Below are positions 1-64,000 of a stretch of 64,000 nt of DNA, piece by piece (positions within the stretch are counted from its first letter, which is position 1; each line of letters starts with the position of its first letter). Origin of the DNA: Candidatus Spongiisociaceae bacterium (GTDB lineage: Bacteria > Actinomycetota > Acidimicrobiia > Spongiisociales > Spongiisociaceae); assembly GCA_965202665.1 (NCBI GenBank), contig OZ241841.1, positions 1,760,001-1,824,000 of the forward strand. The letters are read 5' to 3'. The notes beneath the pieces were generated by a model. The model was not told the origin of the DNA and searched no databases. It was given only the letters and a program-made list of their open reading frames with translations. A program made the position numbers and the translations under genes.

Positions 1-2
1 GG

Positions 3-158
3 GAGGAGTTCTGGGCGGTGGTGTCCGGCGACGGCCCGCTCAACCGGGAGCGAATCGCCCACAAGCGGGCCGCCTGGGAGGAGGGGGCCTGGGTGCGGGA
101 GGCGGCCGCCGCCTACGCCGCCCGCAACGGGGAGGCCCGGCCGCCGCGGGCCGCCTGA
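3..158 (+). CDS. paaA: Phenylacetyl-CoA epoxidase subunit A, C-terminal fragment (runs in from window edge)
   Basis: Frame 3 reads [39 protein letters not shown], a typical PaaA C-terminus; TGA overlaps the paaB ATG. Confidence 0.85.
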
Positions 159-514
159 TGGTCTACGAAGTCCATTCCCGACCCGGCGCCCCCCCGCCGC
201 AAGAACCCACGGAGCCCGCGGAGGGGCGGGGAGGGCTGGGTTGGCCGCTGTGGGAGGTGTTCGTGCGCCAGCGGCGGGGCCTCCACCATGTTCACGCCGG
301 CAGCCTGCACGCCCCCGACGCCGAAACCGCCCTGCGCAGCGCCCGCGACGTGTACACCCGCCGGGTGGAGGGCGTTTCCATCTGGGTGGCCCCTTCGGCC
401 CTGATTACCGCCTCGGACCCGGAGGCGGCCCCGGAATGGTTCGACCCGTCCGCCGACAAGCCCTACCGCCACCCCACCTTCTACGACCTGCCCGACGAGG
501 CGGGGCGCATCTGA
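158..514 (+). CDS. paaB: Phenylacetyl-CoA epoxidase subunit B
   Basis: WPLWEVFVR..GLHHVHAGSLHAPDAETAL..ARDVYTRRVEGVSIWV..DKPYRHPTFY motifs. Confidence 0.93.
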   Translation: MVYEVHSRPGAPPPQEPTEPAEGRGGLGWPLWEVFVRQRRGLHHVHAGSLHAPDAETALRSARDVYTRRVEGVSIWVAPSALITASDPEAAPEWFDPSADKPYRHPTFYDLPDEAGRI

Positions 515-1263
515 TGCCCGCCGCCTTCGAATACGTTTTGCGGTTCGGCGACGACAACCTGATCATCGCCCAGCGGCTGTCGGAATGGTCTTCCCATGCG
601 CACGACCTGGAGGAGGACATCGCCCTCTCCAACATCGCCTTGGACCATCTGGGCCAGGCCCGGGCCCTGCTGGCCTACGCCGGGGAACTGGAGGGGGCCG
701 GGCGCTCCGAAGACCACCTGGCTTTCCATCGGGGGGAGCGGGATTTCGTCAACCTGCTGTTGGCGGAGCGCCCCAACCGGGATTTCGCCCACACCATCCT
801 CCGGCAACTGCTTTTCTCCTTATACCAGGAACTGCTGTGGGAGGGGCTGGCCGCCTCCGCCGACCGCCGCCTGGCGGGCGTGGCGGGCAAAGCGGTAAAA
901 GAGGCCCGCTACCACCGGGAGCACGCCGCCGCCTGGGCGGTCCGGCTGGGGGCCGGAACCGAAGAGTCGCACCGCCGGATGACCGAGGCCCTGGCCGCCC
1001 TGTGGCCGTTCACGGACGAGCCATTTGCGATGGACGTCCTGGACGGGGAGATGATCGCCGCCGGGATGGGGCCGGACATGGCCGCCCGCCGCCCGGCCTG
1101 GGCGGAGCGGACGGGGGCCGTTCTGGCCGAAGCCGGTCTGGTGGAACCCCCCGACCCGTACCGCAAATCCGGGGGGCGGCGGGGAATGCACGGCGAAGAG
1201 TTCGGTTTCCTGCTGGCGGAGATGCAGTTTCTGCCCCGGGCCATGCCGGAGGCGGTCTGGTGA
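514..1263 (+). CDS. paaC: Phenylacetyl-CoA epoxidase subunit C
   Basis: GDDNLIIAQRLSEW..LEEDIALSNIALDHLGQAR..KEARYH; ATG 514 overlaps paaB stop. Confidence 0.93.
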   Translation: MPAAFEYVLRFGDDNLIIAQRLSEWSSHAHDLEEDIALSNIALDHLGQARALLAYAGELEGAGRSEDHLAFHRGERDFVNLLLAERPNRDFAHTILRQLLFSLYQELLWEGLAASADRRLAGVAGKAVKEARYHREHAAAWAVRLGAGTEESHRRMTEALAALWPFTDEPFAMDVLDGEMIAAGMGPDMAARRPAWAERTGAVLAEAGLVEPPDPYRKSGGRRGMHGEEFGFLLAEMQFLPRAMPEAVW

Positions 1264-1742
1264 GCGGCCCCCCGGCCGACCCGGCCCGGCGCATACGGGA
1301 GTTGCTGGCGGCCATCCCCGACCCGGAACTGCCCGCTTTGACCATCGGCGAGCTGGGTATTCTGCGGGAAGTCCGGCTGCGGGGGGACCGGGTGCGGGTG
1401 GTGGTAACCCCCACCTATTCAGGGTGCCCGGCTACCGAAGCCATCCGGGAGGACATCGCCCGGGCGGTACGGGAGCAGGGGCTGCAGCCGGAGGTGGAAA
1501 CCGCTTTTTCCCCGGCTTGGACCACCGACTGGCTCACCGAAGAGGCCAAAGCCAAACTGCTGGCCGCCGGCATAGCCCCCCCGGCCGGCCGAACAGGCGA
1601 TCCCGCCCCGCCTGCGGTGCGCTGCCCCCGGTGCGCGGGCGGGGAGACGAGGACGATCAGCCGGTTCGGCTCCACCGCCTGCAAGGCCCTGCTGGCCTGC
1701 CGGGAATGCGGGGAGCCGTTCGACTATTTCAAAGTCCACTGA
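1260..1742 (+). CDS. paaD: Phenylacetyl-CoA epoxidase subunit D (PaaD/PaaJ)
   Basis: IPDPELP..TPTYSGCPA..PAWTTDW..CPRC..FGSTACKALLACRECGEPFDYFK; GTG start inferred from overlap. Confidence 0.9.
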   Translation: MSGPPADPARRIRELLAAIPDPELPALTIGELGILREVRLRGDRVRVVVTPTYSGCPATEAIREDIARAVREQGLQPEVETAFSPAWTTDWLTEEAKAKLLAAGIAPPAGRTGDPAPPAVRCPRCAGGETRTISRFGSTACKALLACRECGEPFDYFKVH

Positions 1743-2809
1743 TGCCGGCCCCGGTTTTCCACCGGTTGCGGGTGGCGGAAGTGGAACCTTTGACCGAAGA
1801 GGCGGTGGCCGTCACTTTCGCCGTCCCCGATCATCTGGCCGAAGAGTTCGCCTACCTGCCGGGACAGCACCTGGTCATCCGGGCGGAAATCGACGGGCGG
1901 GACGTCCGCCGTTCCTATTCCATCTGCGCCAACGCCAACACCGGCCGCTTGCGGGTGGGGGTGAAAAAGTTGGCGGGCGGGGCGTTTTCCACCTGGGCCA
2001 ACACCCGGTTGGCGGCCGGCCAAACCTTGCAGGTGGCCCCCCCGGTGGGGGAGTTCACCATCAAACCCGACCCCGGCCGGGCCCGCCATTACCTGGCCGT
2101 CGCCGCCGGCAGCGGGGTGACCCCCGTTTTTTCCCATCTCGCCACCGTGTTGGATACCGAACCGGACAGCCGTTTCACCCTCGTCTACGGCAATCGGGAA
2201 ACCCGTTCCGTAATGTTTTTGGAAGAGCTGCAAGCATGCAAAGACAGGTTTCCGGATCGTTTCCATCTCATCCATTTTTTCAGCCGGGAGCCGCAGCCGG
2301 TGGAACTTTTTTCGGGGCGCATCTCCCCCGACCGCCTGCAACGGCTGTTCAGCCGGGTGGTGGACGCCGATTCGGTGGACGCCTGGCTTCTGTGCGGCCC
2401 GCAACGAATGACCGCCGAAGTAGGGGCCTTCCTGCGGGAGCGGGGGATCCCCCCGGAGGACGTCCACAGCGAACTGTTCTACGAGGGGGAGGCGGCCGTT
2501 TCCCCCCCGCCCCTTAAGAATAAGGAGGGGGCGGCCCGGGTGGAGTTCACTTTGGACGGGCGGGCCTCGGCGGTTTCGGTGGACCCGGACGGCCCTTCCA
2601 TCCTGGACTACGCCTTGGCGGTGCGCCGGGAGCTGCCTTTCGCCTGCAAAGGCGGGGTGTGCGCCACCTGCAAGGCCCGGGTGACGGAAGGGGAGGTGCG
2701 GATGGACAAAAACTGGGCCCTTATGGAAGCGGAGGTGGGGCGGGGCCTGGTCCTCACCTGCCAGTCCCATCCGGTCTCGGAGCGGGTCGTTTTGGACTAC
2801 GACGTATGA
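1742..2809 (+). CDS. paaE: Phenylacetyl-CoA epoxidase reductase (FAD/NAD domain plus 2Fe-2S ferredoxin)
   Basis: RRSYSIC, AAGSGVTP, LCGP, PFACKGGVCATC..LTCQ motifs. Confidence 0.92.
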   Translation: MPAPVFHRLRVAEVEPLTEEAVAVTFAVPDHLAEEFAYLPGQHLVIRAEIDGRDVRRSYSICANANTGRLRVGVKKLAGGAFSTWANTRLAAGQTLQVAPPVGEFTIKPDPGRARHYLAVAAGSGVTPVFSHLATVLDTEPDSRFTLVYGNRETRSVMFLEELQACKDRFPDRFHLIHFFSREPQPVELFSGRISPDRLQRLFSRVVDADSVDAWLLCGPQRMTAEVGAFLRERGIPPEDVHSELFYEGEAAVSPPPLKNKEGAARVEFTLDGRASAVSVDPDGPSILDYALAVRRELPFACKGGVCATCKARVTEGEVRMDKNWALMEAEVGRGLVLTCQSHPVSERVVLDYDV

Positions 2810-3357
2810 ACACCCGGGAGGACGTGGTGGCGGCCGCCGGGCGGATGTTCGCCCGCTACGGCTACGAGGGCACTTCCATGCGGGATCTGGGGCGGGAGGT
2901 GGGGCTGCTGGTGTCTTCCCTCTATTCGCACATCGGTTCCAAGCAGGATCTGCTGCTGGAGGTGGTGGCCCGGGGGGAGGAACTTTTCGGGGCGTCGGCG
3001 GAGCGGGCCCCGGCGGGGGGCAACGGCCGGGAACGTCTGCGGGGGTTGGTGGCCGGGCACATCGACGTGGCGCTGGACCACCGGGACGAGGTGCGTACTT
3101 TTCTAAACGAGGCCCGTTCGCTGGACGAAGAGCACCGGGCGCGGGTGGTGGAGGCCCGCAACCGCTATGAGGAAATCTTCCGGGAGGCCATCCGGGCCGG
3201 GGCGGGGGACGGTTCCCTGCGGCCGGATACCGATGCGAAGCTGACCGCCATTTTCCTGCTGTCCGTTCTCAACGCCCTGGACCGCTGGTTTTCCGAGTCG
3301 GGCCGCCTTTCCCGGCGGGAGCTGGCCGATGCGATAATGTCGTTCGCGGTGCGATAG
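2806..3357 (+). CDS. TetR-family regulator (PaaR-like)
   Basis: N-terminal HTH (FARYGYEGTSMRDLGREVG..SLYSHIGSKQDLL); coupled to paaE stop. Confidence 0.85.
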   Translation: MNTREDVVAAAGRMFARYGYEGTSMRDLGREVGLLVSSLYSHIGSKQDLLLEVVARGEELFGASAERAPAGGNGRERLRGLVAGHIDVALDHRDEVRTFLNEARSLDEEHRARVVEARNRYEEIFREAIRAGAGDGSLRPDTDAKLTAIFLLSVLNALDRWFSESGRLSRRELADAIMSFAVR

Positions 3358-3370
3358 CGGGAGTAGGGCG

Positions 3371-3859
3371 GTGCCGGAGGAGACGGCGGTTTACACGGAC
3401 GGGGCCTGTTTGGGCAATCCGGGGCCGGGCGGCTGGGGATGGGTGGTGCCGGACGGCCCCTTTCGGAGCGGGGCGTGCCCGGACGCCACTAACCAGCGGA
3501 TGGAGTTGGCCGCCGCCTTGGAGGCCTTGCGGGAGGTTCCCCGCCCGACGCTGGTCATCAGCGACTCCACATATTTGGTGAACTGCTTCCGGGACGGATG
3601 GTGGGAGGGGTGGTTGCGCCGGGGGTGGCGAAACGCCAACCGCCGTTCGGTGGCCAACCGGGACCTGTGGGAGCCGCTGGTCGGACTGTACCGGGAGGGG
3701 GGAGTGCGGTTTCAGTGGGTGAAGGGGCATGGGGGCGACCGCTGGAACGGGGTCGCCGACTGGCTGGCGTTTCGGGCGGCGGCCGACGGGCGGGGAATGG
3801 CGGGCGAGCAGTGGCCGCCGCCGCAGTTCAGGCGCCCGCCCGCCGGCGATCCTTTCTGA
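3371..3859 (+). CDS. rnhA: Ribonuclease HI
   Basis: YTDGACLGNPGPGGWG, TNQRMEL, SDSTY, NRDLW, WVKGH..N..AD motifs. Confidence 0.93.
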   Translation: MPEETAVYTDGACLGNPGPGGWGWVVPDGPFRSGACPDATNQRMELAAALEALREVPRPTLVISDSTYLVNCFRDGWWEGWLRRGWRNANRRSVANRDLWEPLVGLYREGGVRFQWVKGHGGDRWNGVADWLAFRAAADGRGMAGEQWPPPQFRRPPAGDPF

Positions 3860-3944
3860 AGGCCGGGGGCGCGGCACAAGCGGCACAAAGAGAACGCCCG
3901 CGGTTTCCCGCGGGCGCTCTCCGGGCGGAGGAGGTTATGGGATG

Positions 3945-4931
3945 TTACGTCTCGGCGGCCTCGGAGTCGTCGTCTTCCGACCCCGCTTTTTCGTGTTCGA
4001 AGCCATCATAGTCCGGTTTGGTTTTTATGTGTCCGGAACCGTCGTCGTCCGACTTCATCTCTTCGTACTGGGCGAACAGTTCGGTGATGGAGTCGGCCTG
4101 TTCCCGGGTGATGACCTCGTCTTCCACCATGTCCGCCAGCATTTCCGCCGGGTTTTTGAAACTTTCCGCCAAGTCGGTTCCCTGTTCCATAATCCAGGCG
4201 GTGATGGCCGGGAGTTGCCCTTCGGAGATGATCCCTTCCGCCGCCAGCTTGCCGAACAGCGTGTCCCCGCCCCGTCGGTGATGCTTGCCTTTTTCCTTCT
4301 CTTCGTATTGGGCGAGCAGTTCGGTGATGGAGTCGGCCTGTTCCCGGGTGATGACCTCGTCTTCCACCATGTCCGCCAGCAACCCGGCCGGGTCTTCCAG
4401 CCCTTTCAGGGCGGCGGACTCCGTCTCCAGCCAGTCCAAGATGGCCGGAATCTGTTCTTGGGAGATGAGTCCTTTCTCCGCCAGTTTCCCCAGTTCCCGC
4501 TCGGCTTCGGCTTCCATCCGGGCGGCGAGGGCGTCCGCCTGTTCCCGGGTCATCACCCCGTCGGCCACTAATGCGTCCAGCAGTTCAGCCGGGGAATCAT
4601 AGGAGGTGTTCCAGTCGGGCCCTTGGTCGGCGAACCAGTCTTTGACGGCCGACATCTGTTCCCGGGCCGCCCCGCCTTTCTTAACGAACCCCCACCGTTG
4701 GAACCCGGAGTCCCGCAGGCGATGACGGTCGCCCGCCTCATCGCCTTCATCATCGGCGTCGCCCTCATCGCCTTCATCGTTGTCAGCGGCGACTACCGCC
4801 GCGCCGAATACGGCGGTGGCCGCAGTCCGGGCGCCGTCGCCGTCGCGGTCGCCGCTGCGGGCCACTGCCACCACCGCAAACAGGGCGATCACGGTCAGCA
4901 GGCCGACCGCCATAGTCAACATCTTTTTCAT
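3945..4931 (-). CDS. Secreted or anchored acidic helical-repeat protein of unknown function
   Basis: MKKMLT plus hydrophobic signal; very acidic; ~80-aa internal repeat (PAxxLADMVEDEVITREQADSITEL). Confidence 0.7.
   Translation of the reverse strand: MKKMLTMAVGLLTVIALFAVVAVARSGDRDGDGARTAATAVFGAAVVAADNDEGDEGDADDEGDEAGDRHRLRDSGFQRWGFVKKGGAAREQMSAVKDWFADQGPDWNTSYDSPAELLDALVADGVMTREQADALAARMEAEAERELGKLAEKGLISQEQIPAILDWLETESAALKGLEDPAGLLADMVEDEVITREQADSITELLAQYEEKEKGKHHRRGGDTLFGKLAAEGIISEGQLPAITAWIMEQGTDLAESFKNPAEMLADMVEDEVITREQADSITELFAQYEEMKSDDDGSGHIKTKPDYDGFEHEKAGSEDDDSEAAET
4071..4381. repeat. Intragenic direct repeat, ~70 bp near-identical (4071-4141 and 4311-4381, 240-bp offset)
   Basis: cagttcggtgatggagtcggcctgttcccgggtgatgacctcgtcttccaccatgtccgccagca occurs twice. 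Confidence 0.9.
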
Positions 4932-5002
4932 TCCGGTTTTCCTTTCCATCGCGCCGATCGAATTCCGATCGTGCGCCCAGCATCCTTCCCCAACCTTTTA
5001 AT

Positions 5003-5033
5003 AATCTGAAAGGAATCTAAGAATAATCTAAGA
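5003..5033 (-). promoter_or_regulatory. MprA-box-like direct repeats (TCTTAG-N5-TCTTAG-N5-TTTCAG)
   Basis: aatct at 5003, 5014 and 5025 (11-bp period); resembles the mycobacterial MprA box TCTCAG-N5-TCTCAG. Confidence 0.6.
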
Positions 5034-5100
5034 AAAACCATACGCCGCCCACAGGCAACCCCCGCCGGGGTTAATTAGGAGAAGGCGGTAGGATGCGGAC

Positions 5101-5796
5101 ATGTCGCGGGCCGATGTGGAGCAGATTCTCGCCGCCGCCGAATCCCGGCTGGCGGACGACCCGGCCGCCGGTTTGGCGGGAACCGGTTTCTGGTCGGCCG
5201 TGTCGCAGGTCAAACGGGACCCGGAGCTGGCCGCCGCCTACGCCGACCGCATAGCGGCGGTGGACCGGGAGGCCTTCCAAAGGTGGGCTTTCCTGGTCAT
5301 CCCTGTGGGCGCGGGCACGACACTGGCGGTTCTGGGCGCCCTGCTCGGCCTGGGCTTGACCGCCCTCGCTTATTACGCGGACGACCCGTGGAACGGATTA
5401 TCGCTGTTGGCCGGCATGGGGGCCTTGCTGGTTTCCACCCACGGCCTGGCTCATCTGGCGACGGGCCGGGCGGCGGGCATCCGCTTCACCCACTGGTTCA
5501 TCGGAACCCCGGGGCGGCCCCAACCGGGGGTGAAAACCGACTACGCCTCCTACCTGGCCGCCCCCGCCCGGCGCCGGGCCTGGATGCACGCCTCCGGGGC
5601 CATCGTCACCAAAATCATCCCTTTCGCCCTCATCCCGGCGGCGGCCGCGGCCGCAACCCCCGGCTGGACGATGTGGCTGCTGTTTCTCGCCGGAGCGGCC
5701 GGGGTTTTCACCGACGCGGTCTGGTCGGTTCGCATCTCCGACTGGAAGAAGTTCCGCCGGGAAATGTCCTACGCCCGCCGCCCCCAAGCGCCGTAG
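5101..5796 (+). CDS. Hypothetical membrane protein
   Basis: 231-aa ORF with several hydrophobic segments and host-like codon usage. Confidence 0.7.
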   Translation: MSRADVEQILAAAESRLADDPAAGLAGTGFWSAVSQVKRDPELAAAYADRIAAVDREAFQRWAFLVIPVGAGTTLAVLGALLGLGLTALAYYADDPWNGLSLLAGMGALLVSTHGLAHLATGRAAGIRFTHWFIGTPGRPQPGVKTDYASYLAAPARRRAWMHASGAIVTKIIPFALIPAAAAAATPGWTMWLLFLAGAAGVFTDAVWSVRISDWKKFRREMSYARRPQAP

Positions 5797-5806
5797 TCAT
5801 ACCGGG

Positions 5807-7204
5807 TCATACCGGCAGGGTGAAGCCCACTTCCGCTCCGCCCTCCGGATGGTTGCGGGCGTGCACCCGGCCGCCGTGCCTTTCCGCCATGTCTTTCACG
5901 ATGGCCAGGCCCAGCCCCGACCCGGGCAGGGATCGGGCTTCCACCGCCCGATGGAAACGGTCGAAAACGTAGGGCAGGTCCCGGTCGGGAATGCCCGGCC
6001 CGCGATCCCGCACCACAAGTTTCCCGTCCGCAAGAATGATGTCCACCGGCTGCCCCGGCGGACCCCATTTGAGGGCGTTGTCCACCAGATTTTCCACCGC
6101 CCGCTGCAACGCCCCCGGCCGGCCCGACAGGGCCGCCCCTTCGCCGGTCACCCGCACCGGCCGCTGCCCGCGCCGGGAGGCCCGTTCCGCTACCTGGACG
6201 GCGATGGTGCGCAGGGCCACCGGCGCGGTCGGTTCGTCCGCTTCCTGGGCGGACTGCTCGGAGGCCAAATCCACCAGTTCGGTCACCAGGGCGGCCAGCT
6301 CCCGTATTTCGTGATGCACATCGGACAGCAACCGTTGCCGCTCCGCCGGTTCCAGCTCGTCGACCCGTCCCAGCATTTCCACGTTGGTGCGCAGGCTGGT
6401 GAGGGGGGTGCGCAGTTCGTGGCTGGCGTCCTGCACCAACCGCCGCTGCTGGTCGCGGGAGTCGCGCAGGGCGGCGATCATGCTGTTGAAACTGTCGGCC
6501 AGCCGCCCCGCCTCCCCGGAGGCCCGGGCGTCGATCGGCTCCAGCAGCTCCCGGGTTTGCGCCACTTCTTCCGCCGCCCGGGTGAGGATTTCCATGGGCC
6601 GCGTCACCCGGCGGGCGATCAGCCACCCGCCCCCTCCGGCGGCGGCCGCGATGAGCAGGCCGATGAAAAAGATGCGGCCGCCCAGGATGGCCGCCACTTC
6701 CCGCTGTTCGCTCACATCCCGGGCGATTTGCACCACCGAATCCCCGGTGGCCAAGATGGTCAACATCCGGTAGGGGACCTCGTCCGCCTCCACCCAGTCG
6801 AACCGATGCGGAACCGGATTGCTTCTGGTCGGCTTCTCCGGGTAGAGAATGGGCAGCTGGGGCGTCCCCCCCAGTATCACCAGGGGCTTGCCCGTTTTCA
6901 GATCCGACCAGCGGAACACCGCGTCCGGCCCGATCAAAATTTCGGCGATCCCCAAAAAGGGATCCTGGTCCCGGTCCCGCCCGTCCCGGATTTGGATTTC
7001 AACCGGGTTGTCCGCATCCACCAGTTCCAGCAGTTCGGCGAAGGAGAAGGCCACCGCCAGGGCGGCGGCCCGTTCCTGTAAGAAGGAGTCGGTTTCCGAA
7101 TCCAAGGCGCGGCGGGTGGTCACGAAGGCGGCCGACGCCACCAGCAGGGTCGCCAGCGCCGCCCCGCCCGCGAACAGGAGAACGAATTTCCAGCGCAGGC
7201 TCAT
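5807..7204 (-). CDS. HAMP-domain sensor histidine kinase (MprB-like)
   Basis: Two TM segments, HAMP, H-box [17 protein letters not shown]-box [23 protein letters not shown]. Confidence 0.93.
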
Positions 7205-7884
7205 CGGTCCCTCAACACGTAGCCCACGCCCCGCACGGTATGGATAAGGCGGGGCTCCCCTTCCCCTTCCACTTTGCGGCGCAGGTAGCCGATGTAAACA
7301 TCCAGCGAGTTGGAGGTGGTTTCAAACCCGATGTCCCAGATGCGCTGGTAGATGAGGTCCCGGTCCAGCACCACCCCGGCGTTGGACATCAACAGCTCCA
7401 GCAGGTCGAATTCGGTTTTGGTGAGGTCGATGAGGCGCTCCCCGCGGCGGGCGCGGCGGCTTCTCATGTCCAGTTCCAAATCCTGATAGCGCAAAACTTC
7501 GGCCAGGACGGAGTCGTCGCTGCGCCGCAACAGGGCCCGGATGCGGGCCAGCAGTTCGTCTAAGGCGAAGGGTTTGGTGAGATAGTCGTCCGCTCCGGCG
7601 TCCAGCCCCGCCACCCGGTCTCCCACTTCGTGGCGGGCGGTGAGCATCAACACCGGGGTGCGGTCGCCCCGGGAGCGCAAAGTCCGGCACACGGACAGGC
7701 CGTTCACATAGGGCATCAGCACATCCAGGATGATTAAGTCGACCCTGTTCCGATCCAAAGCGGTCAGCGCTTCGGAACCGTCGGCGGCCAAAGCCACCTC
7801 GTAGCCTTCCAGCCGCAACGCCCGCCGCAACGCATCCCGCACCGCCCGGTCGTCCTCCGCGATCAGAATTTTGGTGTTCAACAT
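7201..7884 (-). CDS. OmpR-family response regulator (MprA-like)
   Basis: [48 protein letters not shown]. Confidence 0.93.
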
Positions 7885-7890
7885 GACGCC

Positions 7891-7923
7891 AGGTTACAAC
7901 CCGACTCTAAGAACAAAATGAGA
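7891..7923 (-). promoter_or_regulatory. Likely autoregulatory MprA-like box (TCTCAT-N5-TCTTAG) and leaderless -10 TAACCT
   Basis: Minus strand reads tctcattttgttcttag at 7923-7907; TAACCT lies 6 nt before the ATG. Confidence 0.55.
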
Positions 7924-7959
7924 AACCCCGCCCCGCCCGCGGCCCCCGAAGCGGGGGTT

Positions 7960-10674
7960 TCAGGAGGACGGGGTTGCGTCTCCGCCCGCATCCGCATCCG
8001 GATCGGGGGAGTCCGGGGAGCGGGGGGCGGCGGGGGGAACCGGGGCGAAGTAGCCGACTACCAGCAACAGCGCCCCCACCCCCAGGAAGGACACCACCCT
8101 GGTCAGGGCCCCGGTGTTGCCCAGGTCGATCAGGAAAAGTTTGACCACCACCACCCCCATCAGGGACGCCCCGGCGATCCAGCCCGCCCGCTGCGCCTTC
8201 CACTTGCCGAAGATCATCCCCCCCAGCCCGGCCAGGCCCCACAGGATGGACAGGGCGGCCTGCAAGATGGTGGAGCCGAACAGATCCCCGAAGGTGAACG
8301 GCGCCTCCCGCCAGTGGTGGACGGTGCGGGCCGCGGTCATGGTCAGCACGATCATCCCCATGGCGGCGGTCCATCCCAGCCAGTTCCGCCGCACCGCGGA
8401 CAGGGCCGGGCCTTGATAGCGGCCGGTGCGTTTCCGCCACCAGAAGGCCGCCGCAACCAGCAACACGCTCACCGCCTCCAAAGGATTAAGCAACGGAAGA
8501 TAGGGCCACGGGGCGGGGTCGCCGTCCGAGAAAATATTGAGAACCACCGCCGCTACGGCCAGCCCGGCCAGTATCGCGCCCGACCCGGAAGCGAGGTAGA
8601 TGCGCCGGCGGATCCCCAACGGCCAACCGTTTTCCCCGGCGCCGAGCAGGGGAAGGGCCGCCACCGCCAGCGCCGCCGCCAAAGAGGCCGCCGCCGGCCA
8701 GACGCCGCCGCCCGCCCGCCCGGCCAGCCAGTGAACCTCCGCCCCGATCAGCAACGCCAACCCCCAAAACCCGCCGCTGTGCAAAACGGCGAGCAATTTG
8801 GGAAACATTTCTTCCCGCAGCCGCAGGAACAGGTAGAGCGCCCCGAAGGCCAACGGCCAAGCCGCCCATCCGTAATCGTCCAACGGGTGGGAAAGATCAA
8901 ATTCGCCCCCGCTCCGCACCGCCAAAGCCAGGAAGAGGAATATCGCTATCAAAGGAAGGAGCAGGGTTCCCAGAACGTTCAATTTGGGCCAGCGCACCGC
9001 CGGTGCCGCCAGGAATCCGGCCCCCAGCGCCGCGGCGACCACAGCCATCGAACCGTACAGTTCGGCGGAGCCCAGTTGGTTGACCGCTTCCATGACCAGG
9101 CCCCCCAGCAGCCAACCCGCGCCCCAGGACATTCCCAGCCAAGCCGCCTGCGACGCGGTTTCCGATCGGTGGCGCCCCCGGTCCAGCAACCAGGCCGAGA
9201 ACAGCCCGGCGGCGGCCAGCAACAGGGCCCCCGGCAGGTAGCGGTTGGCTACCGGGAGGGCGCCGTCCGGGTAGGGGAGTTGGCCGGCGAGGAACCACGC
9301 AAAAGAAATCCCGGCCAGGATTTGCAAGGCCCCTCCCCCCGCCGCCAGCCAGAACCGGTTGCGGCGCAGGTTGAGCCACACCATCGCCGCCCCCTGCGCC
9401 GCCCACGCCGCGGCCGTGTAATAGGCGTCGAAAGCCAGCGGGACGGCCAAGGCCAGAAAAACCGCGCCCAAACCGAGGTTGGATTCGCCCAGCGGACGGA
9501 GGTTCCGGCGGGGCGAGCGGGCGATCCGCCACAGCAGAAAGCAGAAGGCGGCCAGGCCCAGGGAGCTCCACGCCGGCCCGTAAGCGATGTGCCCCGCCAG
9601 CTGGTTCTGCAAGGCGAAGAAAACAAACGGGGTGCCGAAGGTCAAAGGCCCGTCGCTTATCCAGCGGCGGAAGGGGCCGTTTTCCGGACGGCGGGCGAGC
9701 AGCAGGGGGGCGGCCATGTAGGCGGCGGCGAACAGGGCGGGGAAGGGCCAAGCGGAGGCCAGCTGGTCGACCGTGTAGCGGAACAATATCCAATGGGCGC
9801 TGATCCCGAACGTGAACGCCCAACCCAGCAGGTTGAGCTCCGGCCACGTTTTGAACCAGGCGACGAACAGGATGGCCAAGTTGAGGGCCGACAGGAAGCC
9901 GAACAGGATCAGGTGGGAGCCGTCGTCCGCCGAAATCAGGACGGGGGCCAGGAAACCGCCGATGATGCCCAGCGTCGCCAACGAGCGGGAGTTTTGGACG
10001 ATGGCCAGAACCCCCGCCGCGGCGGTGACGACCGCCACCGAAGCGAAGGCCGGCGGAGCCGCCAGAACCTCATAGAGGACCAGCGAGGCGTACACGGCCA
10101 GGTACAGGACGGCCACGCCGCCTCCCTGCAGGCTGAGGGCGTAAACCAGGTTGCGGCCCCGCACCCATAACCCGATGGCCAACATGGCCAGGCCGCACGC
10201 CGCCACTACCGCCAGCCGCATTTCCAGGGTGAGTGTGATCCATCCCCGGTTCAGGGCCGTCTGGATCAGAAACCCCAGCCCGAGCAAGGACAGGATCACC
10301 CCCACCTTCACCGGAACGTTGCCGGTGGTGAACCATCTTTTGACCGCTCCCGCCGCCCGGCCGAAGGGAGACGGACCCGAGGCGCGCGGCGGAGGCGGTG
10401 GTGGTGGTGGCGGGGTCTTCGGCTCCGCCGGGGCCGCGGCCGGGACGGGGTCGGGTTCCCGAGGCGGCGGCGCGGGCGGAGGCTCCGCAACTTCCGGTTC
10501 CGGCGACGGCGGGGCGGCCGGGGTAGGGTAGGGGGGAGCAGGCCGGCCGGATTCCAAATGTTCCACCCGACGGCGCAGGTTGGCCGTTTGGACCAACAGC
10601 ACCACCAAGAGAACCGGCCCCGCAACCAGCACGATGAACAACAGAAAAGCCAGCAAACCTATCATCCCGGGCAC
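7960..10674 (-). CDS. DUF2339-type polytopic membrane protein
   Basis: Pro-rich linker, N..VKVGVILSLLGLGF, many TMs, C-terminal KLFLIDL..LTRVVSFLGVGALLL. Confidence 0.85.
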   Translation of the reverse strand: MPGMIGLLAFLLFIVLVAGPVLLVVLLVQTANLRRRVEHLESGRPAPPYPTPAAPPSPEPEVAEPPPAPPPREPDPVPAAAPAEPKTPPPPPPPPPRASGPSPFGRAAGAVKRWFTTGNVPVKVGVILSLLGLGFLIQTALNRGWITLTLEMRLAVVAACGLAMLAIGLWVRGRNLVYALSLQGGGVAVLYLAVYASLVLYEVLAAPPAFASVAVVTAAAGVLAIVQNSRSLATLGIIGGFLAPVLISADDGSHLILFGFLSALNLAILFVAWFKTWPELNLLGWAFTFGISAHWILFRYTVDQLASAWPFPALFAAAYMAAPLLLARRPENGPFRRWISDGPLTFGTPFVFFALQNQLAGHIAYGPAWSSLGLAAFCFLLWRIARSPRRNLRPLGESNLGLGAVFLALAVPLAFDAYYTAAAWAAQGAAMVWLNLRRNRFWLAAGGGALQILAGISFAWFLAGQLPYPDGALPVANRYLPGALLLAAAGLFSAWLLDRGRHRSETASQAAWLGMSWGAGWLLGGLVMEAVNQLGSAELYGSMAVVAAALGAGFLAAPAVRWPKLNVLGTLLLPLIAIFLFLALAVRSGGEFDLSHPLDDYGWAAWPLAFGALYLFLRLREEMFPKLLAVLHSGGFWGLALLIGAEVHWLAGRAGGGVWPAAASLAAALAVAALPLLGAGENGWPLGIRRRIYLASGSGAILAGLAVAAVVLNIFSDGDPAPWPYLPLLNPLEAVSVLLVAAAFWWRKRTGRYQGPALSAVRRNWLGWTAAMGMIVLTMTAARTVHHWREAPFTFGDLFGSTILQAALSILWGLAGLGGMIFGKWKAQRAGWIAGASLMGVVVVKLFLIDLGNTGALTRVVSFLGVGALLLVVGYFAPVPPAAPRSPDSPDPDADAGGDATPSS

Positions 10675-10744
10675 CTCCCGTCGCCGATGCTAGTCCCCGG
10701 AGACAGGTGCGGGGAGCGGCTTAGTCCGCAAAACCCGCCCCCGG

Positions 10745-10920
10745 AGCCGGGGAGTCCGGGGAGCGGGGGGAACCGGGGCGAAGTAGCCGACCACCGACAA
10801 CAGCGCGCCCACCCCCGGGAAGGAAACCACCCTGGTCAGGGCCCCGGTGTTGCCCAGGTCCATCAGGAAAAGTTTGACCACCACCATCAGGGACGCCCCG
10901 GCGATCCAGCCCGCCCGTTG
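10745..10920 (-). pseudogene. Degenerate duplicate of the DUF2339 gene 3' end
   Basis: Matches ~8000-8192 with substitutions and indels (KLFLMDLGNTGALTRVVSFPGVG). Confidence 0.85.
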
Positions 10921-11001
10921 CCCTTTCGCCCGAGCCCGCCCCGATAAAAACGTTCCCCCGCCCCAAGCGCAACCCCCTAATCCCACGCGAAGAGCCCTTA
11001 A

Positions 11002-11040
11002 CAGGAGGAGCCTCCCCCGCTCAGCGGGGGAGGCCTCCTG
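11002..11040 (-). terminator. Hairpin after surface-protein copy A
   Basis: gcctcccccgct..agcggggggaggc stem; the same ~85-bp 3' block follows copies B and C. Confidence 0.7.
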
Positions 11041-11909
11041 GCGTGTTGGGTTGCGTGAAAGGCTTATCGGGTGATCTGGTAAACAGTCAGCAACCGAGGA
11101 CTGCTCCCCATAGGCGCGTCGTCAACCGTGCCCTCTTCCCTTATACCGGAGTACAGGGCACCAGATGTTTTGTCGTAGGTGGTCTGCCATCCCAGACGGG
11201 CGTTGACCCGGGGACCCAGGAACTCTTCGTCCGGGGTGCTGTCGGTAGCCCATCCGGTTGCGGGCTTCGTGAAGGTCACCACCGAACCCCGGAAGTCGCC
11301 TTCCTGTCGATAATGACGACCGGCCGCGATCTCCGAACCGTCGCTTTTGATGGCGACGTACTGGCCGAACACATCCTGATTTCTGGGAGATGATACGGTC
11401 AGATTAAATCCGGCGGTAGCCGCAATCGAATCAGCATGTTGGGCGTGTAAAACCCCCCAGCCGTCCGCATGGTCAGGCTTAACGTACACGCGCATCGAAC
11501 CGGGCACGTTAGCCTGAGCCTGGAAGTGGTTGGAGATGACGAGGGTGTTTCCATCCTCGGAGAGGGCCACGTACTTGCCAAACTCATTGTAGGCGGGTTG
11601 CGCTAAGCGGTTAGCCCATTTGGCATGGCCATCTGCATGGGTGGCGTCACCGATATCCGTCCAACCACCAGCGGGCTTGACATACAAGAATACCAATCCT
11701 AGACAGACACCGGAAGAAAGACTGCAGTGGGTGGAGGCGATCGTGTCCCCATCTCCGTCGATGGCAATGGACCGCTCGTTGTTCCAACCAGTGCCGACAA
11801 ACAACACATGAGTGTCGGCATCGGTGTGATCGTTATCGTCATCCCAATTACCGGCCGTGGGATTCGCGGGTTTTTCGTATACCAACACTGCCCCGCTGCT
11901 ATCGCTAGC

Positions 11910-12985
11910 TGTACTTGGCCAGGACGTTGGTGACGGTTTGGTTGTTGCATAAGTGAAGACCTCCTGGTGTTATGGGGAGTGAAAGCACCCTATAGCACGG
12001 GAGGAGGTCTTCAGGGATGCATGGTAACGCGAGGTCGTCGCCTTTGGGACGTTTGGGGATGGTGTTGCGGGTGATAGAAGAAGGGGAACCGGTAGCGCGG
12101 GTGGCTCGGGGGATGGGCCTGTCCCGGCAGTGCGTGTCCAAGTGGGTGCGCCGCTACCGGGAAGAAGGCCAAGCCGGTTTGGAAGACCGGTCGTCTCGGC
12201 CGCGTTGTTCCCCTATGCGTACCAGCCCGGAGGTGGAAGAGCTGGTGCTGCGGGCGCGGCGGCGGTTGCGGGCGGGGCCCGCTCGGTTGTCGGCGTTTAC
12301 GGGGGTGCCGGAGCGGACGATCAGCCGTATCCTCCGCCGCCATGGAGTGTTGCGTCTGTGGGAATGCGACCCGCTGACCGGCGAACCGCTCAAGTCCCCT
12401 CCCGGGCCGGTGGTGCGGTATGAACGGGACAGGCCTGGTGAGTTGCTGCATATGGATGTTAAGAAGCTTTCTTCCATACCGCCCGGCGGGGGATGGAAGG
12501 TACACGGCCGGGGCAACGCCCCCGCCAGCGGAGCGGGATGGACTTTTGTGCACTCTGTCGTGGACGACTACACCCGCCTCGCCTACTCCGAAACGCTATC
12601 AGACGAGAAAGGAACCACCGTCGCCGCGTTCACCGCCCGCGCCCTCAACCACTTCCGCCAACTAGGCATAACCCACATCGCGGAGATCATGACCGACAAC
12701 CACTGGAGCTACACCCGCAGCCGCCTATTCTCTTCCCTGCTCGCCCAGCACGACATCCGTCATATCACGATCAGACCGTATCATCCCCAGCAGAACGGCA
12801 AAGTGGAACGATACAACCAAACCCTCAAACGAGAATGGGCCAACTCCCAATCCTGGCCCGACAACCAAACCCGAAACCAAGCCCTCCGCCACTGGCTCCA
12901 CTACTACAATAACCACCGGCCCCACTACAGCCTCGGAGGCAAACCACCAACCTCCAGACTGTAACCAACCTATTGGCCATGTACA
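11910..12985 (+). mobile_element. Complete IS481-family element
   Basis: 25-bp imperfect IRs tgtacttggccaggacgttggtgac / gtaaccaacctattggccatgtaca; 6-bp TSD GCTAGC at 11904-11909 and 12986-12991. Confidence 0.95.
12017..12964 (+). CDS. IS481-family DDE transposase
   Basis: MHGNAR..HTH..RYERDRPGELLHMDVKKL..VDDYTRLAY..MTDN..PQQNGKVERYNQTL. Confidence 0.95.
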   Translation: MHGNARSSPLGRLGMVLRVIEEGEPVARVARGMGLSRQCVSKWVRRYREEGQAGLEDRSSRPRCSPMRTSPEVEELVLRARRRLRAGPARLSAFTGVPERTISRILRRHGVLRLWECDPLTGEPLKSPPGPVVRYERDRPGELLHMDVKKLSSIPPGGGWKVHGRGNAPASGAGWTFVHSVVDDYTRLAYSETLSDEKGTTVAAFTARALNHFRQLGITHIAEIMTDNHWSYTRSRLFSSLLAQHDIRHITIRPYHPQQNGKVERYNQTLKREWANSQSWPDNQTRNQALRHWLHYYNNHRPHYSLGGKPPTSRL

Positions 12986-13430
12986 GCTAGCCGGTGCTGC
13001 TACTGCGATGGTGGAGCCGTCGGAGGATATGGCAACCCCCTCCCCGAAACCATGGTTGAAGGGGTTGGTAGCAGACGGTTCTAGGGTGGCGTCTAGCGAC
13101 CAAGTGCCATTGCTTTGACGGGTGTAGACATAGACTTTTTTGAGTCCTTCTCGGCTTCCGACTACTACCGTGTCGCCGCTGATGTCCACATCCCACCCGA
13201 AGTAACCATTTTGCATGATGGTTGGGGGGGTGAGTTTGACGATGGCGCTGGCGGCGGTGTTCATCCCGTTGGGGTAGATGTACACCATCCCCGCCCTAGT
13301 ACGCGTCACGTCATCTGCAGCATCGTTGTTGCCCATGTCGTCTACAACGCTTTCGTAAGAGGCTCCGACGACTATTACTCCGTTGTCGGCTGCTACGGCT
13401 TGCCCGTAGCGGGCGATGGCCCCGGCCCTG

Positions 13431-14996
13431 GCCCCGTCGGGGTGGTTGAGGCTGGGCCATTCCTCCTGCAAAGCGAAGGTGCTGACTTTGCCCGCTTCGT
13501 CCTGGTAGGCGGTTACTTTCAGGTGAGCCCCCGCCGGGTCGGCGTCCTCCGCTAAGGGTTTCTCGAACTCGGCCATCACGGTGGGTCCGTCGAAGTTGGA
13601 GAACTGGTCGTTGGCGTCGTATTTGACCAGCATCAGTTTCTCCTCAGCGGCTACTACCAGCTGGTCGTTGTCGGGGTCTTTCACCAGGATGCGGCCGGTG
13701 AACGGCGCCCCGTCCGGTTCCTCCACCCAGTAATGGTAGACACGAGCCTCATGGGAGTTCAGATCAATGTCGACGCCGTCGTTTTCAGGCCGATCTTCGC
13801 TACCGTCCGCTACTCCCACCACCTCGCTGAAGGTGGCCCAGATGGTTTCGATGACGCTGTCGGTGCTGTCGTAGTTGTAACCGAGGTTGGCCCGGCCGTC
13901 CCGTCCGGTGGTCCGCGTATACCGGCCCGTACCCGACAGCGTACGCTTCCCGCCGGATGAGCCGACGGTGATACCGGCGGGCGCGGTGGAACCCACCCCC
14001 AAAATAACGGAGCAATCCGCGTCCTCATCTTTGGCCTTGGTGCACAAAGAGTCGGAAAGGAAACTGATCCGTTTGCCGCGTACTGGGTCGCCGAACTGGT
14101 CGGTCAGTGTGGCCGTGACCGTGTTGCCGGCCCCTTGGCCTTCGTCCGACGCCAGAACGAACTCGTTGCGGGATGTGACCGTCAGCGTGGCCGGCCTCGG
14201 CGCTTCGTCCGACCAGCTGTAGGTGTCGGAGGAGAAGTCGCTTCCGTCCTCGTTTTTGAACGGCAACCCGGCCGGCGGGTTGGTCAACGTCAACGTCACC
14301 GTCGCGCTGTCGCCGGTGTTGGTGCTGGGATCGGTTTGGGTGAATTCCAAAACGATTTTCCCGTCGGCGTCGGTCGTCATGCTGTTGGTGGAGGACGTGG
14401 TGTTGTCCCCCACCGTAGTGCTCTGCGCGACGGTTACCCGTTTGCCTTTGTCGGCTACGGCTTTGTCGTCCGGGTCGGCGATTTGGATGGTGACGGTGAC
14501 GGTTTCCCCGAACTTGGAGCGGGTCTGCCCTTCCTCCAAGTTGTCGGTCACCAAAGTTTGGGTGGCCGCTTTGGAGAACCCGACGGTCAGTTGGGCGCGG
14601 GTGGTGTCATCGGAGTCGAACTTGTCGCCCCGGTCGCCGGTCCAGGCCCACACCGTCGCGTCCGCGTCCGTGATCTGCAAGGACAAATCGGTGAGGTCCC
14701 CCGACGCGTCGGTGGTGCTGTCCCCCAAATCCACCTCGCACGCCGTCTGCCCCACTTGCCCCACCCGATTCACATTCGCCGTAACGCACGCCCCGTCGTC
14801 CCCGAACGCCTCATCCGCGTCAGCGGAACGGAACACGTCCACCGACGCGTCCTGCACCGGCTGGAAGTTCACATCCCGCACCGACACAATCAACGGCACG
14901 CCCTGCGCCCCCAGCACCATATCCTGCTCGCTCTGAATCGACACCCCCGCCGGACGGGCGATGGTATGCGCAAACGCCCGGGTGATGAACGACGCC
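13431..14996. repeat. Constant block of cassette A: direct repeat of 21689-23254; its part 14065-14996 is an inverted repeat of 16844-17775
   Basis: Constant 8258-bp offset to copy C; alternative-frame ORF translations are identical; only one mismatch spotted (14969). Confidence 0.92.
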
Positions 14997-15074
14997 GAAT
15001 ACATCGGAGCGAAATCAATGTCCTCCTCCTTACCATGCGTCCCCACCGCACCCGGAGGAGAAACCCCCAACCGA

Positions 15075-15400
15075 ACATCAAGCGGGCGCACCGCCACCGG
15101 CAGGAGAGGAAGACCGGTCTGGGAAGACCGGTCATCGCGGCCGCGCGTTCCCCGGGCGTGCGCCACCCCAGCGACGGAAGAAGAACAGGTGTTACGCACG
15201 CGGCGGGCCTTCCCGAGCGGGTTGCCGACGTCGATGGGCAGCCGGGGAGCTGGCTATCAACCGCATCCTCCGCCGCGATGGGAAACGCTACTCTGCAGGA
15301 ATCCGATCAGCTGACCGGCGAGCCGCTCAGAACCAGTCCCGGGCGGATGGTGCGGCATGAGCGCGGCAGGCCGGGAAAGTCGCCGCACAGGAACGTTGAC
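15075..15400 (+). mobile_element. Degenerate IS481 remnant capping the 5' end of cassette A
   Basis: Resembles ~12140-12460 (gaagaccggtc..cggccgcg; VRHERGRPGK versus VRYERDRPGE). Confidence 0.75.
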
Positions 15401-15998
15401 AACCGTCTTGTTTTGAACCCCTTCACCGGCTCGCGGTGCCCGCGCTGAATGAAACCACCACCCGGATTTGAAATCGACGAACAGATGGCGAGGCGGCGGA
15501 CAGGCGGATAGCCGACTGTCGATGAAGCTGTCCTCCGTCCCCAACTGGAAAATGCCTACCGGAAGGCCGTTCGCATCCCAGCCCCTCGTCAGACCGCGCA
15601 AAGCCCGCTTCCGTCGTCATCCGCAGTTCGTCCAGTCGTCTGCCCCGCTTCGCCGCGGGGCGACGAGGCGGGTGAGAACTTGGCGGGAGTCTGGCCGCCC
15701 TCCTTAATACATGGGACCCGCTCTCCGCTCCGAAGTGCCGGCTCATCCATCTCGCAACTGAGCAAACGCCCGCTCCCCGCTTGTTGGAACCGAAACGCGG
15801 CCGAGCGAACCTACCGCACCGTTCTTGGGCCGCCGATGTTTGCGCCGGGCGGCCGGCGGGCCGGCGGGAGGCGTCGGCGCCGGTTGGGATGGCGTTGGAG
15901 AGCCCGGCGCGGCGTGCGGTTTTGCCGTCCCGGCCAGCGGCCGCGACCGGCTTCTCGGGCCGGGCCGAAAATCGTTTTAAGAAATTTCCGATTTTGAC

Positions 15999-16026
15999 TT
16001 GACAAGTTTTTTGGGGACGCTAATGT
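15999..16026 (+). promoter_or_regulatory. Sigma70-type promoter of copy B (TTGACA-N16-TAATGT)
   Basis: Perfect -35 at 15999; TANNNT at 16021; AAAATCG/CGATTTT inverted repeat just upstream; RBS gaaggag at 16101. Confidence 0.65.
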
Positions 16027-16115
16027 ATCGCGTGTTGAGGCGTAGGCCCCGGTATTGCCCTCCGGTAGCCAGCGTGTTAGGCAAACGAAAAATGGGCTTG
16101 GAAGGAGTAGTCGTG

Positions 16116-19100
16116 ATGGCGAAAGTGTCGGGTCGGGTTTGGATGGTGGGTCTTTTAGTGTTGGGTTTGGTGGTGAGTTTGTTGGGGGTTTCTCCTCCGG
16201 GTGCGGTGGGGACGCATGGGGAGGAGGAGGACATTGATTTCGCTCCCATGTATTCGGCGTGCGTGGGGCGGGCGACGGATTCGGCCGGTTTTGAGGACAC
16301 GGCGGGCATCGGCGCGGAGGAGGCGATTGATTGCTTGTTCCATTATGGGATCACGAAAGGCCGGTCGGAGACCATGTACGCTCCGTCGGAGTCGGTGCTG
16401 CGGTGGCAGATGGCCCTGTTTTTGGCCCGGGCGTCGATGGCGGCGGGGATCGTGTTGGACAACCCGGCTGAGGATCAGGGGTTCACGGACATCAGCGCGG
16501 TGTCGGAAGAGGCCCAAAACGCCATCAACGGTTTAGCCAAAGAAGGGATCATGCCCGGCACGTCCGCGACGACGTTCAGCCCGAATTCGTCAGTGAACCG
16601 GGGTTCCATGGCGATGCTGCTGGACGCGTTCCTTTCCAAGGCCACTCCGGGGACGGGGGCGTTCGGGGAAGCGACGGAGAAGTACGCGGATGTAAAAGCC
16701 GACAACTTCAACGTGTTCACGGATGTGAACACGGTGTCGCTGAACACCTACAACGCCATATACCGCATTTACGAGCTGGGGGTCACGAAAGGGGTGGCGG
16801 AACATCAGTTCAACCCGGCCGGGCTGGTAACGCGGGGGCAGATGGCGTCGTTCATCACCCGGGCGTTTGCTCATACCATCGCCCGTCCGGCGGGGGTGTC
16901 GATTCAGAGCGAGCAGGATATGGTGCTGGGGGCGCAGGGCGTGCCGTTGATTGTGTCGGTGCGGGATGTGAACTTCCAGCCGGTGCAGGACGCGTCGGTG
17001 GACGTGTTCCGTTCCGCTGACGCGGATGAGGCGTTCGGGGACGACGGGGCGTGCGTTACGGCGAATGTGAATCGGGTGGGGCAAGTGGGGCAGACGGCGT
17101 GCGAGGTGGATTTGGGGGACAGCACCACCGACGCGTCGGGGGACCTCACCGATTTGTCCTTGCAGATCACGGACGCGGACGCGACGGTGTGGGCCTGGAC
17201 CGGCGACCGGGGCGACAAGTTCGACTCCGATGACACCACCCGCGCCCAACTGACCGTCGGGTTCTCCAAAGCGGCCACCCAAACTTTGGTGACCGACAAC
17301 TTGGAGGAAGGGCAGACCCGCTCCAAGTTCGGGGAAACCGTCACCGTCACCATCCAAATCGCCGACCCGGACGACAAAGCCGTAGCCGACAAAGGCAAAC
17401 GGGTAACCGTCGCGCAGAGCACTACGGTGGGGGACAACACCACGTCCTCCACCAACAGCATGACGACCGACGCCGACGGGAAAATCGTTTTGGAATTCAC
17501 CCAAACCGATCCCAGCACCAACACCGGCGACAGCGCGACGGTGACGTTGACGTTGACCAACCCGCCGGCCGGGTTGCCGTTCAAAAACGAGGACGGAAGC
17601 GACTTCTCCTCCGACACCTACAGCTGGTCGGACGAAGCGCCGAGGCCGGCCACGCTGACGGTCACATCCCGCAACGAGTTCGTTCTGGCGTCGGACGAAG
17701 GCCAAGGGGCCGGCAACACGGTCACGGCCACACTGACCGACCAGTTCGGCGACCCAGTACGCGGCAAACGGATCACGTTCACCTCCGACACTCTGTGCGT
17801 GAAGAAGCAACCGACTGACGCGGAGTGCGTCACGCACGGCGTGGGCGCCAACAACTACATGCGCACCACCGGACGGGACGGCCGGGCCAACCTCGGTTAC
17901 AACTACGACAACACGAACAGCGTCATCGAGGCCATCCGGGCCACCTACACCTACGTCGGCACCGAGGGAGTGCGGGGAGTGGTCGACACCACCGACCCCC
18001 TTCCCATGGGCGACCCGAAGGACGAGACCGTGTTGACGTCTGAGCCCGTTCACCATTACTGGGTGGAGGAACCGACCGGGGACCCGTTCACCGGGCGCAT
18101 CTTGGTGAAAGACCCCGACAACGACCAGGTGGTGGTAGCCGCTGAAGAGAAACTGATGCTGGTCAAATACGACGGGAACGACCAGTTCAACCTCGAGTCG
18201 GGAACCACCATCTTCTCCGAGTTCGAGAAACTGCTGGAAGAAAACGCCGACCCGGCGGGAGCCCACCTGAAGGTAACCTCCTACGAAGACGCCGCCGCCG
18301 ACGTTAGCGTCTTCACCGTACAAGAAGAATGGCCCGGCCTAGACCACCCCGCAGGCGCCAACGGCCGCTTCAACTACCCAATCGTGGTAGCCGACAACGG
18401 CATAATCGTCGTCGGGCATTACCTTGAGACGGTGACGTCGGGCGGCACCCAGATGCCACATGCGGGCGCAGTTTACATTTATCCGAACGGGATGGACACC
18501 GCCGCGAACAATATCGTGAAGCTGACCGCCCCCACTCCTTTCGCTTGCGGGTATTTCGGATATGATGTGGACATCACCGACAACACGGTGGTAGTCGGCA
18601 ACGCGTTCGTCGGCATCGACTCCGGTAGGTTGCGTCCGGTGGTGGGATTGGGCGAGGGTCAAACTTGCGCTATGTCCTCCTCCTATGAGAAAAAGGTCTA
18701 CGTGTACACCCGCACAGATAGCGGATGGCCCATCGACGCCACATTTACCAGCGTCGATGCCCAGAACAACACTGGTTTCGGGGAGGGGGTGGCTATCTCC
18801 TCCGATGGTTCCACCATCGCGGTGGTAGGACCCGGCTCGAATAATAATGGGGCCGTGTTCGTGTTCGAGAAGCCCCAAACCGGAGGCTGGGTGGACAACA
18901 CCACCGCCGGTCAAGGCCGTCTGAGGGGCGGTGGCGGCGATGGGGTCGGATGGATTCGAACCGAACGGTCTGTCGCTATCTCCGGGGACGGTTCGGTAAT
19001 CGCCGCTGGCGGTTGCAACAACGAAGGCAGCACCGGCACGTGCGGAGGGTGGCTGTATGTGTACGAGAAGGACCCCACCGCCAGCTGGGACGGGGTCACC

Positions 19101-19694
19101 AAAGCCGATGGCGACGCCCGCTTCCTGGCCTATGAGGGAACGGGTGATCCTAATGTCGCTACCGATTACGGTCAAGGGCGGCAATCTAGACATGAGTTCG
19201 CCAAGTACGTGGCGCTCTCCGACGACGGAACCGTGTTGGTCGCCTCCGGGCACTACCGAGCTGAGGCTGAAAAGCCGGGGGAAGTGTACGTGTGGAACAA
19301 ACCGGAAACAGGCGGCTGGAGAGTGCATCACATCGATCGGCGGCTACCCGGCATGACCCCCAACGTTGGCTTCAAGTTGAAGGTCTCGTCTCCCCGTAAC
19401 AGCGACGTGTTCGGACAATACATCGCCGTAACCGGCGACGGTTCGGAGATAGCCGCTTCCCGCCACTACCGGCAGGAAGGCACCTTCCGGGGTTCGGTGG
19501 TGACCTTCAAGCGTCCCGCCGACGGCGCCTGGGCAAACGACAGCACACCCGACGACGAGTACTTGGGTCCCTATGTCCGAGCCCACCTGGGGTGGCAGAC
19601 CACCTACGACAAATCCAACAGTGATCTATACACCGCGGTGTCCGCGGCCAATGATATGGAAAGCCCGCTTTCCATCTTCAAGATCACCCGATAA
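16116..19694 (+). CDS. Surface/S-layer protein copy B (signal peptide, 3 SLH domains, Ig-like stalk, FG-GAP beta-propeller); the only copy with expression signals
   Basis: MAKVSGRVWMVGLLVLGLVVSLL signal; three F.D..AI..L...GI..G....F.P...V.R.QMA SLH repeats; TVTATLTDQFGDPV Ig-like segment; FGYDVDI..VVVG, GFGEGVAISSDGSTIAV and GAVFVF repeats. Confidence 0.9.
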   Translation: MAKVSGRVWMVGLLVLGLVVSLLGVSPPGAVGTHGEEEDIDFAPMYSACVGRATDSAGFEDTAGIGAEEAIDCLFHYGITKGRSETMYAPSESVLRWQMALFLARASMAAGIVLDNPAEDQGFTDISAVSEEAQNAINGLAKEGIMPGTSATTFSPNSSVNRGSMAMLLDAFLSKATPGTGAFGEATEKYADVKADNFNVFTDVNTVSLNTYNAIYRIYELGVTKGVAEHQFNPAGLVTRGQMASFITRAFAHTIARPAGVSIQSEQDMVLGAQGVPLIVSVRDVNFQPVQDASVDVFRSADADEAFGDDGACVTANVNRVGQVGQTACEVDLGDSTTDASGDLTDLSLQITDADATVWAWTGDRGDKFDSDDTTRAQLTVGFSKAATQTLVTDNLEEGQTRSKFGETVTVTIQIADPDDKAVADKGKRVTVAQSTTVGDNTTSSTNSMTTDADGKIVLEFTQTDPSTNTGDSATVTLTLTNPPAGLPFKNEDGSDFSSDTYSWSDEAPRPATLTVTSRNEFVLASDEGQGAGNTVTATLTDQFGDPVRGKRITFTSDTLCVKKQPTDAECVTHGVGANNYMRTTGRDGRANLGYNYDNTNSVIEAIRATYTYVGTEGVRGVVDTTDPLPMGDPKDETVLTSEPVHHYWVEEPTGDPFTGRILVKDPDNDQVVVAAEEKLMLVKYDGNDQFNLESGTTIFSEFEKLLEENADPAGAHLKVTSYEDAAADVSVFTVQEEWPGLDHPAGANGRFNYPIVVADNGIIVVGHYLETVTSGGTQMPHAGAVYIYPNGMDTAANNIVKLTAPTPFACGYFGYDVDITDNTVVVGNAFVGIDSGRLRPVVGLGEGQTCAMSSSYEKKVYVYTRTDSGWPIDATFTSVDAQNNTGFGEGVAISSDGSTIAVVGPGSNNNGAVFVFEKPQTGGWVDNTTAGQGRLRGGGGDGVGWIRTERSVAISGDGSVIAAGGCNNEGSTGTCGGWLYVYEKDPTASWDGVTKADGDARFLAYEGTGDPNVATDYGQGRQSRHEFAKYVALSDDGTVLVASGHYRAEAEKPGEVYVWNKPETGGWRVHHIDRRLPGMTPNVGFKLKVSSPRNSDVFGQYIAVTGDGSEIAASRHYRQEGTFRGSVVTFKRPADGAWANDSTPDDEYLGPYVRAHLGWQTTYDKSNSDLYTAVSAANDMESPLSIFKITR
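16164..17775. repeat. 1612-bp inverted repeat shared by copies B (16164-17775) and C (22323-23934)
   Basis: Paired coordinates sum to 40098 throughout; matching alternative-frame ORFs translate identically. Confidence 0.93.
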
Positions 19695-19718
19695 GCCTTT
19701 CACGCAACCCAACACGCC

Positions 19719-19756
19719 AGGAGGCCTCCCCCGCTTAGCGGGGGAGGCTCCTCCTG
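19719..19756 (+). terminator. Hairpin after copy B
   Basis: ggaggcctcccccgcttagcgggggaggctcctcc. Confidence 0.7.
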
Positions 19757-19799
19757 TTAAAGCGGCTCTTGTTTTAGGGGGGAGTTAGAGGTTAAGGGG

Positions 19800-20231
19800 G
19801 TTGCGTTTGGGGCGGGGGGCGAGCGTTTTATTGGGGCGGGGTGGGGCGGCGGCCGGTCAGCTAACGTTCATAGCCGTGCCGGACGGTCGCCCCGGAGCCG
19901 TCCAGCCTTTCCAGCGACGGAACTGCGTATTTGCGGGTCAGCCCCATCGCGTCCCGGAAGGCGGCCACCGTGAACCGCTCCGGCAAGTCGCCCAAGCGGG
20001 CCAGAAGTTCTTCAATCTGTTCGGGCAGATAGACCAGATGGTCGGAGATCCGCACCAGCCGGCCTTCCCGCACCAGGATGTGCACCGGGTTCCGGGTCCG
20101 CCCGCAGTTCCGCCACCCGGGGGGCTTGCAGCCCTGCCCCCCGCAACTCCCGCTGTATGCGTTCCCGCTTGGCGTTTTCCCCCTCTCGGAAGGCGAGGGC
20201 GAAACCGGCCTCCGCCACCGCCGAACCCCTT
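19800..20231 (-). pseudogene. Degenerate duplicate of the selB 3' end
   Basis: Matches ~27090-27510 (HILVREGRLVRISDHLVYLPEQIEELLARLGDLPERF) with frameshifts and a premature stop. Confidence 0.88.
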
Positions 20232-20329
20232 GCTGAAGATCGTCCCTCGTATTTAGAGGCGATGACAGCCAGTAGCGACCCCCGCCCTAAACCAGCGCAA
20301 CCCCCTAATCCCACGCGGAGAGCCCTTAA

Positions 20330-20368
20330 CAGGAGGAGCCTCCCCCGCTGAGCGGGGGAGGCCTCCTG
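20330..20368 (-). terminator. Hairpin after copy C
   Basis: Same stem as after A and B. Confidence 0.7.
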
Positions 20369-20391
20369 GCGTGTTGGGTTGCGTGAAAGGC

Positions 20392-23300
20392 TTATCGGGT
20401 GATCTGGTAAACAGTCAGCAACGTGCCGGCTTCGACAGACTCTCGTATCCCGGAGTACAGGGTGCCGGAGGTCTTGTCGTAGGTGGTCGCCCATCCCATA
20501 CGGGCGTTAACCCGGGGACCCAAGAACTCTTCGTCCGGTGTGCTGTCGGAGGCCCATCCAGTAGCGGGCTTCGTGAATGTCACCACCGAACCCCGGAAGT
20601 CGCCTTCCTGCCGATAATGACGACCGGACGCGATCTCCGAACCGTCGCCTTTGATGGCAATGTACTGGCCGAACACATCCTGGTTTCTGGGGGACGACAC
20701 GGTCAGATCAAATCCTGTTGTCGCTTCCTCCGAATCCGCTTGAGTGTCAACGTGCCAACTTTCCCAGCTCGTGCCGGGCCTGACGTACACACGTATCGTC
20801 CCGGGCACATTTCTAGGACTAGTCTGACCCTGGTAGTGGTTGGAGACGACCAGGGTTGTCCCGTCATCGGTGAGAGCCAAGTACTTGGCAAACTGAGTTC
20901 CGCTACCACCCATTCCGCGATTGCGGATGCGAGCACCGTCGGTTCCTGAACCTCCGTCGGACTGGTCCGCCCAGCCGCCAGCAGGCTTCTTATACACGTA
21001 TATCCATCCTCCGGTATTGCCAGCGGCGATCGTCTCCCCATCCCCGGAGATAGCAATGGCCCGTTCGTTGCTATAGCCATTCCCGATTCTCAGTTCAGGT
21101 TCATCAGCGTGAGTGGCATCGGCAGCCCAGCCCGTGCCGGGCTCTTCATATACCACTATCCTTCCTTCGTTGCCCTGGTCGTCAGCCCCGATCACCGCAA
21201 TGGTGGAACCGTCGTCGGATATGGCAACTCCCTCTCCGAACCCCTGGCCGAAATCGGCATTCTCAGTACTCGGATTCGGGGACAATATCTTAGTAGTGGT
21301 GGTCGGCCAACCAGCACTCTCCTTTTCATAAATGTAGACCTTCCGCAACCCTCTTTGCCCCGCGGGCAACTGATGGTGGTATCGGGTTCCGACGACGATG
21401 GTGTCGCCTGCGATGTCCACGTCGTGTCCGAAGAAGCCGTTGGCTACGATATCCGTGGCTGGGGGGGTAAGTTTGACGATGTTGCCGGCGGCGGTGTTCA
21501 TCCCGTTGGGGTAGATGTACACCATCCCCGCGTTAGTACGCGTCACGTCATCAGTTTCCATGCAAGTGGCCAGAGCGTCGCGGCAGGAGCCCATTTGCAC
21601 CACAATGGTTTCTCTGGGGGCTCCGACGACTATTACTCCGTTGTCGGCTGCTACCGCCTCCCCAAATCTGGCGGCGGCTCCGTCTTCTGCCCCGTCGGGG
21701 TGGTTGAGGCTGGGCCATTCCTCCTGCAAAGCGAAGGTGCTGACTTTGCCCGCTTCGTCCTGGTAGGCGGTTACTTTCAGGTGAGCCCCCGCCGGGTCGG
21801 CGTCCTCCGCTAAGGGTTTCTCGAACTCGGCCATCACGGTGGGTCCGTCGAAGTTGGAGAACTGGTCGTTGGCGTCGTATTTGACCAGCATCAGTTTCTC
21901 CTCAGCGGCTACTACCAGCTGGTCGTTGTCGGGGTCTTTCACCAGGATGCGGCCGGTGAACGGCGCCCCGTCCGGTTCCTCCACCCAGTAATGGTAGACA
22001 CGAGCCTCATGGGAGTTCAGATCAATGTCGACGCCGTCGTTTTCAGGCCGATCTTCGCTACCGTCCGCTACTCCCACCACCTCGCTGAAGGTGGCCCAGA
22101 TGGTTTCGATGACGCTGTCGGTGCTGTCGTAGTTGTAACCGAGGTTGGCCCGGCCGTCCCGTCCGGTGGTCCGCGTATACCGGCCCGTACCCGACAGCGT
22201 ACGCTTCCCGCCGGATGAGCCGACGGTGATACCGGCGGGCGCGGTGGAACCCACCCCCAAAATAACGGAGCAATCCGCGTCCTCATCTTTGGCCTTGGTG
22301 CACAAAGAGTCGGAAAGGAAACTGATCCGTTTGCCGCGTACTGGGTCGCCGAACTGGTCGGTCAGTGTGGCCGTGACCGTGTTGCCGGCCCCTTGGCCTT
22401 CGTCCGACGCCAGAACGAACTCGTTGCGGGATGTGACCGTCAGCGTGGCCGGCCTCGGCGCTTCGTCCGACCAGCTGTAGGTGTCGGAGGAGAAGTCGCT
22501 TCCGTCCTCGTTTTTGAACGGCAACCCGGCCGGCGGGTTGGTCAACGTCAACGTCACCGTCGCGCTGTCGCCGGTGTTGGTGCTGGGATCGGTTTGGGTG
22601 AATTCCAAAACGATTTTCCCGTCGGCGTCGGTCGTCATGCTGTTGGTGGAGGACGTGGTGTTGTCCCCCACCGTAGTGCTCTGCGCGACGGTTACCCGTT
22701 TGCCTTTGTCGGCTACGGCTTTGTCGTCCGGGTCGGCGATTTGGATGGTGACGGTGACGGTTTCCCCGAACTTGGAGCGGGTCTGCCCTTCCTCCAAGTT
22801 GTCGGTCACCAAAGTTTGGGTGGCCGCTTTGGAGAACCCGACGGTCAGTTGGGCGCGGGTGGTGTCATCGGAGTCGAACTTGTCGCCCCGGTCGCCGGTC
22901 CAGGCCCACACCGTCGCGTCCGCGTCCGTGATCTGCAAGGACAAATCGGTGAGGTCCCCCGACGCGTCGGTGGTGCTGTCCCCCAAATCCACCTCGCACG
23001 CCGTCTGCCCCACTTGCCCCACCCGATTCACATTCGCCGTAACGCACGCCCCGTCGTCCCCGAACGCCTCATCCGCGTCAGCGGAACGGAACACGTCCAC
23101 CGACGCGTCCTGCACCGGCTGGAAGTTCACATCCCGCACCGACACAATCAACGGCACGCCCTGCGCCCCCAGCACCATATCCTGCTCGCTCTGAATCGAC
23201 ACCCCCGCCGGACGGGCGATGGTATGAGCAAACGCCCGGGTGATGAACGACGCCATCTGCCCCCGCGTTACCAGCCCGGCCGGGTTGAACTGATGTTCCG

Positions 23301-23934
23301 CCACCCCTTTCGTGACCCCCAGCTCGTAAATGCGGTATATGGCGTTGTAGGTGTTCAGCGACACCGTGTTCACATCCGTGAACACGTTGAAGTTGTCGGC
23401 TTTTACATCCGCGTACTTCTCCGTCGCTTCCCCGAACGCCCCCGTCCCCGGAGTGGCCTTGGAAAGGAACGCGTCCAGCAGCATCGCCATGGAACCCCGG
23501 TTCACTGACGAATTCGGGCTGAACGTCGTCGCGGACGTGCCGGGCATGATCCCTTCTTTGGCTAAACCGTTGATGGCGTTTTGGGCCTCTTCCGACACCG
23601 CGCTGATGTCCGTGAACCCCTGATCCTCAGCCGGGTTGTCCAACACGATCCCCGCCGCCATCGACGCCCGGGCCAAAAACAGGGCCATCTGCCACCGCAG
23701 CACCGACTCCGACGGAGCGTACATGGTCTCCGACCGGCCTTTCGTGATCCCATAATGGAACAAGCAATCAATCGCCTCCTCCGCGCCGATGCCCGCCGTG
23801 TCCTCAAAACCGGCCGAATCCGTCGCCCGCCCCACGCACGCCGAATACATGGGAGCGAAATCAATGTCCTCCTCCTCCCCATGCGTCCCCACCGCACCCG
23901 GAGGAGAAACCCCCAACAAACTCACCACCAAACC
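20392..23934 (-). CDS. Surface-protein cassette C: uninterrupted frame but lacking promoter, RBS and signal-peptide N-terminus (probably silent)
   Basis: Identical to B from GLVVSLL to PVRGKRI, then a different propeller; upstream lie poly-C runs and an IS481 remnant. Confidence 0.85.
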   Translation of the reverse strand, partial: GLVVSLLGVSPPGAVGTHGEEEDIDFAPMYSACVGRATDSAGFEDTAGIGAEEAIDCLFHYGITKGRSETMYAPSESVLRWQMALFLARASMAAGIVLDNPAEDQGFTDISAVSEEAQNAINGLAKEGIMPGTSATTFSPNSSVNRGSMAMLLDAFLSKATPGTGAFGEATEKYADVKADNFNVFTDVNTVSLNTYNAIYRIYELGVTKGVAEHQFNPAGLVTRGQMASFITRAFAHTIARPAGVSIQSEQDMVLGAQGVPLIVSVRDVNFQPVQDASVDVFRSADADEAFGDDGACVTANVNRVGQVGQTACEVDLGDSTTDASGDLTDLSLQITDADATVWAWTGDRGDKFDSDDTTRAQLTVGFSKAATQTLVTDNLEEGQTRSKFGETVTVTIQIADPDDKAVADKGKRVTVAQSTTVGDNTTSSTNSMTTDADGKIVLEFTQTDPSTNTGDSATVTLTLTNPPAGLPFKNEDGSDFSSDTYSWSDEAPRPATLTVTSRNEFVLASDEGQGAGNTVTATLTDQFGDPVRGKRISFLSDSLCTKAKDEDADCSVILGVGSTAPAGITVGSSGGKRTLSGTGRYTRTTGRDGRANLGYNYDSTDSVIETIWATFSEVVGVADGSEDRPENDGVDIDLNSHEARVYHYWVEEPDGAPFTGRILVKDPDNDQLVVAAEEKLMLVKYDANDQFSNFDGPTVMAEFEKPLAEDADPAGAHLKVTAYQDEAGKVSTFALQEEWPSLNHPDGAEDGAAARFGEAVAADNGVIVVGAPRETIVVQMGSCRDALATCMETDDVTRTNAGMVYIYPNGMNTAAGNIVKLTPPATDIVANGFFGHDVDIAGDTIVVGTRYHHQLPAGQRGLRKVYIYEKESAGWPTTTTKILSPNPSTENADFGQGFGEGVAISDDGSTIAVIGADDQGNEGRIVVYEEPGTGWAADATHADEPELRIGNGYSNERAIAISGDGETIAAGNTGGWIYVYKKPAGGWADQSDGGSGTDGARIRNRGMGGSGTQFAKYLALTDDGTTLVVSNHYQGQTSPRNVPGTIRVYVRPGTSWESWHVDTQADSEEATTGFDLTVSSPRNQDVFGQYIAIKGDGSEIASGRHYRQEGDFRGSVVTFTKPATGWASDSTPDEEFLGPRVNARMGWATTYDKTSGTLYSGIRESVEAGTLLTVYQITR

Positions 23935-23967
23935 GGGGGGGGGGGGGGCGGCGGGGGGGGGGGGGGG
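23935..23967. repeat. G14-CGGC-G15 tract at the 5' junction of cassette C
   Basis: Direct reading of sequence. Confidence 0.85.
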
Positions 23968-24576
23968 CCGCTACCGGGAGGAAGGTGAGGCTGGTTTGGG
24001 GAAGACCCGTCGTCGCGGCCGCGTGCCCCCGGCCGCGCGCCACCCCAGCGGTAGAAGAAGAACAACAGGCGTTACGCGCGCGGCGGGCGTTCCGGACGGC
24101 CAGGCCGGTTATCCGACGTTGATAGGGCGCCGGGAAGACGGCTATCAACCGCACCCTCCGCCGCTATAGGAACATTGCTCAGTAGGAACGCCATCAGCCG
24201 ACCAGCAAGCCGCTCAGAACCAGTCCCAGACGGGTGATGCTGCACGAACGCAGCAAGTCGGGAAAATCGCCGCTGGACCCGTTGGAGCCAGTGGCGGAGG
24301 GCTTGGTTTCGGGTTTGGTTGTATCGCTCTACTTTGCCGTTCTGCTGGGGATGATAGGGTTTGATCGTGATATGACGGATGCCGTGCTGGGAGAGCAGGG
24401 AAGCGAATGCTCGGCTGCGGGTGTAGCTCCAGTGGTTGTCGGTCATGATCTCCGCGATGTGGGTTTATGCCTAGTTGGTGGAAGTGGTGGAGGGCGCGGG
24501 CGGTGAACGCGGCGACGGTGGTTCCTTTCCCGTCCGGCAACGGCTCGGAGTAGGCGAGGCGGGTGTAGTCGTCCAC
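23968..24576. mobile_element. Rearranged IS481 remnant (5' part on +, catalytic part inverted on -)
   Basis: 23968-24280 resembles ~12150-12450; the minus strand of 24285-24576 gives DDYTRLAYSE..GTTVAAFTARAL..MTDNHWSYTRS..PQQNGKVERYNQT with a frameshift and a deletion. Confidence 0.85.
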
Positions 24577-24786
24577 AGTCCCAGCCTGAATTAGGATGTC
24601 CAGGTTTCCAGGCCATCAGCAGGCACCATCATCCAGGCTGTATATGACCTCTGGTTCAGCCTGTGCCTGGTCAGGCTGATAGTGGTCTGTGGCATACACA
24701 GGCAACAGGTATCTGACCTGCTGTTTGTTGGATGTAGCAGGTTTCTGCTGTGGATGGCCGCAATGAGGGGGGCTAGGCTCTGCTGG

Positions 24787-25235
24787 TTAGCATCGTGTCA
24801 TAAAAGCAGTATCGCTTGTTCTTATGTTAAAAATATATGGGTCAGATAGGCCAGTGGGGGATATTTCTAGAGCAGCATCTGACGCTGCTAGCGTATCAAA
24901 GTTTTGGTCTCCATCGGGTATAAAATCTAAACGCATCCAACGGCATCGATAACTACCTGTTCGATATCGTCCAGGTTCAATATAACGGATATGTGTCTGA
25001 TTATCATACCAAATCTCACCATTTGAATTGCGTATATTCTGAATATTATCACCGCCAGGGTTAGCCCTTACAAAAAAGATTTGGGTTCCACTTTGAAAAT
25101 CAAATTGAACATAACCTGGTATTTGTTGTTTCACCCTTTGTCGCCATTGGTTCCCTGCGACTATGAATGAGGCGAATTCAGCTCTGGTTATTCCATCATC
25201 AAACGCCCTTTGTAGTACTTTCAATAGACCATCTA
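24787..25235 (-). CDS. Low-GC gene fragment of unknown function, 5' end missing
   Basis: AT-rich open frame IDGLLKVLQRAFDDG..DTAFMTRC with no convincing start. Confidence 0.45.
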
Positions 25236-25325
25236 TCCTGCTCCTGGATGGCCTGCTGGATGGCCCGCACGGTGGCAAACTGGATTGCCATTTGGATGTT
25301 CTGCTGGTCAGACATCAGGCCTGTC

Positions 25326-25550
25326 CTATTCTGCTATCAGAGCATTCTGGATAGTCAGGATGACGGCAGGGAAACCGCAATCCTGGATGGACTGGTTGGC
25401 CTGCTGAACATCAGGTTCTGCCTGCTGGATACCTGGATGGTCTGACAGAGCCTGGACAGCATCATCCAAATCCTGGACTGACCATTTCAGTTTGTAATAC
25501 AGAGCATCCAGTTGTTTTTGAATACCAGTGTCAGGGTTCTGTTCTGCCAT
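25326..25550 (-). CDS. Small phage-like hypothetical protein
   Basis: 74 aa, helical; preceded by aggataggctg; within the CAG-rich relic. Confidence 0.45.
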   Translation of the reverse strand: MAEQNPDTGIQKQLDALYYKLKWSVQDLDDAVQALSDHPGIQQAEPDVQQANQSIQDCGFPAVILTIQNALIAE

Positions 25551-25733
25551 CAGCCTATCCTGATTATCTGCTCTGCCTGGTTCTGCGTCAGGCCTGTGCG
25601 GTCAGTGCTATCAGTCCATCATCAGGCAGGACAGGAATAGTCAGGCAATTACCTGACATCCGAACCTGACGGAGCAGACCCTTGGTCTGGTCAGAGCCTG
25701 ATAGATGTGGCCTGACAGACTGGTCTGGCGCCA

Positions 25734-26066
25734 TCAGGCAGGCTCCATCCAGGCAGGGTCAGATTTCACCATTGCCACTACAGCGTTCCAGGCCATCAGG
25801 ACAGACACTATTTCATCCCTGACTTCCAGCAGATTTTCAAATGCCTGATCGACAGATTTCCATTGGTTATGGAACATCAGGGCAGTGTCTGTGTCCAGAC
25901 CAGCAGGCAGGACAGGAAATGGCAGAACAGGCTCGGGTTCATCAGTCAGGCCTGCCTTCTGTATGACCTGTCTCATAACCTTGTCCAGACTGGCACCTGC
26001 CACAATGGACTGGATGATGTCCAGCAGGTCTGCCCTGACCTGCTCCGCCGTGTTCTGCTCTGTCAT
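25734..26066 (-). CDS. Phage-like hypothetical protein
   Basis: 110 aa; RBS-like ggaaggg before the ATG. Confidence 0.5.
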   Translation of the reverse strand: MTEQNTAEQVRADLLDIIQSIVAGASLDKVMRQVIQKAGLTDEPEPVLPFPVLPAGLDTDTALMFHNQWKSVDQAFENLLEVRDEIVSVLMAWNAVVAMVKSDPAWMEPA

Positions 26067-26343
26067 TGTTCCCTTCCATCTCGGGTGCTTACCCTATTTA
26101 TACATCAGGCTGATATGATTTGTCCAGTCCATCAGGCTCTGGTGGTGCCGTAAATTGGCATAACCGCAGGTCATAGGCGGTTTCTGCTAACGGCAAATGT
26201 TTCACGGCAGGGTCTGTTCTGCCGCTTACCACAGGTCTGTCAGGTCAGGTTCCAGGCAGATGTCATCAGGCCTGGACATTCAGCAGTCTGCCATTCCAGG
26301 CTGGATGTGGTCAGTCCGTTCCTGTCAGGTCTGGTGGAATAGT

Positions 26344-27044
26344 GGCTCTTCGGATTTGAGGGGGGAGTAGGGGGTTAGGGGGGTTGCGTTGGTTTTGGGG
26401 TGGGGTCCTCCATAATCGGGGTTGTAAACCTATTCCCGAGGGTTAGGAGGACCCCTGTGGTGACCGATTATAAGCGGGTGTGTAGGGTTTTGGCGGGGGT
26501 TGGAGGTTGAGGTAGTGGGGGCCGGAGGAGACGACCGGGGGCCTGGCGGTGGGGGTGCGGTTGGTGGGGAGGCCGCGGTGCGGGGTGTTGAGCAAGGGTT
26601 GGAGGAGGGCTCGGTTGGCGGATCAGCCCTGTTTCGGCCGGGCGGTGATTTTGGAATGGTCCAAACGGCGGCGGCGGTGTCCTGATGCGGGGTGCGGGGT
26701 GGGGTCGTTTGCGGAGCAGGACCCGCGGATAGCCCCGGTGCGGGCCCGGTTGACTTCTCGGGCGGCTAGGTGGGCGACGCAGCAGGTGGGCCGGGGGCGG
26801 ACGGCGGCGGGGGTGGCGGAGGAGATTGGTTGCGACTGGCGTACCGTAGCGAAGGAGGTGAACCGGTGGGGGGAAGCCCTGCTGGAAGCCGACCGGGATC
26901 GGGCGGGGATAGTGGAGGCTTAGGGTTGGACGAGACCCTGTTCCTCCGTCAGGGCCCTTGGCGGCGGAGGATGTGGATAACCGCGGCGGTGGACATCCGC
27001 AACCGTCGGCTGATCGACGTTTTCCCAGGTAAAGACGCTAAAGG
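26344..27044 (+). mobile_element. ISL3-family remnant (left end plus frameshifted, truncated transposase)
   Basis: End ggctcttcg; zf-ISL3-like LADQPCFGRAVILEWSKRRRRCPDAGC, HTH CDWRTV, LGLDET first catalytic Asp. Confidence 0.82.
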
Positions 27045-27110
27045 GGTTCTTCGCGTTTGAGGGGGGAGTTGGAGGTAAGGGGGTGACGCTGGTTTGGGGC
27101 GGGGGCGCGT

Positions 27111-28919
27111 TTATCGGGGCGGGGCGGGGCGGCGGCCGGTCAGCGAACGTTCATCGCCGTGCCGGACGGTCGCCCCGGAGCCGTCCAGCCATTCCAGCAA
27201 CGGAACCGCGTATTTGCGGGTCAGCCCCATCGCGTCCCGGAAGGCGGCCACCGTGAACCGCTCCGGCAGGTCGCCCAAGCGGGCCAGAAGTTCTTCAATC
27301 TGTTCGGGCAGGTAGACCAGATGGTCGGAGATCCGCACCAGCCGGCCCTCCCGCACCAGGATGTGAACCAGTTCCGGGTCCGCCCGCAGTTCCGCCACCC
27401 GGGGGGCTTGCAGCCCCGCCTCCCGCAGCTCCCGCCGGATGCGCTCCCATTCGGCGTTTTCCCCCTCTTGGAAGGCGGGGGCGAAACCGGCTTCCGCCAC
27501 CGCCGAGCCCTTTTCCTCCAGGCGGGGTTCCAAAGACAGAAGCGCGGACAGGGCCTCGGCCTCCACCCCCAGCCGGCTGGCCAAGCTGGCTTTGGGAATG
27601 CCCGGACGCAACGGGTTTTCCCGGTGGTAGGAGGCGACCGTCCGCCGGGCCCGCTCGGCCAGCCGGGCGGCCCGTTCCCCGGCTAAAAACATTTCGCCCG
27701 CCTCCAGGCCGTTTGCCGGCCGCCCGCCTCCCGAATGGGCGGCCAGCACCCGGGACTTTTCCATCCCCCGCCCCTCCAGCAACGCATCGGCCCGTTGGCC
27801 GGGGGAGCCGTCCAACGCCCCCCGCAGCCGGGCGGCCAAACCGGCCCGCACTTTCGCCTGCGGGGGGGCGAACGGCTCCAACACCCGTCCGCCGCCCGCG
27901 ATCAGGCGGCGTCCCGAATCCCGCACAACGAACCGGTCGCCCATCCGCACCGGGGCCGGGCGGTCCAGTTCCAACACCGCCAGCTGCTCGCCGGTTTCCG
28001 TTTCCGATACGGGACGCAGGCGAATCGTCCATGTCCCGCTGCCCAAATGCATCTGATAGGCCCCCCGCCCGGTGAAAGGCCGCTCCCGGTAGCGGGCGCG
28101 GCGCAACAGGGCCAACAGGCGGCGGGAGGGGACCCATTCCCCGGGGCGGCCCAGCATCGCCCCCCGCTCCGTCTTCTCCCGTTCCAAACCGGCCAGCCCC
28201 ACCGCCGTTCTGCAACCCGGCCCCACCGTTCGCCGTTCGGCTTCGTGCGACTGCAGGGAACGGATGCGGCTTTTCCATCCACCGGGGTGAAACTCCACCG
28301 GATCCCCTATCGCCAGCGGGCCGCCCACCAGCGTCCCGGTGGCCACCGTGCCCGTTCCGGCGACGGTGAAAGAACGATCCACCCACAGGCGGGGGCGCCC
28401 TTCGTCCCGCACCGGACAGCCGTCGGCCATTTGCGCCAGACGCTCCCGCAGCCGCTCCATCCCCTCCCCGGTGACCGCCGACACCGGGACGATCGGCGAC
28501 CCGTCCAGCGAAGTTCCCGCCAGGCGCTCCGAAACTTCCAAAGCGGCCAACTCGGCCAAATCTTCGTCCACCCGGTCCGCTTTGGTGAGGGCGATCACCC
28601 CCCGGCGGACGTCCAGCGCGTCCAGCGCCGCCAAATGCTCCTCCGACTGCGGCATCCAGCCTTCGTCGGCGGCCACCGCCATCAGGGCGGCGTCGAAGCC
28701 TTCCGTTCCGGCCAGCATGTTTTTGATGAAACGTTCATGGCCGGGGACGTCCACGAACGAAACCTCCCCCCGCCCCAGACGGGTCCAGGCGAAACCCAGG
28801 TCGATGGTGAGGCCCCGTTCTTTCTCCTCCCGCCAGCGGTCCGGGTCGCGGCCGGTGAGGGCCGCCACCAGGGTGGATTTGCCGTGGTCGACGTGGCCGG
28901 CGGTTCCTATGACCGGCAT
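27111..28919 (-). CDS. selB: Selenocysteine-specific elongation factor
   Basis: IGTAGHVDHGKSTL, EEKERGLTIDLGF, DVPGHERFIKNM, TKAD; C-terminal winged helix TRKYAVPLLE. Confidence 0.95.
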   Translation of the reverse strand: MPVIGTAGHVDHGKSTLVAALTGRDPDRWREEKERGLTIDLGFAWTRLGRGEVSFVDVPGHERFIKNMLAGTEGFDAALMAVAADEGWMPQSEEHLAALDALDVRRGVIALTKADRVDEDLAELAALEVSERLAGTSLDGSPIVPVSAVTGEGMERLRERLAQMADGCPVRDEGRPRLWVDRSFTVAGTGTVATGTLVGGPLAIGDPVEFHPGGWKSRIRSLQSHEAERRTVGPGCRTAVGLAGLEREKTERGAMLGRPGEWVPSRRLLALLRRARYRERPFTGRGAYQMHLGSGTWTIRLRPVSETETGEQLAVLELDRPAPVRMGDRFVVRDSGRRLIAGGGRVLEPFAPPQAKVRAGLAARLRGALDGSPGQRADALLEGRGMEKSRVLAAHSGGGRPANGLEAGEMFLAGERAARLAERARRTVASYHRENPLRPGIPKASLASRLGVEAEALSALLSLEPRLEEKGSAVAEAGFAPAFQEGENAEWERIRRELREAGLQAPRVAELRADPELVHILVREGRLVRISDHLVYLPEQIEELLARLGDLPERFTVAAFRDAMGLTRKYAVPLLEWLDGSGATVRHGDERSLTGRRPAPPR

Positions 28920-30265
28920 ACGGTGCGCAGGGCGGCCGCCACCCGGGGGTCGTCATCGGGATGAACCGCCCGCAAATCAAGCAACAGGTCGCCGCCGCTC
29001 CGGCGGGCCGCCACCGCCGGGTCGGTTCGCAGCAGGGCCCCCCACAGGCGCTCCCCCTCCCCGGCCAAGGCCAAAACCGGGGAGGGCACGGTCATTCCCG
29101 GAACGGAACCGGCCCCCGCCGCCGCCTCCGACTCCCGCAGAACGGGGGCTGTCCCGGCCGCCCCGGCCACCGCCCGCAACCGTTCCCCCAGGGCCTCCAC
29201 CGGTGTGGCGGCCATCGCCCAGAAAGGTATTTCCCCGGCCCGCCCGGAGGCGTACAGTTCGGCGGTGACGGTGAGCCCGGCGATGGTCGGGCCGTCCAGC
29301 CGCAGGGCCCGGGCCAGCGGGTTGCGCCGCAGCCGGGACACCAACTCTTCCCGTCCGGCGATGATTCCCGCCTGGCATCCCCCGAACAGTTTGTCCCCCG
29401 AAAACATGGCCAGATCGGCTCCCCGTTGCAAGGTTTGGCGCACCCCCGGTTCGTCGGCCAGCCAAGCGGGGGGAGGGCCCGCCGCCCAGGGAACGGTTTC
29501 GTCCAGCAGGCCGCTCCCCAGGTCGTAGGCCGCCGGCAAACCCCGCTCGGCCCCCAGATGCGCCAACTCCGAGATCCCGGTGTGTTCTTCGAACCCGGCG
29601 ATGCGGAAGTTGGAAGGATGCACTTTGAGCAACAGGGCGGAGTCGTCGCCCAAGGCCCGTTGGTAGTCGGACAGGCGGGTGCGGTTGGTGGTTCCCACTT
29701 CCACCAGCCGCGCCCCGGAGGCGGCCATCAAATCCGGCAGGCGGTAGGAGCCCCCGATTTCGATTAACTCCCCGCGGGAGACCGGAACCTCCCGCCCGGC
29801 GGCCAAAGTGTGCAAAACCAGAAACAGGGCGGCGGCGTTGTTGTTCACCGCCAAAACCGCCTCCGCCCCGGTCAGGCGGGCCAGCAGGCCCTCCAAATAG
29901 GCGCCCCGGGAGCCCCTCCCCCCCCGGTTCAGGTCGAACTCCAGGTTGCCGTAGCCGACGGCCGCCGCCCGGGCTTCTTCGGCGGCCGCCCGATGGAGGG
30001 GGGCGCGGCCCAGGTTGGTGTGCAGGAGCACCCCGGTGGCGTTGATCACCGGGCGGTGCCGCAGAAAGCGCAGGCGGCGAATTTCCCGCCGGGCCCGTTC
30101 CTCCGGGTCGGCTTCCCGCCCGGCCATCCGGTCGGCGCGGGCGGAATCGATGGCGGCCCTCGCCGCTTCCACCACCAGGGCCCCGGGCAGGCCGTAATCC
30201 TCCCCGGAGGCGGCCAACCGGCCGACTAGGGCGTCAACGGCGGGCAGGCCGCGCAGGTTAGTCAT
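28907..30265 (-). CDS. selA: L-seryl-tRNA(Sec) selenium transferase
   Basis: VINATGVLLHTNLGRAPL, VNNNAAA, SRGELIEIGGSYR, EVGTTNRT, FSGDKLFGG. Confidence 0.96.
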   Translation of the reverse strand: MTNLRGLPAVDALVGRLAASGEDYGLPGALVVEAARAAIDSARADRMAGREADPEERARREIRRLRFLRHRPVINATGVLLHTNLGRAPLHRAAAEEARAAAVGYGNLEFDLNRGGRGSRGAYLEGLLARLTGAEAVLAVNNNAAALFLVLHTLAAGREVPVSRGELIEIGGSYRLPDLMAASGARLVEVGTTNRTRLSDYQRALGDDSALLLKVHPSNFRIAGFEEHTGISELAHLGAERGLPAAYDLGSGLLDETVPWAAGPPPAWLADEPGVRQTLQRGADLAMFSGDKLFGGCQAGIIAGREELVSRLRRNPLARALRLDGPTIAGLTVTAELYASGRAGEIPFWAMAATPVEALGERLRAVAGAAGTAPVLRESEAAAGAGSVPGMTVPSPVLALAGEGERLWGALLRTDPAVAARRSGGDLLLDLRAVHPDDDPRVAAALRTVCRS

Positions 30266-30299
30266 CGGCTAAGAATAACGATAGCGTAAAATAGGGGGC

Positions 30300-30671
30300 A
30301 TGGGGTGGTTGCTTCGCCTGGCTTTCTTTCTGGTCCCGGCCGCGGAACTGGGGCTGTTCGCGGTCGTGTGGAGCCGCATCGGGCTGGGATGGGCCCTTTT
30401 GGCGGTGGCGGCCACCGCCCTGATCGGGGCGGCCCTGGTGCGCCGTCAAGGGCTGGCCGTTTGGGAGAAGATGCGGGAAGACCTGGCCGCGGGCGGAACC
30501 CCGGCCCGGCATTTGGCGCACGGCGTCCTGTTGCTGGTGGGCGGCGCGCTGTTGCTGACCCCCGGGTTTTTGACCGACGGGGCCGGGTTCGCCCTGATGA
30601 TCCCCCCGGTGCGGGAGGCTTTGTACAATGCGGGCGTCCGCCGCTTGCGCCGCCGCGCCGTCAACATTTGA
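30300..30671 (+). CDS. fxsA: FxsA family membrane protein
   Basis: PAAELGL..IG..GAALVRRQG..GGALLLTPGFLTD..G motif. Confidence 0.88.
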   Translation: MGWLLRLAFFLVPAAELGLFAVVWSRIGLGWALLAVAATALIGAALVRRQGLAVWEKMREDLAAGGTPARHLAHGVLLLVGGALLLTPGFLTDGAGFALMIPPVREALYNAGVRRLRRRAVNI

Positions 30672-31345
30672 TGACCCCCCGGCCCGCTTCCACCCTGGTT
30701 CTGTTGCGTACGGCGGGGGGGCGGATGGAGACGTTGATGATTAAACGGCAGGCGGCCCTGTTCGGGGCCGGATGGTGGGTGTTCCCCGGCGGGTCGCTGG
30801 AACCCGCCGACCGGCTCCCCGAAAACCGGGAGTTGGTGGCCGGGGCGGGGCGGGAAGAAGACATCCCCTGGATAGCGGCCGCTTTGCGGGAAACCGCCGA
30901 AGAAGTCGGGTTGTGCCCGACCCGGCCCGACCGGTTGGCGGAACGGCCCGACCCGGCGGACGTGTACGGGTGGCTGCGCCGGTCGGGGGTCCGGATGGAC
31001 GGGGGCGGGTTGGCTTTGCTGTCCAACTGGGTCACGCCCGCCGGGGTGCGCAAACGTTTCGACACCCGCTTCTACGTAGCTCAGTGGGGCGGCCCGGGGG
31101 AACCCCGTCCGGATCGGGCGGAAGTGGCGGAGGCGGAATGGGTGGCCCCGGAGGCGATGCTGGGGCGGGAACGCCGGGAATATCCGCTAATCCAACCCAC
31201 CTATGAGACTTTGGAACTGTTGGCCCGGTTTGACTCCCCGCAGGCGGTGGTTGATTTCGCACGCGGGCGGGAAGTGGTTCCCATTCATCCTCCGCTGGAA
31301 TGGGCGCCGCCGGAAAGCGGGCGGGCCGCGGGGGCGGGGGGGTAG
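30671..31345 (+). CDS. NUDIX hydrolase (Nudt19-like)
   Basis: PRPASTLVL, VFPGG..AALRETAEEVG, WVTP..RKRFDTRFY. Confidence 0.85.
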   Translation: MTPRPASTLVLLRTAGGRMETLMIKRQAALFGAGWWVFPGGSLEPADRLPENRELVAGAGREEDIPWIAAALRETAEEVGLCPTRPDRLAERPDPADVYGWLRRSGVRMDGGGLALLSNWVTPAGVRKRFDTRFYVAQWGGPGEPRPDRAEVAEAEWVAPEAMLGRERREYPLIQPTYETLELLARFDSPQAVVDFARGREVVPIHPPLEWAPPESGRAAGAGG

Positions 31346-31348
31346 CGG

Positions 31349-32173
31349 ATGTTTTCGACGGTGCGCATCCTGGCCCCCAACCCCGGCGTTTTCACCGGGC
31401 CGGGCACCAACACCTATGTCGCGGTTTCCGGCGGTGAATGTGTGATAATCGACCCGGGGCCGGTGGAAGAATCCCATCGGCGGGCGATTCTGGGAGCGGT
31501 GGATGGCTTGCAGCCCAGGGCGGTGCTGGTTACGCACACCCACCCCGACCATGCGCCGCTGGCCAATCCGCTGGCGGAGCGGCTGGGCGTCGCCGCCTAC
31601 GGCTTTGCGCCCGGCCCCGAATTCGCGCCCGATCGGCGGTTGCGGGACGGCGACCGCCTGCGTTTCGGAGAGGAGGTTCTGGAGGTGTTGCACACCCCCG
31701 GCCATTCCGACGATCATCTGTGTTTCCGGCTGGGAGGCGCGGTGTTCACCGGCGACCACATCATGGGGGGCTCCACGGTGATAGTGGAGGACATGGCCCT
31801 TTATCTCCGCTCCCTGGAAAGGCTTCGCGGATGGGAGATGACCCGCCTGCTGCCCGGCCACGGGGAGCCGATGGACCGCCCCTATCAGACGGTGGACGAC
31901 TATTTGGCCCACCGTCTGATGCGGGAAAGGCAGATTACGGCGGCCCTGGAAGGGGGAGCGGCGCGGGTGGGGGAGATAGTGGAGGCGGTCTACCGCGATG
32001 TGGATCGGGTGTTGCATCCTTTGGCGGCCCGTTCCGTTTTGGCCCACCTGGTAAAACTGGAAGCGGAAGGAAAAGTGGAGTTGCCGCCGCTGGCGTCGGG
32101 CGGGGACGGGGGCGGGGACGCCGGGCGGTGGGAGCGGAGGGCGGTTCTTGTGACGGGGCGGGAGGGGCGATGA
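31349..32173 (+). CDS. MBL-fold hydrolase (LACTB2-like)
   Basis: APNPG..TGPGTNTY, THTHPDH, TPGHSDDH, FTGDH, PGHG. Confidence 0.88.
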   Translation: MFSTVRILAPNPGVFTGPGTNTYVAVSGGECVIIDPGPVEESHRRAILGAVDGLQPRAVLVTHTHPDHAPLANPLAERLGVAAYGFAPGPEFAPDRRLRDGDRLRFGEEVLEVLHTPGHSDDHLCFRLGGAVFTGDHIMGGSTVIVEDMALYLRSLERLRGWEMTRLLPGHGEPMDRPYQTVDDYLAHRLMRERQITAALEGGAARVGEIVEAVYRDVDRVLHPLAARSVLAHLVKLEAEGKVELPPLASGGDGGGDAGRWERRAVLVTGREGR

Positions 32174-33594
32174 GGTTGCGCAGGTGGGCGCTGGCGATGC
32201 TGGCCGTTTTAGCGGTCGCTTCCCCGGCGTCGGCCCAAACCGAACCGGACATCGCCGACGCGGCCGTGCGGGAAGCCCAGGCGGAACTGGACCGGTTGCA
32301 CGCCGAAGCCCAAGAGTTGGCCGACCGCTATCAGCAGGTTTGGGGCGAAGAGGCCTCCCTGTCGGATGAGATTTCCAGCATTGAGGCCTCCTTAGCCGAC
32401 CGGCGGGTTGACTTGGAGAAGTTGCGGGCCGCGGCCGGCCAGCGGGCGGTGGAATTGTATATGGACGCCGCCTCGGGGGTGCTGTCCGATGTGTTTTTAT
32501 CGGTTTCCCCCTCCGAGATGGACACCCGGGTGGCGTATTTGAGCGAGGTTCGGGAACGCGACCAGCAGTTGTTCGAAGAGTTGCGGGTGGAGACCCGTTT
32601 GCTGGCGGAAGAAGGCAATCGCCTGCGACGGCAACAGGAGCGCAGCCTGGAGGTTTTAGCCGAGTTCGAACAGGTGGGATCCGACCTGAACCAGCGCCTG
32701 GAGCAGGCCCAAGCCTCCTTCGAGGCCTTACGGGAAGCCGAAGCCCAAGCCGCAGCCGCAGCCGCAACGACCACCACCGTCCCGCCCCCGGAAACCCCGT
32801 CCCCAACGACTGCGCCGACCCCTTCCCCCACCACCACCGTTCCCGTCACGACCATTCCCGCAACCGTCGATTCTTCCACCACCACCACCACCGTCCCAAC
32901 CACCACGACTACCACTGTCCCCGCCGCGACCACCACCACCATTCCGACAACGACTACCACATCCACGACCACCACGACCGCTCCCCCCACTACCACCACG
33001 ACTACGACCACCACCACTATTCCAACAACGACCACCACCACGACCACGACGACCACCACGATTCCCCCCACCACGACCACCGCCGCCGTAGTAACCCTCC
33101 CCCCGGCGGACGGGCCGGACGAGGCCGACCCGCCGGAGGATGGGGGGGAGGTGGGTCAGCGGCCGGAGGGGGAGGAGATGGCGGAAAGGCCGTCCACCCA
33201 TTGTCCGGTGGACGGGTACATGGTTTTCTCCGACACGTGGGGGGCGCCCCGTTCCGGCGGCCGCCGCCACGAAGGGGTTGATTTCCTAGCCGCCCGGGGA
33301 ACCCCGGTGGTGGCGGTGGAAGACGGAACCATCAGGCGGATGCGCAACGGCGGCTTGGGAGGCATCACGGTGTGGCTGGCCGGCGAAAGCGGCCACCATT
33401 ACTACTACGCCCACCTAAACGAATGGGCGCCGGGCTTGGCGGTGGGCCAGACGGTGGCCGCCGGAGCCCTGCTGGGAACGGTGGGAACCACCGGCAATTC
33501 CCCGGCCCACATCCCCCATCTGCACTGGGAATATCACCCCAACGGCGGCTCGGCCGTAAACCCCACTCCACTGGCCCGCCAACTCTGCAACTAG
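32170..33594 (+). CDS. Secreted coiled-coil M23 peptidoglycan peptidase with Thr/Pro-rich linker
   Basis: Signal peptide, coiled coil, HEGVD, YYAHL, GTTGNS, PHLHWE. Confidence 0.88.
   Translation: MRLRRWALAMLAVLAVASPASAQTEPDIADAAVREAQAELDRLHAEAQELADRYQQVWGEEASLSDEISSIEASLADRRVDLEKLRAAAGQRAVELYMDAASGVLSDVFLSVSPSEMDTRVAYLSEVRERDQQLFEELRVETRLLAEEGNRLRRQQERSLEVLAEFEQVGSDLNQRLEQAQASFEALREAEAQAAAAAATTTTVPPPETPSPTTAPTPSPTTTVPVTTIPATVDSSTTTTTVPTTTTTTVPAATTTTIPTTTTTSTTTTTAPPTTTTTTTTTTIPTTTTTTTTTTTTIPPTTTTAAVVTLPPADGPDEADPPEDGGEVGQRPEGEEMAERPSTHCPVDGYMVFSDTWGAPRSGGRRHEGVDFLAARGTPVVAVEDGTIRRMRNGGLGGITVWLAGESGHHYYYAHLNEWAPGLAVGQTVAAGALLGTVGTTGNSPAHIPHLHWEYHPNGGSAVNPTPLARQLCN
32767..33080 (+). repeat. 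Low-complexity ACC/ACG (Thr) linker
   Basis: Runs such as TTTTTVPTTTTTTVP. Confidence 0.85.
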
Positions 33595-33692
33595 CGGCTG
33601 TTGCGTTGGCAACGCCGGTTTCCGACTCACCGTAATCCGGTTATCCTACAAGCCTTGTATAATGCTATTAAGCAACGTGAGCGGAAGGGACG

Positions 33693-34433
33693 ATGATGAA
33701 TTCGGTCGCTGAAAGGTTGGCGCCGTTTTTGCCCGGTCCGGATGAGTTCTATCCGCCGGGCGGCTGGCGGCGCGTGGCATGGACCTGGTGCTGGAATCAG
33801 GGGAAACAGGTGGAGTTCCCGCAGTTGGAACCACAGACGGAGACGTTGCGCCGCGATTTACAGGCGCACCTGGTAGGGCTGGGTTCATCGGAAAAACGGG
33901 CGATGGCGGTTACCAAGTGGGCGATCTTCGAGTACATGAAAGATCGGCGGGGCATGTGGGAACACCGGCACGAGCCTCCGCCCGTCAACCCCATGCGTCC
34001 CTATCCTGTTTTCTTAGTCACCGATTTACCTCATCTGATGCGGAAGCCAAACGGGCGGGGCCGCTATCGATCGCTAGTCCAATTTTCCAAAGACTGGGCC
34101 GTATATCCTCTGCGACGGAAAGAAATGATGGCCGACCCTCCACCGCCGGACACCGAATTCGGGATAGCGGTCAGCATAGCCGCCGTGGTACACGCCTTAT
34201 GCGACCTAGACGGCCTCCCCCCGCCGAACTGGGTGTTCGCCCACCGCTCCCCGGAACCAATGAAACCATGGGGAGTATCACCATCTCTTAAACCGGAGTT
34301 CACCAGTAAAACTCCTCCAGCTTGCCTCTATCACAACGTTTACTTCGATTACCACTTTATCGAAGGCCCCCTGTGGATCAGCCTCCCCCCAACCGCTTGT
34401 CGAAACAACCCAGAGGAGGCCCTAAGCCGATGA
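33693..34433 (+). CDS. Hypothetical protein, possible antitoxin partner of the downstream nucleotidyltransferase
   Basis: C-terminal IAAVVHALCDLDGLPPPNWV..PW; ATGA-coupled to the next gene; TATAAT upstream at ~33658. Confidence 0.6.
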   Translation: MMNSVAERLAPFLPGPDEFYPPGGWRRVAWTWCWNQGKQVEFPQLEPQTETLRRDLQAHLVGLGSSEKRAMAVTKWAIFEYMKDRRGMWEHRHEPPPVNPMRPYPVFLVTDLPHLMRKPNGRGRYRSLVQFSKDWAVYPLRRKEMMADPPPPDTEFGIAVSIAAVVHALCDLDGLPPPNWVFAHRSPEPMKPWGVSPSLKPEFTSKTPPACLYHNVYFDYHFIEGPLWISLPPTACRNNPEEALSR

Positions 34434-35086
34434 CCAGCAATCAAAAAGAACTAAACGGCCCGCTCATATGGCGCCTACTGGAAAAGGTGGACTCCAACCT
34501 ACGAGGCCACTTCACCGAGGTGCTTATTGTCGGTGGCGCCGCACTGTCGATACATTGGATGATACAACAGACGCATGAGAGAGGAACCTTCGACGTTGAT
34601 GTGGTGCATCTCCTACCTCAACCTTCCGAACGCACTACCCGATCCGTTGACTCATTAACTATCCCGCTTCCCTATCATCTTGACCAAGCTGTACAAGCAG
34701 TAGCCCGCCGAGAGGATTTGGGCGTAAGATGGCTCAACAATGATGCCAGAGGTTCCATACCACCTATCTCCGATCTGCAACAAGAGATGCTATTTCGAGG
34801 AAAAAATCTTCATGTATACCGGCCGAGCCTACCAGTCTTGTTGGCTATGAAATTGACTGCCCACCGCCTAGATAAAGACTTAGAAGATACAATAAAACTA
34901 GCAATAGAAACAGGTATCACCGAAAAAGATGAAATGCTTAAACTACTTGAAGATACATATGGACCAGGACACATAAATTCTGATATTAGAGAGTTTATAA
35001 ACAAAGCAACCAACCGTATACCTTCCCGATATAAACCAGAAAATCAAATCTCTTCCCGCGGAGACAATAGCGACCTAGATCTATAA
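34430..35086 (+). CDS. Nucleotidyltransferase-fold protein (DUF6036/AbiEii-like)
   Basis: LIVGGAAL..R.TFDVD, WLN, LLAMKL.A.R.DKDLED; low GC. Confidence 0.72.
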   Translation: MTSNQKELNGPLIWRLLEKVDSNLRGHFTEVLIVGGAALSIHWMIQQTHERGTFDVDVVHLLPQPSERTTRSVDSLTIPLPYHLDQAVQAVARREDLGVRWLNNDARGSIPPISDLQQEMLFRGKNLHVYRPSLPVLLAMKLTAHRLDKDLEDTIKLAIETGITEKDEMLKLLEDTYGPGHINSDIREFINKATNRIPSRYKPENQISSRGDNSDLDL

Positions 35087-35267
35087 ACCTTCTTTAACTC
35101 TTCAATGCGACGACCGATGTTCTGTCTGTCTGGTCAGCAGGAACAGGCAAAACCAGGTGTCCGTACAGGCTCATACAGGCCTGTTTCTGATGGTGCCCTG
35201 AACTGGACACTAGGGAAATCGGAGACTGACAGGCAAAATCCAGGCCTGGACAGGCCTGTTCCAGCCC

Positions 35268-35474
35268 CTATCCGTCAGGTCGCCCTTCCCCGGCCAAACG
35301 GGCCAAGTGAGATCTGTACACCTGCTCCATATTGGCCCAAAGCCGGGCGGGTATGTCCGTGGCGCGTTCCAACCTGATAGCGGTTTCCGCGTTTATAGGA
35401 TCCTCCCCGTTTATTAGTTGGCTTATATGTTTTTCGGACAGTCCGGTATGGCGAGCCAAGTCCGCCCGGCTCAT
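35268..35474 (-). pseudogene. HigA-like XRE HTH antitoxin fragment
   Basis: MSRADLARHTGLSEKHISQLINGEDPINAETAIRLE..PARLWANME; N-terminal P-P-G-E segment appears lost. Confidence 0.65.
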
Positions 35475-35643
35475 AGAGCGCTCTTCGAGGGGACAACCTG
35501 AGCCCAATCAATCACCTTCCCAAAATAAAAAGGGCAAAACTGCTGGCGGTGGCGCGGGTTTGAGGAGTTTTTTTCGGCGCGAACAACCAGGGAGAAAGAG
35601 CACTGCCCGGCCCCGTTCCCCGACTTGCTTCCGCAACCGCCTT

Positions 35644-38549
35644 TTACCGCCCGCCCCGCACTTTCGGCTCCGCCGTCCAGTGTTTGGCGAACCACGCCGC
35701 GGTCTTCTCCCGGTGCTTGGCGGGGACGCCCAGGATGTCGGCGGCGGCCAGATCCAGTTTCCTCCGGTTGTCGTCGCAGTCCGCGTAAACCGCTGGCTCC
35801 AACTCCATCCCGAACAGATCGTCGCGCCGCTCCAAGTAGGGTTCAGCGCGTGCGGCGAGTTTGGGGTCCGTGAAGTTGGGGCAGGGGATGCGGCGTATGT
35901 CTCCAATCTGTGTCCGGGTGCGTCCGGTGTGCTGACGGGAGCCCACCGCCCAGTGGTTGACGAACCCGAAGATGCTGTTCGCCCACACCGCAAACGCGAA
36001 GCGGGTTATCTCCGACCCGCCCCGCAACGGTGCCCAGACACTGCCCCCCAGCACCGGCTCGGCGGTAACGGCGGTCAAGATTTTTTGAGATGTCCAAGAC
36101 ATGTTTCGCTGATAGAACAGGTCGGTCTTGCGGGCGATTTCCCGCGCAGTCTTGTCCCTCCGATAAATCTCCCCATAGTGTGTGGGTTCGGTCAGGATAG
36201 TTACCTTGCCGCCGCCGTCGGCGGCCCACAAAGAGAGATGGGTCGTTTCCCTGCCCAACTGTCCGGGGATTCTTTCATGTATGGTAAAAGCCCCGATGGG
36301 CTCGCGGCCAACTAGATGTCCAATGAGGTGGTGAGTGGGCCCGACCTCTTCGAACAACTCTCCGATGGTCGTCATAGGAAACGCAACCAGACGTATCCCT
36401 TCCTTACTCACGACACCCGTTATCAGGTTGTGAGCGTCCGGGTAAAACCCCATCAAACTCTCCATCCCCACCCCATACCAAGGGGAACCCGGAGAGGCTG
36501 GAGGAGCGGCGTAAAAAGAACCTACCTGGTCCTCGCCGACTATCAGCGGGCCGAAGTCCCCGGGCTTCGCTTTATCCAGCACACCTACCATCGCCCGCGC
36601 TATCTCAGCGCCCGCGTTGGCGGAGGCAAGTGGGGCGTCTATATGAACGTATCCGACGCCTTCCCGCCCAGAGTTTCCCTTACGGGCGAACAATGTCATC
36701 TCCCCCATGTTGGTGTCGGCGCTTATAGACCCATCCCCTCCGAAAGCGGCGGCTATCACATCCCGGTAACACTCCTCGAACATTGCCCGCATCTTTCTGA
36801 ACGACCCTGCCGCGGCGGCGGTAAGCGGGAGTATCAGCCCCACCTTTCCCCCGTCTTTTATTTTGCGGTCGGCTATGGCCGCGAACGCGGTGCTCATGCC
36901 CGCCTTCTTGTCCCGGCAGGTTCCTTTGCTGAGACGGGCGTCCCGCTTTAGCAACAGCATTCTGTCCGAAACAGTTATACCCGGTAGGTCGTAGGCCTTA
37001 TGCCCACCTCTAGTTCCTGAATAGGGGGGGTTCATCAGCACCGCGTCGAAAGATTTATCTTCGGCGCTCACCCTGTTTATATCCCCGCCCTCAACGGGCT
37101 GGGAACCTCTGAGCTGGGAGAAGTCGTAGGTGAGCAGATGCTGTTGGGAGGAGTCTTTGTCGAGCAGTTCTATGGAACCGCAACGCACATCGTCCGTACC
37201 CGCCGGGGCGGTTTTAGTCTTTCCCAGTTTCATCCCGCCGATGTTGGTGTCGTGGTAGGCGGTTTCCGGTTGCAGGCCGACTATCCCGGCGGCGGTGAGG
37301 TGGACGGCTATCGGGTTGATGTCCAACCCGCACAACCCGCTCTCCATCATCCGCCGGTGGAACTCCCCCATGTCCGGGGGGGGGGGGGGGGCTCGGCGTC
37401 GGCGAGCTTTCTCAGCCGCCGATATCCGGCGCGGAGGAGTGCCCCCGTCCCGCAAGCGAAGTCGGCTATCCGCCACCGCCCGGGGTCGGAGGGGAGCCCG
37501 GCGCGGTCGGGGAGGACGGCGTGCGCCAAAAACTCGGCGTTCTCCGGTCTCGTGTAAAAAGCCGCCGATTTTTTCCGCTCGCCGCCGTCCATCACCCTGG
37601 CGAACACCTCCCCTCCGATGTTGGCGGTCTTCCCCAGCAACTCGCCCTCCACCGCGGCAACCGCTTTATCCAGGTTGGCGAAGACGCCCCGGTAGTCGGG
37701 GGAGGACATCACCTGCGGATAGCATTCTACGGCCACATCGAAGATGGAGCGGTAGTTCTCCTCCAACACTAACTTCCAGGCCTCCTTCACTTTGCGGCCG
37801 TCCAGTCCCCCCTGGGTGCGGCAGGCGTCGACCGACTTGTAGGGTTTCCCGGCACGGGACAACTCGTTGAGGATGAGTAGCGAATCGAACCAGACGACGC
37901 ACGCCACCCGCAGCCCCGCCTCCGGGTTGCCCGGATAGCCCATCCTCGCGGAGATGCGCTCCACCTCTCCGGGGTGTTTGCGGAGTGCCCCTCTCAGCGC
38001 GGCGGCGGCGGCCGAAACGTGGAACGCCACCGCCACCCCCGCCTTGGTTATTACCGAAACATCGGCGGAGGAGTTCTCCACGCTGGACGCAAAGTCGGAG
38101 ATCGTTCCGGTCAGGTAACCGGCCTTCGGCCAAACTACCGTCCCCCCGCCCCTGGCTTTGGTGATGAACTTCCATCTGACCTCAGCGCCCTTCAAAAACT
38201 CGGCTTCCATTTCGCTCCGAGGCCAATCTTTGGCCTCCTGGGGGTAGCGCACCGCAATCCCCTTGCGGACATACTCGCCGTTGCTCCGGCTCGGCTTATC
38301 AGAAAGCGGTGCCACCCCCAGTTTCTTCTTGGCGTCCTCCACCGGGTCGTCGGCGACGTCGCTCTCCTTGCACTCCACCAGCATCGGCGGGTGGGCGGGG
38401 AGCGTCAGCAGCACATCCGGTTTTATCTGCCTCCCTTCGAACATGTCGCCAGCTTTGCGGTCGTCCGCCACGACATCGGCGGGATCCCACCCGGACACCC
38501 GGAGCAGGGCGTCTCGGAAGCTGACGTTGATGTACGTCTCGGCGGCCAT
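35644..38549 (-). CDS. Type IIG-like restriction-modification fusion (PD-(D/E)xK nuclease, N6-adenine MTase, TRD), split by a frameshift in a C16 tract
   Basis: 5' ORF: KPDVLL..LVECK, AFYTRPE, DFACGTGALL; 3' ORF: GLDINPIAVHLT, VLMNPPY; the frames join if the tract is C14 or C17. Confidence 0.85.
37376..37391. repeat. G16 homopolymer (C16 on coding strand), candidate slippage tract
   Basis: tgtcc-G16-ctcggc located exactly at the frame switch. Confidence 0.9.
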
Positions 38550-39462
38550 CAGGAAGAGCACTGGGGGTCGGGGAGTTGCGCGGCCAGGTTGTGGAGTGAC
38601 TGAGCCGCCTCATTGTCGCCCCTGCCTCTCGGCGGCGCGGATGTTGGCCTCGATGGCATGCTGGGTAGATACCTGCTCGTAGCCTCGGCCGCTCTCGCGT
38701 CCGATGCGCATCCCATCCTTAAGGCCGCTCCGGTAGCCCGCCCGTAGTCCTGGGCGGGGGGCGGTTTCCGGTTGTCTAACGGCGGCCTGGGCGGGTTGTC
38801 CGCTACTGGACGGGGGTCGTCCTCCGGTTCGTATTCGACGACCGGGAGTACGGCGGGGGTTACCCGAACGGCGGCGGTTAGGGGGAGAATAGTCCGGGAG
38901 TCGTAGAACCGAATCCAGACGCGGCGGGGATTTCCCGTTATCCGCAGTCCTCCGTTCAGCCGCCCGCCAAAGGCGGCGGGGGGTTCGTCCTGGGCGGCCT
39001 GTTCGGTAGCGACCGGAGTCGTCCGGGCGGGAGTCGCAGTCGCCATCGTTCGTCCTTTCCACCGGGGGCTATCCGGTGCGGGTTCGGCGACGGAGGGCTA
39101 TCCCGCCGTCCGTTATCGCAGAACATTAGCCGATTCGGCGGCGGGGCGTAAAGTCGGCGTGGTTCGTCCGGAGTTGTCCGGGCTCGTAACACCGCCGCAG
39201 TCCGCCGATGCGGGCGGTTACCGGTTTCGTCCTATAACCCACCGAGTTCCCGCCGTCCGTTTTCTCGGGTTCGTTATTCGCCGCGGTATGTATATACCGG
39301 ATTACAAGGCCGTTTGTACCGGGGTATCCAGTTGTCGTATTCGTCGGTGACGTAGGCGGCCGCGTCCGCGGCGTAGGCGGCGGCCGCTTTTCCGCAGTCG
39401 TTGATTCCTTGTACTTGTTGCGGATCTGTACCCTATCTTCCTTTCTTTCTTGCTCGTTCGGT

Positions 39463-40662
39463 CTAACGATTGGGGTGTGGTGATGCGGGCGGGGCGGGGG
39501 GCGGGGGGAGGCCTTCCAGGATTTTGGCGATGCGGCCGGTGCAGGTTTCGGCCGCGGCGGGCGGGACCAGTTCCACTAGGCGGGCCGCTATTTGGGTGAT
39601 GCGGCGGGCGGCGGGGCCGTCCGGGCGGGCGGCCATGATGGGCGAGCCTTCGTCCGCCCCCCGCCCCAACTCCGGGTCCAGGGGAATCCGCCCGATCAGG
39701 GGGACGCCCAGCCAGTCGGCCAGTTCCCGGCCCCCGCCTTCCCCGAACAGATGGTGCCGCTCCCCGTCCGGCGCTTCAAAATAGGACATGTTTTCTATCA
39801 CCCCCACCACCGGCATAGCCGACCGGCGGGCCATGTCCGCCACCCGCACCGCCACCTTCTGGGCGGTTTTGGGCGGGGTGGTGACCACCACCATCTCCGC
39901 CTGGGGCAACATGCGGGACAGGGCCATCTGAATATCCCCGGTGCCGGGCGGCATATCTATTACCAGATAGTCCAACTCCCCCCACGCCACCTGCTGCAGA
40001 AACTGCTCCAAGGCTTTGGACAGCATCAGGCCCCGCCACATCAGGGCCGTTTCCTCCGATTCCACGATCAGGCCGGTGGACACCACTTTTATCCCATGCG
40101 CCGTCGCCGGGGTCATCAGCCGGGTGTCCGGGTCGGCCTCGATCCGCACCTGCGGGACTTGCGCGCCCAGCATGCGGGGAACGGAAAACCCCCAGATGTC
40201 GGCGTCCAGCAACCCCACCCGGAAGCCCAGCCCGCGGATGGCCAGGGCCAGGTTGACCGAAACCGAACTTTTGCCCACCCCCCCTTTGCCGCTGCTCACC
40301 GCCAGCACGCGGGTGGAAGTCGCCACCTGGGTGGGGGCGGCGTTTTCCCGGACGCGGCGGCGGGCGGTTTCCATCAGTTCGGCCCGTTGCTTTTTGGTCA
40401 TCGCCCGGGTTTCCACCGCCACCCGCTCCACCCCCGGGATGGCCCCCACTTTGCGGCGGGCGTCGTTTTCTATCTGGGAGCGCATCGGGCATTCGGCGAT
40501 GGTCAAAGCCAAGCCGATGGTCACCTCCCCCTCCCGGATGCGAACCTCCCGGATCATTCCCAGATCCACCACGTCCGAACCCAGTTCGGGGTCGAACACT
40601 CCCCGCAGGGCTTCCATCACCTGGTCTTCGGACACCGTCCTGGTCTGCGGGGGGCCTTTCAT
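39463..40662 (-). CDS. mrp: Mrp/NBP35 (ApbC) Fe-S carrier ATPase with N-terminal DUF59 domain
   Basis: VFDPELGSDVVDLGMI..ECP; SGKGGVGKS, DADIWGFS, WRG, IDMPPGTGD, ENMS. Confidence 0.92.
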   Translation of the reverse strand: MKGPPQTRTVSEDQVMEALRGVFDPELGSDVVDLGMIREVRIREGEVTIGLALTIAECPMRSQIENDARRKVGAIPGVERVAVETRAMTKKQRAELMETARRRVRENAAPTQVATSTRVLAVSSGKGGVGKSSVSVNLALAIRGLGFRVGLLDADIWGFSVPRMLGAQVPQVRIEADPDTRLMTPATAHGIKVVSTGLIVESEETALMWRGLMLSKALEQFLQQVAWGELDYLVIDMPPGTGDIQMALSRMLPQAEMVVVTTPPKTAQKVAVRVADMARRSAMPVVGVIENMSYFEAPDGERHHLFGEGGGRELADWLGVPLIGRIPLDPELGRGADEGSPIMAARPDGPAARRITQIAARLVELVPPAAAETCTGRIAKILEGLPPPPAPPASPHPNR

Positions 40663-40812
40663 ATCCGCCAGGTTATCCCATCCGCGCCCCCCAAATTCCG
40701 TTCGCCCGCCCGGTTTCCCGTCGCCGGTCGCCGCCGGAGGCGGAAAAGGGGTTATAATGGACGGCGCAGATAGGCCCGCGTTAGCGCAGAATGCGGACCG
40801 AGGAGTGAAATC

Positions 40813-41175
40813 GTGGAACAACTGGTAACAATCGCCCCCCGGAAGACGGAGCGCGCCGTGACCCTCACCCCCGGCGCGGTGGACAAGATCCGGGATTTGC
40901 TGGCGGCGGAAGACGACCCCGGCCTGTCCCTGCGGATGGCGGTGCGGCCGGGCGGATGCTCCGGTTTCTCCTACGAGATGTTTTTCGACTCCGACCGGGG
41001 AGCGGACGACATCGTGGAAGACTTCGACGGGGTGGCGGTGTTGGTGGATTCGCAGAGCGCCGGCCTGTTGCGCGGGGCGGTGCTGGACTATCAGGACGGC
41101 CTGATGGGGGCCGGGTTCGCCATCAACAACCCCAACGTGTCCCGCTCCTGCGGTTGCGGCAACAGCTTCAGCTGA
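40813..41175 (+). CDS. erpA: A-type Fe-S carrier (ErpA/IscA)
   Basis: GGCSGFSY..LDY..GF.INNPN..SCGCGNSF. Confidence 0.9.
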   Translation: MEQLVTIAPRKTERAVTLTPGAVDKIRDLLAAEDDPGLSLRMAVRPGGCSGFSYEMFFDSDRGADDIVEDFDGVAVLVDSQSAGLLRGAVLDYQDGLMGAGFAINNPNVSRSCGCGNSFS

Positions 41176-41267
41176 ACCGACCCCGCTTCCCAAAACGGGC
41201 GCCCGCTGGTTTCATCCCCCCGGCGGCGGGTATTCTTGCCTGCTGAAACCCGTGAAAGGAGGCGGTT

Positions 41268-41660
41268 ATTCCCAAGCGCATACTCCCCACCCCCAGCGCC
41301 CCGCCCGCTATGGCCCCCTATTCGGTGGCGGCCCGGGCCGGGAGGCTGATTTTCATTTCCGGCCAAGTGGCCCTCAAACCGGAAGGGGGCCGGGCCGGCG
41401 AAGACGTCGTCGAGCAGACCCGGACGGTGATGGACAACATCGGGGCCCTGCTGGGCGACCTCGGGTTGGACTTCTCCGACATCGTGAAAACCACCATTTT
41501 TATGGCCGACATCAACGACTATGCGGCCATCAACGAAGTTTACGGCGGGTATTTCCCGGCTGACCCGCCCGCCCGGTCGGCGGTGCAGGCGGCGGCCCTG
41601 CCGGGGGGATTCCGGGTGGAAATAGAGGTGATCGCCGCCGCCCGCCCCGACTCCGGCTGA
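41268..41660 (+). CDS. ridA: RidA/YjgF enamine deaminase (probable ATT start)
   Basis: APYS..ISGQV..VKTTIF..NEVY..PPARSAV..LP..VEIEVIA; AAGGAGG 5 nt before an in-frame ATT at 41268. Confidence 0.85.
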   Translation: MPKRILPTPSAPPAMAPYSVAARAGRLIFISGQVALKPEGGRAGEDVVEQTRTVMDNIGALLGDLGLDFSDIVKTTIFMADINDYAAINEVYGGYFPADPPARSAVQAAALPGGFRVEIEVIAAARPDSG

Positions 41661-41671
41661 AACCGCATCGG

Positions 41672-43195
41672 GTGATGACGGAGGAGCGGGTCCTCGCCGC
41701 CCTGGGCTTGGGTGAAAGCCATTCGGGGGTTTTCCACGGGGTTTGGGCGCCGGGCGGGGGGGAAACGGTGCCGTCCGTCAACCCGGCCACCGACCGGACG
41801 TTGTGCCGCATTTCCTTAGCCGACGGCGATGATTACGACCGAACCGCGGAGGCGGCGGCGGAGGCTTTTCGCAAATGGCGCCTGATTCCGGCCCCCGCCC
41901 GGGGCGAGCACATCCGCCGCATCGGCTTGGCCCTGCGCGCCCGCTGGGAGGAACTGGGCGCCCTTATCACCTTGGAAACCGGCAAGATTTTGGCTGAAGG
42001 CCGGGGGGAGGTGCGGGAAATGATCGACATCTGCGACTTCGCGGTCGGCCTTTCCCGCCAACTGTACGGGTTGACGATGACTTCGGAGCGCCCCGGCCAT
42101 CGCATGTTCGAACAGTGGCATCCGCTGGGGCCGGCGGGGGTGATCACCGCCTTCAACTTCCCGGCGACGGTCTGGTCGTGGAACGCGGCGGTCGGCGCGG
42201 TGTGCGGCGACCCCATCCTGTGGAAGCCCTCCCCCCGGGCGGCGCTGACCGCGGTGGCCGTCACCCGCATCTGCGCCGAGGTGATGGAAGGCACCGGGGC
42301 GGAGGCGGTGTTCAGCCTGGCGGCGGGCGGGGCCGACATCGGGGAGCGGATGGCCGCCGACCGGCGGTTGCCGCTCATTTCCGCCACCGGTTCCTGCGCC
42401 ATGGGGCGGCGGGTGGCCCCGGCGGTGGCGGGCCGTTTGGGAAGAACCATCCTGGAATTGGGGGGCAACAACGCCATGATCGTGATGGACGACGCCGACT
42501 TGGATTTGGCGGTGCGGGCGGCGGTGTTCGCGGCGGTGGGGACGGCCGGGCAACGTTGCACCACCCTGCGCCGCCTGATCGTCCATTCCGGGATAGCGGC
42601 GGAGCTCACCGGGCGGCTGGCGGAGGCTTACCGGAGCATCCCCATCGGCGACCCCATGCGGGAGGGGATTCTGATGGGACCGCTCATCTCCGACCAGGCG
42701 GTGCGGGACATGATGGCCGCGTTGCGGACCGCCCGCGACCAGGGGGGAGAGATTCTGGCCGGGGGCCGACAGACGGCCGTTGAAGGTTTGGCCGACCGGT
42801 TCGTAACGCCCGCCCTGGTGCGGATCGGCCGGGAAGCCCCCATTCTGGCCGAAGAAACTTTCGCCCCCGTCTTGTACGTGGTGGAGGCCCGCTCTTTGGA
42901 AGAGGCGATTGAAATCAACAACGACGTCCCCCAGGGCTTGTCCTCCGCCCTGTTCACCGATTCGCTGGCCGGGGCGGAGCGTTTCCTGTCGCACCGGGGT
43001 TCGGATTGCGGGTTGGCCAACGTCAATATCGGCACTTCCGGGGCGGAAATCGGCGGGGCTTTCGGCGGGGAGAAAGACACCGGCGGCGGGCGGGAATCCG
43101 GCTCCGACGCCTGGAAGGCCTACATGCGCCGTCAGACCTGCACCGTCAACTGGGGCGGGGAGTTGCCGTTGGCGCAGGGAATAGAATTCGGATAG
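41672..43195 (+). CDS. ALDH7/antiquitin-like aldehyde dehydrogenase (Pcd/AmaB type)
   Basis: VGLSRQLYG..SERPGHRMFEQWHPLG, LELGGNNA, GTAGQRCTT, GAEIGGAFGGEKDTGGGRESGSDAWKAYMRRQT. Confidence 0.92.
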   Translation: MMTEERVLAALGLGESHSGVFHGVWAPGGGETVPSVNPATDRTLCRISLADGDDYDRTAEAAAEAFRKWRLIPAPARGEHIRRIGLALRARWEELGALITLETGKILAEGRGEVREMIDICDFAVGLSRQLYGLTMTSERPGHRMFEQWHPLGPAGVITAFNFPATVWSWNAAVGAVCGDPILWKPSPRAALTAVAVTRICAEVMEGTGAEAVFSLAAGGADIGERMAADRRLPLISATGSCAMGRRVAPAVAGRLGRTILELGGNNAMIVMDDADLDLAVRAAVFAAVGTAGQRCTTLRRLIVHSGIAAELTGRLAEAYRSIPIGDPMREGILMGPLISDQAVRDMMAALRTARDQGGEILAGGRQTAVEGLADRFVTPALVRIGREAPILAEETFAPVLYVVEARSLEEAIEINNDVPQGLSSALFTDSLAGAERFLSHRGSDCGLANVNIGTSGAEIGGAFGGEKDTGGGRESGSDAWKAYMRRQTCTVNWGGELPLAQGIEFG

Positions 43196-43198
43196 CCG

Positions 43199-43852
43199 AT
43201 GGACGAATCCGCCGGCCATATCGCCCCCGACTCGGTTCACGAAAGCGGCACTCCGGCCGCTTGGAACGAACGTTATTCCACCCGGGGAATGGTGTGGGGC
43301 AGAGGGCCCAACCGGTTCGTGGCCGAATTTGCGGCCGATTTGGAACCGTGCCGGGTGTTGGATTTGGGGTGCGGGCAGGGCCGCAACGCGGTGTGGCTGG
43401 CCGGGCGGGGGCATCAAGTGACCGGGGTGGACTTGTCCGAAGTGGGGATCGCCGACGCCCGCGCTTTGGCGGCGGAAGCCGGGGCGCAGGTTGCGTTTCT
43501 GGTGGCGGATGTAGCGGAAGATTGGACCCCGCCCGCGGGAGGCTTCGATTTGGTTCTGCTTTCCTATCTGCAACTCCCGGAGGCGCGGCGGCGGGCGGTC
43601 CACGCCAAAGCGGAGCGGGCCCTGGCCCCGGGCGGGCGGGTGTTCCTGATCGCCCACCATTCCGACAACATCGCCCACGGAGCGGGCGGCCCGCCCTATC
43701 CGGAGGTGCTGTTCGGCGAATCCGACCTGGCCGCCGACTTCGCCGGCCTGGAAATCTTGCGCAACGAAAAGGTTTTCCGACCGGTGGAAGGCGAAGACGG
43801 TTCGACGCGCGACGCCCACGACATCCTGTTCGTAGGCCGCAAACCGGCCTGA
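43199..43852 (+). CDS. Class I SAM-dependent methyltransferase
   Basis: WNERY..W..PN, VLDLGCGQGRNAVWLA, VTGVD. Confidence 0.88.
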   Translation: MDESAGHIAPDSVHESGTPAAWNERYSTRGMVWGRGPNRFVAEFAADLEPCRVLDLGCGQGRNAVWLAGRGHQVTGVDLSEVGIADARALAAEAGAQVAFLVADVAEDWTPPAGGFDLVLLSYLQLPEARRRAVHAKAERALAPGGRVFLIAHHSDNIAHGAGGPPYPEVLFGESDLAADFAGLEILRNEKVFRPVEGEDGSTRDAHDILFVGRKPA

Positions 43853-44050
43853 CCGGGGCGGCTTTTCGCCCGCCGCGCCGCCCCGTTTCCCGCCTGATTT
43901 TGAGGGTTGCGGGCGGGGCGGCTAAAATGCGCCCGAAACATCCGGAGCGCCCTCCGGGTGCGTTGACTGCGGGGCGCGTCGGCGGCGGACAAGGGGCGCG
44001 CCGTCGTCTCCCCAAGACGGCCCTGCAAATGGAAAATCAAGGAGGACAAA

Positions 44051-45085
44051 TTGTCTTATCGCGCCATGTACATTTGGTCGGACGGCACCGAACCGACGCC
44101 TTTGTTGCGTTCCAAGACCCACATCTTCCCGGACGGGAAAGACCCGGTGGTTTGGGGTTTTGACGGGTCCAGCACCATGCAGGCCCCGGGGGACGAGTCG
44201 GACGTGGTGTTGAACCCGGTGAAAGTGGTCCCCGACCCGTTGCGGGGCGGCGACGACGTGCTGGTGCTGTCCGAGTGCCTCACCACCGACATGAAGCCGC
44301 ACCTGACCAACACCCGCGCCGCCTGCATGGAAGCCGCCGAGCGCTACAGCCATCACAAGACCTGGTTCGGCATGGAACAGGAATACACATTCTTTCAGGA
44401 CGGCGGCCCGCTGGGGTTCCCGCGGCGGGGCTTTCCCGGACCGCAGGGTCCCTACTACTGCGGGGTGGGCGCCGGACGGGCGGCCGGACGGGAAATCGTG
44501 GACAAGCACAGCCAGGCCTGCATGGACATCGGCCTGTCCATAGTGGGCACCAACGCCGAAGTGCTGGTCGGGCAGTGGGAGTTTCAGATCGGCCCGTTGC
44601 CGGTGGAGGACATGGCCGACCAGTTGGTGCTGGCCAGGTGGCTGCTGTTGCGCATCGCCGAAGACTACGGAGTGGAAGTCAGTTACGACTCCAAGCCGGT
44701 TCCGGGCGACTGGAACGGGGCCGGATGCCACACCAACTTCTCCACCCTGGAGATGCGGGAAAACTACGACGCCATCATCGAGGCCTGCGAGGCCCTCGGC
44801 CAGCCGGACCGGGTGGGTTTGCACATCGCCAACTACGGGCACGGCATCGAAGACCGGCTGACCGGCCATCACGAGACGCAGCGTTACGACACGTTCTCCT
44901 ATGGCGTGTCGGACCGGGGGGCTTCCATCCGCATTCCCTGGCACGTCCCGCATGAAGGCGGCGGCTATGCGGAGGACCGCCGCCCCAACGCCAACTGCGA
45001 CCCGTACCTGGTTACCCGGCTCATCACCGAGACGGTGTGCGAGGCGATCGAGGCCAAAGAACGCGCGCTCGAAGCCAAGAACTGA
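44051..45085 (+). CDS. glnII: Glutamine synthetase type II
   Basis: YIW.DG..LRSKT, WGFDGSST.QA, GMEQEY, QGPYYCGVG, GDWNGAGCHTNFST, DRGASIRIP, EDRRPNANCDPY; 344 aa. Confidence 0.92.
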   Translation: MSYRAMYIWSDGTEPTPLLRSKTHIFPDGKDPVVWGFDGSSTMQAPGDESDVVLNPVKVVPDPLRGGDDVLVLSECLTTDMKPHLTNTRAACMEAAERYSHHKTWFGMEQEYTFFQDGGPLGFPRRGFPGPQGPYYCGVGAGRAAGREIVDKHSQACMDIGLSIVGTNAEVLVGQWEFQIGPLPVEDMADQLVLARWLLLRIAEDYGVEVSYDSKPVPGDWNGAGCHTNFSTLEMRENYDAIIEACEALGQPDRVGLHIANYGHGIEDRLTGHHETQRYDTFSYGVSDRGASIRIPWHVPHEGGGYAEDRRPNANCDPYLVTRLITETVCEAIEAKERALEAKN

Positions 45086-45118
45086 GCAACGCTACGGGGT
45101 GTGAAACAGGGGGTTTTA

Positions 45119-45157
45119 GCCGGGGGCCGGTCGCCAAGGGCCGGCCCCTCGGCTTTT
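45119..45157 (+). terminator. Intrinsic terminator after glnII
   Basis: gccgggggccgg..ccggcccctcggc followed by tttt. Confidence 0.6.
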
Positions 45158-45171
45158 GGATAGGGGACGGC

Positions 45172-45828
45172 TCAGCTGGTCCCTTGCAGGATTATGTTGC
45201 GGATGTCATCCGCCGCCAAGTCGAACCCTTCGGCTTCGGCCCGGAATTTGAGCAGGGCGGTGCGGCGCAACTCCCCGGTGTCGGGGGCCCGCAGTCCCTG
45301 CAGCACTTCGCTGGCCGCGGCGGCGATTTGCAACGAAGACTGCTGGGCGAATTGGTGGGCTTCGGACAGGCCGGTAACCGAGGCGGGGGGCGTGCGCAGG
45401 TCCACCGTTTGGCTGAACACCAGGGCCCTCGCCTCCAGTTCCTCCATGGCGGATTCGGTTTCGGAGTAGGTGGCCCCGCTTTCACTCCGGTTGTCCCAGT
45501 CGGCGTTGGCCCGGTCCATGTCCACCACCAGTTCGGCCAGGGTGGCCTGGTCCTGGGTGAGGTTGTCCAGGTAGGTTTGCAACTCGGCGGACAGCAAAGT
45601 GGTGGTGGTAGTGGACGGCTCCGCAACCGCCCCGTCCCCGGAGGCGGCGGTGGTGGCCACCACGGTGGTGGCGTCGGCGGCGGTTGTGGTGGTGGTGGAA
45701 GGGGGCGTGTCCTCGGGGATCTCGTCGGAGGTGAAACGCTGCACGAAAAACCAGGTGAATGCCACCATGCCCAACACCACAATGGGGAGCACCCACCGTC
45801 CGGGTTTGGGATCTGGGTTTCGGTACAT
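45172..45828 (-). CDS. Membrane-anchored hypothetical protein
   Basis: MYRNPDPKPGRWVLPIVVLGMVAFTWFF, Thr-rich linker, helical domain. Confidence 0.7.
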   Translation of the reverse strand: MYRNPDPKPGRWVLPIVVLGMVAFTWFFVQRFTSDEIPEDTPPSTTTTTAADATTVVATTAASGDGAVAEPSTTTTTLLSAELQTYLDNLTQDQATLAELVVDMDRANADWDNRSESGATYSETESAMEELEARALVFSQTVDLRTPPASVTGLSEAHQFAQQSSLQIAAAASEVLQGLRAPDTGELRRTALLKFRAEAEGFDLAADDIRNIILQGTS

Positions 45829-46008
45829 CGCCTTTAACCATAGTGGCCGGTTCGCGCCAAACAGGATACTAGTTGAAATCGTCCGCGCCGGGCATATCGG
45901 CAATGCGGATAAGGGGAAGGCTTGGAACGGAGGCCGGGTCCCGGTTTGCCGGCTTCTGTCGCAGACGGGTGATATTCTGGATGGCGCGTCCCCGACCCTA
46001 TGGCGGCT

Positions 46009-47223
46009 ATGAAACGGAATCATCCCTACGGCCTGTCGCCGCATACGCAAAGATGGCTGGCGGCCGCTCCCGTGGAGCATCGCAAGCGCCTCGGCCAGTA
46101 TATGACCCCGGCGTTGTTGCGGGAGAGGCTCTTGGACCATTGCGGCCTTTTTGCGGGCATGCGGGTGCTGGATCCGGGGGTGGGCACCGGCGAGTTCCTC
46201 CGTTCCGTCCAGGGCCGCTGTCCGGGGGCGGAGTTGCACGGGTGGGATGTGGACCCTTCGGTTTTGTCGGTCGCCGCCGAGAACGCGCCGGAGGCGCATC
46301 TCAGGGAGCGCTCGGCCCTGGAACCCTACCGGGGGGAGCCCTTCGATTTGGTGGTGGGCAACCCCCCCTATTTTCAGTTCAACGCGTCGCGGGAGACGCG
46401 CGCCTACTTCGCCCGGGTCATTTCCGGCCGCGTCAATATTTTCTCCCTGTTCTTCCAGGTCGGTTTGGAGGCCCTGCGGCCCGGCGGGCGGTTGGCCTAC
46501 GTGATACCTCCTTCTATGAACAACGGGGCCTATTTTGAGCGATTGCGCGAGTTTCTGATTCAGCGCACGGCGGTGGAATTTCTGGAAATCTATCGCGACC
46601 AGGCAATGTTCGACCACGCCCAGACCCCGGTTCAGTTGCTCGTCCTGCGGAAAGGGGGTGAGGACGCGGGCCGCCACGTGTTCGTAAGGCAAAGCGGGAG
46701 CAACGGTTTTCGGCGAACCATTTTTTCGGAAAACCCGGCTGAGATGGAGGCTTCGTTTTACGGCAGGAGCACCCTGTTCGACCTGGGTTACGAGGCGGTG
46801 ACCGGCTCCATCACCTGGAATCAACACAAGGCGGCCCTCCGGCGTAAGCCCGACCCTCCGGCGGTGCCGTTGATATGGGCGCATAACATCAGGGATGGGA
46901 TACGGTTTGCGACGGACCACAAACGGCCGCAGTTCATCGCCACCGACCGCCCCGCCCTGGTCGGGCCTGCGATTGTGTCCAACCGCATCGTGGGGGCGGT
47001 CGGATCCGCCGAGCTCAGGTGCGCGCTGGTCCCCGAAGGGATGGAGTTCGTGGCGGAGAACCACATAAATGTGATAAGGCGGCACGGGGGCTTTGCGCCG
47101 CAGGCGTCTTGGAACGAGTTGCTGGAGTCCCTGCAGTCTCCGGAAACAGCCGAGCGGGTCCGCCTGCTCACGGGCAACACGCAGGTGTCGGCCACGGAAC
47201 TGACCCACCTGTTACCTGTTTAG
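46009..47223 (+). CDS. Orphan gamma-class N6-adenine DNA methyltransferase (TaqI/Eco57I-like)
   Basis: LGQYMTP, VLDPGVGTGEFL, VVGNPPY, C-terminal TRD. Confidence 0.88.
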   Translation: MKRNHPYGLSPHTQRWLAAAPVEHRKRLGQYMTPALLRERLLDHCGLFAGMRVLDPGVGTGEFLRSVQGRCPGAELHGWDVDPSVLSVAAENAPEAHLRERSALEPYRGEPFDLVVGNPPYFQFNASRETRAYFARVISGRVNIFSLFFQVGLEALRPGGRLAYVIPPSMNNGAYFERLREFLIQRTAVEFLEIYRDQAMFDHAQTPVQLLVLRKGGEDAGRHVFVRQSGSNGFRRTIFSENPAEMEASFYGRSTLFDLGYEAVTGSITWNQHKAALRRKPDPPAVPLIWAHNIRDGIRFATDHKRPQFIATDRPALVGPAIVSNRIVGAVGSAELRCALVPEGMEFVAENHINVIRRHGGFAPQASWNELLESLQSPETAERVRLLTGNTQVSATELTHLLPV

Positions 47224-47519
47224 GGCCCGGCCAACGGATTTACCTGTCAATCCACACCTGGAAGCAGACTGTCCGCACCCAGTGCTTGGATTCCACTTTC
47301 CTTCCACTGCTCTTGCACGTATAGGAGTTTTTATAGTTTGGATAGATTCGGGCGGTTCGGTCGGACGAGACTCCTCGGACCTTCGCTTGGGCTCGTGCTA
47401 TTGCGGACCCGGTTTTCACCCGGCGGGATATTTGATCGACGATGATGGTTTCACCCTCTTCAAAAGGTGGACAAGGGCCGGAACGTCCGGCTGCTACCCA
47501 CCACAGAAAGGACAAAGCA

Positions 47520-47900
47520 ATGAACAACATCACCATCGCCGAAGCGATGCGTCTGCTCGGCGCACTCCCCGGCGACACCCACCAGCAACTACGGCAACGG
47601 CTCCGGTCCCACCCGGACCCTGACACCGTCCAGCACGCCTACCTGCTACTCCGGGACCTCCCCGACCCTTTGCCCTCGCCCCGCCGGTGGGAACGGCGCA
47701 GACGGGACGTGTTTGCCGAGGTGGCATACGAGTGGCACGCCAAACCCCCACGGCCCCCCAAACCCCCCTGGCAGCCCAAACCACGGCAGCCACGAAGCAG
47801 TGCCGTAGCCGGGTTTGCTTGCTACTTCGCTATCAAAGCGTTGCTCCTCGTAGGCATCTTTCTGCTGGGACCCGCTTTGCCGTCCAACGGTCTGGTCTGA
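47520..47900 (+). CDS. Hypothetical protein with C-terminal TM segment
   Basis: RBS aaagga; hydrophobic C-terminus. Confidence 0.45.
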   Translation: MNNITIAEAMRLLGALPGDTHQQLRQRLRSHPDPDTVQHAYLLLRDLPDPLPSPRRWERRRRDVFAEVAYEWHAKPPRPPKPPWQPKPRQPRSSAVAGFACYFAIKALLLVGIFLLGPALPSNGLV

Positions 47901-48280
47901 GACAACCAACCGAACATCCCGGAGGTTCCGCCGGGGACGGCCACCATCACCAAGACGCTGGTCGATGACCATCTGGTGGTGGACGTGTCAGTCCACAAAC
48001 ACGACCTTTGGGGAGTGGTCCAAGTCTACGACCGCCGGTGGCGGGAAGTAGAGGGGTGACCCCCGGTAGGCCGTAGTCAGGCTCGGTCATCGCTTTCCTG
48101 ATTAGCCGCTCGAATTCGTCAAAGTCCGGCATATCGCTCTCCTGACCGGCAACATTGCCGGCTCTAGGGTACCCGGTTGGCAAATTACCGAAAACGAGCT
48201 ACTTGTTGTTTTCGTTTTTATGGGGTATGTTGATAAGTGCGAGACAAACGAAGGGTTGCGGGGGTGGAATGGAGGACGAA

Positions 48281-49111
48281 ATGTCCAATTCCTCTTCGCC
48301 GGAAGCCGGGGATGTGGTCACCGAGCACATCCCCTGGGAACATCTGACCGTCCAACCGCCCAAGGACCGTCGGATGCTGTGGTACGGGATCGCCGGCGGG
48401 ATGCTGGCGGTGGGCCTGCTGGCGGTGCTCATTTCCCGACTGGGCGGGTCGCCGGGGGAGATGCGGCCGGTTGTCCCGGTTGCCGCTCCCGCCGGGGCAG
48501 CGGCGCAGACCGCGGTCGCCGAGCCGACCGAGGCGGCGGCGCCGGCGGTCGCAACTCCGGCCCCGGCTCCCGCTCCGCAACCGGTGGCGGCCCCCCTCCC
48601 GGAGCCGACTCTCCTGTCGGAGGCCGATCTGATGGCCGCGGGCGGGGCCGTTTCCCATTTGGGGGCGGCGGCCGCGGCCGAATGGTTCGTTCTGGAGTTC
48701 TTCACCCTGGATCCGGCCGAACCGTGGGGGGAGCGGGTCGCCGCCGCCTCCGGGTTGATAGTGCCCGCCGAGGCGGCCCCCGTTCCGTCCGAGGCGGAAA
48801 CCGTGTCCTATGTGGAGTGGACGCGGGCTCGTTCGGTGGAACAGATCGGGTCGGACCGGTTTCGGGTGTCGGTGCTGATGAGACGGATGGTCGCCCCCGA
48901 CGGCGAGGTTTACCGACGCCTCCCCGCCGAGGAGGCGGTGGTGGAAATAACCGCGGAGCCGGGCGGCCTGATGCGGGCCGCTTCCCTGCCCGTGCTAGGC
49001 CGGCCGTCCGCAGGCCAACCCCGGGCCCTCCCCCCGGAGTCCATAGCCCGCCGCCCGGACGGAGACGGCATAGACTGGCCCGCCGCCGTTTTAGTAGCCA
49101 CAGTCCAATAA
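48281..49111 (+). CDS. Single-pass membrane hypothetical protein
   Basis: RBS ggagg; EHIPWEHL, TM segment, Ala/Pro linker, extracellular domain. Confidence 0.7.
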   Translation: MSNSSSPEAGDVVTEHIPWEHLTVQPPKDRRMLWYGIAGGMLAVGLLAVLISRLGGSPGEMRPVVPVAAPAGAAAQTAVAEPTEAAAPAVATPAPAPAPQPVAAPLPEPTLLSEADLMAAGGAVSHLGAAAAAEWFVLEFFTLDPAEPWGERVAAASGLIVPAEAAPVPSEAETVSYVEWTRARSVEQIGSDRFRVSVLMRRMVAPDGEVYRRLPAEEAVVEITAEPGGLMRAASLPVLGRPSAGQPRALPPESIARRPDGDGIDWPAAVLVATVQ

Positions 49112-49115
49112 CTAG

Positions 49116-49144
49116 TGTGGGGGGCCCGCAAGCGGGCCCCCCAC
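49116..49144. terminator. Hairpin between convergent genes
   Basis: tgtggggggcccgc-aa-gcgggccccccaca. Confidence 0.7.
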
Positions 49145-49229
49145 AACTATTTCCGGTGATGTCGCCTGAACTCAGCCGGCTCCCCGACCCCTAGCCCTGC
49201 GAATCAGCGGGTCGTATCCGGATTCCGTT

Positions 49230-49970
49230 TCACCTGGCGTTACTGTTGCCGCCGTTACGCAGATTCCTGATTAAAGCCCCTGCTATAACAACAATTTGGG
49301 TGATGGCAATTCCAGCTGCCCATCCAATTCCTGCTGCCCATCCCCCGGATTCCGCTGTGACTATAACTGTTGCTACTCCTAAGCTGGCTAGAATTGTAAC
49401 GATAATAAGAGAAAACGCGATCCGTTGGCTTCTAGCAGTGGCTTTTGTGCGCGATTCCGTTATTTTGCGATCTATATCCATACGGTGTTCGGCTTGCGCA
49501 AAGTAAAGACCTGTCAATTTCTTCGCAAATCCCGGTACTATATCGTTAAACTCCTTTAAATCGTTTGGAGTAGGCAGAGGACCTGACCCTTCCTCCACTT
49601 TACTCGCCAGGAGTTGGCTTTGATGCGTATCATCGGGAATGGATATTTCCCCGCTGTTTTGAGCGGTGTCGCCTGACGGATTGGGTTGATTATCCTGGGC
49701 GCCGGGTAAATCAGTCACGGCGAAATCAATGCATCGCCTTCTTTTGGGGCGGCCCCTGTTGCCCGTCGTCGGCGTGTCGGTTGGCCACCCTCCCGTTACC
49801 TTGCGGAAATCGTTGTTCAGCGCCTCCCAGTCGTACTTCCAGGCGGCGGCGGGGTCTAGGGCTGAAAGATCGAACTGCTCCCTGTCGTAGGTGCCGAAAA
49901 GGTCAAAGGCCCTAATCATCCCGCTCCGGAAGGAGGGCTGGTTTTTGACGAGGTTGGTGCCGATGGCCAT
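49230..49970 (-). CDS. DUF2335-like membrane protein with a fused N-terminal small domain
   Basis: SGPLPTPNDLKEFNDIVPGFA..AEHR plus two TMs; low-GC 3' half. Confidence 0.65.
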   Translation of the reverse strand: MAIGTNLVKNQPSFRSGMIRAFDLFGTYDREQFDLSALDPAAAWKYDWEALNNDFRKVTGGWPTDTPTTGNRGRPKRRRCIDFAVTDLPGAQDNQPNPSGDTAQNSGEISIPDDTHQSQLLASKVEEGSGPLPTPNDLKEFNDIVPGFAKKLTGLYFAQAEHRMDIDRKITESRTKATARSQRIAFSLIIVTILASLGVATVIVTAESGGWAAGIGWAAGIAITQIVVIAGALIRNLRNGGNSNAR

Positions 49971-50024
49971 AGCTTGTCCTTTCACTTTGAGCTGGATGTT
50001 GCCTGCGTTCCCATGTTAACGTGC

Positions 50025-50474
50025 TCAGCGACGGGCGCGGGCTTGGGTTACCAGGGTTAGGAACTCCGGGACCTGGTAGCGGGCTATCGCCTCGCCGATT
50101 ATCTCCAGGGGAAGGTTTTCCAGTTTTCGGAAGCGGATGCAGCTTTTGCCCATGTCCAGCCGTTTGCCGGTGGCCCGGTAGGCCTCCAAGAAACTTTCCC
50201 GGGCCTCGTCGTCGGCGTACACCCCGGTTAGGTAGACGGCCATGTGGTTTTTCTGGGAGGCCAGGGCGGCGTACATCAGCGGCTGGCCGTTGTAGGTGTC
50301 GGGTTGCACCGACAGCGGCACCTCGTAGGTGATCATTCCCCACCGCATCACCTCCTCGTATCCCTCCGGCAGGTTGGCGAGGACGGCGTCCCGCACCGTC
50401 TCGATCGCCTCCCGCCGGTCCGGCGGCAACCCGTCTAAGTATTCACCCACCGTGGCCGCCTCCGAGCGCATCAT
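50025..50474 (-). CDS. DUF1801 (YdhG-like) protein
   Basis: TVGEYL..LP.DRR..LPEGYEE.MRWGMI.Y..ALASQKNHMAVY..DMGKSCIRF. Confidence 0.85.
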   Translation of the reverse strand: MMRSEAATVGEYLDGLPPDRREAIETVRDAVLANLPEGYEEVMRWGMITYEVPLSVQPDTYNGQPLMYAALASQKNHMAVYLTGVYADDEARESFLEAYRATGKRLDMGKSCIRFRKLENLPLEIIGEAIARYQVPEFLTLVTQARARR

Positions 50475-50563
50475 CCGCCTCCTTGTCGCCCCGCTCCGTC
50501 AGTCATTCACGCTAGCAGAACCCGTCCCGGTTCCCCCCGGCCGCCGTTCGGGCCGGGGCTGGC

Positions 50564-50592
50564 TTGACCTGCTGTGCGGCGGGGTGTAATAT
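50564..50592 (+). promoter_or_regulatory. Promoter TTGACC-N17-TAATAT
   Basis: Canonical spacing, just upstream of the riboswitch. Confidence 0.7.
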
Positions 50593-50608
50593 GCGGGGCG
50601 ACGACGCG

Positions 50609-50686
50609 CTCATCCAGAGCGGTGGAGGGACAGGCCCTGCGAAGCCGCGGCAACCGAGACACCGGTGCCAATGCCTGAACGATGAG
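50609..50686 (+). ncRNA. SAM-I (S-box) riboswitch, compact form lacking P4
   Basis: CTCATCCAGAG..GGAGGGACAGGCCC..GAAGCC..GGCAACC..GGTGCCAAT..CCTG..GATGAG; P1 ctcatc/gatgag. Confidence 0.88.
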
Positions 50687-50751
50687 ACAGCCGACGGCGG
50701 AAACTCCGCTCGCGGCGCTTCTGAGGAGCGCGTAGGACGAGAGGAGAACCG

Positions 50752-50856
50752 ATGGGAAACAAACCTCTCCCAAACGCCCCCCGGCGGGGTATGGGAACCA
50801 TGTGTTGTCCCGGCTCTCGGGTGATCCACCCGGGCAGGCCGCGGCGCCGCTCGTAA
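50752..50856 (+). CDS. Putative 34-aa leader peptide containing MGTMCC
   Basis: RBS gaggag 5 nt before the ATG; MGNKPLPNAPRRGMGTMCCPGSRVIHPGRPRRRS. Confidence 0.5.
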   Translation: MGNKPLPNAPRRGMGTMCCPGSRVIHPGRPRRRS

Positions 50857-50989
50857 CGAACGCACCACCCGAGAGCAAACCCAAGCCCGGCGGCTTGGCG
50901 CGGCGTTCAGAACCCACCCCCTAGGGGCCCCCGCCCCATCCATACCGGCGGGCGCGCCCCTTTCCGCAAACAATCAAAGGAGATGACAA

Positions 50990-51550
50990 ATGACTACAAC
51001 CGCAACCCCCGTGGCCAACGGGGTCAACGTGGAAGCCCTGCTGGGGGCCCGGGACGCCCTGGGGGAAACCCCGGAGGCGGGCCAGTTCACCTGGCGGGCC
51101 ACCAACGAGTGGGTGCATGGAACCCACAGCCGTTCTTCGGTGGAAGGCTATTTCGGCCTGGGCGAAGAGCACGACCACAAGTCGGCTTTCGGCTTTGAGG
51201 CCGACCATCCGCTGGTGTTCGCCGCCGAAGACAACGCGGCCACCCCGGTGGAGATCGTGCTGGTCGGACTGGCCAGTTGCCTGACGGCCGGCGTGGCGGC
51301 GGTGGCCCAGAACCGGGAAATCCAGTTGCGGTCGGTGAAAGCCACCGTGGAAGGCGACATGGACATCGCCGGCATCCTGGGGGCCGACCCCGACGTGCGC
51401 AACGGATTCAGCGACATCCGGGTCACCTACGACATCGACGCCGACGCCTCCCCGGCGGACATCGAAGCGCTGGTGGCGCAGAGCCAGAAGCGGTCGGCGG
51501 TGTTCGACATCGTCACCAACCCGACCAACGTGAGCGTCGCGGTCGCCTGA
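50990..51550 (+). CDS. OsmC-family protein (single Cys)
   Basis: NGVNV..ADHP..TPVE.VL.GLASCLTAG..GF..IRV; RSAV where a second Cys usually lies; RBS aaggag. Confidence 0.85.
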   Translation: MTTTATPVANGVNVEALLGARDALGETPEAGQFTWRATNEWVHGTHSRSSVEGYFGLGEEHDHKSAFGFEADHPLVFAAEDNAATPVEIVLVGLASCLTAGVAAVAQNREIQLRSVKATVEGDMDIAGILGADPDVRNGFSDIRVTYDIDADASPADIEALVAQSQKRSAVFDIVTNPTNVSVAVA

Positions 51551-51554
51551 GCCG

Positions 51555-52811
51555 GTGCGTACCACCACCGTCGTAATCGGGGCCGGGCACGCCGGCCTGA
51601 CGGTAAGCCGGTTCCTCGCCGAGCGCTCCATCGACCATGTGGTGCTGGAGCGGGGGGAGGTGGCCCAGTCGTGGCGCGCCCAGCGTTGGGATTCGCTGCG
51701 CCTGCTCACCCCCAACTGGCTGACCCGGCTGCCCGGCCTCTCCTACGACGGAGCCGACCCGGACGGGTTTATGACCATGCCGGAAGTCATCGGGTTCATT
51801 GACCGCTACCGCCGGTTGACGGACGCTCCGGTGCGCACCAACACCCGGGTAACCTCCCTGCGCCCCGCCGACGACGGGTTCGAGGTGGTGACCGACCAGG
51901 GGGTTTGGAACTGCCGTACGGCGGTGCTGGCCACCGGCGGGTTCAACCTGCCCAAAGTTCCGCAGCTGGCCGCCCGGTTGCCCAACTTTATCGACTCGGT
52001 GACCCCCTGCGACTACCGCCGTCCCTCCGATTTGGCGGAAGGCGGGGTGTTGGTGGTGGGGGCGTCGGCCACCGGCATCCAGCTGGCGGAGGAGATTCAC
52101 GACTCCGGGCGGCCGGTCACCCTGGCGGTGGGGGAGCATGTGCGGATGCCGCGCACCTACCGGGGCAAAGACATCTGGTGGTGGATGCTGCGCACCGGCC
52201 GGATGGACGAGCGTTTCGACCAAGTGGAGGATCTGGCCCGCGCCCGGCGGGTTCCGTCGCCGCAGCTGATCGGCTCCCCGGAGCGGCGCACCCTGGACTT
52301 GAACGACCTGACCGGGCGGGGAGTGCGACTGGCGGGGCGGCTGGCCGGGGTGTCCGGCTCCGCGTTGCAGTTCTCCGGGTCGTTGCGCAACAAGTGCCAG
52401 CTGGCCGACCTGAAACTGGGGCGCCTGTTGGATGAATTCGACGAATGGGCCCTGCGGGCCGGTTACAACGGCGAGTTCGGCTGGGGTACCCGCCCGTCGC
52501 CCACCCGGGTGGGGGATTCGCCTCCGCTCGCCTTGGATTTGGCCCGGGGGGAAATCAAAACGGTGCTGTGGGCCACCGGGTTCGAGCCGGACTATTCCTG
52601 GTTGGACGTGCCGGCCCTGGACCGCAAAGGCCGCCTGCGGCACCAAGGCGGGGTGGTCTCCGACTGGCCCGGGCTGTACCGCATCGGATTGAACTTTCTG
52701 CGCCGCCGCAAATCCAGTTTCATCCACGGGGCGGGAGACGACGCCCGCGACATAGCCGACCATCTGGAATCCCACCTGCATCGCCGGGCCCCGGTGGGAG
52801 CGGTTCGATAA
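51555..52811 (+). CDS. FAD/NAD(P)-dependent flavoprotein monooxygenase-like oxidoreductase
   Basis: VIGAGHAGL, WRAQRWDSLRLLTPNW, VLVVGASATGIQLAEE, WATGF. Confidence 0.85.
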   Translation: MRTTTVVIGAGHAGLTVSRFLAERSIDHVVLERGEVAQSWRAQRWDSLRLLTPNWLTRLPGLSYDGADPDGFMTMPEVIGFIDRYRRLTDAPVRTNTRVTSLRPADDGFEVVTDQGVWNCRTAVLATGGFNLPKVPQLAARLPNFIDSVTPCDYRRPSDLAEGGVLVVGASATGIQLAEEIHDSGRPVTLAVGEHVRMPRTYRGKDIWWWMLRTGRMDERFDQVEDLARARRVPSPQLIGSPERRTLDLNDLTGRGVRLAGRLAGVSGSALQFSGSLRNKCQLADLKLGRLLDEFDEWALRAGYNGEFGWGTRPSPTRVGDSPPLALDLARGEIKTVLWATGFEPDYSWLDVPALDRKGRLRHQGGVVSDWPGLYRIGLNFLRRRKSSFIHGAGDDARDIADHLESHLHRRAPVGAVR

Positions 52812-52848
52812 AACCGGCGGCGGGGACGGCCCACCAGGGGGGCGCGGG

Positions 52849-54285
52849 TCAGTCGGGGGGAGGGGGTTGTCGGAAATGTTCGCGGAGGGCGAGGCGGGCG
52901 GCCCCCACTCCGCACATTCCGTGTACGCCCGGTCCGGGCGGGGCGGCCGCCGAGCACAGGTACACCCCCGGCATTCCGGTTCGGTAAGGGCGGAGGGACG
53001 GGCCGTTCCAGCCCAGCAGGCGGGCGGCCCCCATGGCCCCGGCGGCGATGTCCCCGCCCCGGTAGTTGGGGTTGTATTCCTCCAGGTCGGCCGGGGCGAG
53101 CGCGTTGCGGGCCAGCACCAGGCCGGCGAAGCCGGGGGCGTAGCGCTCGATTCTTTCCTCTATTCGTTCCAGCATCGGACGGCCCCCGGGGGTTTTGCCA
53201 TCGCCGTATCCGTTGGGGACTTGGGCGTACACCCAGGCGGTGTGGCGGCCCGGCGGGGCCCGGCCCGGATCGAACAGGCTTTGCTGGCCGACCAAAACGA
53301 ACGGATGATGCGGGGTCCGTCCCCCGGTTACCGCCCGCAGGGAGGCGGCCGTCTCCCCGTATTCCCCTCCCAGATGCACGACCGCCGCCCGGCGGCATTC
53401 GGGGGCGTCCCAGGGAATGGGTCCGGCCAGGGCGTAGTCCGCTTTGTAAGCCGCCGGGCCGTTCCGCATCCGCCCCAGGCGGCGGCGGGCGCGGCGGGGG
53501 AGACGGCCGCCGAACACTTCCGCCAAAGCGGCCGGGTGGGTGTCGAACAGCACCGCCCGGGCGGAGGGCAGGTCGCCGGGGCGGCGCACCGGGCGGCCGG
53601 TTTCGACAACCCCGCCCCGCTCCCGGAAGAAGGCGGCCAGGGCGTCGGTCAGCCGTTGCGTCCCCCCGGCTACCAGGGGCCACCCGTGTGAGTGGGCCAA
53701 CCCCGCCAAGGCCAGGCCGGTGGCGGCGGCCGCCGGCGAACGCAACGGGGCCATGGCGTGGGCGGCTATTCCGGCCCACAGGGCCCGCCCGGCCGGGGTG
53801 CGCAGCCGCCCGCCCGCCATCGCCTGCGCCAACCCCCGCATCAGATAGGGGGGAGGGGCCGGCCGCCGCACCAGCAGGTCCCGTCCCAGGTCCGCCCGGC
53901 GCGCCGTCAGGGGTTCCATCATCCGCCGCCAGGCGGGCCCGTCCCGGCCCAGCCGGTCGGCGGTCAGCTCCGCGGAGCGCCAGAGGGCGGCGGCCCGTCC
54001 CCCGCCCAGCGGGTGGGCGACCTGAATGTCCGCCCGCCTCCACTCCGCCCCCCGGTTTTCCAGGCCCAGCCGGGCGAAAAAGGGGGAGGCGGCCCCCAGG
54101 GGGTGGAAGGCGGCGCACACGTCGTGTCGGAAACCGGGCAAGGTGAGGGCGGCGGTGCGGGCCCCGCCCCCTATTTCGGGCCGGGCTTCCAGGAGCAGGA
54201 CGGAGCATCCCGCTTCGGCCAGGGTGATGGCCGCCGCCAACCCGTTCGGCCCCGCCCCCACCACCACCGCCTGCGGCTTGGTCAA
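52849..54285 (-). CDS. Phytoene desaturase-like FAD oxidoreductase
   Basis: VVGAGPNGLAAA, GGGART..LPGFRHDVC, YLCSAAAPPGPGVHGMCG; TTG start overlapping nhaA stop. Confidence 0.85.
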   Translation of the reverse strand: MTKPQAVVVGAGPNGLAAAITLAEAGCSVLLLEARPEIGGGARTAALTLPGFRHDVCAAFHPLGAASPFFARLGLENRGAEWRRADIQVAHPLGGGRAAALWRSAELTADRLGRDGPAWRRMMEPLTARRADLGRDLLVRRPAPPPYLMRGLAQAMAGGRLRTPAGRALWAGIAAHAMAPLRSPAAAATGLALAGLAHSHGWPLVAGGTQRLTDALAAFFRERGGVVETGRPVRRPGDLPSARAVLFDTHPAALAEVFGGRLPRRARRRLGRMRNGPAAYKADYALAGPIPWDAPECRRAAVVHLGGEYGETAASLRAVTGGRTPHHPFVLVGQQSLFDPGRAPPGRHTAWVYAQVPNGYGDGKTPGGRPMLERIEERIERYAPGFAGLVLARNALAPADLEEYNPNYRGGDIAAGAMGAARLLGWNGPSLRPYRTGMPGVYLCSAAAPPGPGVHGMCGVGAARLALREHFRQPPPPD

Positions 54286-55670
54286 TCCCCCGCGGGCTCC
54301 AATTGTTCGTGGGGGGAGCCGAAGCGCAGGAACAGGGCCCCGGCCACCCCGGCCACGATGGAGCCCACGAAAATGCCCAGCTTGGCGCGATCCAGCAACA
54401 TCTGATCCATGAAGGCCAAGTCGGTGATGAACAGGGCCACCGTGAACCCCACTCCGGCCAGCATCCCCACCCCCAGCACGTGCCGTCCGGTGACGCCGTC
54501 CGGTAATCGCCCCAGACCTAAGCGGGCCATCAGCCAGGCCACCCCGCCCACCCCGATGATCTTGCCGAACACCAGCCCCAAGGCCACCCCTTCCGCCACG
54601 CGGCTGGTTCCCAAAGTGAACAGGTCGGCGCCCGCCAGGCGCACCCCGGTGTTGGCCAAAGCGAACAGGGGCACGATGACGAAAGCACTCCATTTGTGCA
54701 ACTGCCGTTCCAAACGCCACAGGGGGGGCACCGACTCCCGGGCCAAGCTGGCCAGTTTCAACGCCTCATGCTCCACCTTGTCCTGGTATTCCGGCTCTTT
54801 GGGGTTGGTCGGGTAGAGGTCCAGCACCCGGCGCAGGCCCTGGTCGAACTCTTCAGCCCCGTACAAGGGACGGGCGGGGGTTATCAGCCCCAGAACCACC
54901 CCGGCCAGGGTGGCGTGCACCCCCGACTCCACGAACCCGTACCAGGCGATGAGGGCCATCGGAATGTAAAAAGCCAAAGAGCGGATGTTGACCCGGGAGG
55001 CGGCGAAAGTGACGGCCAAGGCGCCCACCCCCACAGTCAGGTAGCCCAACTTCAGATCCTGGGTGTAGAACAGGGCGATGACCAGGATGGCCCCCACATC
55101 GTCCACGATGGCCACCGTCAGCAGAAACAGGCGCACCCCCACCGGCAGGCCCTTGCCCACCAAGGCCAAAATGCCGATGGCGAAGGCGATGTCGGTGGCC
55201 ATCGGAACCCCCCATCCCCGCAAAGCGGGGCCGTCGCCCGCGTTGAGGATGAAGTAGATGAGGGCGGGGATCAGCATCCCCCCCGCCGCCGCCGCAATCG
55301 GCACCACCGCCTTGCGGGGGTCGCGCAGTTCCCCCAGCACCATTTCCCGTTTGATTTCCAGGCCCATCACGAAAAAGAAAATGGCCATCAAGCCGTCGTC
55401 CACCAGATCGCGGACGCTTTCGTGCAGATGGACGAACCCCAGGTCCAAGTCCAGGTAGGAGTCCTGCCAGAAGGCGAAGTAGCTGTCGCCGAAAACGTCC
55501 AGGTTGGCCCACAACATGGCCGCCACCGCCGCCCCCAGCAGGGCCACCCCGGAAGAGGCGGCCACGTTGGTGAATTGGTGGACCGGCAGGATGAAGGTGC
55601 GGGCCAGAAAACGGTCGGAGAATATCCAGTTTTTCGGGCGGTTGGGCATTTCGGTCATCAGTATAGCCAC
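54282..55670 (-). CDS. nhaA: Na+/H+ antiporter NhaA
   Basis: DGLMAIFFFVMGLEIKRE, GWGVPMATDIAFA, LAIVDD-type motif, ESGVHATLAGV, GVGFTVALFI. Confidence 0.94.
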   Translation of the reverse strand: MAILMTEMPNRPKNWIFSDRFLARTFILPVHQFTNVAASSGVALLGAAVAAMLWANLDVFGDSYFAFWQDSYLDLDLGFVHLHESVRDLVDDGLMAIFFFVMGLEIKREMVLGELRDPRKAVVPIAAAAGGMLIPALIYFILNAGDGPALRGWGVPMATDIAFAIGILALVGKGLPVGVRLFLLTVAIVDDVGAILVIALFYTQDLKLGYLTVGVGALAVTFAASRVNIRSLAFYIPMALIAWYGFVESGVHATLAGVVLGLITPARPLYGAEEFDQGLRRVLDLYPTNPKEPEYQDKVEHEALKLASLARESVPPLWRLERQLHKWSAFVIVPLFALANTGVRLAGADLFTLGTSRVAEGVALGLVFGKIIGVGGVAWLMARLGLGRLPDGVTGRHVLGVGMLAGVGFTVALFITDLAFMDQMLLDRAKLGIFVGSIVAGVAGALFLRFGSPHEQLEPAGD

Positions 55671-55767
55671 AACGGGCGGTTGCTAAAAGCGGAAACCGGC
55701 GGGCGGCCCCCCCGTCCGCTTTTTCCCGACTCTCCGCAACCGGAGCCGCCGGTTAGAATGGCCTGCG

Positions 55768-56175
55768 ATGGCCAAGGTCCAAAACCGCTTCGGTCGCCTC
55801 CTGCTGATTTCCCTCGGTTGGTTGATGGCGGGCATAGGGTTCATCGGCATTTTTCTGCCGCTTGTTCCCACCACCGGTCCGGTGTTGCTGGCCGCCTTTC
55901 TGTTTTCGCTGTCATCGGAGCGTTTCGACAGTTGGCTGGCCAACCATCGGGTTTTCGGGCCGATAGTGCGCGACTGGCGGGCCGGGCGCGGGTTCACCGT
56001 CCGGTTGAAGACGACGGCGGTGGCGGCCATCGCCCTCACCTTCGCCGTCACGGTCGGGTTTTTCATCCGGCCCATGCTGGTTCGGTTGTTGCTGGTGGCT
56101 TTGGCGGCGGCGTTGATCATCTACATTCTCTCCTTGCCCACAAAACCGGCCGGTTCCTCGTCCGAACTGGGCTGA
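55768..56175 (+). CDS. YbaN/DUF454 membrane protein
   Basis: GIGFIGIFLPLVPTT..LLAAFLFS.SS.RF..WL..H..FGP. Confidence 0.85.
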   Translation: MAKVQNRFGRLLLISLGWLMAGIGFIGIFLPLVPTTGPVLLAAFLFSLSSERFDSWLANHRVFGPIVRDWRAGRGFTVRLKTTAVAAIALTFAVTVGFFIRPMLVRLLLVALAAALIIYILSLPTKPAGSSSELG

Positions 56176-56196
56176 ACGCGTCCCCGACGGCGGCGG

Positions 56197-58809
56197 TCAG
56201 AACCGGGCGATGGCCTCCACTACGTTCAGTTTGGCGGCCCGGCGGGCCGGGTAGGAGGCGAAAGCCACGCCCAGGACGGCGGTGGCGGCCACCCAGAACA
56301 GCAGACTGCCCAGCACCGAGGAAACCGTCCACGAGTCGGGCAGCCAGGGGATGAGGAAACTGGTGATGCCGATGTCGTTCAGGGCGCGGACTATCGCCCA
56401 GCCGAACAGGATGCCCAAACCCACCCCCAGCAGGCACCCGAACACCGACACGATGACGGCCTCCATCCGCACCATCCAGCGGGCGGTGGGCCGGTCCAGT
56501 CCGACCGCCCGCAACAGGCCGATCTCCCGGGTGCGTTCAAACACCGACAGGGCCATGGTGTTGGTCACCCCCAGCATTCCGATAATCACCGTTATGCCCA
56601 GCAAAGCCAGAATCAGGTTGAGCAACTGGTTTATGCCCTGCTCGGCCTGGCTCAGCAGATCCTCCTCCGTCTGCACGTTGATGGTGGCCAGCTCCTCCAC
56701 CAGAGGTTGGGCTTCGATGGCCGCCTTCAGGTCGTCCGGGCTGACCCCGGGGGCGGCCTGGATGTAAATTTGGGAGTCGGAGACGGAGTCGAACAGGCCA
56801 GGCCATTCGGAACGGTCGATCAAAATCAGCCCCGTCCAGGCCGGCCCGGCGGCGGTCCCCGCCAGCGTGAAAGTCCGTTCCCCGGCCTGCTCGAACTGCA
56901 AGGTCACTTCCCCGCCGATGGCCCACCCGTTGCCGGCGGCGATGCTTTCCTCCATCACCACCTCCCCGGCGCCCGGATGCAAAGTTCCGGCGCTGGACTC
57001 CGGGGGGACGAAGCGGGCGAAATTGGGTTCGACGGAGGTGATGTTCAGTTCGCTGACGTTCTCTTCGGGCCCGGCGGCCGTTTCCCGGACGGACAGGGTG
57101 CGCACCGGGGCGACCTGCAGGCGGGTAAGATCGCCCACCTGCTCCAAGCCCCGCACCTGGTCGGCCAGTTGGGTGGTGAACCCGGCGGTGGGGTCGAACT
57201 GGCTGCTGGAAGTGATGAACACGTCCGCTTCGACGTCGTCGGCCAGCACCTCGTCGATGGTGGCCCGCAGCGACCCGGACATGGTGGAGGCCAAAGCCAC
57301 CAGGGTGATGCTGATCATCACCGCCCCGGCGGTGGCCGCGGTGCGGCGCGGGCTGCGCATGGCGTTGCGGCGGGCCAGTTTTCCGGCCACGCCGGTGCGT
57401 TGCGCGACCCACCCCAGCAGGTTGGTGATGGGCGCCGCGAACAGGGGGCTGAGAATGAACATCCCGAAGAAGACGATCCCCACCCCGATGCCCACCCAGA
57501 CGACGGCGCTCAGTCCCAGTCCGCCCCCGCCGAACAAACCCAGCCAGGCCGCTCCCACCCCGGCGGCGGCGACCGCCCCTCCGCCCGCGGCCCGCTTGAC
57601 CAGGCTGCGCCGGGCGGGGGCCGCCGCATCTTCGTTGAGGGCGGCCATAATCGGCACGCGGGAGGCGCGCCGGGCGGGGGCCAGCGACGACCCGACGGTG
57701 ACCAGCGTTCCGGCGGCCAAGCCGACGATGATGGTGCGGGCGGCGATAACCAGGGAAGTGGTGGGGAACGTGAGCCCGATCGCCCCCAGGCCGGTCTGCA
57801 GGAGCAACGCGATCAGCAACCCGAAGGCGATGCCCAGCAGGGAACCCAGCACCCCCAGGAACAGGGACTCCAGCAACACGATGGCCATCACCTGGGCCTT
57901 GCCGGCCCCGATGGCCCTCAGCAGGGCCAAATCGCGGGTGCGCTGGCTGACCACGATGCGAAAAGTGTTGTAGATGAGGAAAGCCCCCACGAACAGGGCG
58001 ATGTAGCCGAAAACGGTGAGGAAAGTGGTGAGAAAACCCAGGTTGCCCTGCAACTCGGCCGCCTGTTCCTCGGCCGCCTGCTGTCCGGAAACCGCCGCGG
58101 CGTTGGGGGGAAGCAACGGGTCCATGGCGGCGATCACCTCTTCCACCGGCGTTCCCGGAATCACGTACACGTTGCCGCCCGACACCTTCCCCGGCAGGCC
58201 CAGGGCCTGCTGGGCGGTGGGCAGGTCGAACAGGACCCATCGCGACCCCAGGTTGTCGATTTCGGCCAGCCGGGCGGTCGCCGTCAAAAGCGGCTCCATT
58301 CGGCCCAGTTGTTTGCTGACCAGGCTGATCCGCTCGCCGATTTGGAAACCGTTGGCTTCGGCGGTGGCCCGGTCCAAGGCCACCTGGTCCGGCCCCGCCG
58401 GGTAGAGTCCCTGGTCGATCACGAACCCGGCCGAATCCCCCTCCTCCAGATTGGAGGTGAAAGTGGGGGTTCCCTGGGCGCCGATCACCTCCCCTTCCCG
58501 GTCCAGCAACGACAAACCCTGTCCGGCCAGGGAAGGGTAGGCCCGTTGCACGCCGGGGACGGAGGCCAGCCGGTCGAAGTCTTCCTGGTCCATGAAAGAA
58601 CCCTCCCCGAAGGTGAAATCGGATTCGGTGCGCACCACGATGTCCACTCCGGAGAAAGACTCTTCGAAGATTTCATTGAAGCCCCGGTTGATGGTGTCGG
58701 AGTAGACGTAGACGCCGCAGATCAGGCCCACCCCCAGCACGATGGCCATCAGGGTGAGGGTCATTCGGGCCCGGTAGGCCCACAGGCTTTTTAGAGAAGC
58801 GCGGAACAT
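56197..58809 (-). CDS. ABC exporter permease (double FtsX/MacB domain)
   Basis: IYNTFRIVVSQRTRDLALLRAIGA; NTMALSVFERTREIGLLRAVG. Confidence 0.92.
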   Translation of the reverse strand: MFRASLKSLWAYRARMTLTLMAIVLGVGLICGVYVYSDTINRGFNEIFEESFSGVDIVVRTESDFTFGEGSFMDQEDFDRLASVPGVQRAYPSLAGQGLSLLDREGEVIGAQGTPTFTSNLEEGDSAGFVIDQGLYPAGPDQVALDRATAEANGFQIGERISLVSKQLGRMEPLLTATARLAEIDNLGSRWVLFDLPTAQQALGLPGKVSGGNVYVIPGTPVEEVIAAMDPLLPPNAAAVSGQQAAEEQAAELQGNLGFLTTFLTVFGYIALFVGAFLIYNTFRIVVSQRTRDLALLRAIGAGKAQVMAIVLLESLFLGVLGSLLGIAFGLLIALLLQTGLGAIGLTFPTTSLVIAARTIIVGLAAGTLVTVGSSLAPARRASRVPIMAALNEDAAAPARRSLVKRAAGGGAVAAAGVGAAWLGLFGGGGLGLSAVVWVGIGVGIVFFGMFILSPLFAAPITNLLGWVAQRTGVAGKLARRNAMRSPRRTAATAGAVMISITLVALASTMSGSLRATIDEVLADDVEADVFITSSSQFDPTAGFTTQLADQVRGLEQVGDLTRLQVAPVRTLSVRETAAGPEENVSELNITSVEPNFARFVPPESSAGTLHPGAGEVVMEESIAAGNGWAIGGEVTLQFEQAGERTFTLAGTAAGPAWTGLILIDRSEWPGLFDSVSDSQIYIQAAPGVSPDDLKAAIEAQPLVEELATINVQTEEDLLSQAEQGINQLLNLILALLGITVIIGMLGVTNTMALSVFERTREIGLLRAVGLDRPTARWMVRMEAVIVSVFGCLLGVGLGILFGWAIVRALNDIGITSFLIPWLPDSWTVSSVLGSLLFWVAATAVLGVAFASYPARRAAKLNVVEAIARF

Positions 58810-59550
58810 TTACCTCTCCAAACCTATGATGCGGTCCAGCACCCGCTCCGGGGTGGGGTCGGTCATTTCCGACACGATCCGCCCGTCGGCCAGAAACACC
58901 ACTCGTCCGGCGTGGCTGGCGGCCACCGCGTCGTGGGTGACCATCACAATCGTCTGCCCGAAGTCGCGCACCGCCCCGGCCAGGAAGTCGAGCAGTTCGC
59001 CGCTGGCCGCCGAATCCAAGTTGCCGGTGGGTTCGTCGGCGAAGATCAGGTCGGGGCGGGCCGCCAGCGCCCGGGCGGCCGCCACCCGTTGCTGCTGCCC
59101 GCCGGACAGTTCGGAGGGGCGGTGGCGGAGCCGGTCGCCCAAACCCAAAGTTTCCACCACCTGGTCCAGCCATTCCCGGTCCGGTTTGGAGGAGGCCAGA
59201 TCGGCGGGGAGGGTGATGTTCTCTTTGGCGTTGAGGGTGGGCACCAGGTTGAACGCTTGGAAAATGAAACCCACCCGGCGGCGGCGCATGCGGGTCAGCT
59301 GCCGGTCGTTGAGTTTTGAAATGTCCTGGTCGCCGATCCACACCGTGCCTTCGGATACTTCGTCCAGTCCGGCCATGCAGTGCATGAGGGTGGATTTACC
59401 GGAGCCGGAGGGCCCCATCACCGCCACGAACTCCCCGGCGTGGAAGGAGACCGACACCTGGTCCAGGGCGGTGACCCGGGTGTCGCCGGAGCCGTATATT
59501 TTGGTTATTTCCTCGGCGCGGGCGGCGGCGGTCGGGGCGGGCGCAGTCAT
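58810..59550 (-). CDS. ABC exporter ATP-binding protein (LolD/MacB type)
   Basis: GPSGSGKST, LSGGQQQRV, ADEPTGNLD. Confidence 0.94.
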   Translation of the reverse strand: MTAPAPTAAARAEEITKIYGSGDTRVTALDQVSVSFHAGEFVAVMGPSGSGKSTLMHCMAGLDEVSEGTVWIGDQDISKLNDRQLTRMRRRRVGFIFQAFNLVPTLNAKENITLPADLASSKPDREWLDQVVETLGLGDRLRHRPSELSGGQQQRVAAARALAARPDLIFADEPTGNLDSAASGELLDFLAGAVRDFGQTIVMVTHDAVAASHAGRVVFLADGRIVSEMTDPTPERVLDRIIGLER

Positions 59551-59803
59551 AGGGTTTCCTTTCGATGGGGGATTTCCAGGCTTTGGCGCGGTTGGGCCGG
59601 GTTGTTGCGCACAGGCTCAAACCCGGTTCCAATTTCAGGCTAGCACCGCCCGATTTTTAGTTGTCACGGGAGTATCGCCGCCCATCGTTAACCGGCCCGC
59701 CGGGCGACTTGCTTGGGAACCAGGCCTCCGCGGCGGGGCCGGGTTCTCACCGAGAAACCCGTTTATGAGCGATAGTCGGCGCGGGGCGGCTAGTATTCGG
59801 AGC

Positions 59804-60463
59804 ATGACAACTATGCCCATGGATACGGTACGGGAAGAAGTAGAAACCCTGCTGTCGGTCAACGACGAGGCCCGGGAGCGGATAATCGAAATCCGGGATC
59901 AGGAGCCCGGCGAAGAAGAGTACGGGTTGCTGATTGAGATCACCGGGGTGCGGGGAATGCAGTTCGACTATTCGCTGTCGTTCACGCCCCTCAGCGAGGC
60001 GGGGGCGACCGACAACGTGGAACGGCATGGGGGGCTGGCGGTCATCATCCCCGCCGCCCACGCCGACAACATGAGGGGGGCCGTCCTTACCATGTCCTCC
60101 GATCCGATGTCGCCCGGTTTGGCCATCGACAACCCCAACGGACCCTCGCCCGTCATGCCCTCCGCCCCGCCCGGCGACCTGAGCGGCCCCGTCGCCGAAC
60201 GGGTGGAGCAGGTGCTGGCCGAACAGGTCAACCCGGCCATCGCCTCCCATGGCGGCCAGGCCCGGCTGATTAGCGAAGAAAACGGGGTGGTCTATCTGCA
60301 GTTGGGAGGCGGGTGCCAGGGATGCGGAATGGCCGCCGTCACTTTGCGCCAAGGGATAGAACGCATATTGCGGGAAGCCGTCCCCGACATTGTGGAAGTG
60401 GTGGATGTAACCGACCATCAGAGCGGGGACAACCCCTACTACGCCGCCTCCAAAAAAGGCTGA
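59804..60463 (+). CDS. nfuA: NfuA Fe-S biogenesis protein
   Basis: Degenerate A-type N-domain plus NifU-C domain VNPAIASHGG..GGGCQGC..TL.QGIE..DVTDH..G.NPYY. Confidence 0.88.
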   Translation: MTTMPMDTVREEVETLLSVNDEARERIIEIRDQEPGEEEYGLLIEITGVRGMQFDYSLSFTPLSEAGATDNVERHGGLAVIIPAAHADNMRGAVLTMSSDPMSPGLAIDNPNGPSPVMPSAPPGDLSGPVAERVEQVLAEQVNPAIASHGGQARLISEENGVVYLQLGGGCQGCGMAAVTLRQGIERILREAVPDIVEVVDVTDHQSGDNPYYAASKKG

Positions 60464-60512
60464 CAAAGACCTGTTTGCCGCACCTGCCGGGCGCCCGTCG
60501 ACCTAATTATTT

Positions 60513-60567
60513 TTTTACCCGCCGTTTACCCGCAGGGTTTCCTCCGTTAACCGCCGCCTTATAGCGT
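60513..60567 (+). promoter_or_regulatory. PHO-box-like 11-bp direct repeats and -10 upstream of pstS
   Basis: ttttacc (60513), gtttacc (60524), gttaacc (60546) in 11-bp register; similar to the actinobacterial GTTCACC PHO unit; TAGCGT at 60562. Confidence 0.65.
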
Positions 60568-60595
60568 AGGGCGCAACATTCCCAAAAGGAGAGGT

Positions 60596-61687
60596 GTGAT
60601 GACGTTCACCAAACGCGTACGAATTCCGGCCCTGTTGATCGCGCTGGGCCTTATCGCGGCCGCCTGCGGCGGGGAAAGCGGGTCGCAGGTGACCACTATG
60701 GCCACCGTCGCCGCCGCGGACGAGGCGACGACCAGCGAGGCCGCGGCCGGCGAGGACTCCGCGGCGGGTCAGGGGCCGGCCGGCGGTTCCGGTTCGTTTG
60801 GTTTGGAGGCGGTGGATCCGTTGGGCGTGTCGGGTGATATTGCGGTGGCGGGTTCGTCGACGGTGTTTCCGTTGGCGGAGGCCCTGGCCGCACGGTTTGA
60901 GGACGAGGGTTACAGCGGTTTGATAACTATTGATTCGATTGGCACCGGCGGGGGTTTTGAGCGTTTTTGCGTGGCCGGGGAATCCGATGTGTCCAACGCT
61001 TCGCGTCCGATTAAAGATTCGGAGGTGGAATCGTGCCGGGCGATCGGCCGGGAGCCGATTGAGTTCCGGGTGGGGACGGACGCGTTGGCGGTGGCTGTTT
61101 CACCGGGCAACGCTTTTGCGGCGGATTTGACGGTGGAAGAGTTGGGGGTGTTGTTCTCCACGGCTGAGACATGGCGGGATGTGCGGTCCGAGTTCCCGGC
61201 GAATCCGATCCAGCGGTTTATTCCGGGGACGGATTCGGGGACGTTTGATTATTTCGTAGAAGAGGTGTTCGACGAGGACGAGGGTCCGATTTTGGCGGCG
61301 TCCAACACGCAGCTGTCGGAGGACGACAATGTGCTGGTGCAGGGGATCGCCGGGGACGGGTGCAATCCGGATGACGCTTCGTCGACTTGCGCGGTCGGGT
61401 TTTTCGGTTATGCCTATTACCAGGAGAACCAGGATCGGTTGTCGGTGTTGGACGTGGAAGGGATAACCCCGACGTCGGATACGGTGAACGCCAACGAGTA
61501 TCCGCTGGCTCGTCCCATGTTTATGTATTCCACGTCCTCCATCATCGCCGAGAAGCCCCAGGTCGGGCAGTTCCTGAGCTTCGTGTTGCAGTTCGTGAAC
61601 GAGGAAATAGGCGAGGCGGGTTACTTCCCCGCCCCCGACAGCGTCCTCCAAGCCGCCGCCGGCCAACTGGCGACCGCCCTTGGATAG
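60596..61687 (+). CDS. pstS: Phosphate ABC transporter binding lipoprotein
   Basis: Lipobox AAAC; GSSTVFPL, GTGGGFERFC, ASRPIK, DSGTFDYF, YPLARP. Confidence 0.93.
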   Translation: MMTFTKRVRIPALLIALGLIAAACGGESGSQVTTMATVAAADEATTSEAAAGEDSAAGQGPAGGSGSFGLEAVDPLGVSGDIAVAGSSTVFPLAEALAARFEDEGYSGLITIDSIGTGGGFERFCVAGESDVSNASRPIKDSEVESCRAIGREPIEFRVGTDALAVAVSPGNAFAADLTVEELGVLFSTAETWRDVRSEFPANPIQRFIPGTDSGTFDYFVEEVFDEDEGPILAASNTQLSEDDNVLVQGIAGDGCNPDDASSTCAVGFFGYAYYQENQDRLSVLDVEGITPTSDTVNANEYPLARPMFMYSTSSIIAEKPQVGQFLSFVLQFVNEEIGEAGYFPAPDSVLQAAAGQLATALG

Positions 61688-61818
61688 GACAGCGCGCAAA
61701 CCTTTTCCGGGGGTTTCCGGGTCTCCGGAACGGGACTCTTCCAACCGACCGGAGGGCGGGGCCCGGCCCCGGCTTCGCCCGCCGGTTCCCTATTATTCCG
61801 GGAGAGGGAGGTAGCCCA

Positions 61819-62790
61819 ATCACCGTCAAGACGACCAGCGAAGGCAAGCCGGCCGTCCGCAGGCTTCGCAAACGGGCCCGCCCGGGAGAGGCGGTAATCG
61901 GCGGGTTGCTGTTCATCGCCGCCGCCATCTCCATTCTCACCACGGTCGGCTTGGTGTTCGAACTGGGCCGCGAGGCCCTCCTCTTTTTCAGGTCGCAGGA
62001 GGCTTCGGTGGCCGAATTCTTCAGTTCCACCAACTGGCAACCGGCCATCCTGGACTTCGGCATCTGGCCGCTGGTGCTGGCCACCCTCACCACTTCCGGC
62101 ATCGCCATGCTGGTGGCCCTGCCCATCGGCTTGGCCGCCGCCATCTACCTGAGCGAATACGCCTCGGTCCGGGTGCGCTCGGTGGTCAAACCGATTTTGG
62201 AGGTGCTGGCGGGCATTCCCACCGTGGTCTACGGCTACTTCGCCCTCACTTTCATGACGCCGTTGCTGCGGTCGGTTCTGGGGTCGGAGGTGGTGGAAAT
62301 TTTCAACACCGCTTCGGCGGGGATCGTGGTGGGGATTCTGATCATCCCGCTGGTCAGTTCCATGTCCGAAGACGCCCTGCATGCGGTGCCCATGTCCCTG
62401 CGGGCCGGGGCCTACGCGGTGGGGGCCACCAAACTGGAAACTTCTTTGCGGGTGGTGCTGCCCGCCGCCCTGTCGGGGATCACCGCCGCCTTCGTGGTGT
62501 CCATCTCCCGGGCCATCGGGGAGACGATGGTGGTGGCCATCGCCGCCGGGGCCGGCCCTAAAAATTTCACTTTCGGGGAGGACAGCCTGTTCGGCTACAT
62601 ACTCAACCCGTTCGTGGCGGGGGAGACGATGACCGGCCACATCGTCCGCATCAGCGGCGGCGACCTCAGTTACGACTCCATTGATTACAACTCCATTTTC
62701 GCCATCGGTTTGGCCCTGTTCGCAATCACGCTGTTGCTGAACGTGATCAGCCGCCGGTTCGTGGCCCGCTTCCGGGAGGTCTACGAATGA
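61819..62790 (+). CDS. pstC: Phosphate ABC transporter permease (start uncertain, possibly ATC)
   Basis: [42 protein letters not shown]. Confidence 0.92.
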
Positions 62791-64000
62791 GCCGCCCGGC
62801 GGGTTTGCGGGACGGGCGGGAATCCCGCCAGCCGCGTTTGACGGAGGTTCCCGCCCAGTTGCGCCGCCGCCGCGGCTGGGGGAAGGCGGTGCGCATCAGC
62901 CTGTTGGCCGCCCTGATGACGGCGGTGGCGGCTCTGGTCACCCTGTTGCTGACCGTGCTCAACTCCTCCTTCGGTTTGATCGCGGTGGAAAACGAGAACT
63001 CCCCCCGGGAGTTGGTCGCCTCCGTGGGGCGCCCGGCGGACGCGGAAATGTCCGACTTGGGCAAACAGGAGCTGGTCTCCTTGCTCACCGCCGAAATATC
63101 CCTCAACCTGGGGCGGCGCTTGGAACGGGAACAGAAATTCTTCGACGACCGGTTGGTATTCGAAGACCCGGCCGTCCTCAACGAACTGTGCGCCTCCGGC
63201 CAACCCCCGCCCGCCTGTTCGCTCCCCGCCCGAAGCCGGGGGGACGTGCTGGACTTGGTGGTGGAGCGGGTGGTGCAACCCACCGTGGTCGGGACCTGGT
63301 CGTTCTACGATTCGGTTTTCAATCGGGACGAGGCGGAGGCGGAGGCGGCCGCCAAGTTTCCCAACGCCCAATTGGAGTTCCGTTCCTGGGTTTCCTGGGA
63401 TTTCATCATCAGCCCGCAGGATCCGGAACCGGCCATCGCCGGCATCCGCACCGCCCTGCTGGGGTCGCTGTGGGTGGTGATGATCACCCTGCTGTTTTCT
63501 TTTCCGGTGGGGGTGGGGGCCGCCATATATTTGGAGGAGTACGCCCGGAAGAACCGCTTCAACTCAATGATTCAAACCAACATCAACAACTTGGCCGGGG
63601 TTCCGTCCATTATCTACGGGATGCTGGGCCTGGCCATTTTCGTACGCACCCTGGAGGTGATCACCAGCGGCTCCTTCCTGGGCGGGGGCAGCGACGCCAC
63701 ATCCAACGGGCGCACCATTTTGGCGGCCGGCCTGACGTTGGGACTGCTGATTTTGCCCATCATCATCATCAACTCGCAGGAGGCCATCCGGGCCGTTCCC
63801 CGGTCGTTGCGCCAAGCCGGGTTGGCCTTGGGCTCCACCCGCTGGCAGACCGTCCGCTCCCATGTGCTGCCCAACGCCCTGCCCGGCATTTTCACCGGCA
63901 CCATTTTGGCTTTGGCCCGGGCGTTGGGGGAAACCGCCCCGCTGGTGGTGGTGGGGGCCTCCACTTTCATCACCACCGACCCGTCCGGTCCTTTCTCCAA
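62787..64000 (+). CDS. pstA: Phosphate ABC transporter permease, runs off window end
   Basis: [48 protein letters not shown]; large extracellular insertion. Confidence 0.9.

What the first reader, a model, noticed from the sequence alone, without database searches (positions are those of the whole stretch)
11064..23934. Candidate surface-protein switching locus: one expression site flanked by two silent cassettes in inverted orientation
Seen: three homologous SLH / Ig-like / FG-GAP-propeller genes arranged A(-), promoter, B(+), C(-). Only B has TTGACA/TAATGT, an RBS and a full signal peptide. B and C share a 1612-bp inverted repeat (16164-17775 / 22323-23934); B and A share a 932-bp inverted repeat (16844-17775 / 14065-14996). 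After these blocks the 3' halves differ. A crossover within the B/C repeat would flip ~17.8-22.3 kb and fuse C's propeller in frame to B's promoter, signal and SLH domains. A crossover within the A/B repeat would flip the promoter-plus-N-terminus segment onto A's propeller. Known: this is the logic of the Campylobacter fetus sap locus (one promoter, conserved 5' ends, RecA-dependent inversion). Inference: a recombinase-free system that varies an integrin-alpha-like propeller on the cell surface. I know of no description of this in Acidimicrobiia-like actinobacteria.
Basis: partly seen in the sequence, partly recalled or inferred. Interest (0 to 1): 0.92.

Follow-up and report, generated by a model that had tools for sequence, protein, structure and literature searches.

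The report
Invertible surface-protein switch in sponge symbiont
A sponge-associated actinobacterium carries three inverted versions of a surface-protein gene of which only one has a full export signal and a predicted promoter, and another strain encodes the two swapped versions, so this DNA likely flips to change which integrin-like tip the cell displays, a strategy known mainly from pathogens.

Summary
Observation largely confirmed, with corrections. The B/C repeat is 1612 bp with 0 mismatches and the B/A repeat 932 bp with 1; contig depths show three real copies. Key new evidence: another strain encodes both reciprocal products of the A/B inversion, B's signal+SLH on A's intact propeller and A's silent SLH-less leader on B's propeller (proteins only; DNA not seen). 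A tail-to-tail pair with a 100% identical 5' block and one promoterless copy recurs in 2 more of 29 family genomes, and 3 of 4 silent copies start right behind an extreme C-rich (G4-like) tract. No recombinase lies nearby. Best reading: a homologous-recombination inversion switch, like C. fetus sap and L. acidophilus slp, in Ca. Spongiisociaceae. Switching within a population, expression and RecA dependence are untested. New variant of a known kind.

The parts
10735..10927 (-). duplicated 3' fragment of the neighbouring DUF2339 gene (left edge of the inserted block)
   Evidence: 86% to 7992-8200; DUF2339 by Pfam
10998..11063 (-). terminator-like hairpin behind A, 98-99% identical to those behind B and C
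11064..11909 (-). cassette A, 3' part of the propeller
   Evidence: FG-GAP_2; in frame with the 5' part once the IS is left out
11910..12985 (+). IS481-family element inserted in A's propeller (transposase 12017-12964; target duplication GCTAGC); absent from A in other strains
   Evidence: IS-free A in a 1133-nt contig of runs X12 and X14 and in P0124, P0002
12986..15071 (-). cassette A, 5' part: 80-bp signal stub, in-frame 588-bp SLH deletion at 14992-14996, Ig-like stalk, start of propeller; no promoter-like site, no start codon of its own signal
14065..14996 (.). 932-bp arm, inverted to 16844-17775 (A/B crossover substrate)
13431..14996 (.). 1566-bp direct repeat with 21689-23254 (A/C; deletion or conversion substrate)
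15079..15397 (+). decayed IS481 remnant capping A; the source of the junk leader seen on P0001
15954..16026 (+). predicted expression-site promoter: A/T-rich UP-like stretch, TTGACA, 16 nt, TAATGT; no poly-G tract
   Evidence: upstream 45 nt scores 36 against the sister species' promoter, at most 21 against 24 poly-G promoters
16116..19694 (+). gene B, 1192 aa: signal peptide, SLH anchor, Ig-like stalk, seven-bladed-type propeller (residues about 737-1192)
   Evidence: Pfam; model pLDDT 81.8; best structural match integrin alpha headpiece, Z 30.5, rmsd 3.2, 349 aligned
16164..17775 (.). 1612-bp arm, inverted to 22323-23934 (B/C crossover substrate)
19758..20231 (-). duplicated 3' fragment of selB with an ISL3-like end, between the B and C terminators
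   Evidence: 90% to 27039-27513; SelB by Pfam
20392..23934 (-). cassette C: open frame from inside the signal peptide through SLH, stalk and its own propeller (54% aa to B's, 66% to A's)
23935..23967 (+). G14-CGGC-G15 tract directly abutting the 5' end of C's identity block (C-rich on C's coding strand; G4-like)
23961..24576 (.). IS481 remnants capping C (23961-24273 homologous to the one capping A; 24283-24576 inverted piece)

Best explanation
This is likely a homologous-recombination inversion switch: one predicted promoter with a full signal peptide and SLH anchor sits between inverted partial copies, and a crossover in the kilobase-long identical blocks would put a different integrin-alpha-like propeller on the exported, wall-anchored protein. 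Shown: the anatomy; three real copies; both reciprocal A/B products encoded in another strain; the same kind of pair in two more species; open frames in the silent copies. Inferred: A/B crossover flips the promoter-signal-SLH module (at least 14997-16843) so A is expressed and B becomes the silent SLH-less copy; B/C crossover flips 17776-22322 and gives an in-frame 1196-aa B-C fusion; the host's general recombination machinery (two recA copies) does it; gene conversion keeps the 5' blocks identical; the A/C direct repeat can delete the promoter irreversibly. In this genome the A state would be a truncated protein because of the IS481. The site works beside at least 9 paralogs that are probably switched on and off by poly-G slippage; the invertible site is the one whose promoter lacks the slippery tract.
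For: (1) P0124 (1195 aa): first 244 residues identical to B, then A's stalk end and propeller (23 differences in 949 positions, no IS). P0001 (1017 aa): A's IS-remnant leader and SLH deletion (64 of 65 residues after the start match A), then B's 3' part (11 differences in 948). Both are on record on an ENA contig of 23,156 nt and share a private E>D change in the repeat and an identity block that runs about 6 codons further than in this genome, so they come from another strain in which the two copies recombined. (2) 5' blocks are 99.9-100% identical while the IS remnants capping A and C are 74-79% and propellers 54-66% aa identical; nearest other paralog 84%. (3) Sister species G001: tail-to-tail pair, 2624 bp exact, one copy with a homologous non-poly-G promoter, the other promoterless and cut inside the signal, at a different locus (selB and DUF2339 are neighbours there). 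L088 (other genus): tail-to-tail SLH/Ig pair, 883 bp exact, one copy promoterless by inspection. Such pairs: 2 of 55 loci from 21 other genomes; 3 of 29 family genomes incl. this one. (4) Silent frames are open and diverged with dN/dS 0.25-0.44 in 4 of 5 pairs, 0.77 in X/Y. (5) Promoter:SLH:Ig contig depths near 1:2:3 in runs of two other studies (X12 385-423:736:1105; X5 20:34:50). (6) No recombinase found among 51 window ORFs scanned; genome has 2 tyrosine recombinases >900 kb away, 0 serine resolvase, 0 large serine recombinase, 1 partial IS110-type hit, 2 recA (94% complete).
Against: The DNA of the 23,156-nt contig was not seen; equal contig length is the only sign that both proteins lie on one contig, and a mis-join at the repeat is not excluded. 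No B-signal + C-propeller protein was found among the 146 proteins checked. Contigs cannot phase a 0.9-1.6 kb repeat, so no within-population switching was shown. A is IS-broken in this genome and in run X3. The block is full of IS debris and gene fragments, as expected of unstable duplicates. P0002 (truncated leader + SLH + A propeller, genome of 2,764,661 bp) cannot arise by inversion alone; it needs conversion or A/C deletion. Long exact tandem duplicates also occur in relatives without this architecture (G004 2459 bp, G009 3811 bp). 26 of 29 family genomes show no such pair (many fragmented).
Confidence: 0.63

Rival explanations
1. Unstable duplicate cluster without a switching role: recent duplications and allele imports left long repeats that RecA occasionally inverts, converts or deletes; different strains are fixed for different accidents.
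For: IS481/ISL3 debris, selB and DUF2339 fragments around the block; IS insertion in A; the A/C direct repeat invites loss of the promoter, which P0002 and the uneven depths in run X14 (A propeller 21.7, promoter 6.1, C propeller 6.1) would fit; the family has 12 other signal-bearing copies; exact tandem duplicates occur in G004 and G009.
Against: Same tail-to-tail, promoterless, 5'-identical design at unrelated loci in three species of two genera; in both species of this genus it is tied to the one promoter lacking poly-G; silent frames stay open at 17-46% aa divergence; A's SLH deletion junction is kept across strains.
Confidence: 0.21
2. Silent copies are donors for non-reciprocal gene conversion into the expression site (pilS/vls-like), possibly started at the G4-like tract; inversion is incidental.
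For: Conserved 5' blocks and 98-99% identical terminators flank the variable propellers; P0002 and P0004 are mosaics; a strain-private change is shared by both copies; extreme C-rich tract before 3 of 4 silent copies; G4-initiated conversion is known at Neisseria pilE (PMC4412290, passages).
Against: P0124 and P0001 are a reciprocal pair, which one crossover explains and conversion explains only by two events; the tract lies before the silent copy, not the expression site.
Confidence: 0.08
3. Assembly artefact: either this triplet or the swapped proteins come from mis-joins at the repeats.
For: Repeats of 0.9-1.6 kb are typical mis-join sites; the swapped pair is known from one contig length only.
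Against: Depths in the likely source run fit three copies; 1:2:3 depth ratios recur in two other studies; the swapped proteins carry their own substitutions, so they are not a re-join of this genome's reads. This does not exclude a mis-join within that strain's own assembly.
Confidence: 0.05
4. A site-specific recombinase acting in trans (one of the two XerC/D-like genes) does the inversion at a short site within the repeats.
For: Two tyrosine recombinases exist; Xer1 drives Vpma inversion in Mycoplasma agalactiae (PMC5634654, passages).
Against: Identity blocks are 0.9-2.6 kb with different ends in each case, and the block end differs between strains; no short shared site was sought or seen; the recombinases are >900 kb away.
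Confidence: 0.03

Closest known systems
Campylobacter fetus sap locus (S-layer variation by promoter inversion)
   Same: One promoter on an invertible segment between inverted homologs with conserved 5' and variable 3' parts (PMC3971579 passage: 8-9 cassettes expressed by an inversion that moves the promoter; titles of Dworkin & Blaser 1996/1997 and Tu et al. 2001 seen).
   Different: Only three copies; silent copies lack a start and most of the signal, and A lacks the anchor domain, so the flipped module carries promoter + signal + SLH; Sec-type signal rather than a type I exporter inside the element (sap detail recalled); 12 paralogs elsewhere have their own signals, 9 with poly-G promoters; actinobacterial sponge associate.
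Lactobacillus acidophilus slpA/slpB
   Same: Active and silent surface-protein genes interchanged by inversion of the segment (title of Boot et al. 1996 seen; facing orientation and shared 5' region recalled); matches the B/C, G001 and L088 pairs.
   Different: Identity blocks here are 0.9-2.6 kb; product is an SLH-anchored stalk with a propeller, not a known lattice protein; third cassette on the other side; B/C flip not observed.
Neisseria gonorrhoeae pilE/pilS with its G4 motif; Borrelia vls
   Same: Expression site plus truncated silent copies, recA-type recombination, G-rich tract at the edge of the recombining block (PMC4412290 passages).
   Different: There the G4 is upstream of the expressed gene and exchange is non-reciprocal; here the tract abuts the silent copy and the best evidence is a reciprocal pair.
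Integrin-alpha-type beta-propellers in bacteria; eukaryotic-like proteins of sponge symbionts
   Same: FG-GAP_2 above cut-off; predicted fold closest to integrin alpha headpieces; bacterial integrin-type propellers are described (PMC3192720 abstract); some eukaryotic-like proteins alter digestion by sponge cells (PMC13747020 passages).
   Different: No DxDxDG calcium motif in B or C; margin over WD40 propellers is under 3 Z units; ligand unknown.

Membership tests
C. fetus sap-type inversion system | homologous cassettes with conserved 5' and variable 3' parts | tested here: met
C. fetus sap-type inversion system | single promoter between inverted homologs | tested here: met
   for the trio; promoter predicted by homology, not by the strict scan
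C. fetus sap-type inversion system | both orientations occur | tested here: inconclusive
   reciprocal A/B proteins in another strain; DNA and spanning reads not seen
C. fetus sap-type inversion system | that promoter is the only expression site of the gene family | tested here: not met
   12 paralogs with full signals, 9 with poly-G promoters
C. fetus sap-type inversion system | silent cassettes are complete genes; exporter genes inside the invertible element (recalled) | tested here: not met
   A and C lack start and signal n-region; 15072-16115 holds an IS remnant and the promoter
C. fetus sap-type inversion system | RecA involvement; product forms an S-layer lattice | not testable with these tools
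   two recA copies present
L. acidophilus slpA/slpB-type pair | tail-to-tail active and silent gene with identical 5' region (recalled beyond the title) | tested here: met
   B/C; G001; L088
L. acidophilus slpA/slpB-type pair | inverted state detected | tested here: inconclusive
   no B-signal + C-propeller protein among 146 checked; contigs cannot phase
Neisseria pilE G4-initiated conversion | G4 motif upstream of the expression locus | tested here: not met
   tract abuts silent copies (G000 C, G001 X, L088), not the expressed ones
Neisseria pilE G4-initiated conversion | tract folds into G4 and is needed for recombination | not testable with these tools
   sequence score only
Site-specific invertase switches (Hin/FimB/Xer1/Piv) | linked recombinase gene and short crossover sites | tested here: not met
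   none among 51 window ORFs scanned; genome-wide; repeats are kilobase-long
SLH-anchored surface protein | signal peptide and SLH repeats | tested here: met
   B: SLH 76.6 bits vs cut-off 20.8; signal read from the sequence; A lacks SLH
Integrin-alpha-type propeller | FG-GAP repeats and closest fold integrin alpha | tested here: met
   Z 30.5, rmsd 3.2, 349 aligned, first 33 rows integrins, WD40 at 27.8
Integrin-alpha-type propeller | calcium-binding DxDxDG-type motifs in the blades | tested here: not met
   0 matches in B and C

The most novel reading that the evidence does not exclude
Sponge-symbiotic Spongiisociaceae run a two-tier surface-variation programme: a poly-G slippage regulon over about 24 promoters, plus one slippage-proof expression site whose integrin-alpha-like propeller is swapped by frequent inversion that is initiated at G-quadruplex tracts placed at the edge of the silent copies, tuning recognition by a host that has no adaptive immunity (or by phage).
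Probability: 0.22. Interest if true: 0.88.

Novelty: new variant of a known kind. Interest (0 to 1): 0.7.

Why it matters
Recombinational switching of surface proteins is textbook for pathogens facing antibodies. Here it appears in an uncultured sponge associate, acts on a domain predicted to resemble the host-type integrin alpha propeller, recurs in three species, and is supported by reciprocal products in another strain. It gives a concrete, read-countable test of whether sponge symbionts vary their surface against host phagocytes or phage, and a second natural setting in which to test G4-linked recombination. My 10 literature searches listed no paper on such a switch in sponge symbionts or Acidimicrobiia; the library holds open-licence papers only.

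Tried and rejected
No RNA holder listed for the stretch. Contig laying could not phase the repeats in 8 runs of 21 listed. Parts without cover, which prove nothing alone: B's propeller in X12 (bins 9, 0, 0 against about 400 elsewhere), C's propeller in X5 (0-4 against about 20), A's 5' part in X3. JGI metagenome scans found no relative (0 of 34 stretches; 0 matches); the single-protein genome scan likewise (0 of 42). The search for the expression-site protein of the 2,764,661-bp genome failed: no cluster looked up (28 proteins) and no shorter protein (23 hits, best 71%) supplied it. No other strain of G001's pair was found. Orthology of B with G001's Y could not be shown from coding sequence: 5' halves group by species (A left out), propellers are unresolved (fast method). 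The single-sequence fold was poor (pLDDT 47.8) and is not used. The wide structural search was busy and not repeated; one search is only a second look at Foldseek's hits. Tu et al. 2001 was not held, so sap and slp details beyond titles and one review passage are recalled. PMC13436318 (passages) and PMC11706023 (0 hits for six terms) added nothing. The convergent pair in G004 has two full signals and no long identity, so it was not counted. Strain-allele mis-assembly of this window was rejected on depth. No supplementary files were opened.
Full report
Observation. The repeats are as described. B/C (16164-17775 / 22323-23934) is 1612 bp with no mismatch, B/A 932 bp with one; they are 2 of the 3 inverted repeats of 500 bp or more at 98% or more in the 2.77-Mb single-contig genome. 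B (16116-19694) has a ribosome-binding site, signal peptide, SLH, an all-beta stalk and a propeller. A model built on 60 aligned relatives (pLDDT 81.8) matches integrin alpha headpieces best over residues 737-1192 (Z 30.5, rmsd 3.2, 349 aligned; WD40 at 27.8; Foldseek TM 0.58-0.61 by target), without DxDxDG calcium motifs. Relatives are titled Ca. Spongiisociaceae / Acidimicrobiia, and 5 of the 19 holding runs are labelled sponge metagenome (one of them, X5, was laid).

A is split by a complete IS481 (11910-12985) and has lost its SLH repeats by an in-frame 588-bp deletion at a 5-bp microhomology; with the IS left out its frame is open. A and C share a 1566-bp direct repeat and are both capped by the same decayed IS481 piece (74-79% alike). 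The block carries fragments of selB and DUF2339; in sister species G001 these two genes are near neighbours, so the block is an insertion, and 10955-20231 and 20279-27513 look like an old tandem duplication whose 5' coding blocks were later homogenised (inference). Twelve more propeller-bearing paralogs lie elsewhere, all with full signal peptides, 9 behind a TTGACA-(poly-G)-TAGCGT-type promoter. Genome-wide 24 such promoters have spacers of 15 (8), 16 (11) or 17 (5) nt, and G/C runs are bimodal (96 of length 8, 1 of 9, 0 of 10, 66 of 11-13). B's promoter lacks the tract. I saw this before consulting the scan's notes, which had recorded the poly-G promoters for another gene array of this genome (e1-1114776, e1-1114777).

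Is the triplet real? In run X1, likely the source sample and so no independent support, contigs with no differences have depth 107.5, 91.8 and 96.9 on the three propellers, 90 on the promoter, 108-127 on the flanks and 195.6 on the SLH block. Alleles of different strains would sum to the flank depth; they do not. Promoter:SLH:stalk depths near 1:2:3 recur in runs of two other studies. A is IS-free in a bridging 1133-nt contig of X12 and X14.

Does it rearrange? The protein search with B (244 hits, 120 listed) and cluster look-up returned P0001 and P0124, both recorded on an ENA contig of 23,156 nt. P0124 is B's first 244 residues unchanged, then A's 3' part, intact (23 differences in 949). P0001 is A's IS-derived leader and SLH deletion, then B's 3' part (11 differences in 948). 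These are the two products of one crossover in the A/B repeat. Both share a substitution absent from this genome's three copies, and their common block extends a few codons further, so they belong to another strain and its copies have exchanged sequence. Limits: only proteins were seen, co-location rests on equal contig length, and a mis-join in that assembly is possible. P0002, from a 2,764,661-bp genome, has C's truncated leader and SLH on A's propeller; inversions among the three copies leave the leftmost propeller in place, so this needs conversion or an 8258-bp deletion between the A/C direct repeats. No B-signal + C-propeller protein was found among 146 proteins.

Does the design recur? 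G001 has, beside a tandem array of poly-G-promoter paralogs, a tail-to-tail pair identical for 2624 bp and 74-97% alike beyond; one copy has a promoter homologous to B's, with the same A/T-rich upstream stretch and no pure G run, the other is promoterless and cut inside the signal. L088, from another genus, has a tail-to-tail SLH/Ig pair without propeller, identical for 883 bp from the leader on, one copy lacking the promoter-like sequence. That is 2 of 55 loci in 21 other genomes and 3 of 29 family genomes; many of the rest are fragmented. In 3 of 4 silent copies the 30 nt before the identity block are among the most C-rich windows of their background (fraction <0.00001, 0.0003, 0.00002; A and the three expressed copies are ordinary). 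This was noticed after the fact, the backgrounds for G001 and L088 are fetched loci only, and the tracts may be relics of G-rich leaders or IS ends; G4-initiated recombination (PMC4412290, passages) is a lead, not a result. Variable parts diverged with dN/dS 0.26-0.44 (A, B, C), 0.25 (L088) and 0.77 (G001 pair) and no stops.

Mechanism. No recombinase was found among 51 window ORFs scanned (a selection of the 183 ORFs); the genome has two tyrosine recombinases far away, no serine recombinase by two families, one partial IS110-type hit, NucS and two recA copies 96% alike. Kilobase blocks with variable ends point to general homologous recombination (inference). A/B crossover moves promoter, signal and SLH onto A; B/C crossover gives an open 1196-aa fusion; in this genome the A state ends after 999 aa. 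I give 0.63 to a maintained switch, 0.21 to neutral instability of duplicates, the rest to conversion-only, artefact or a trans-acting recombinase.

Comparison. It works like C. fetus sap (PMC3971579 passage; titles in PMC1950947, PMC4902306 and PMC5634654 reference lists, one of which says sap inversion also occurs without RecA) and like L. acidophilus slpA/slpB (title only), but fails membership of the sap system: it is not the family's only expression site, its silent copies are incomplete, and no exporter lies in the element. Papers seen: passages of PMC5634654, PMC3971579, PMC1950947, PMC13436318, PMC13747020, PMC4412290, PMC4902306; abstract and outline of PMC3192720; a term search of PMC11706023; listings for the rest. 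Ten searches listed no report of such a switch in sponge symbionts. Verdict: real, a new variant of a known kind, with cross-strain support for inversion and no proof yet of live switching; interest 0.70.

Noticed in passing
G000 genome-wide (e.g. C1:1460524, 1579484, 1947347, 486774-514331): 24 promoters with a G11-13 tract in the -35/-10 spacer (15-17 nt) before two SLH gene families; 76 G/C runs of 9 or more with a gap at 9-10, many before other genes: a large contingency-locus set. The same promoter type is in G001.
   Followed up: partly
L017:14413-14425 (G001 paralog): A 13-G run inside the signal-peptide codons puts the gene out of frame, while allele P0025 is in frame: a second slippage switch or a homopolymer error.
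   Followed up: partly
G000:C1:132747-133532 and 1276312-1277097: Two full-length recA copies, 96% identical in DNA.
   Followed up: partly
window 24580-26340: Low-GC island (46-55%) between the IS481 and ISL3 remnants, with two short ORFs without Pfam match.
   Followed up: no
G000:C1:2093918-2094015: An isolated 98-bp signal-peptide stub (85% to B's) directly upstream of another paralog's promoter.
   Followed up: no
G000:C1:1652233-1676484: Open frame of about 8083 codons ending in SLH repeats; frames of 7254-9515 codons with the same ending in G001, G004, G009, G013.
   Followed up: no
G000:C1:1041185-1042375 / 2035689-2036879: A 1191-bp exact inverted repeat about 1 Mb apart.
   Followed up: no
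L018:13482-18353: Several nested tandem repeat arrays upstream of the sister species' expression-site promoter.
   Followed up: no
window 3948-4949: Repeat-containing secreted-looking protein with weak CARD and DUF2680 matches beside a two-component pair; longer repeat version in G001.
   Followed up: no
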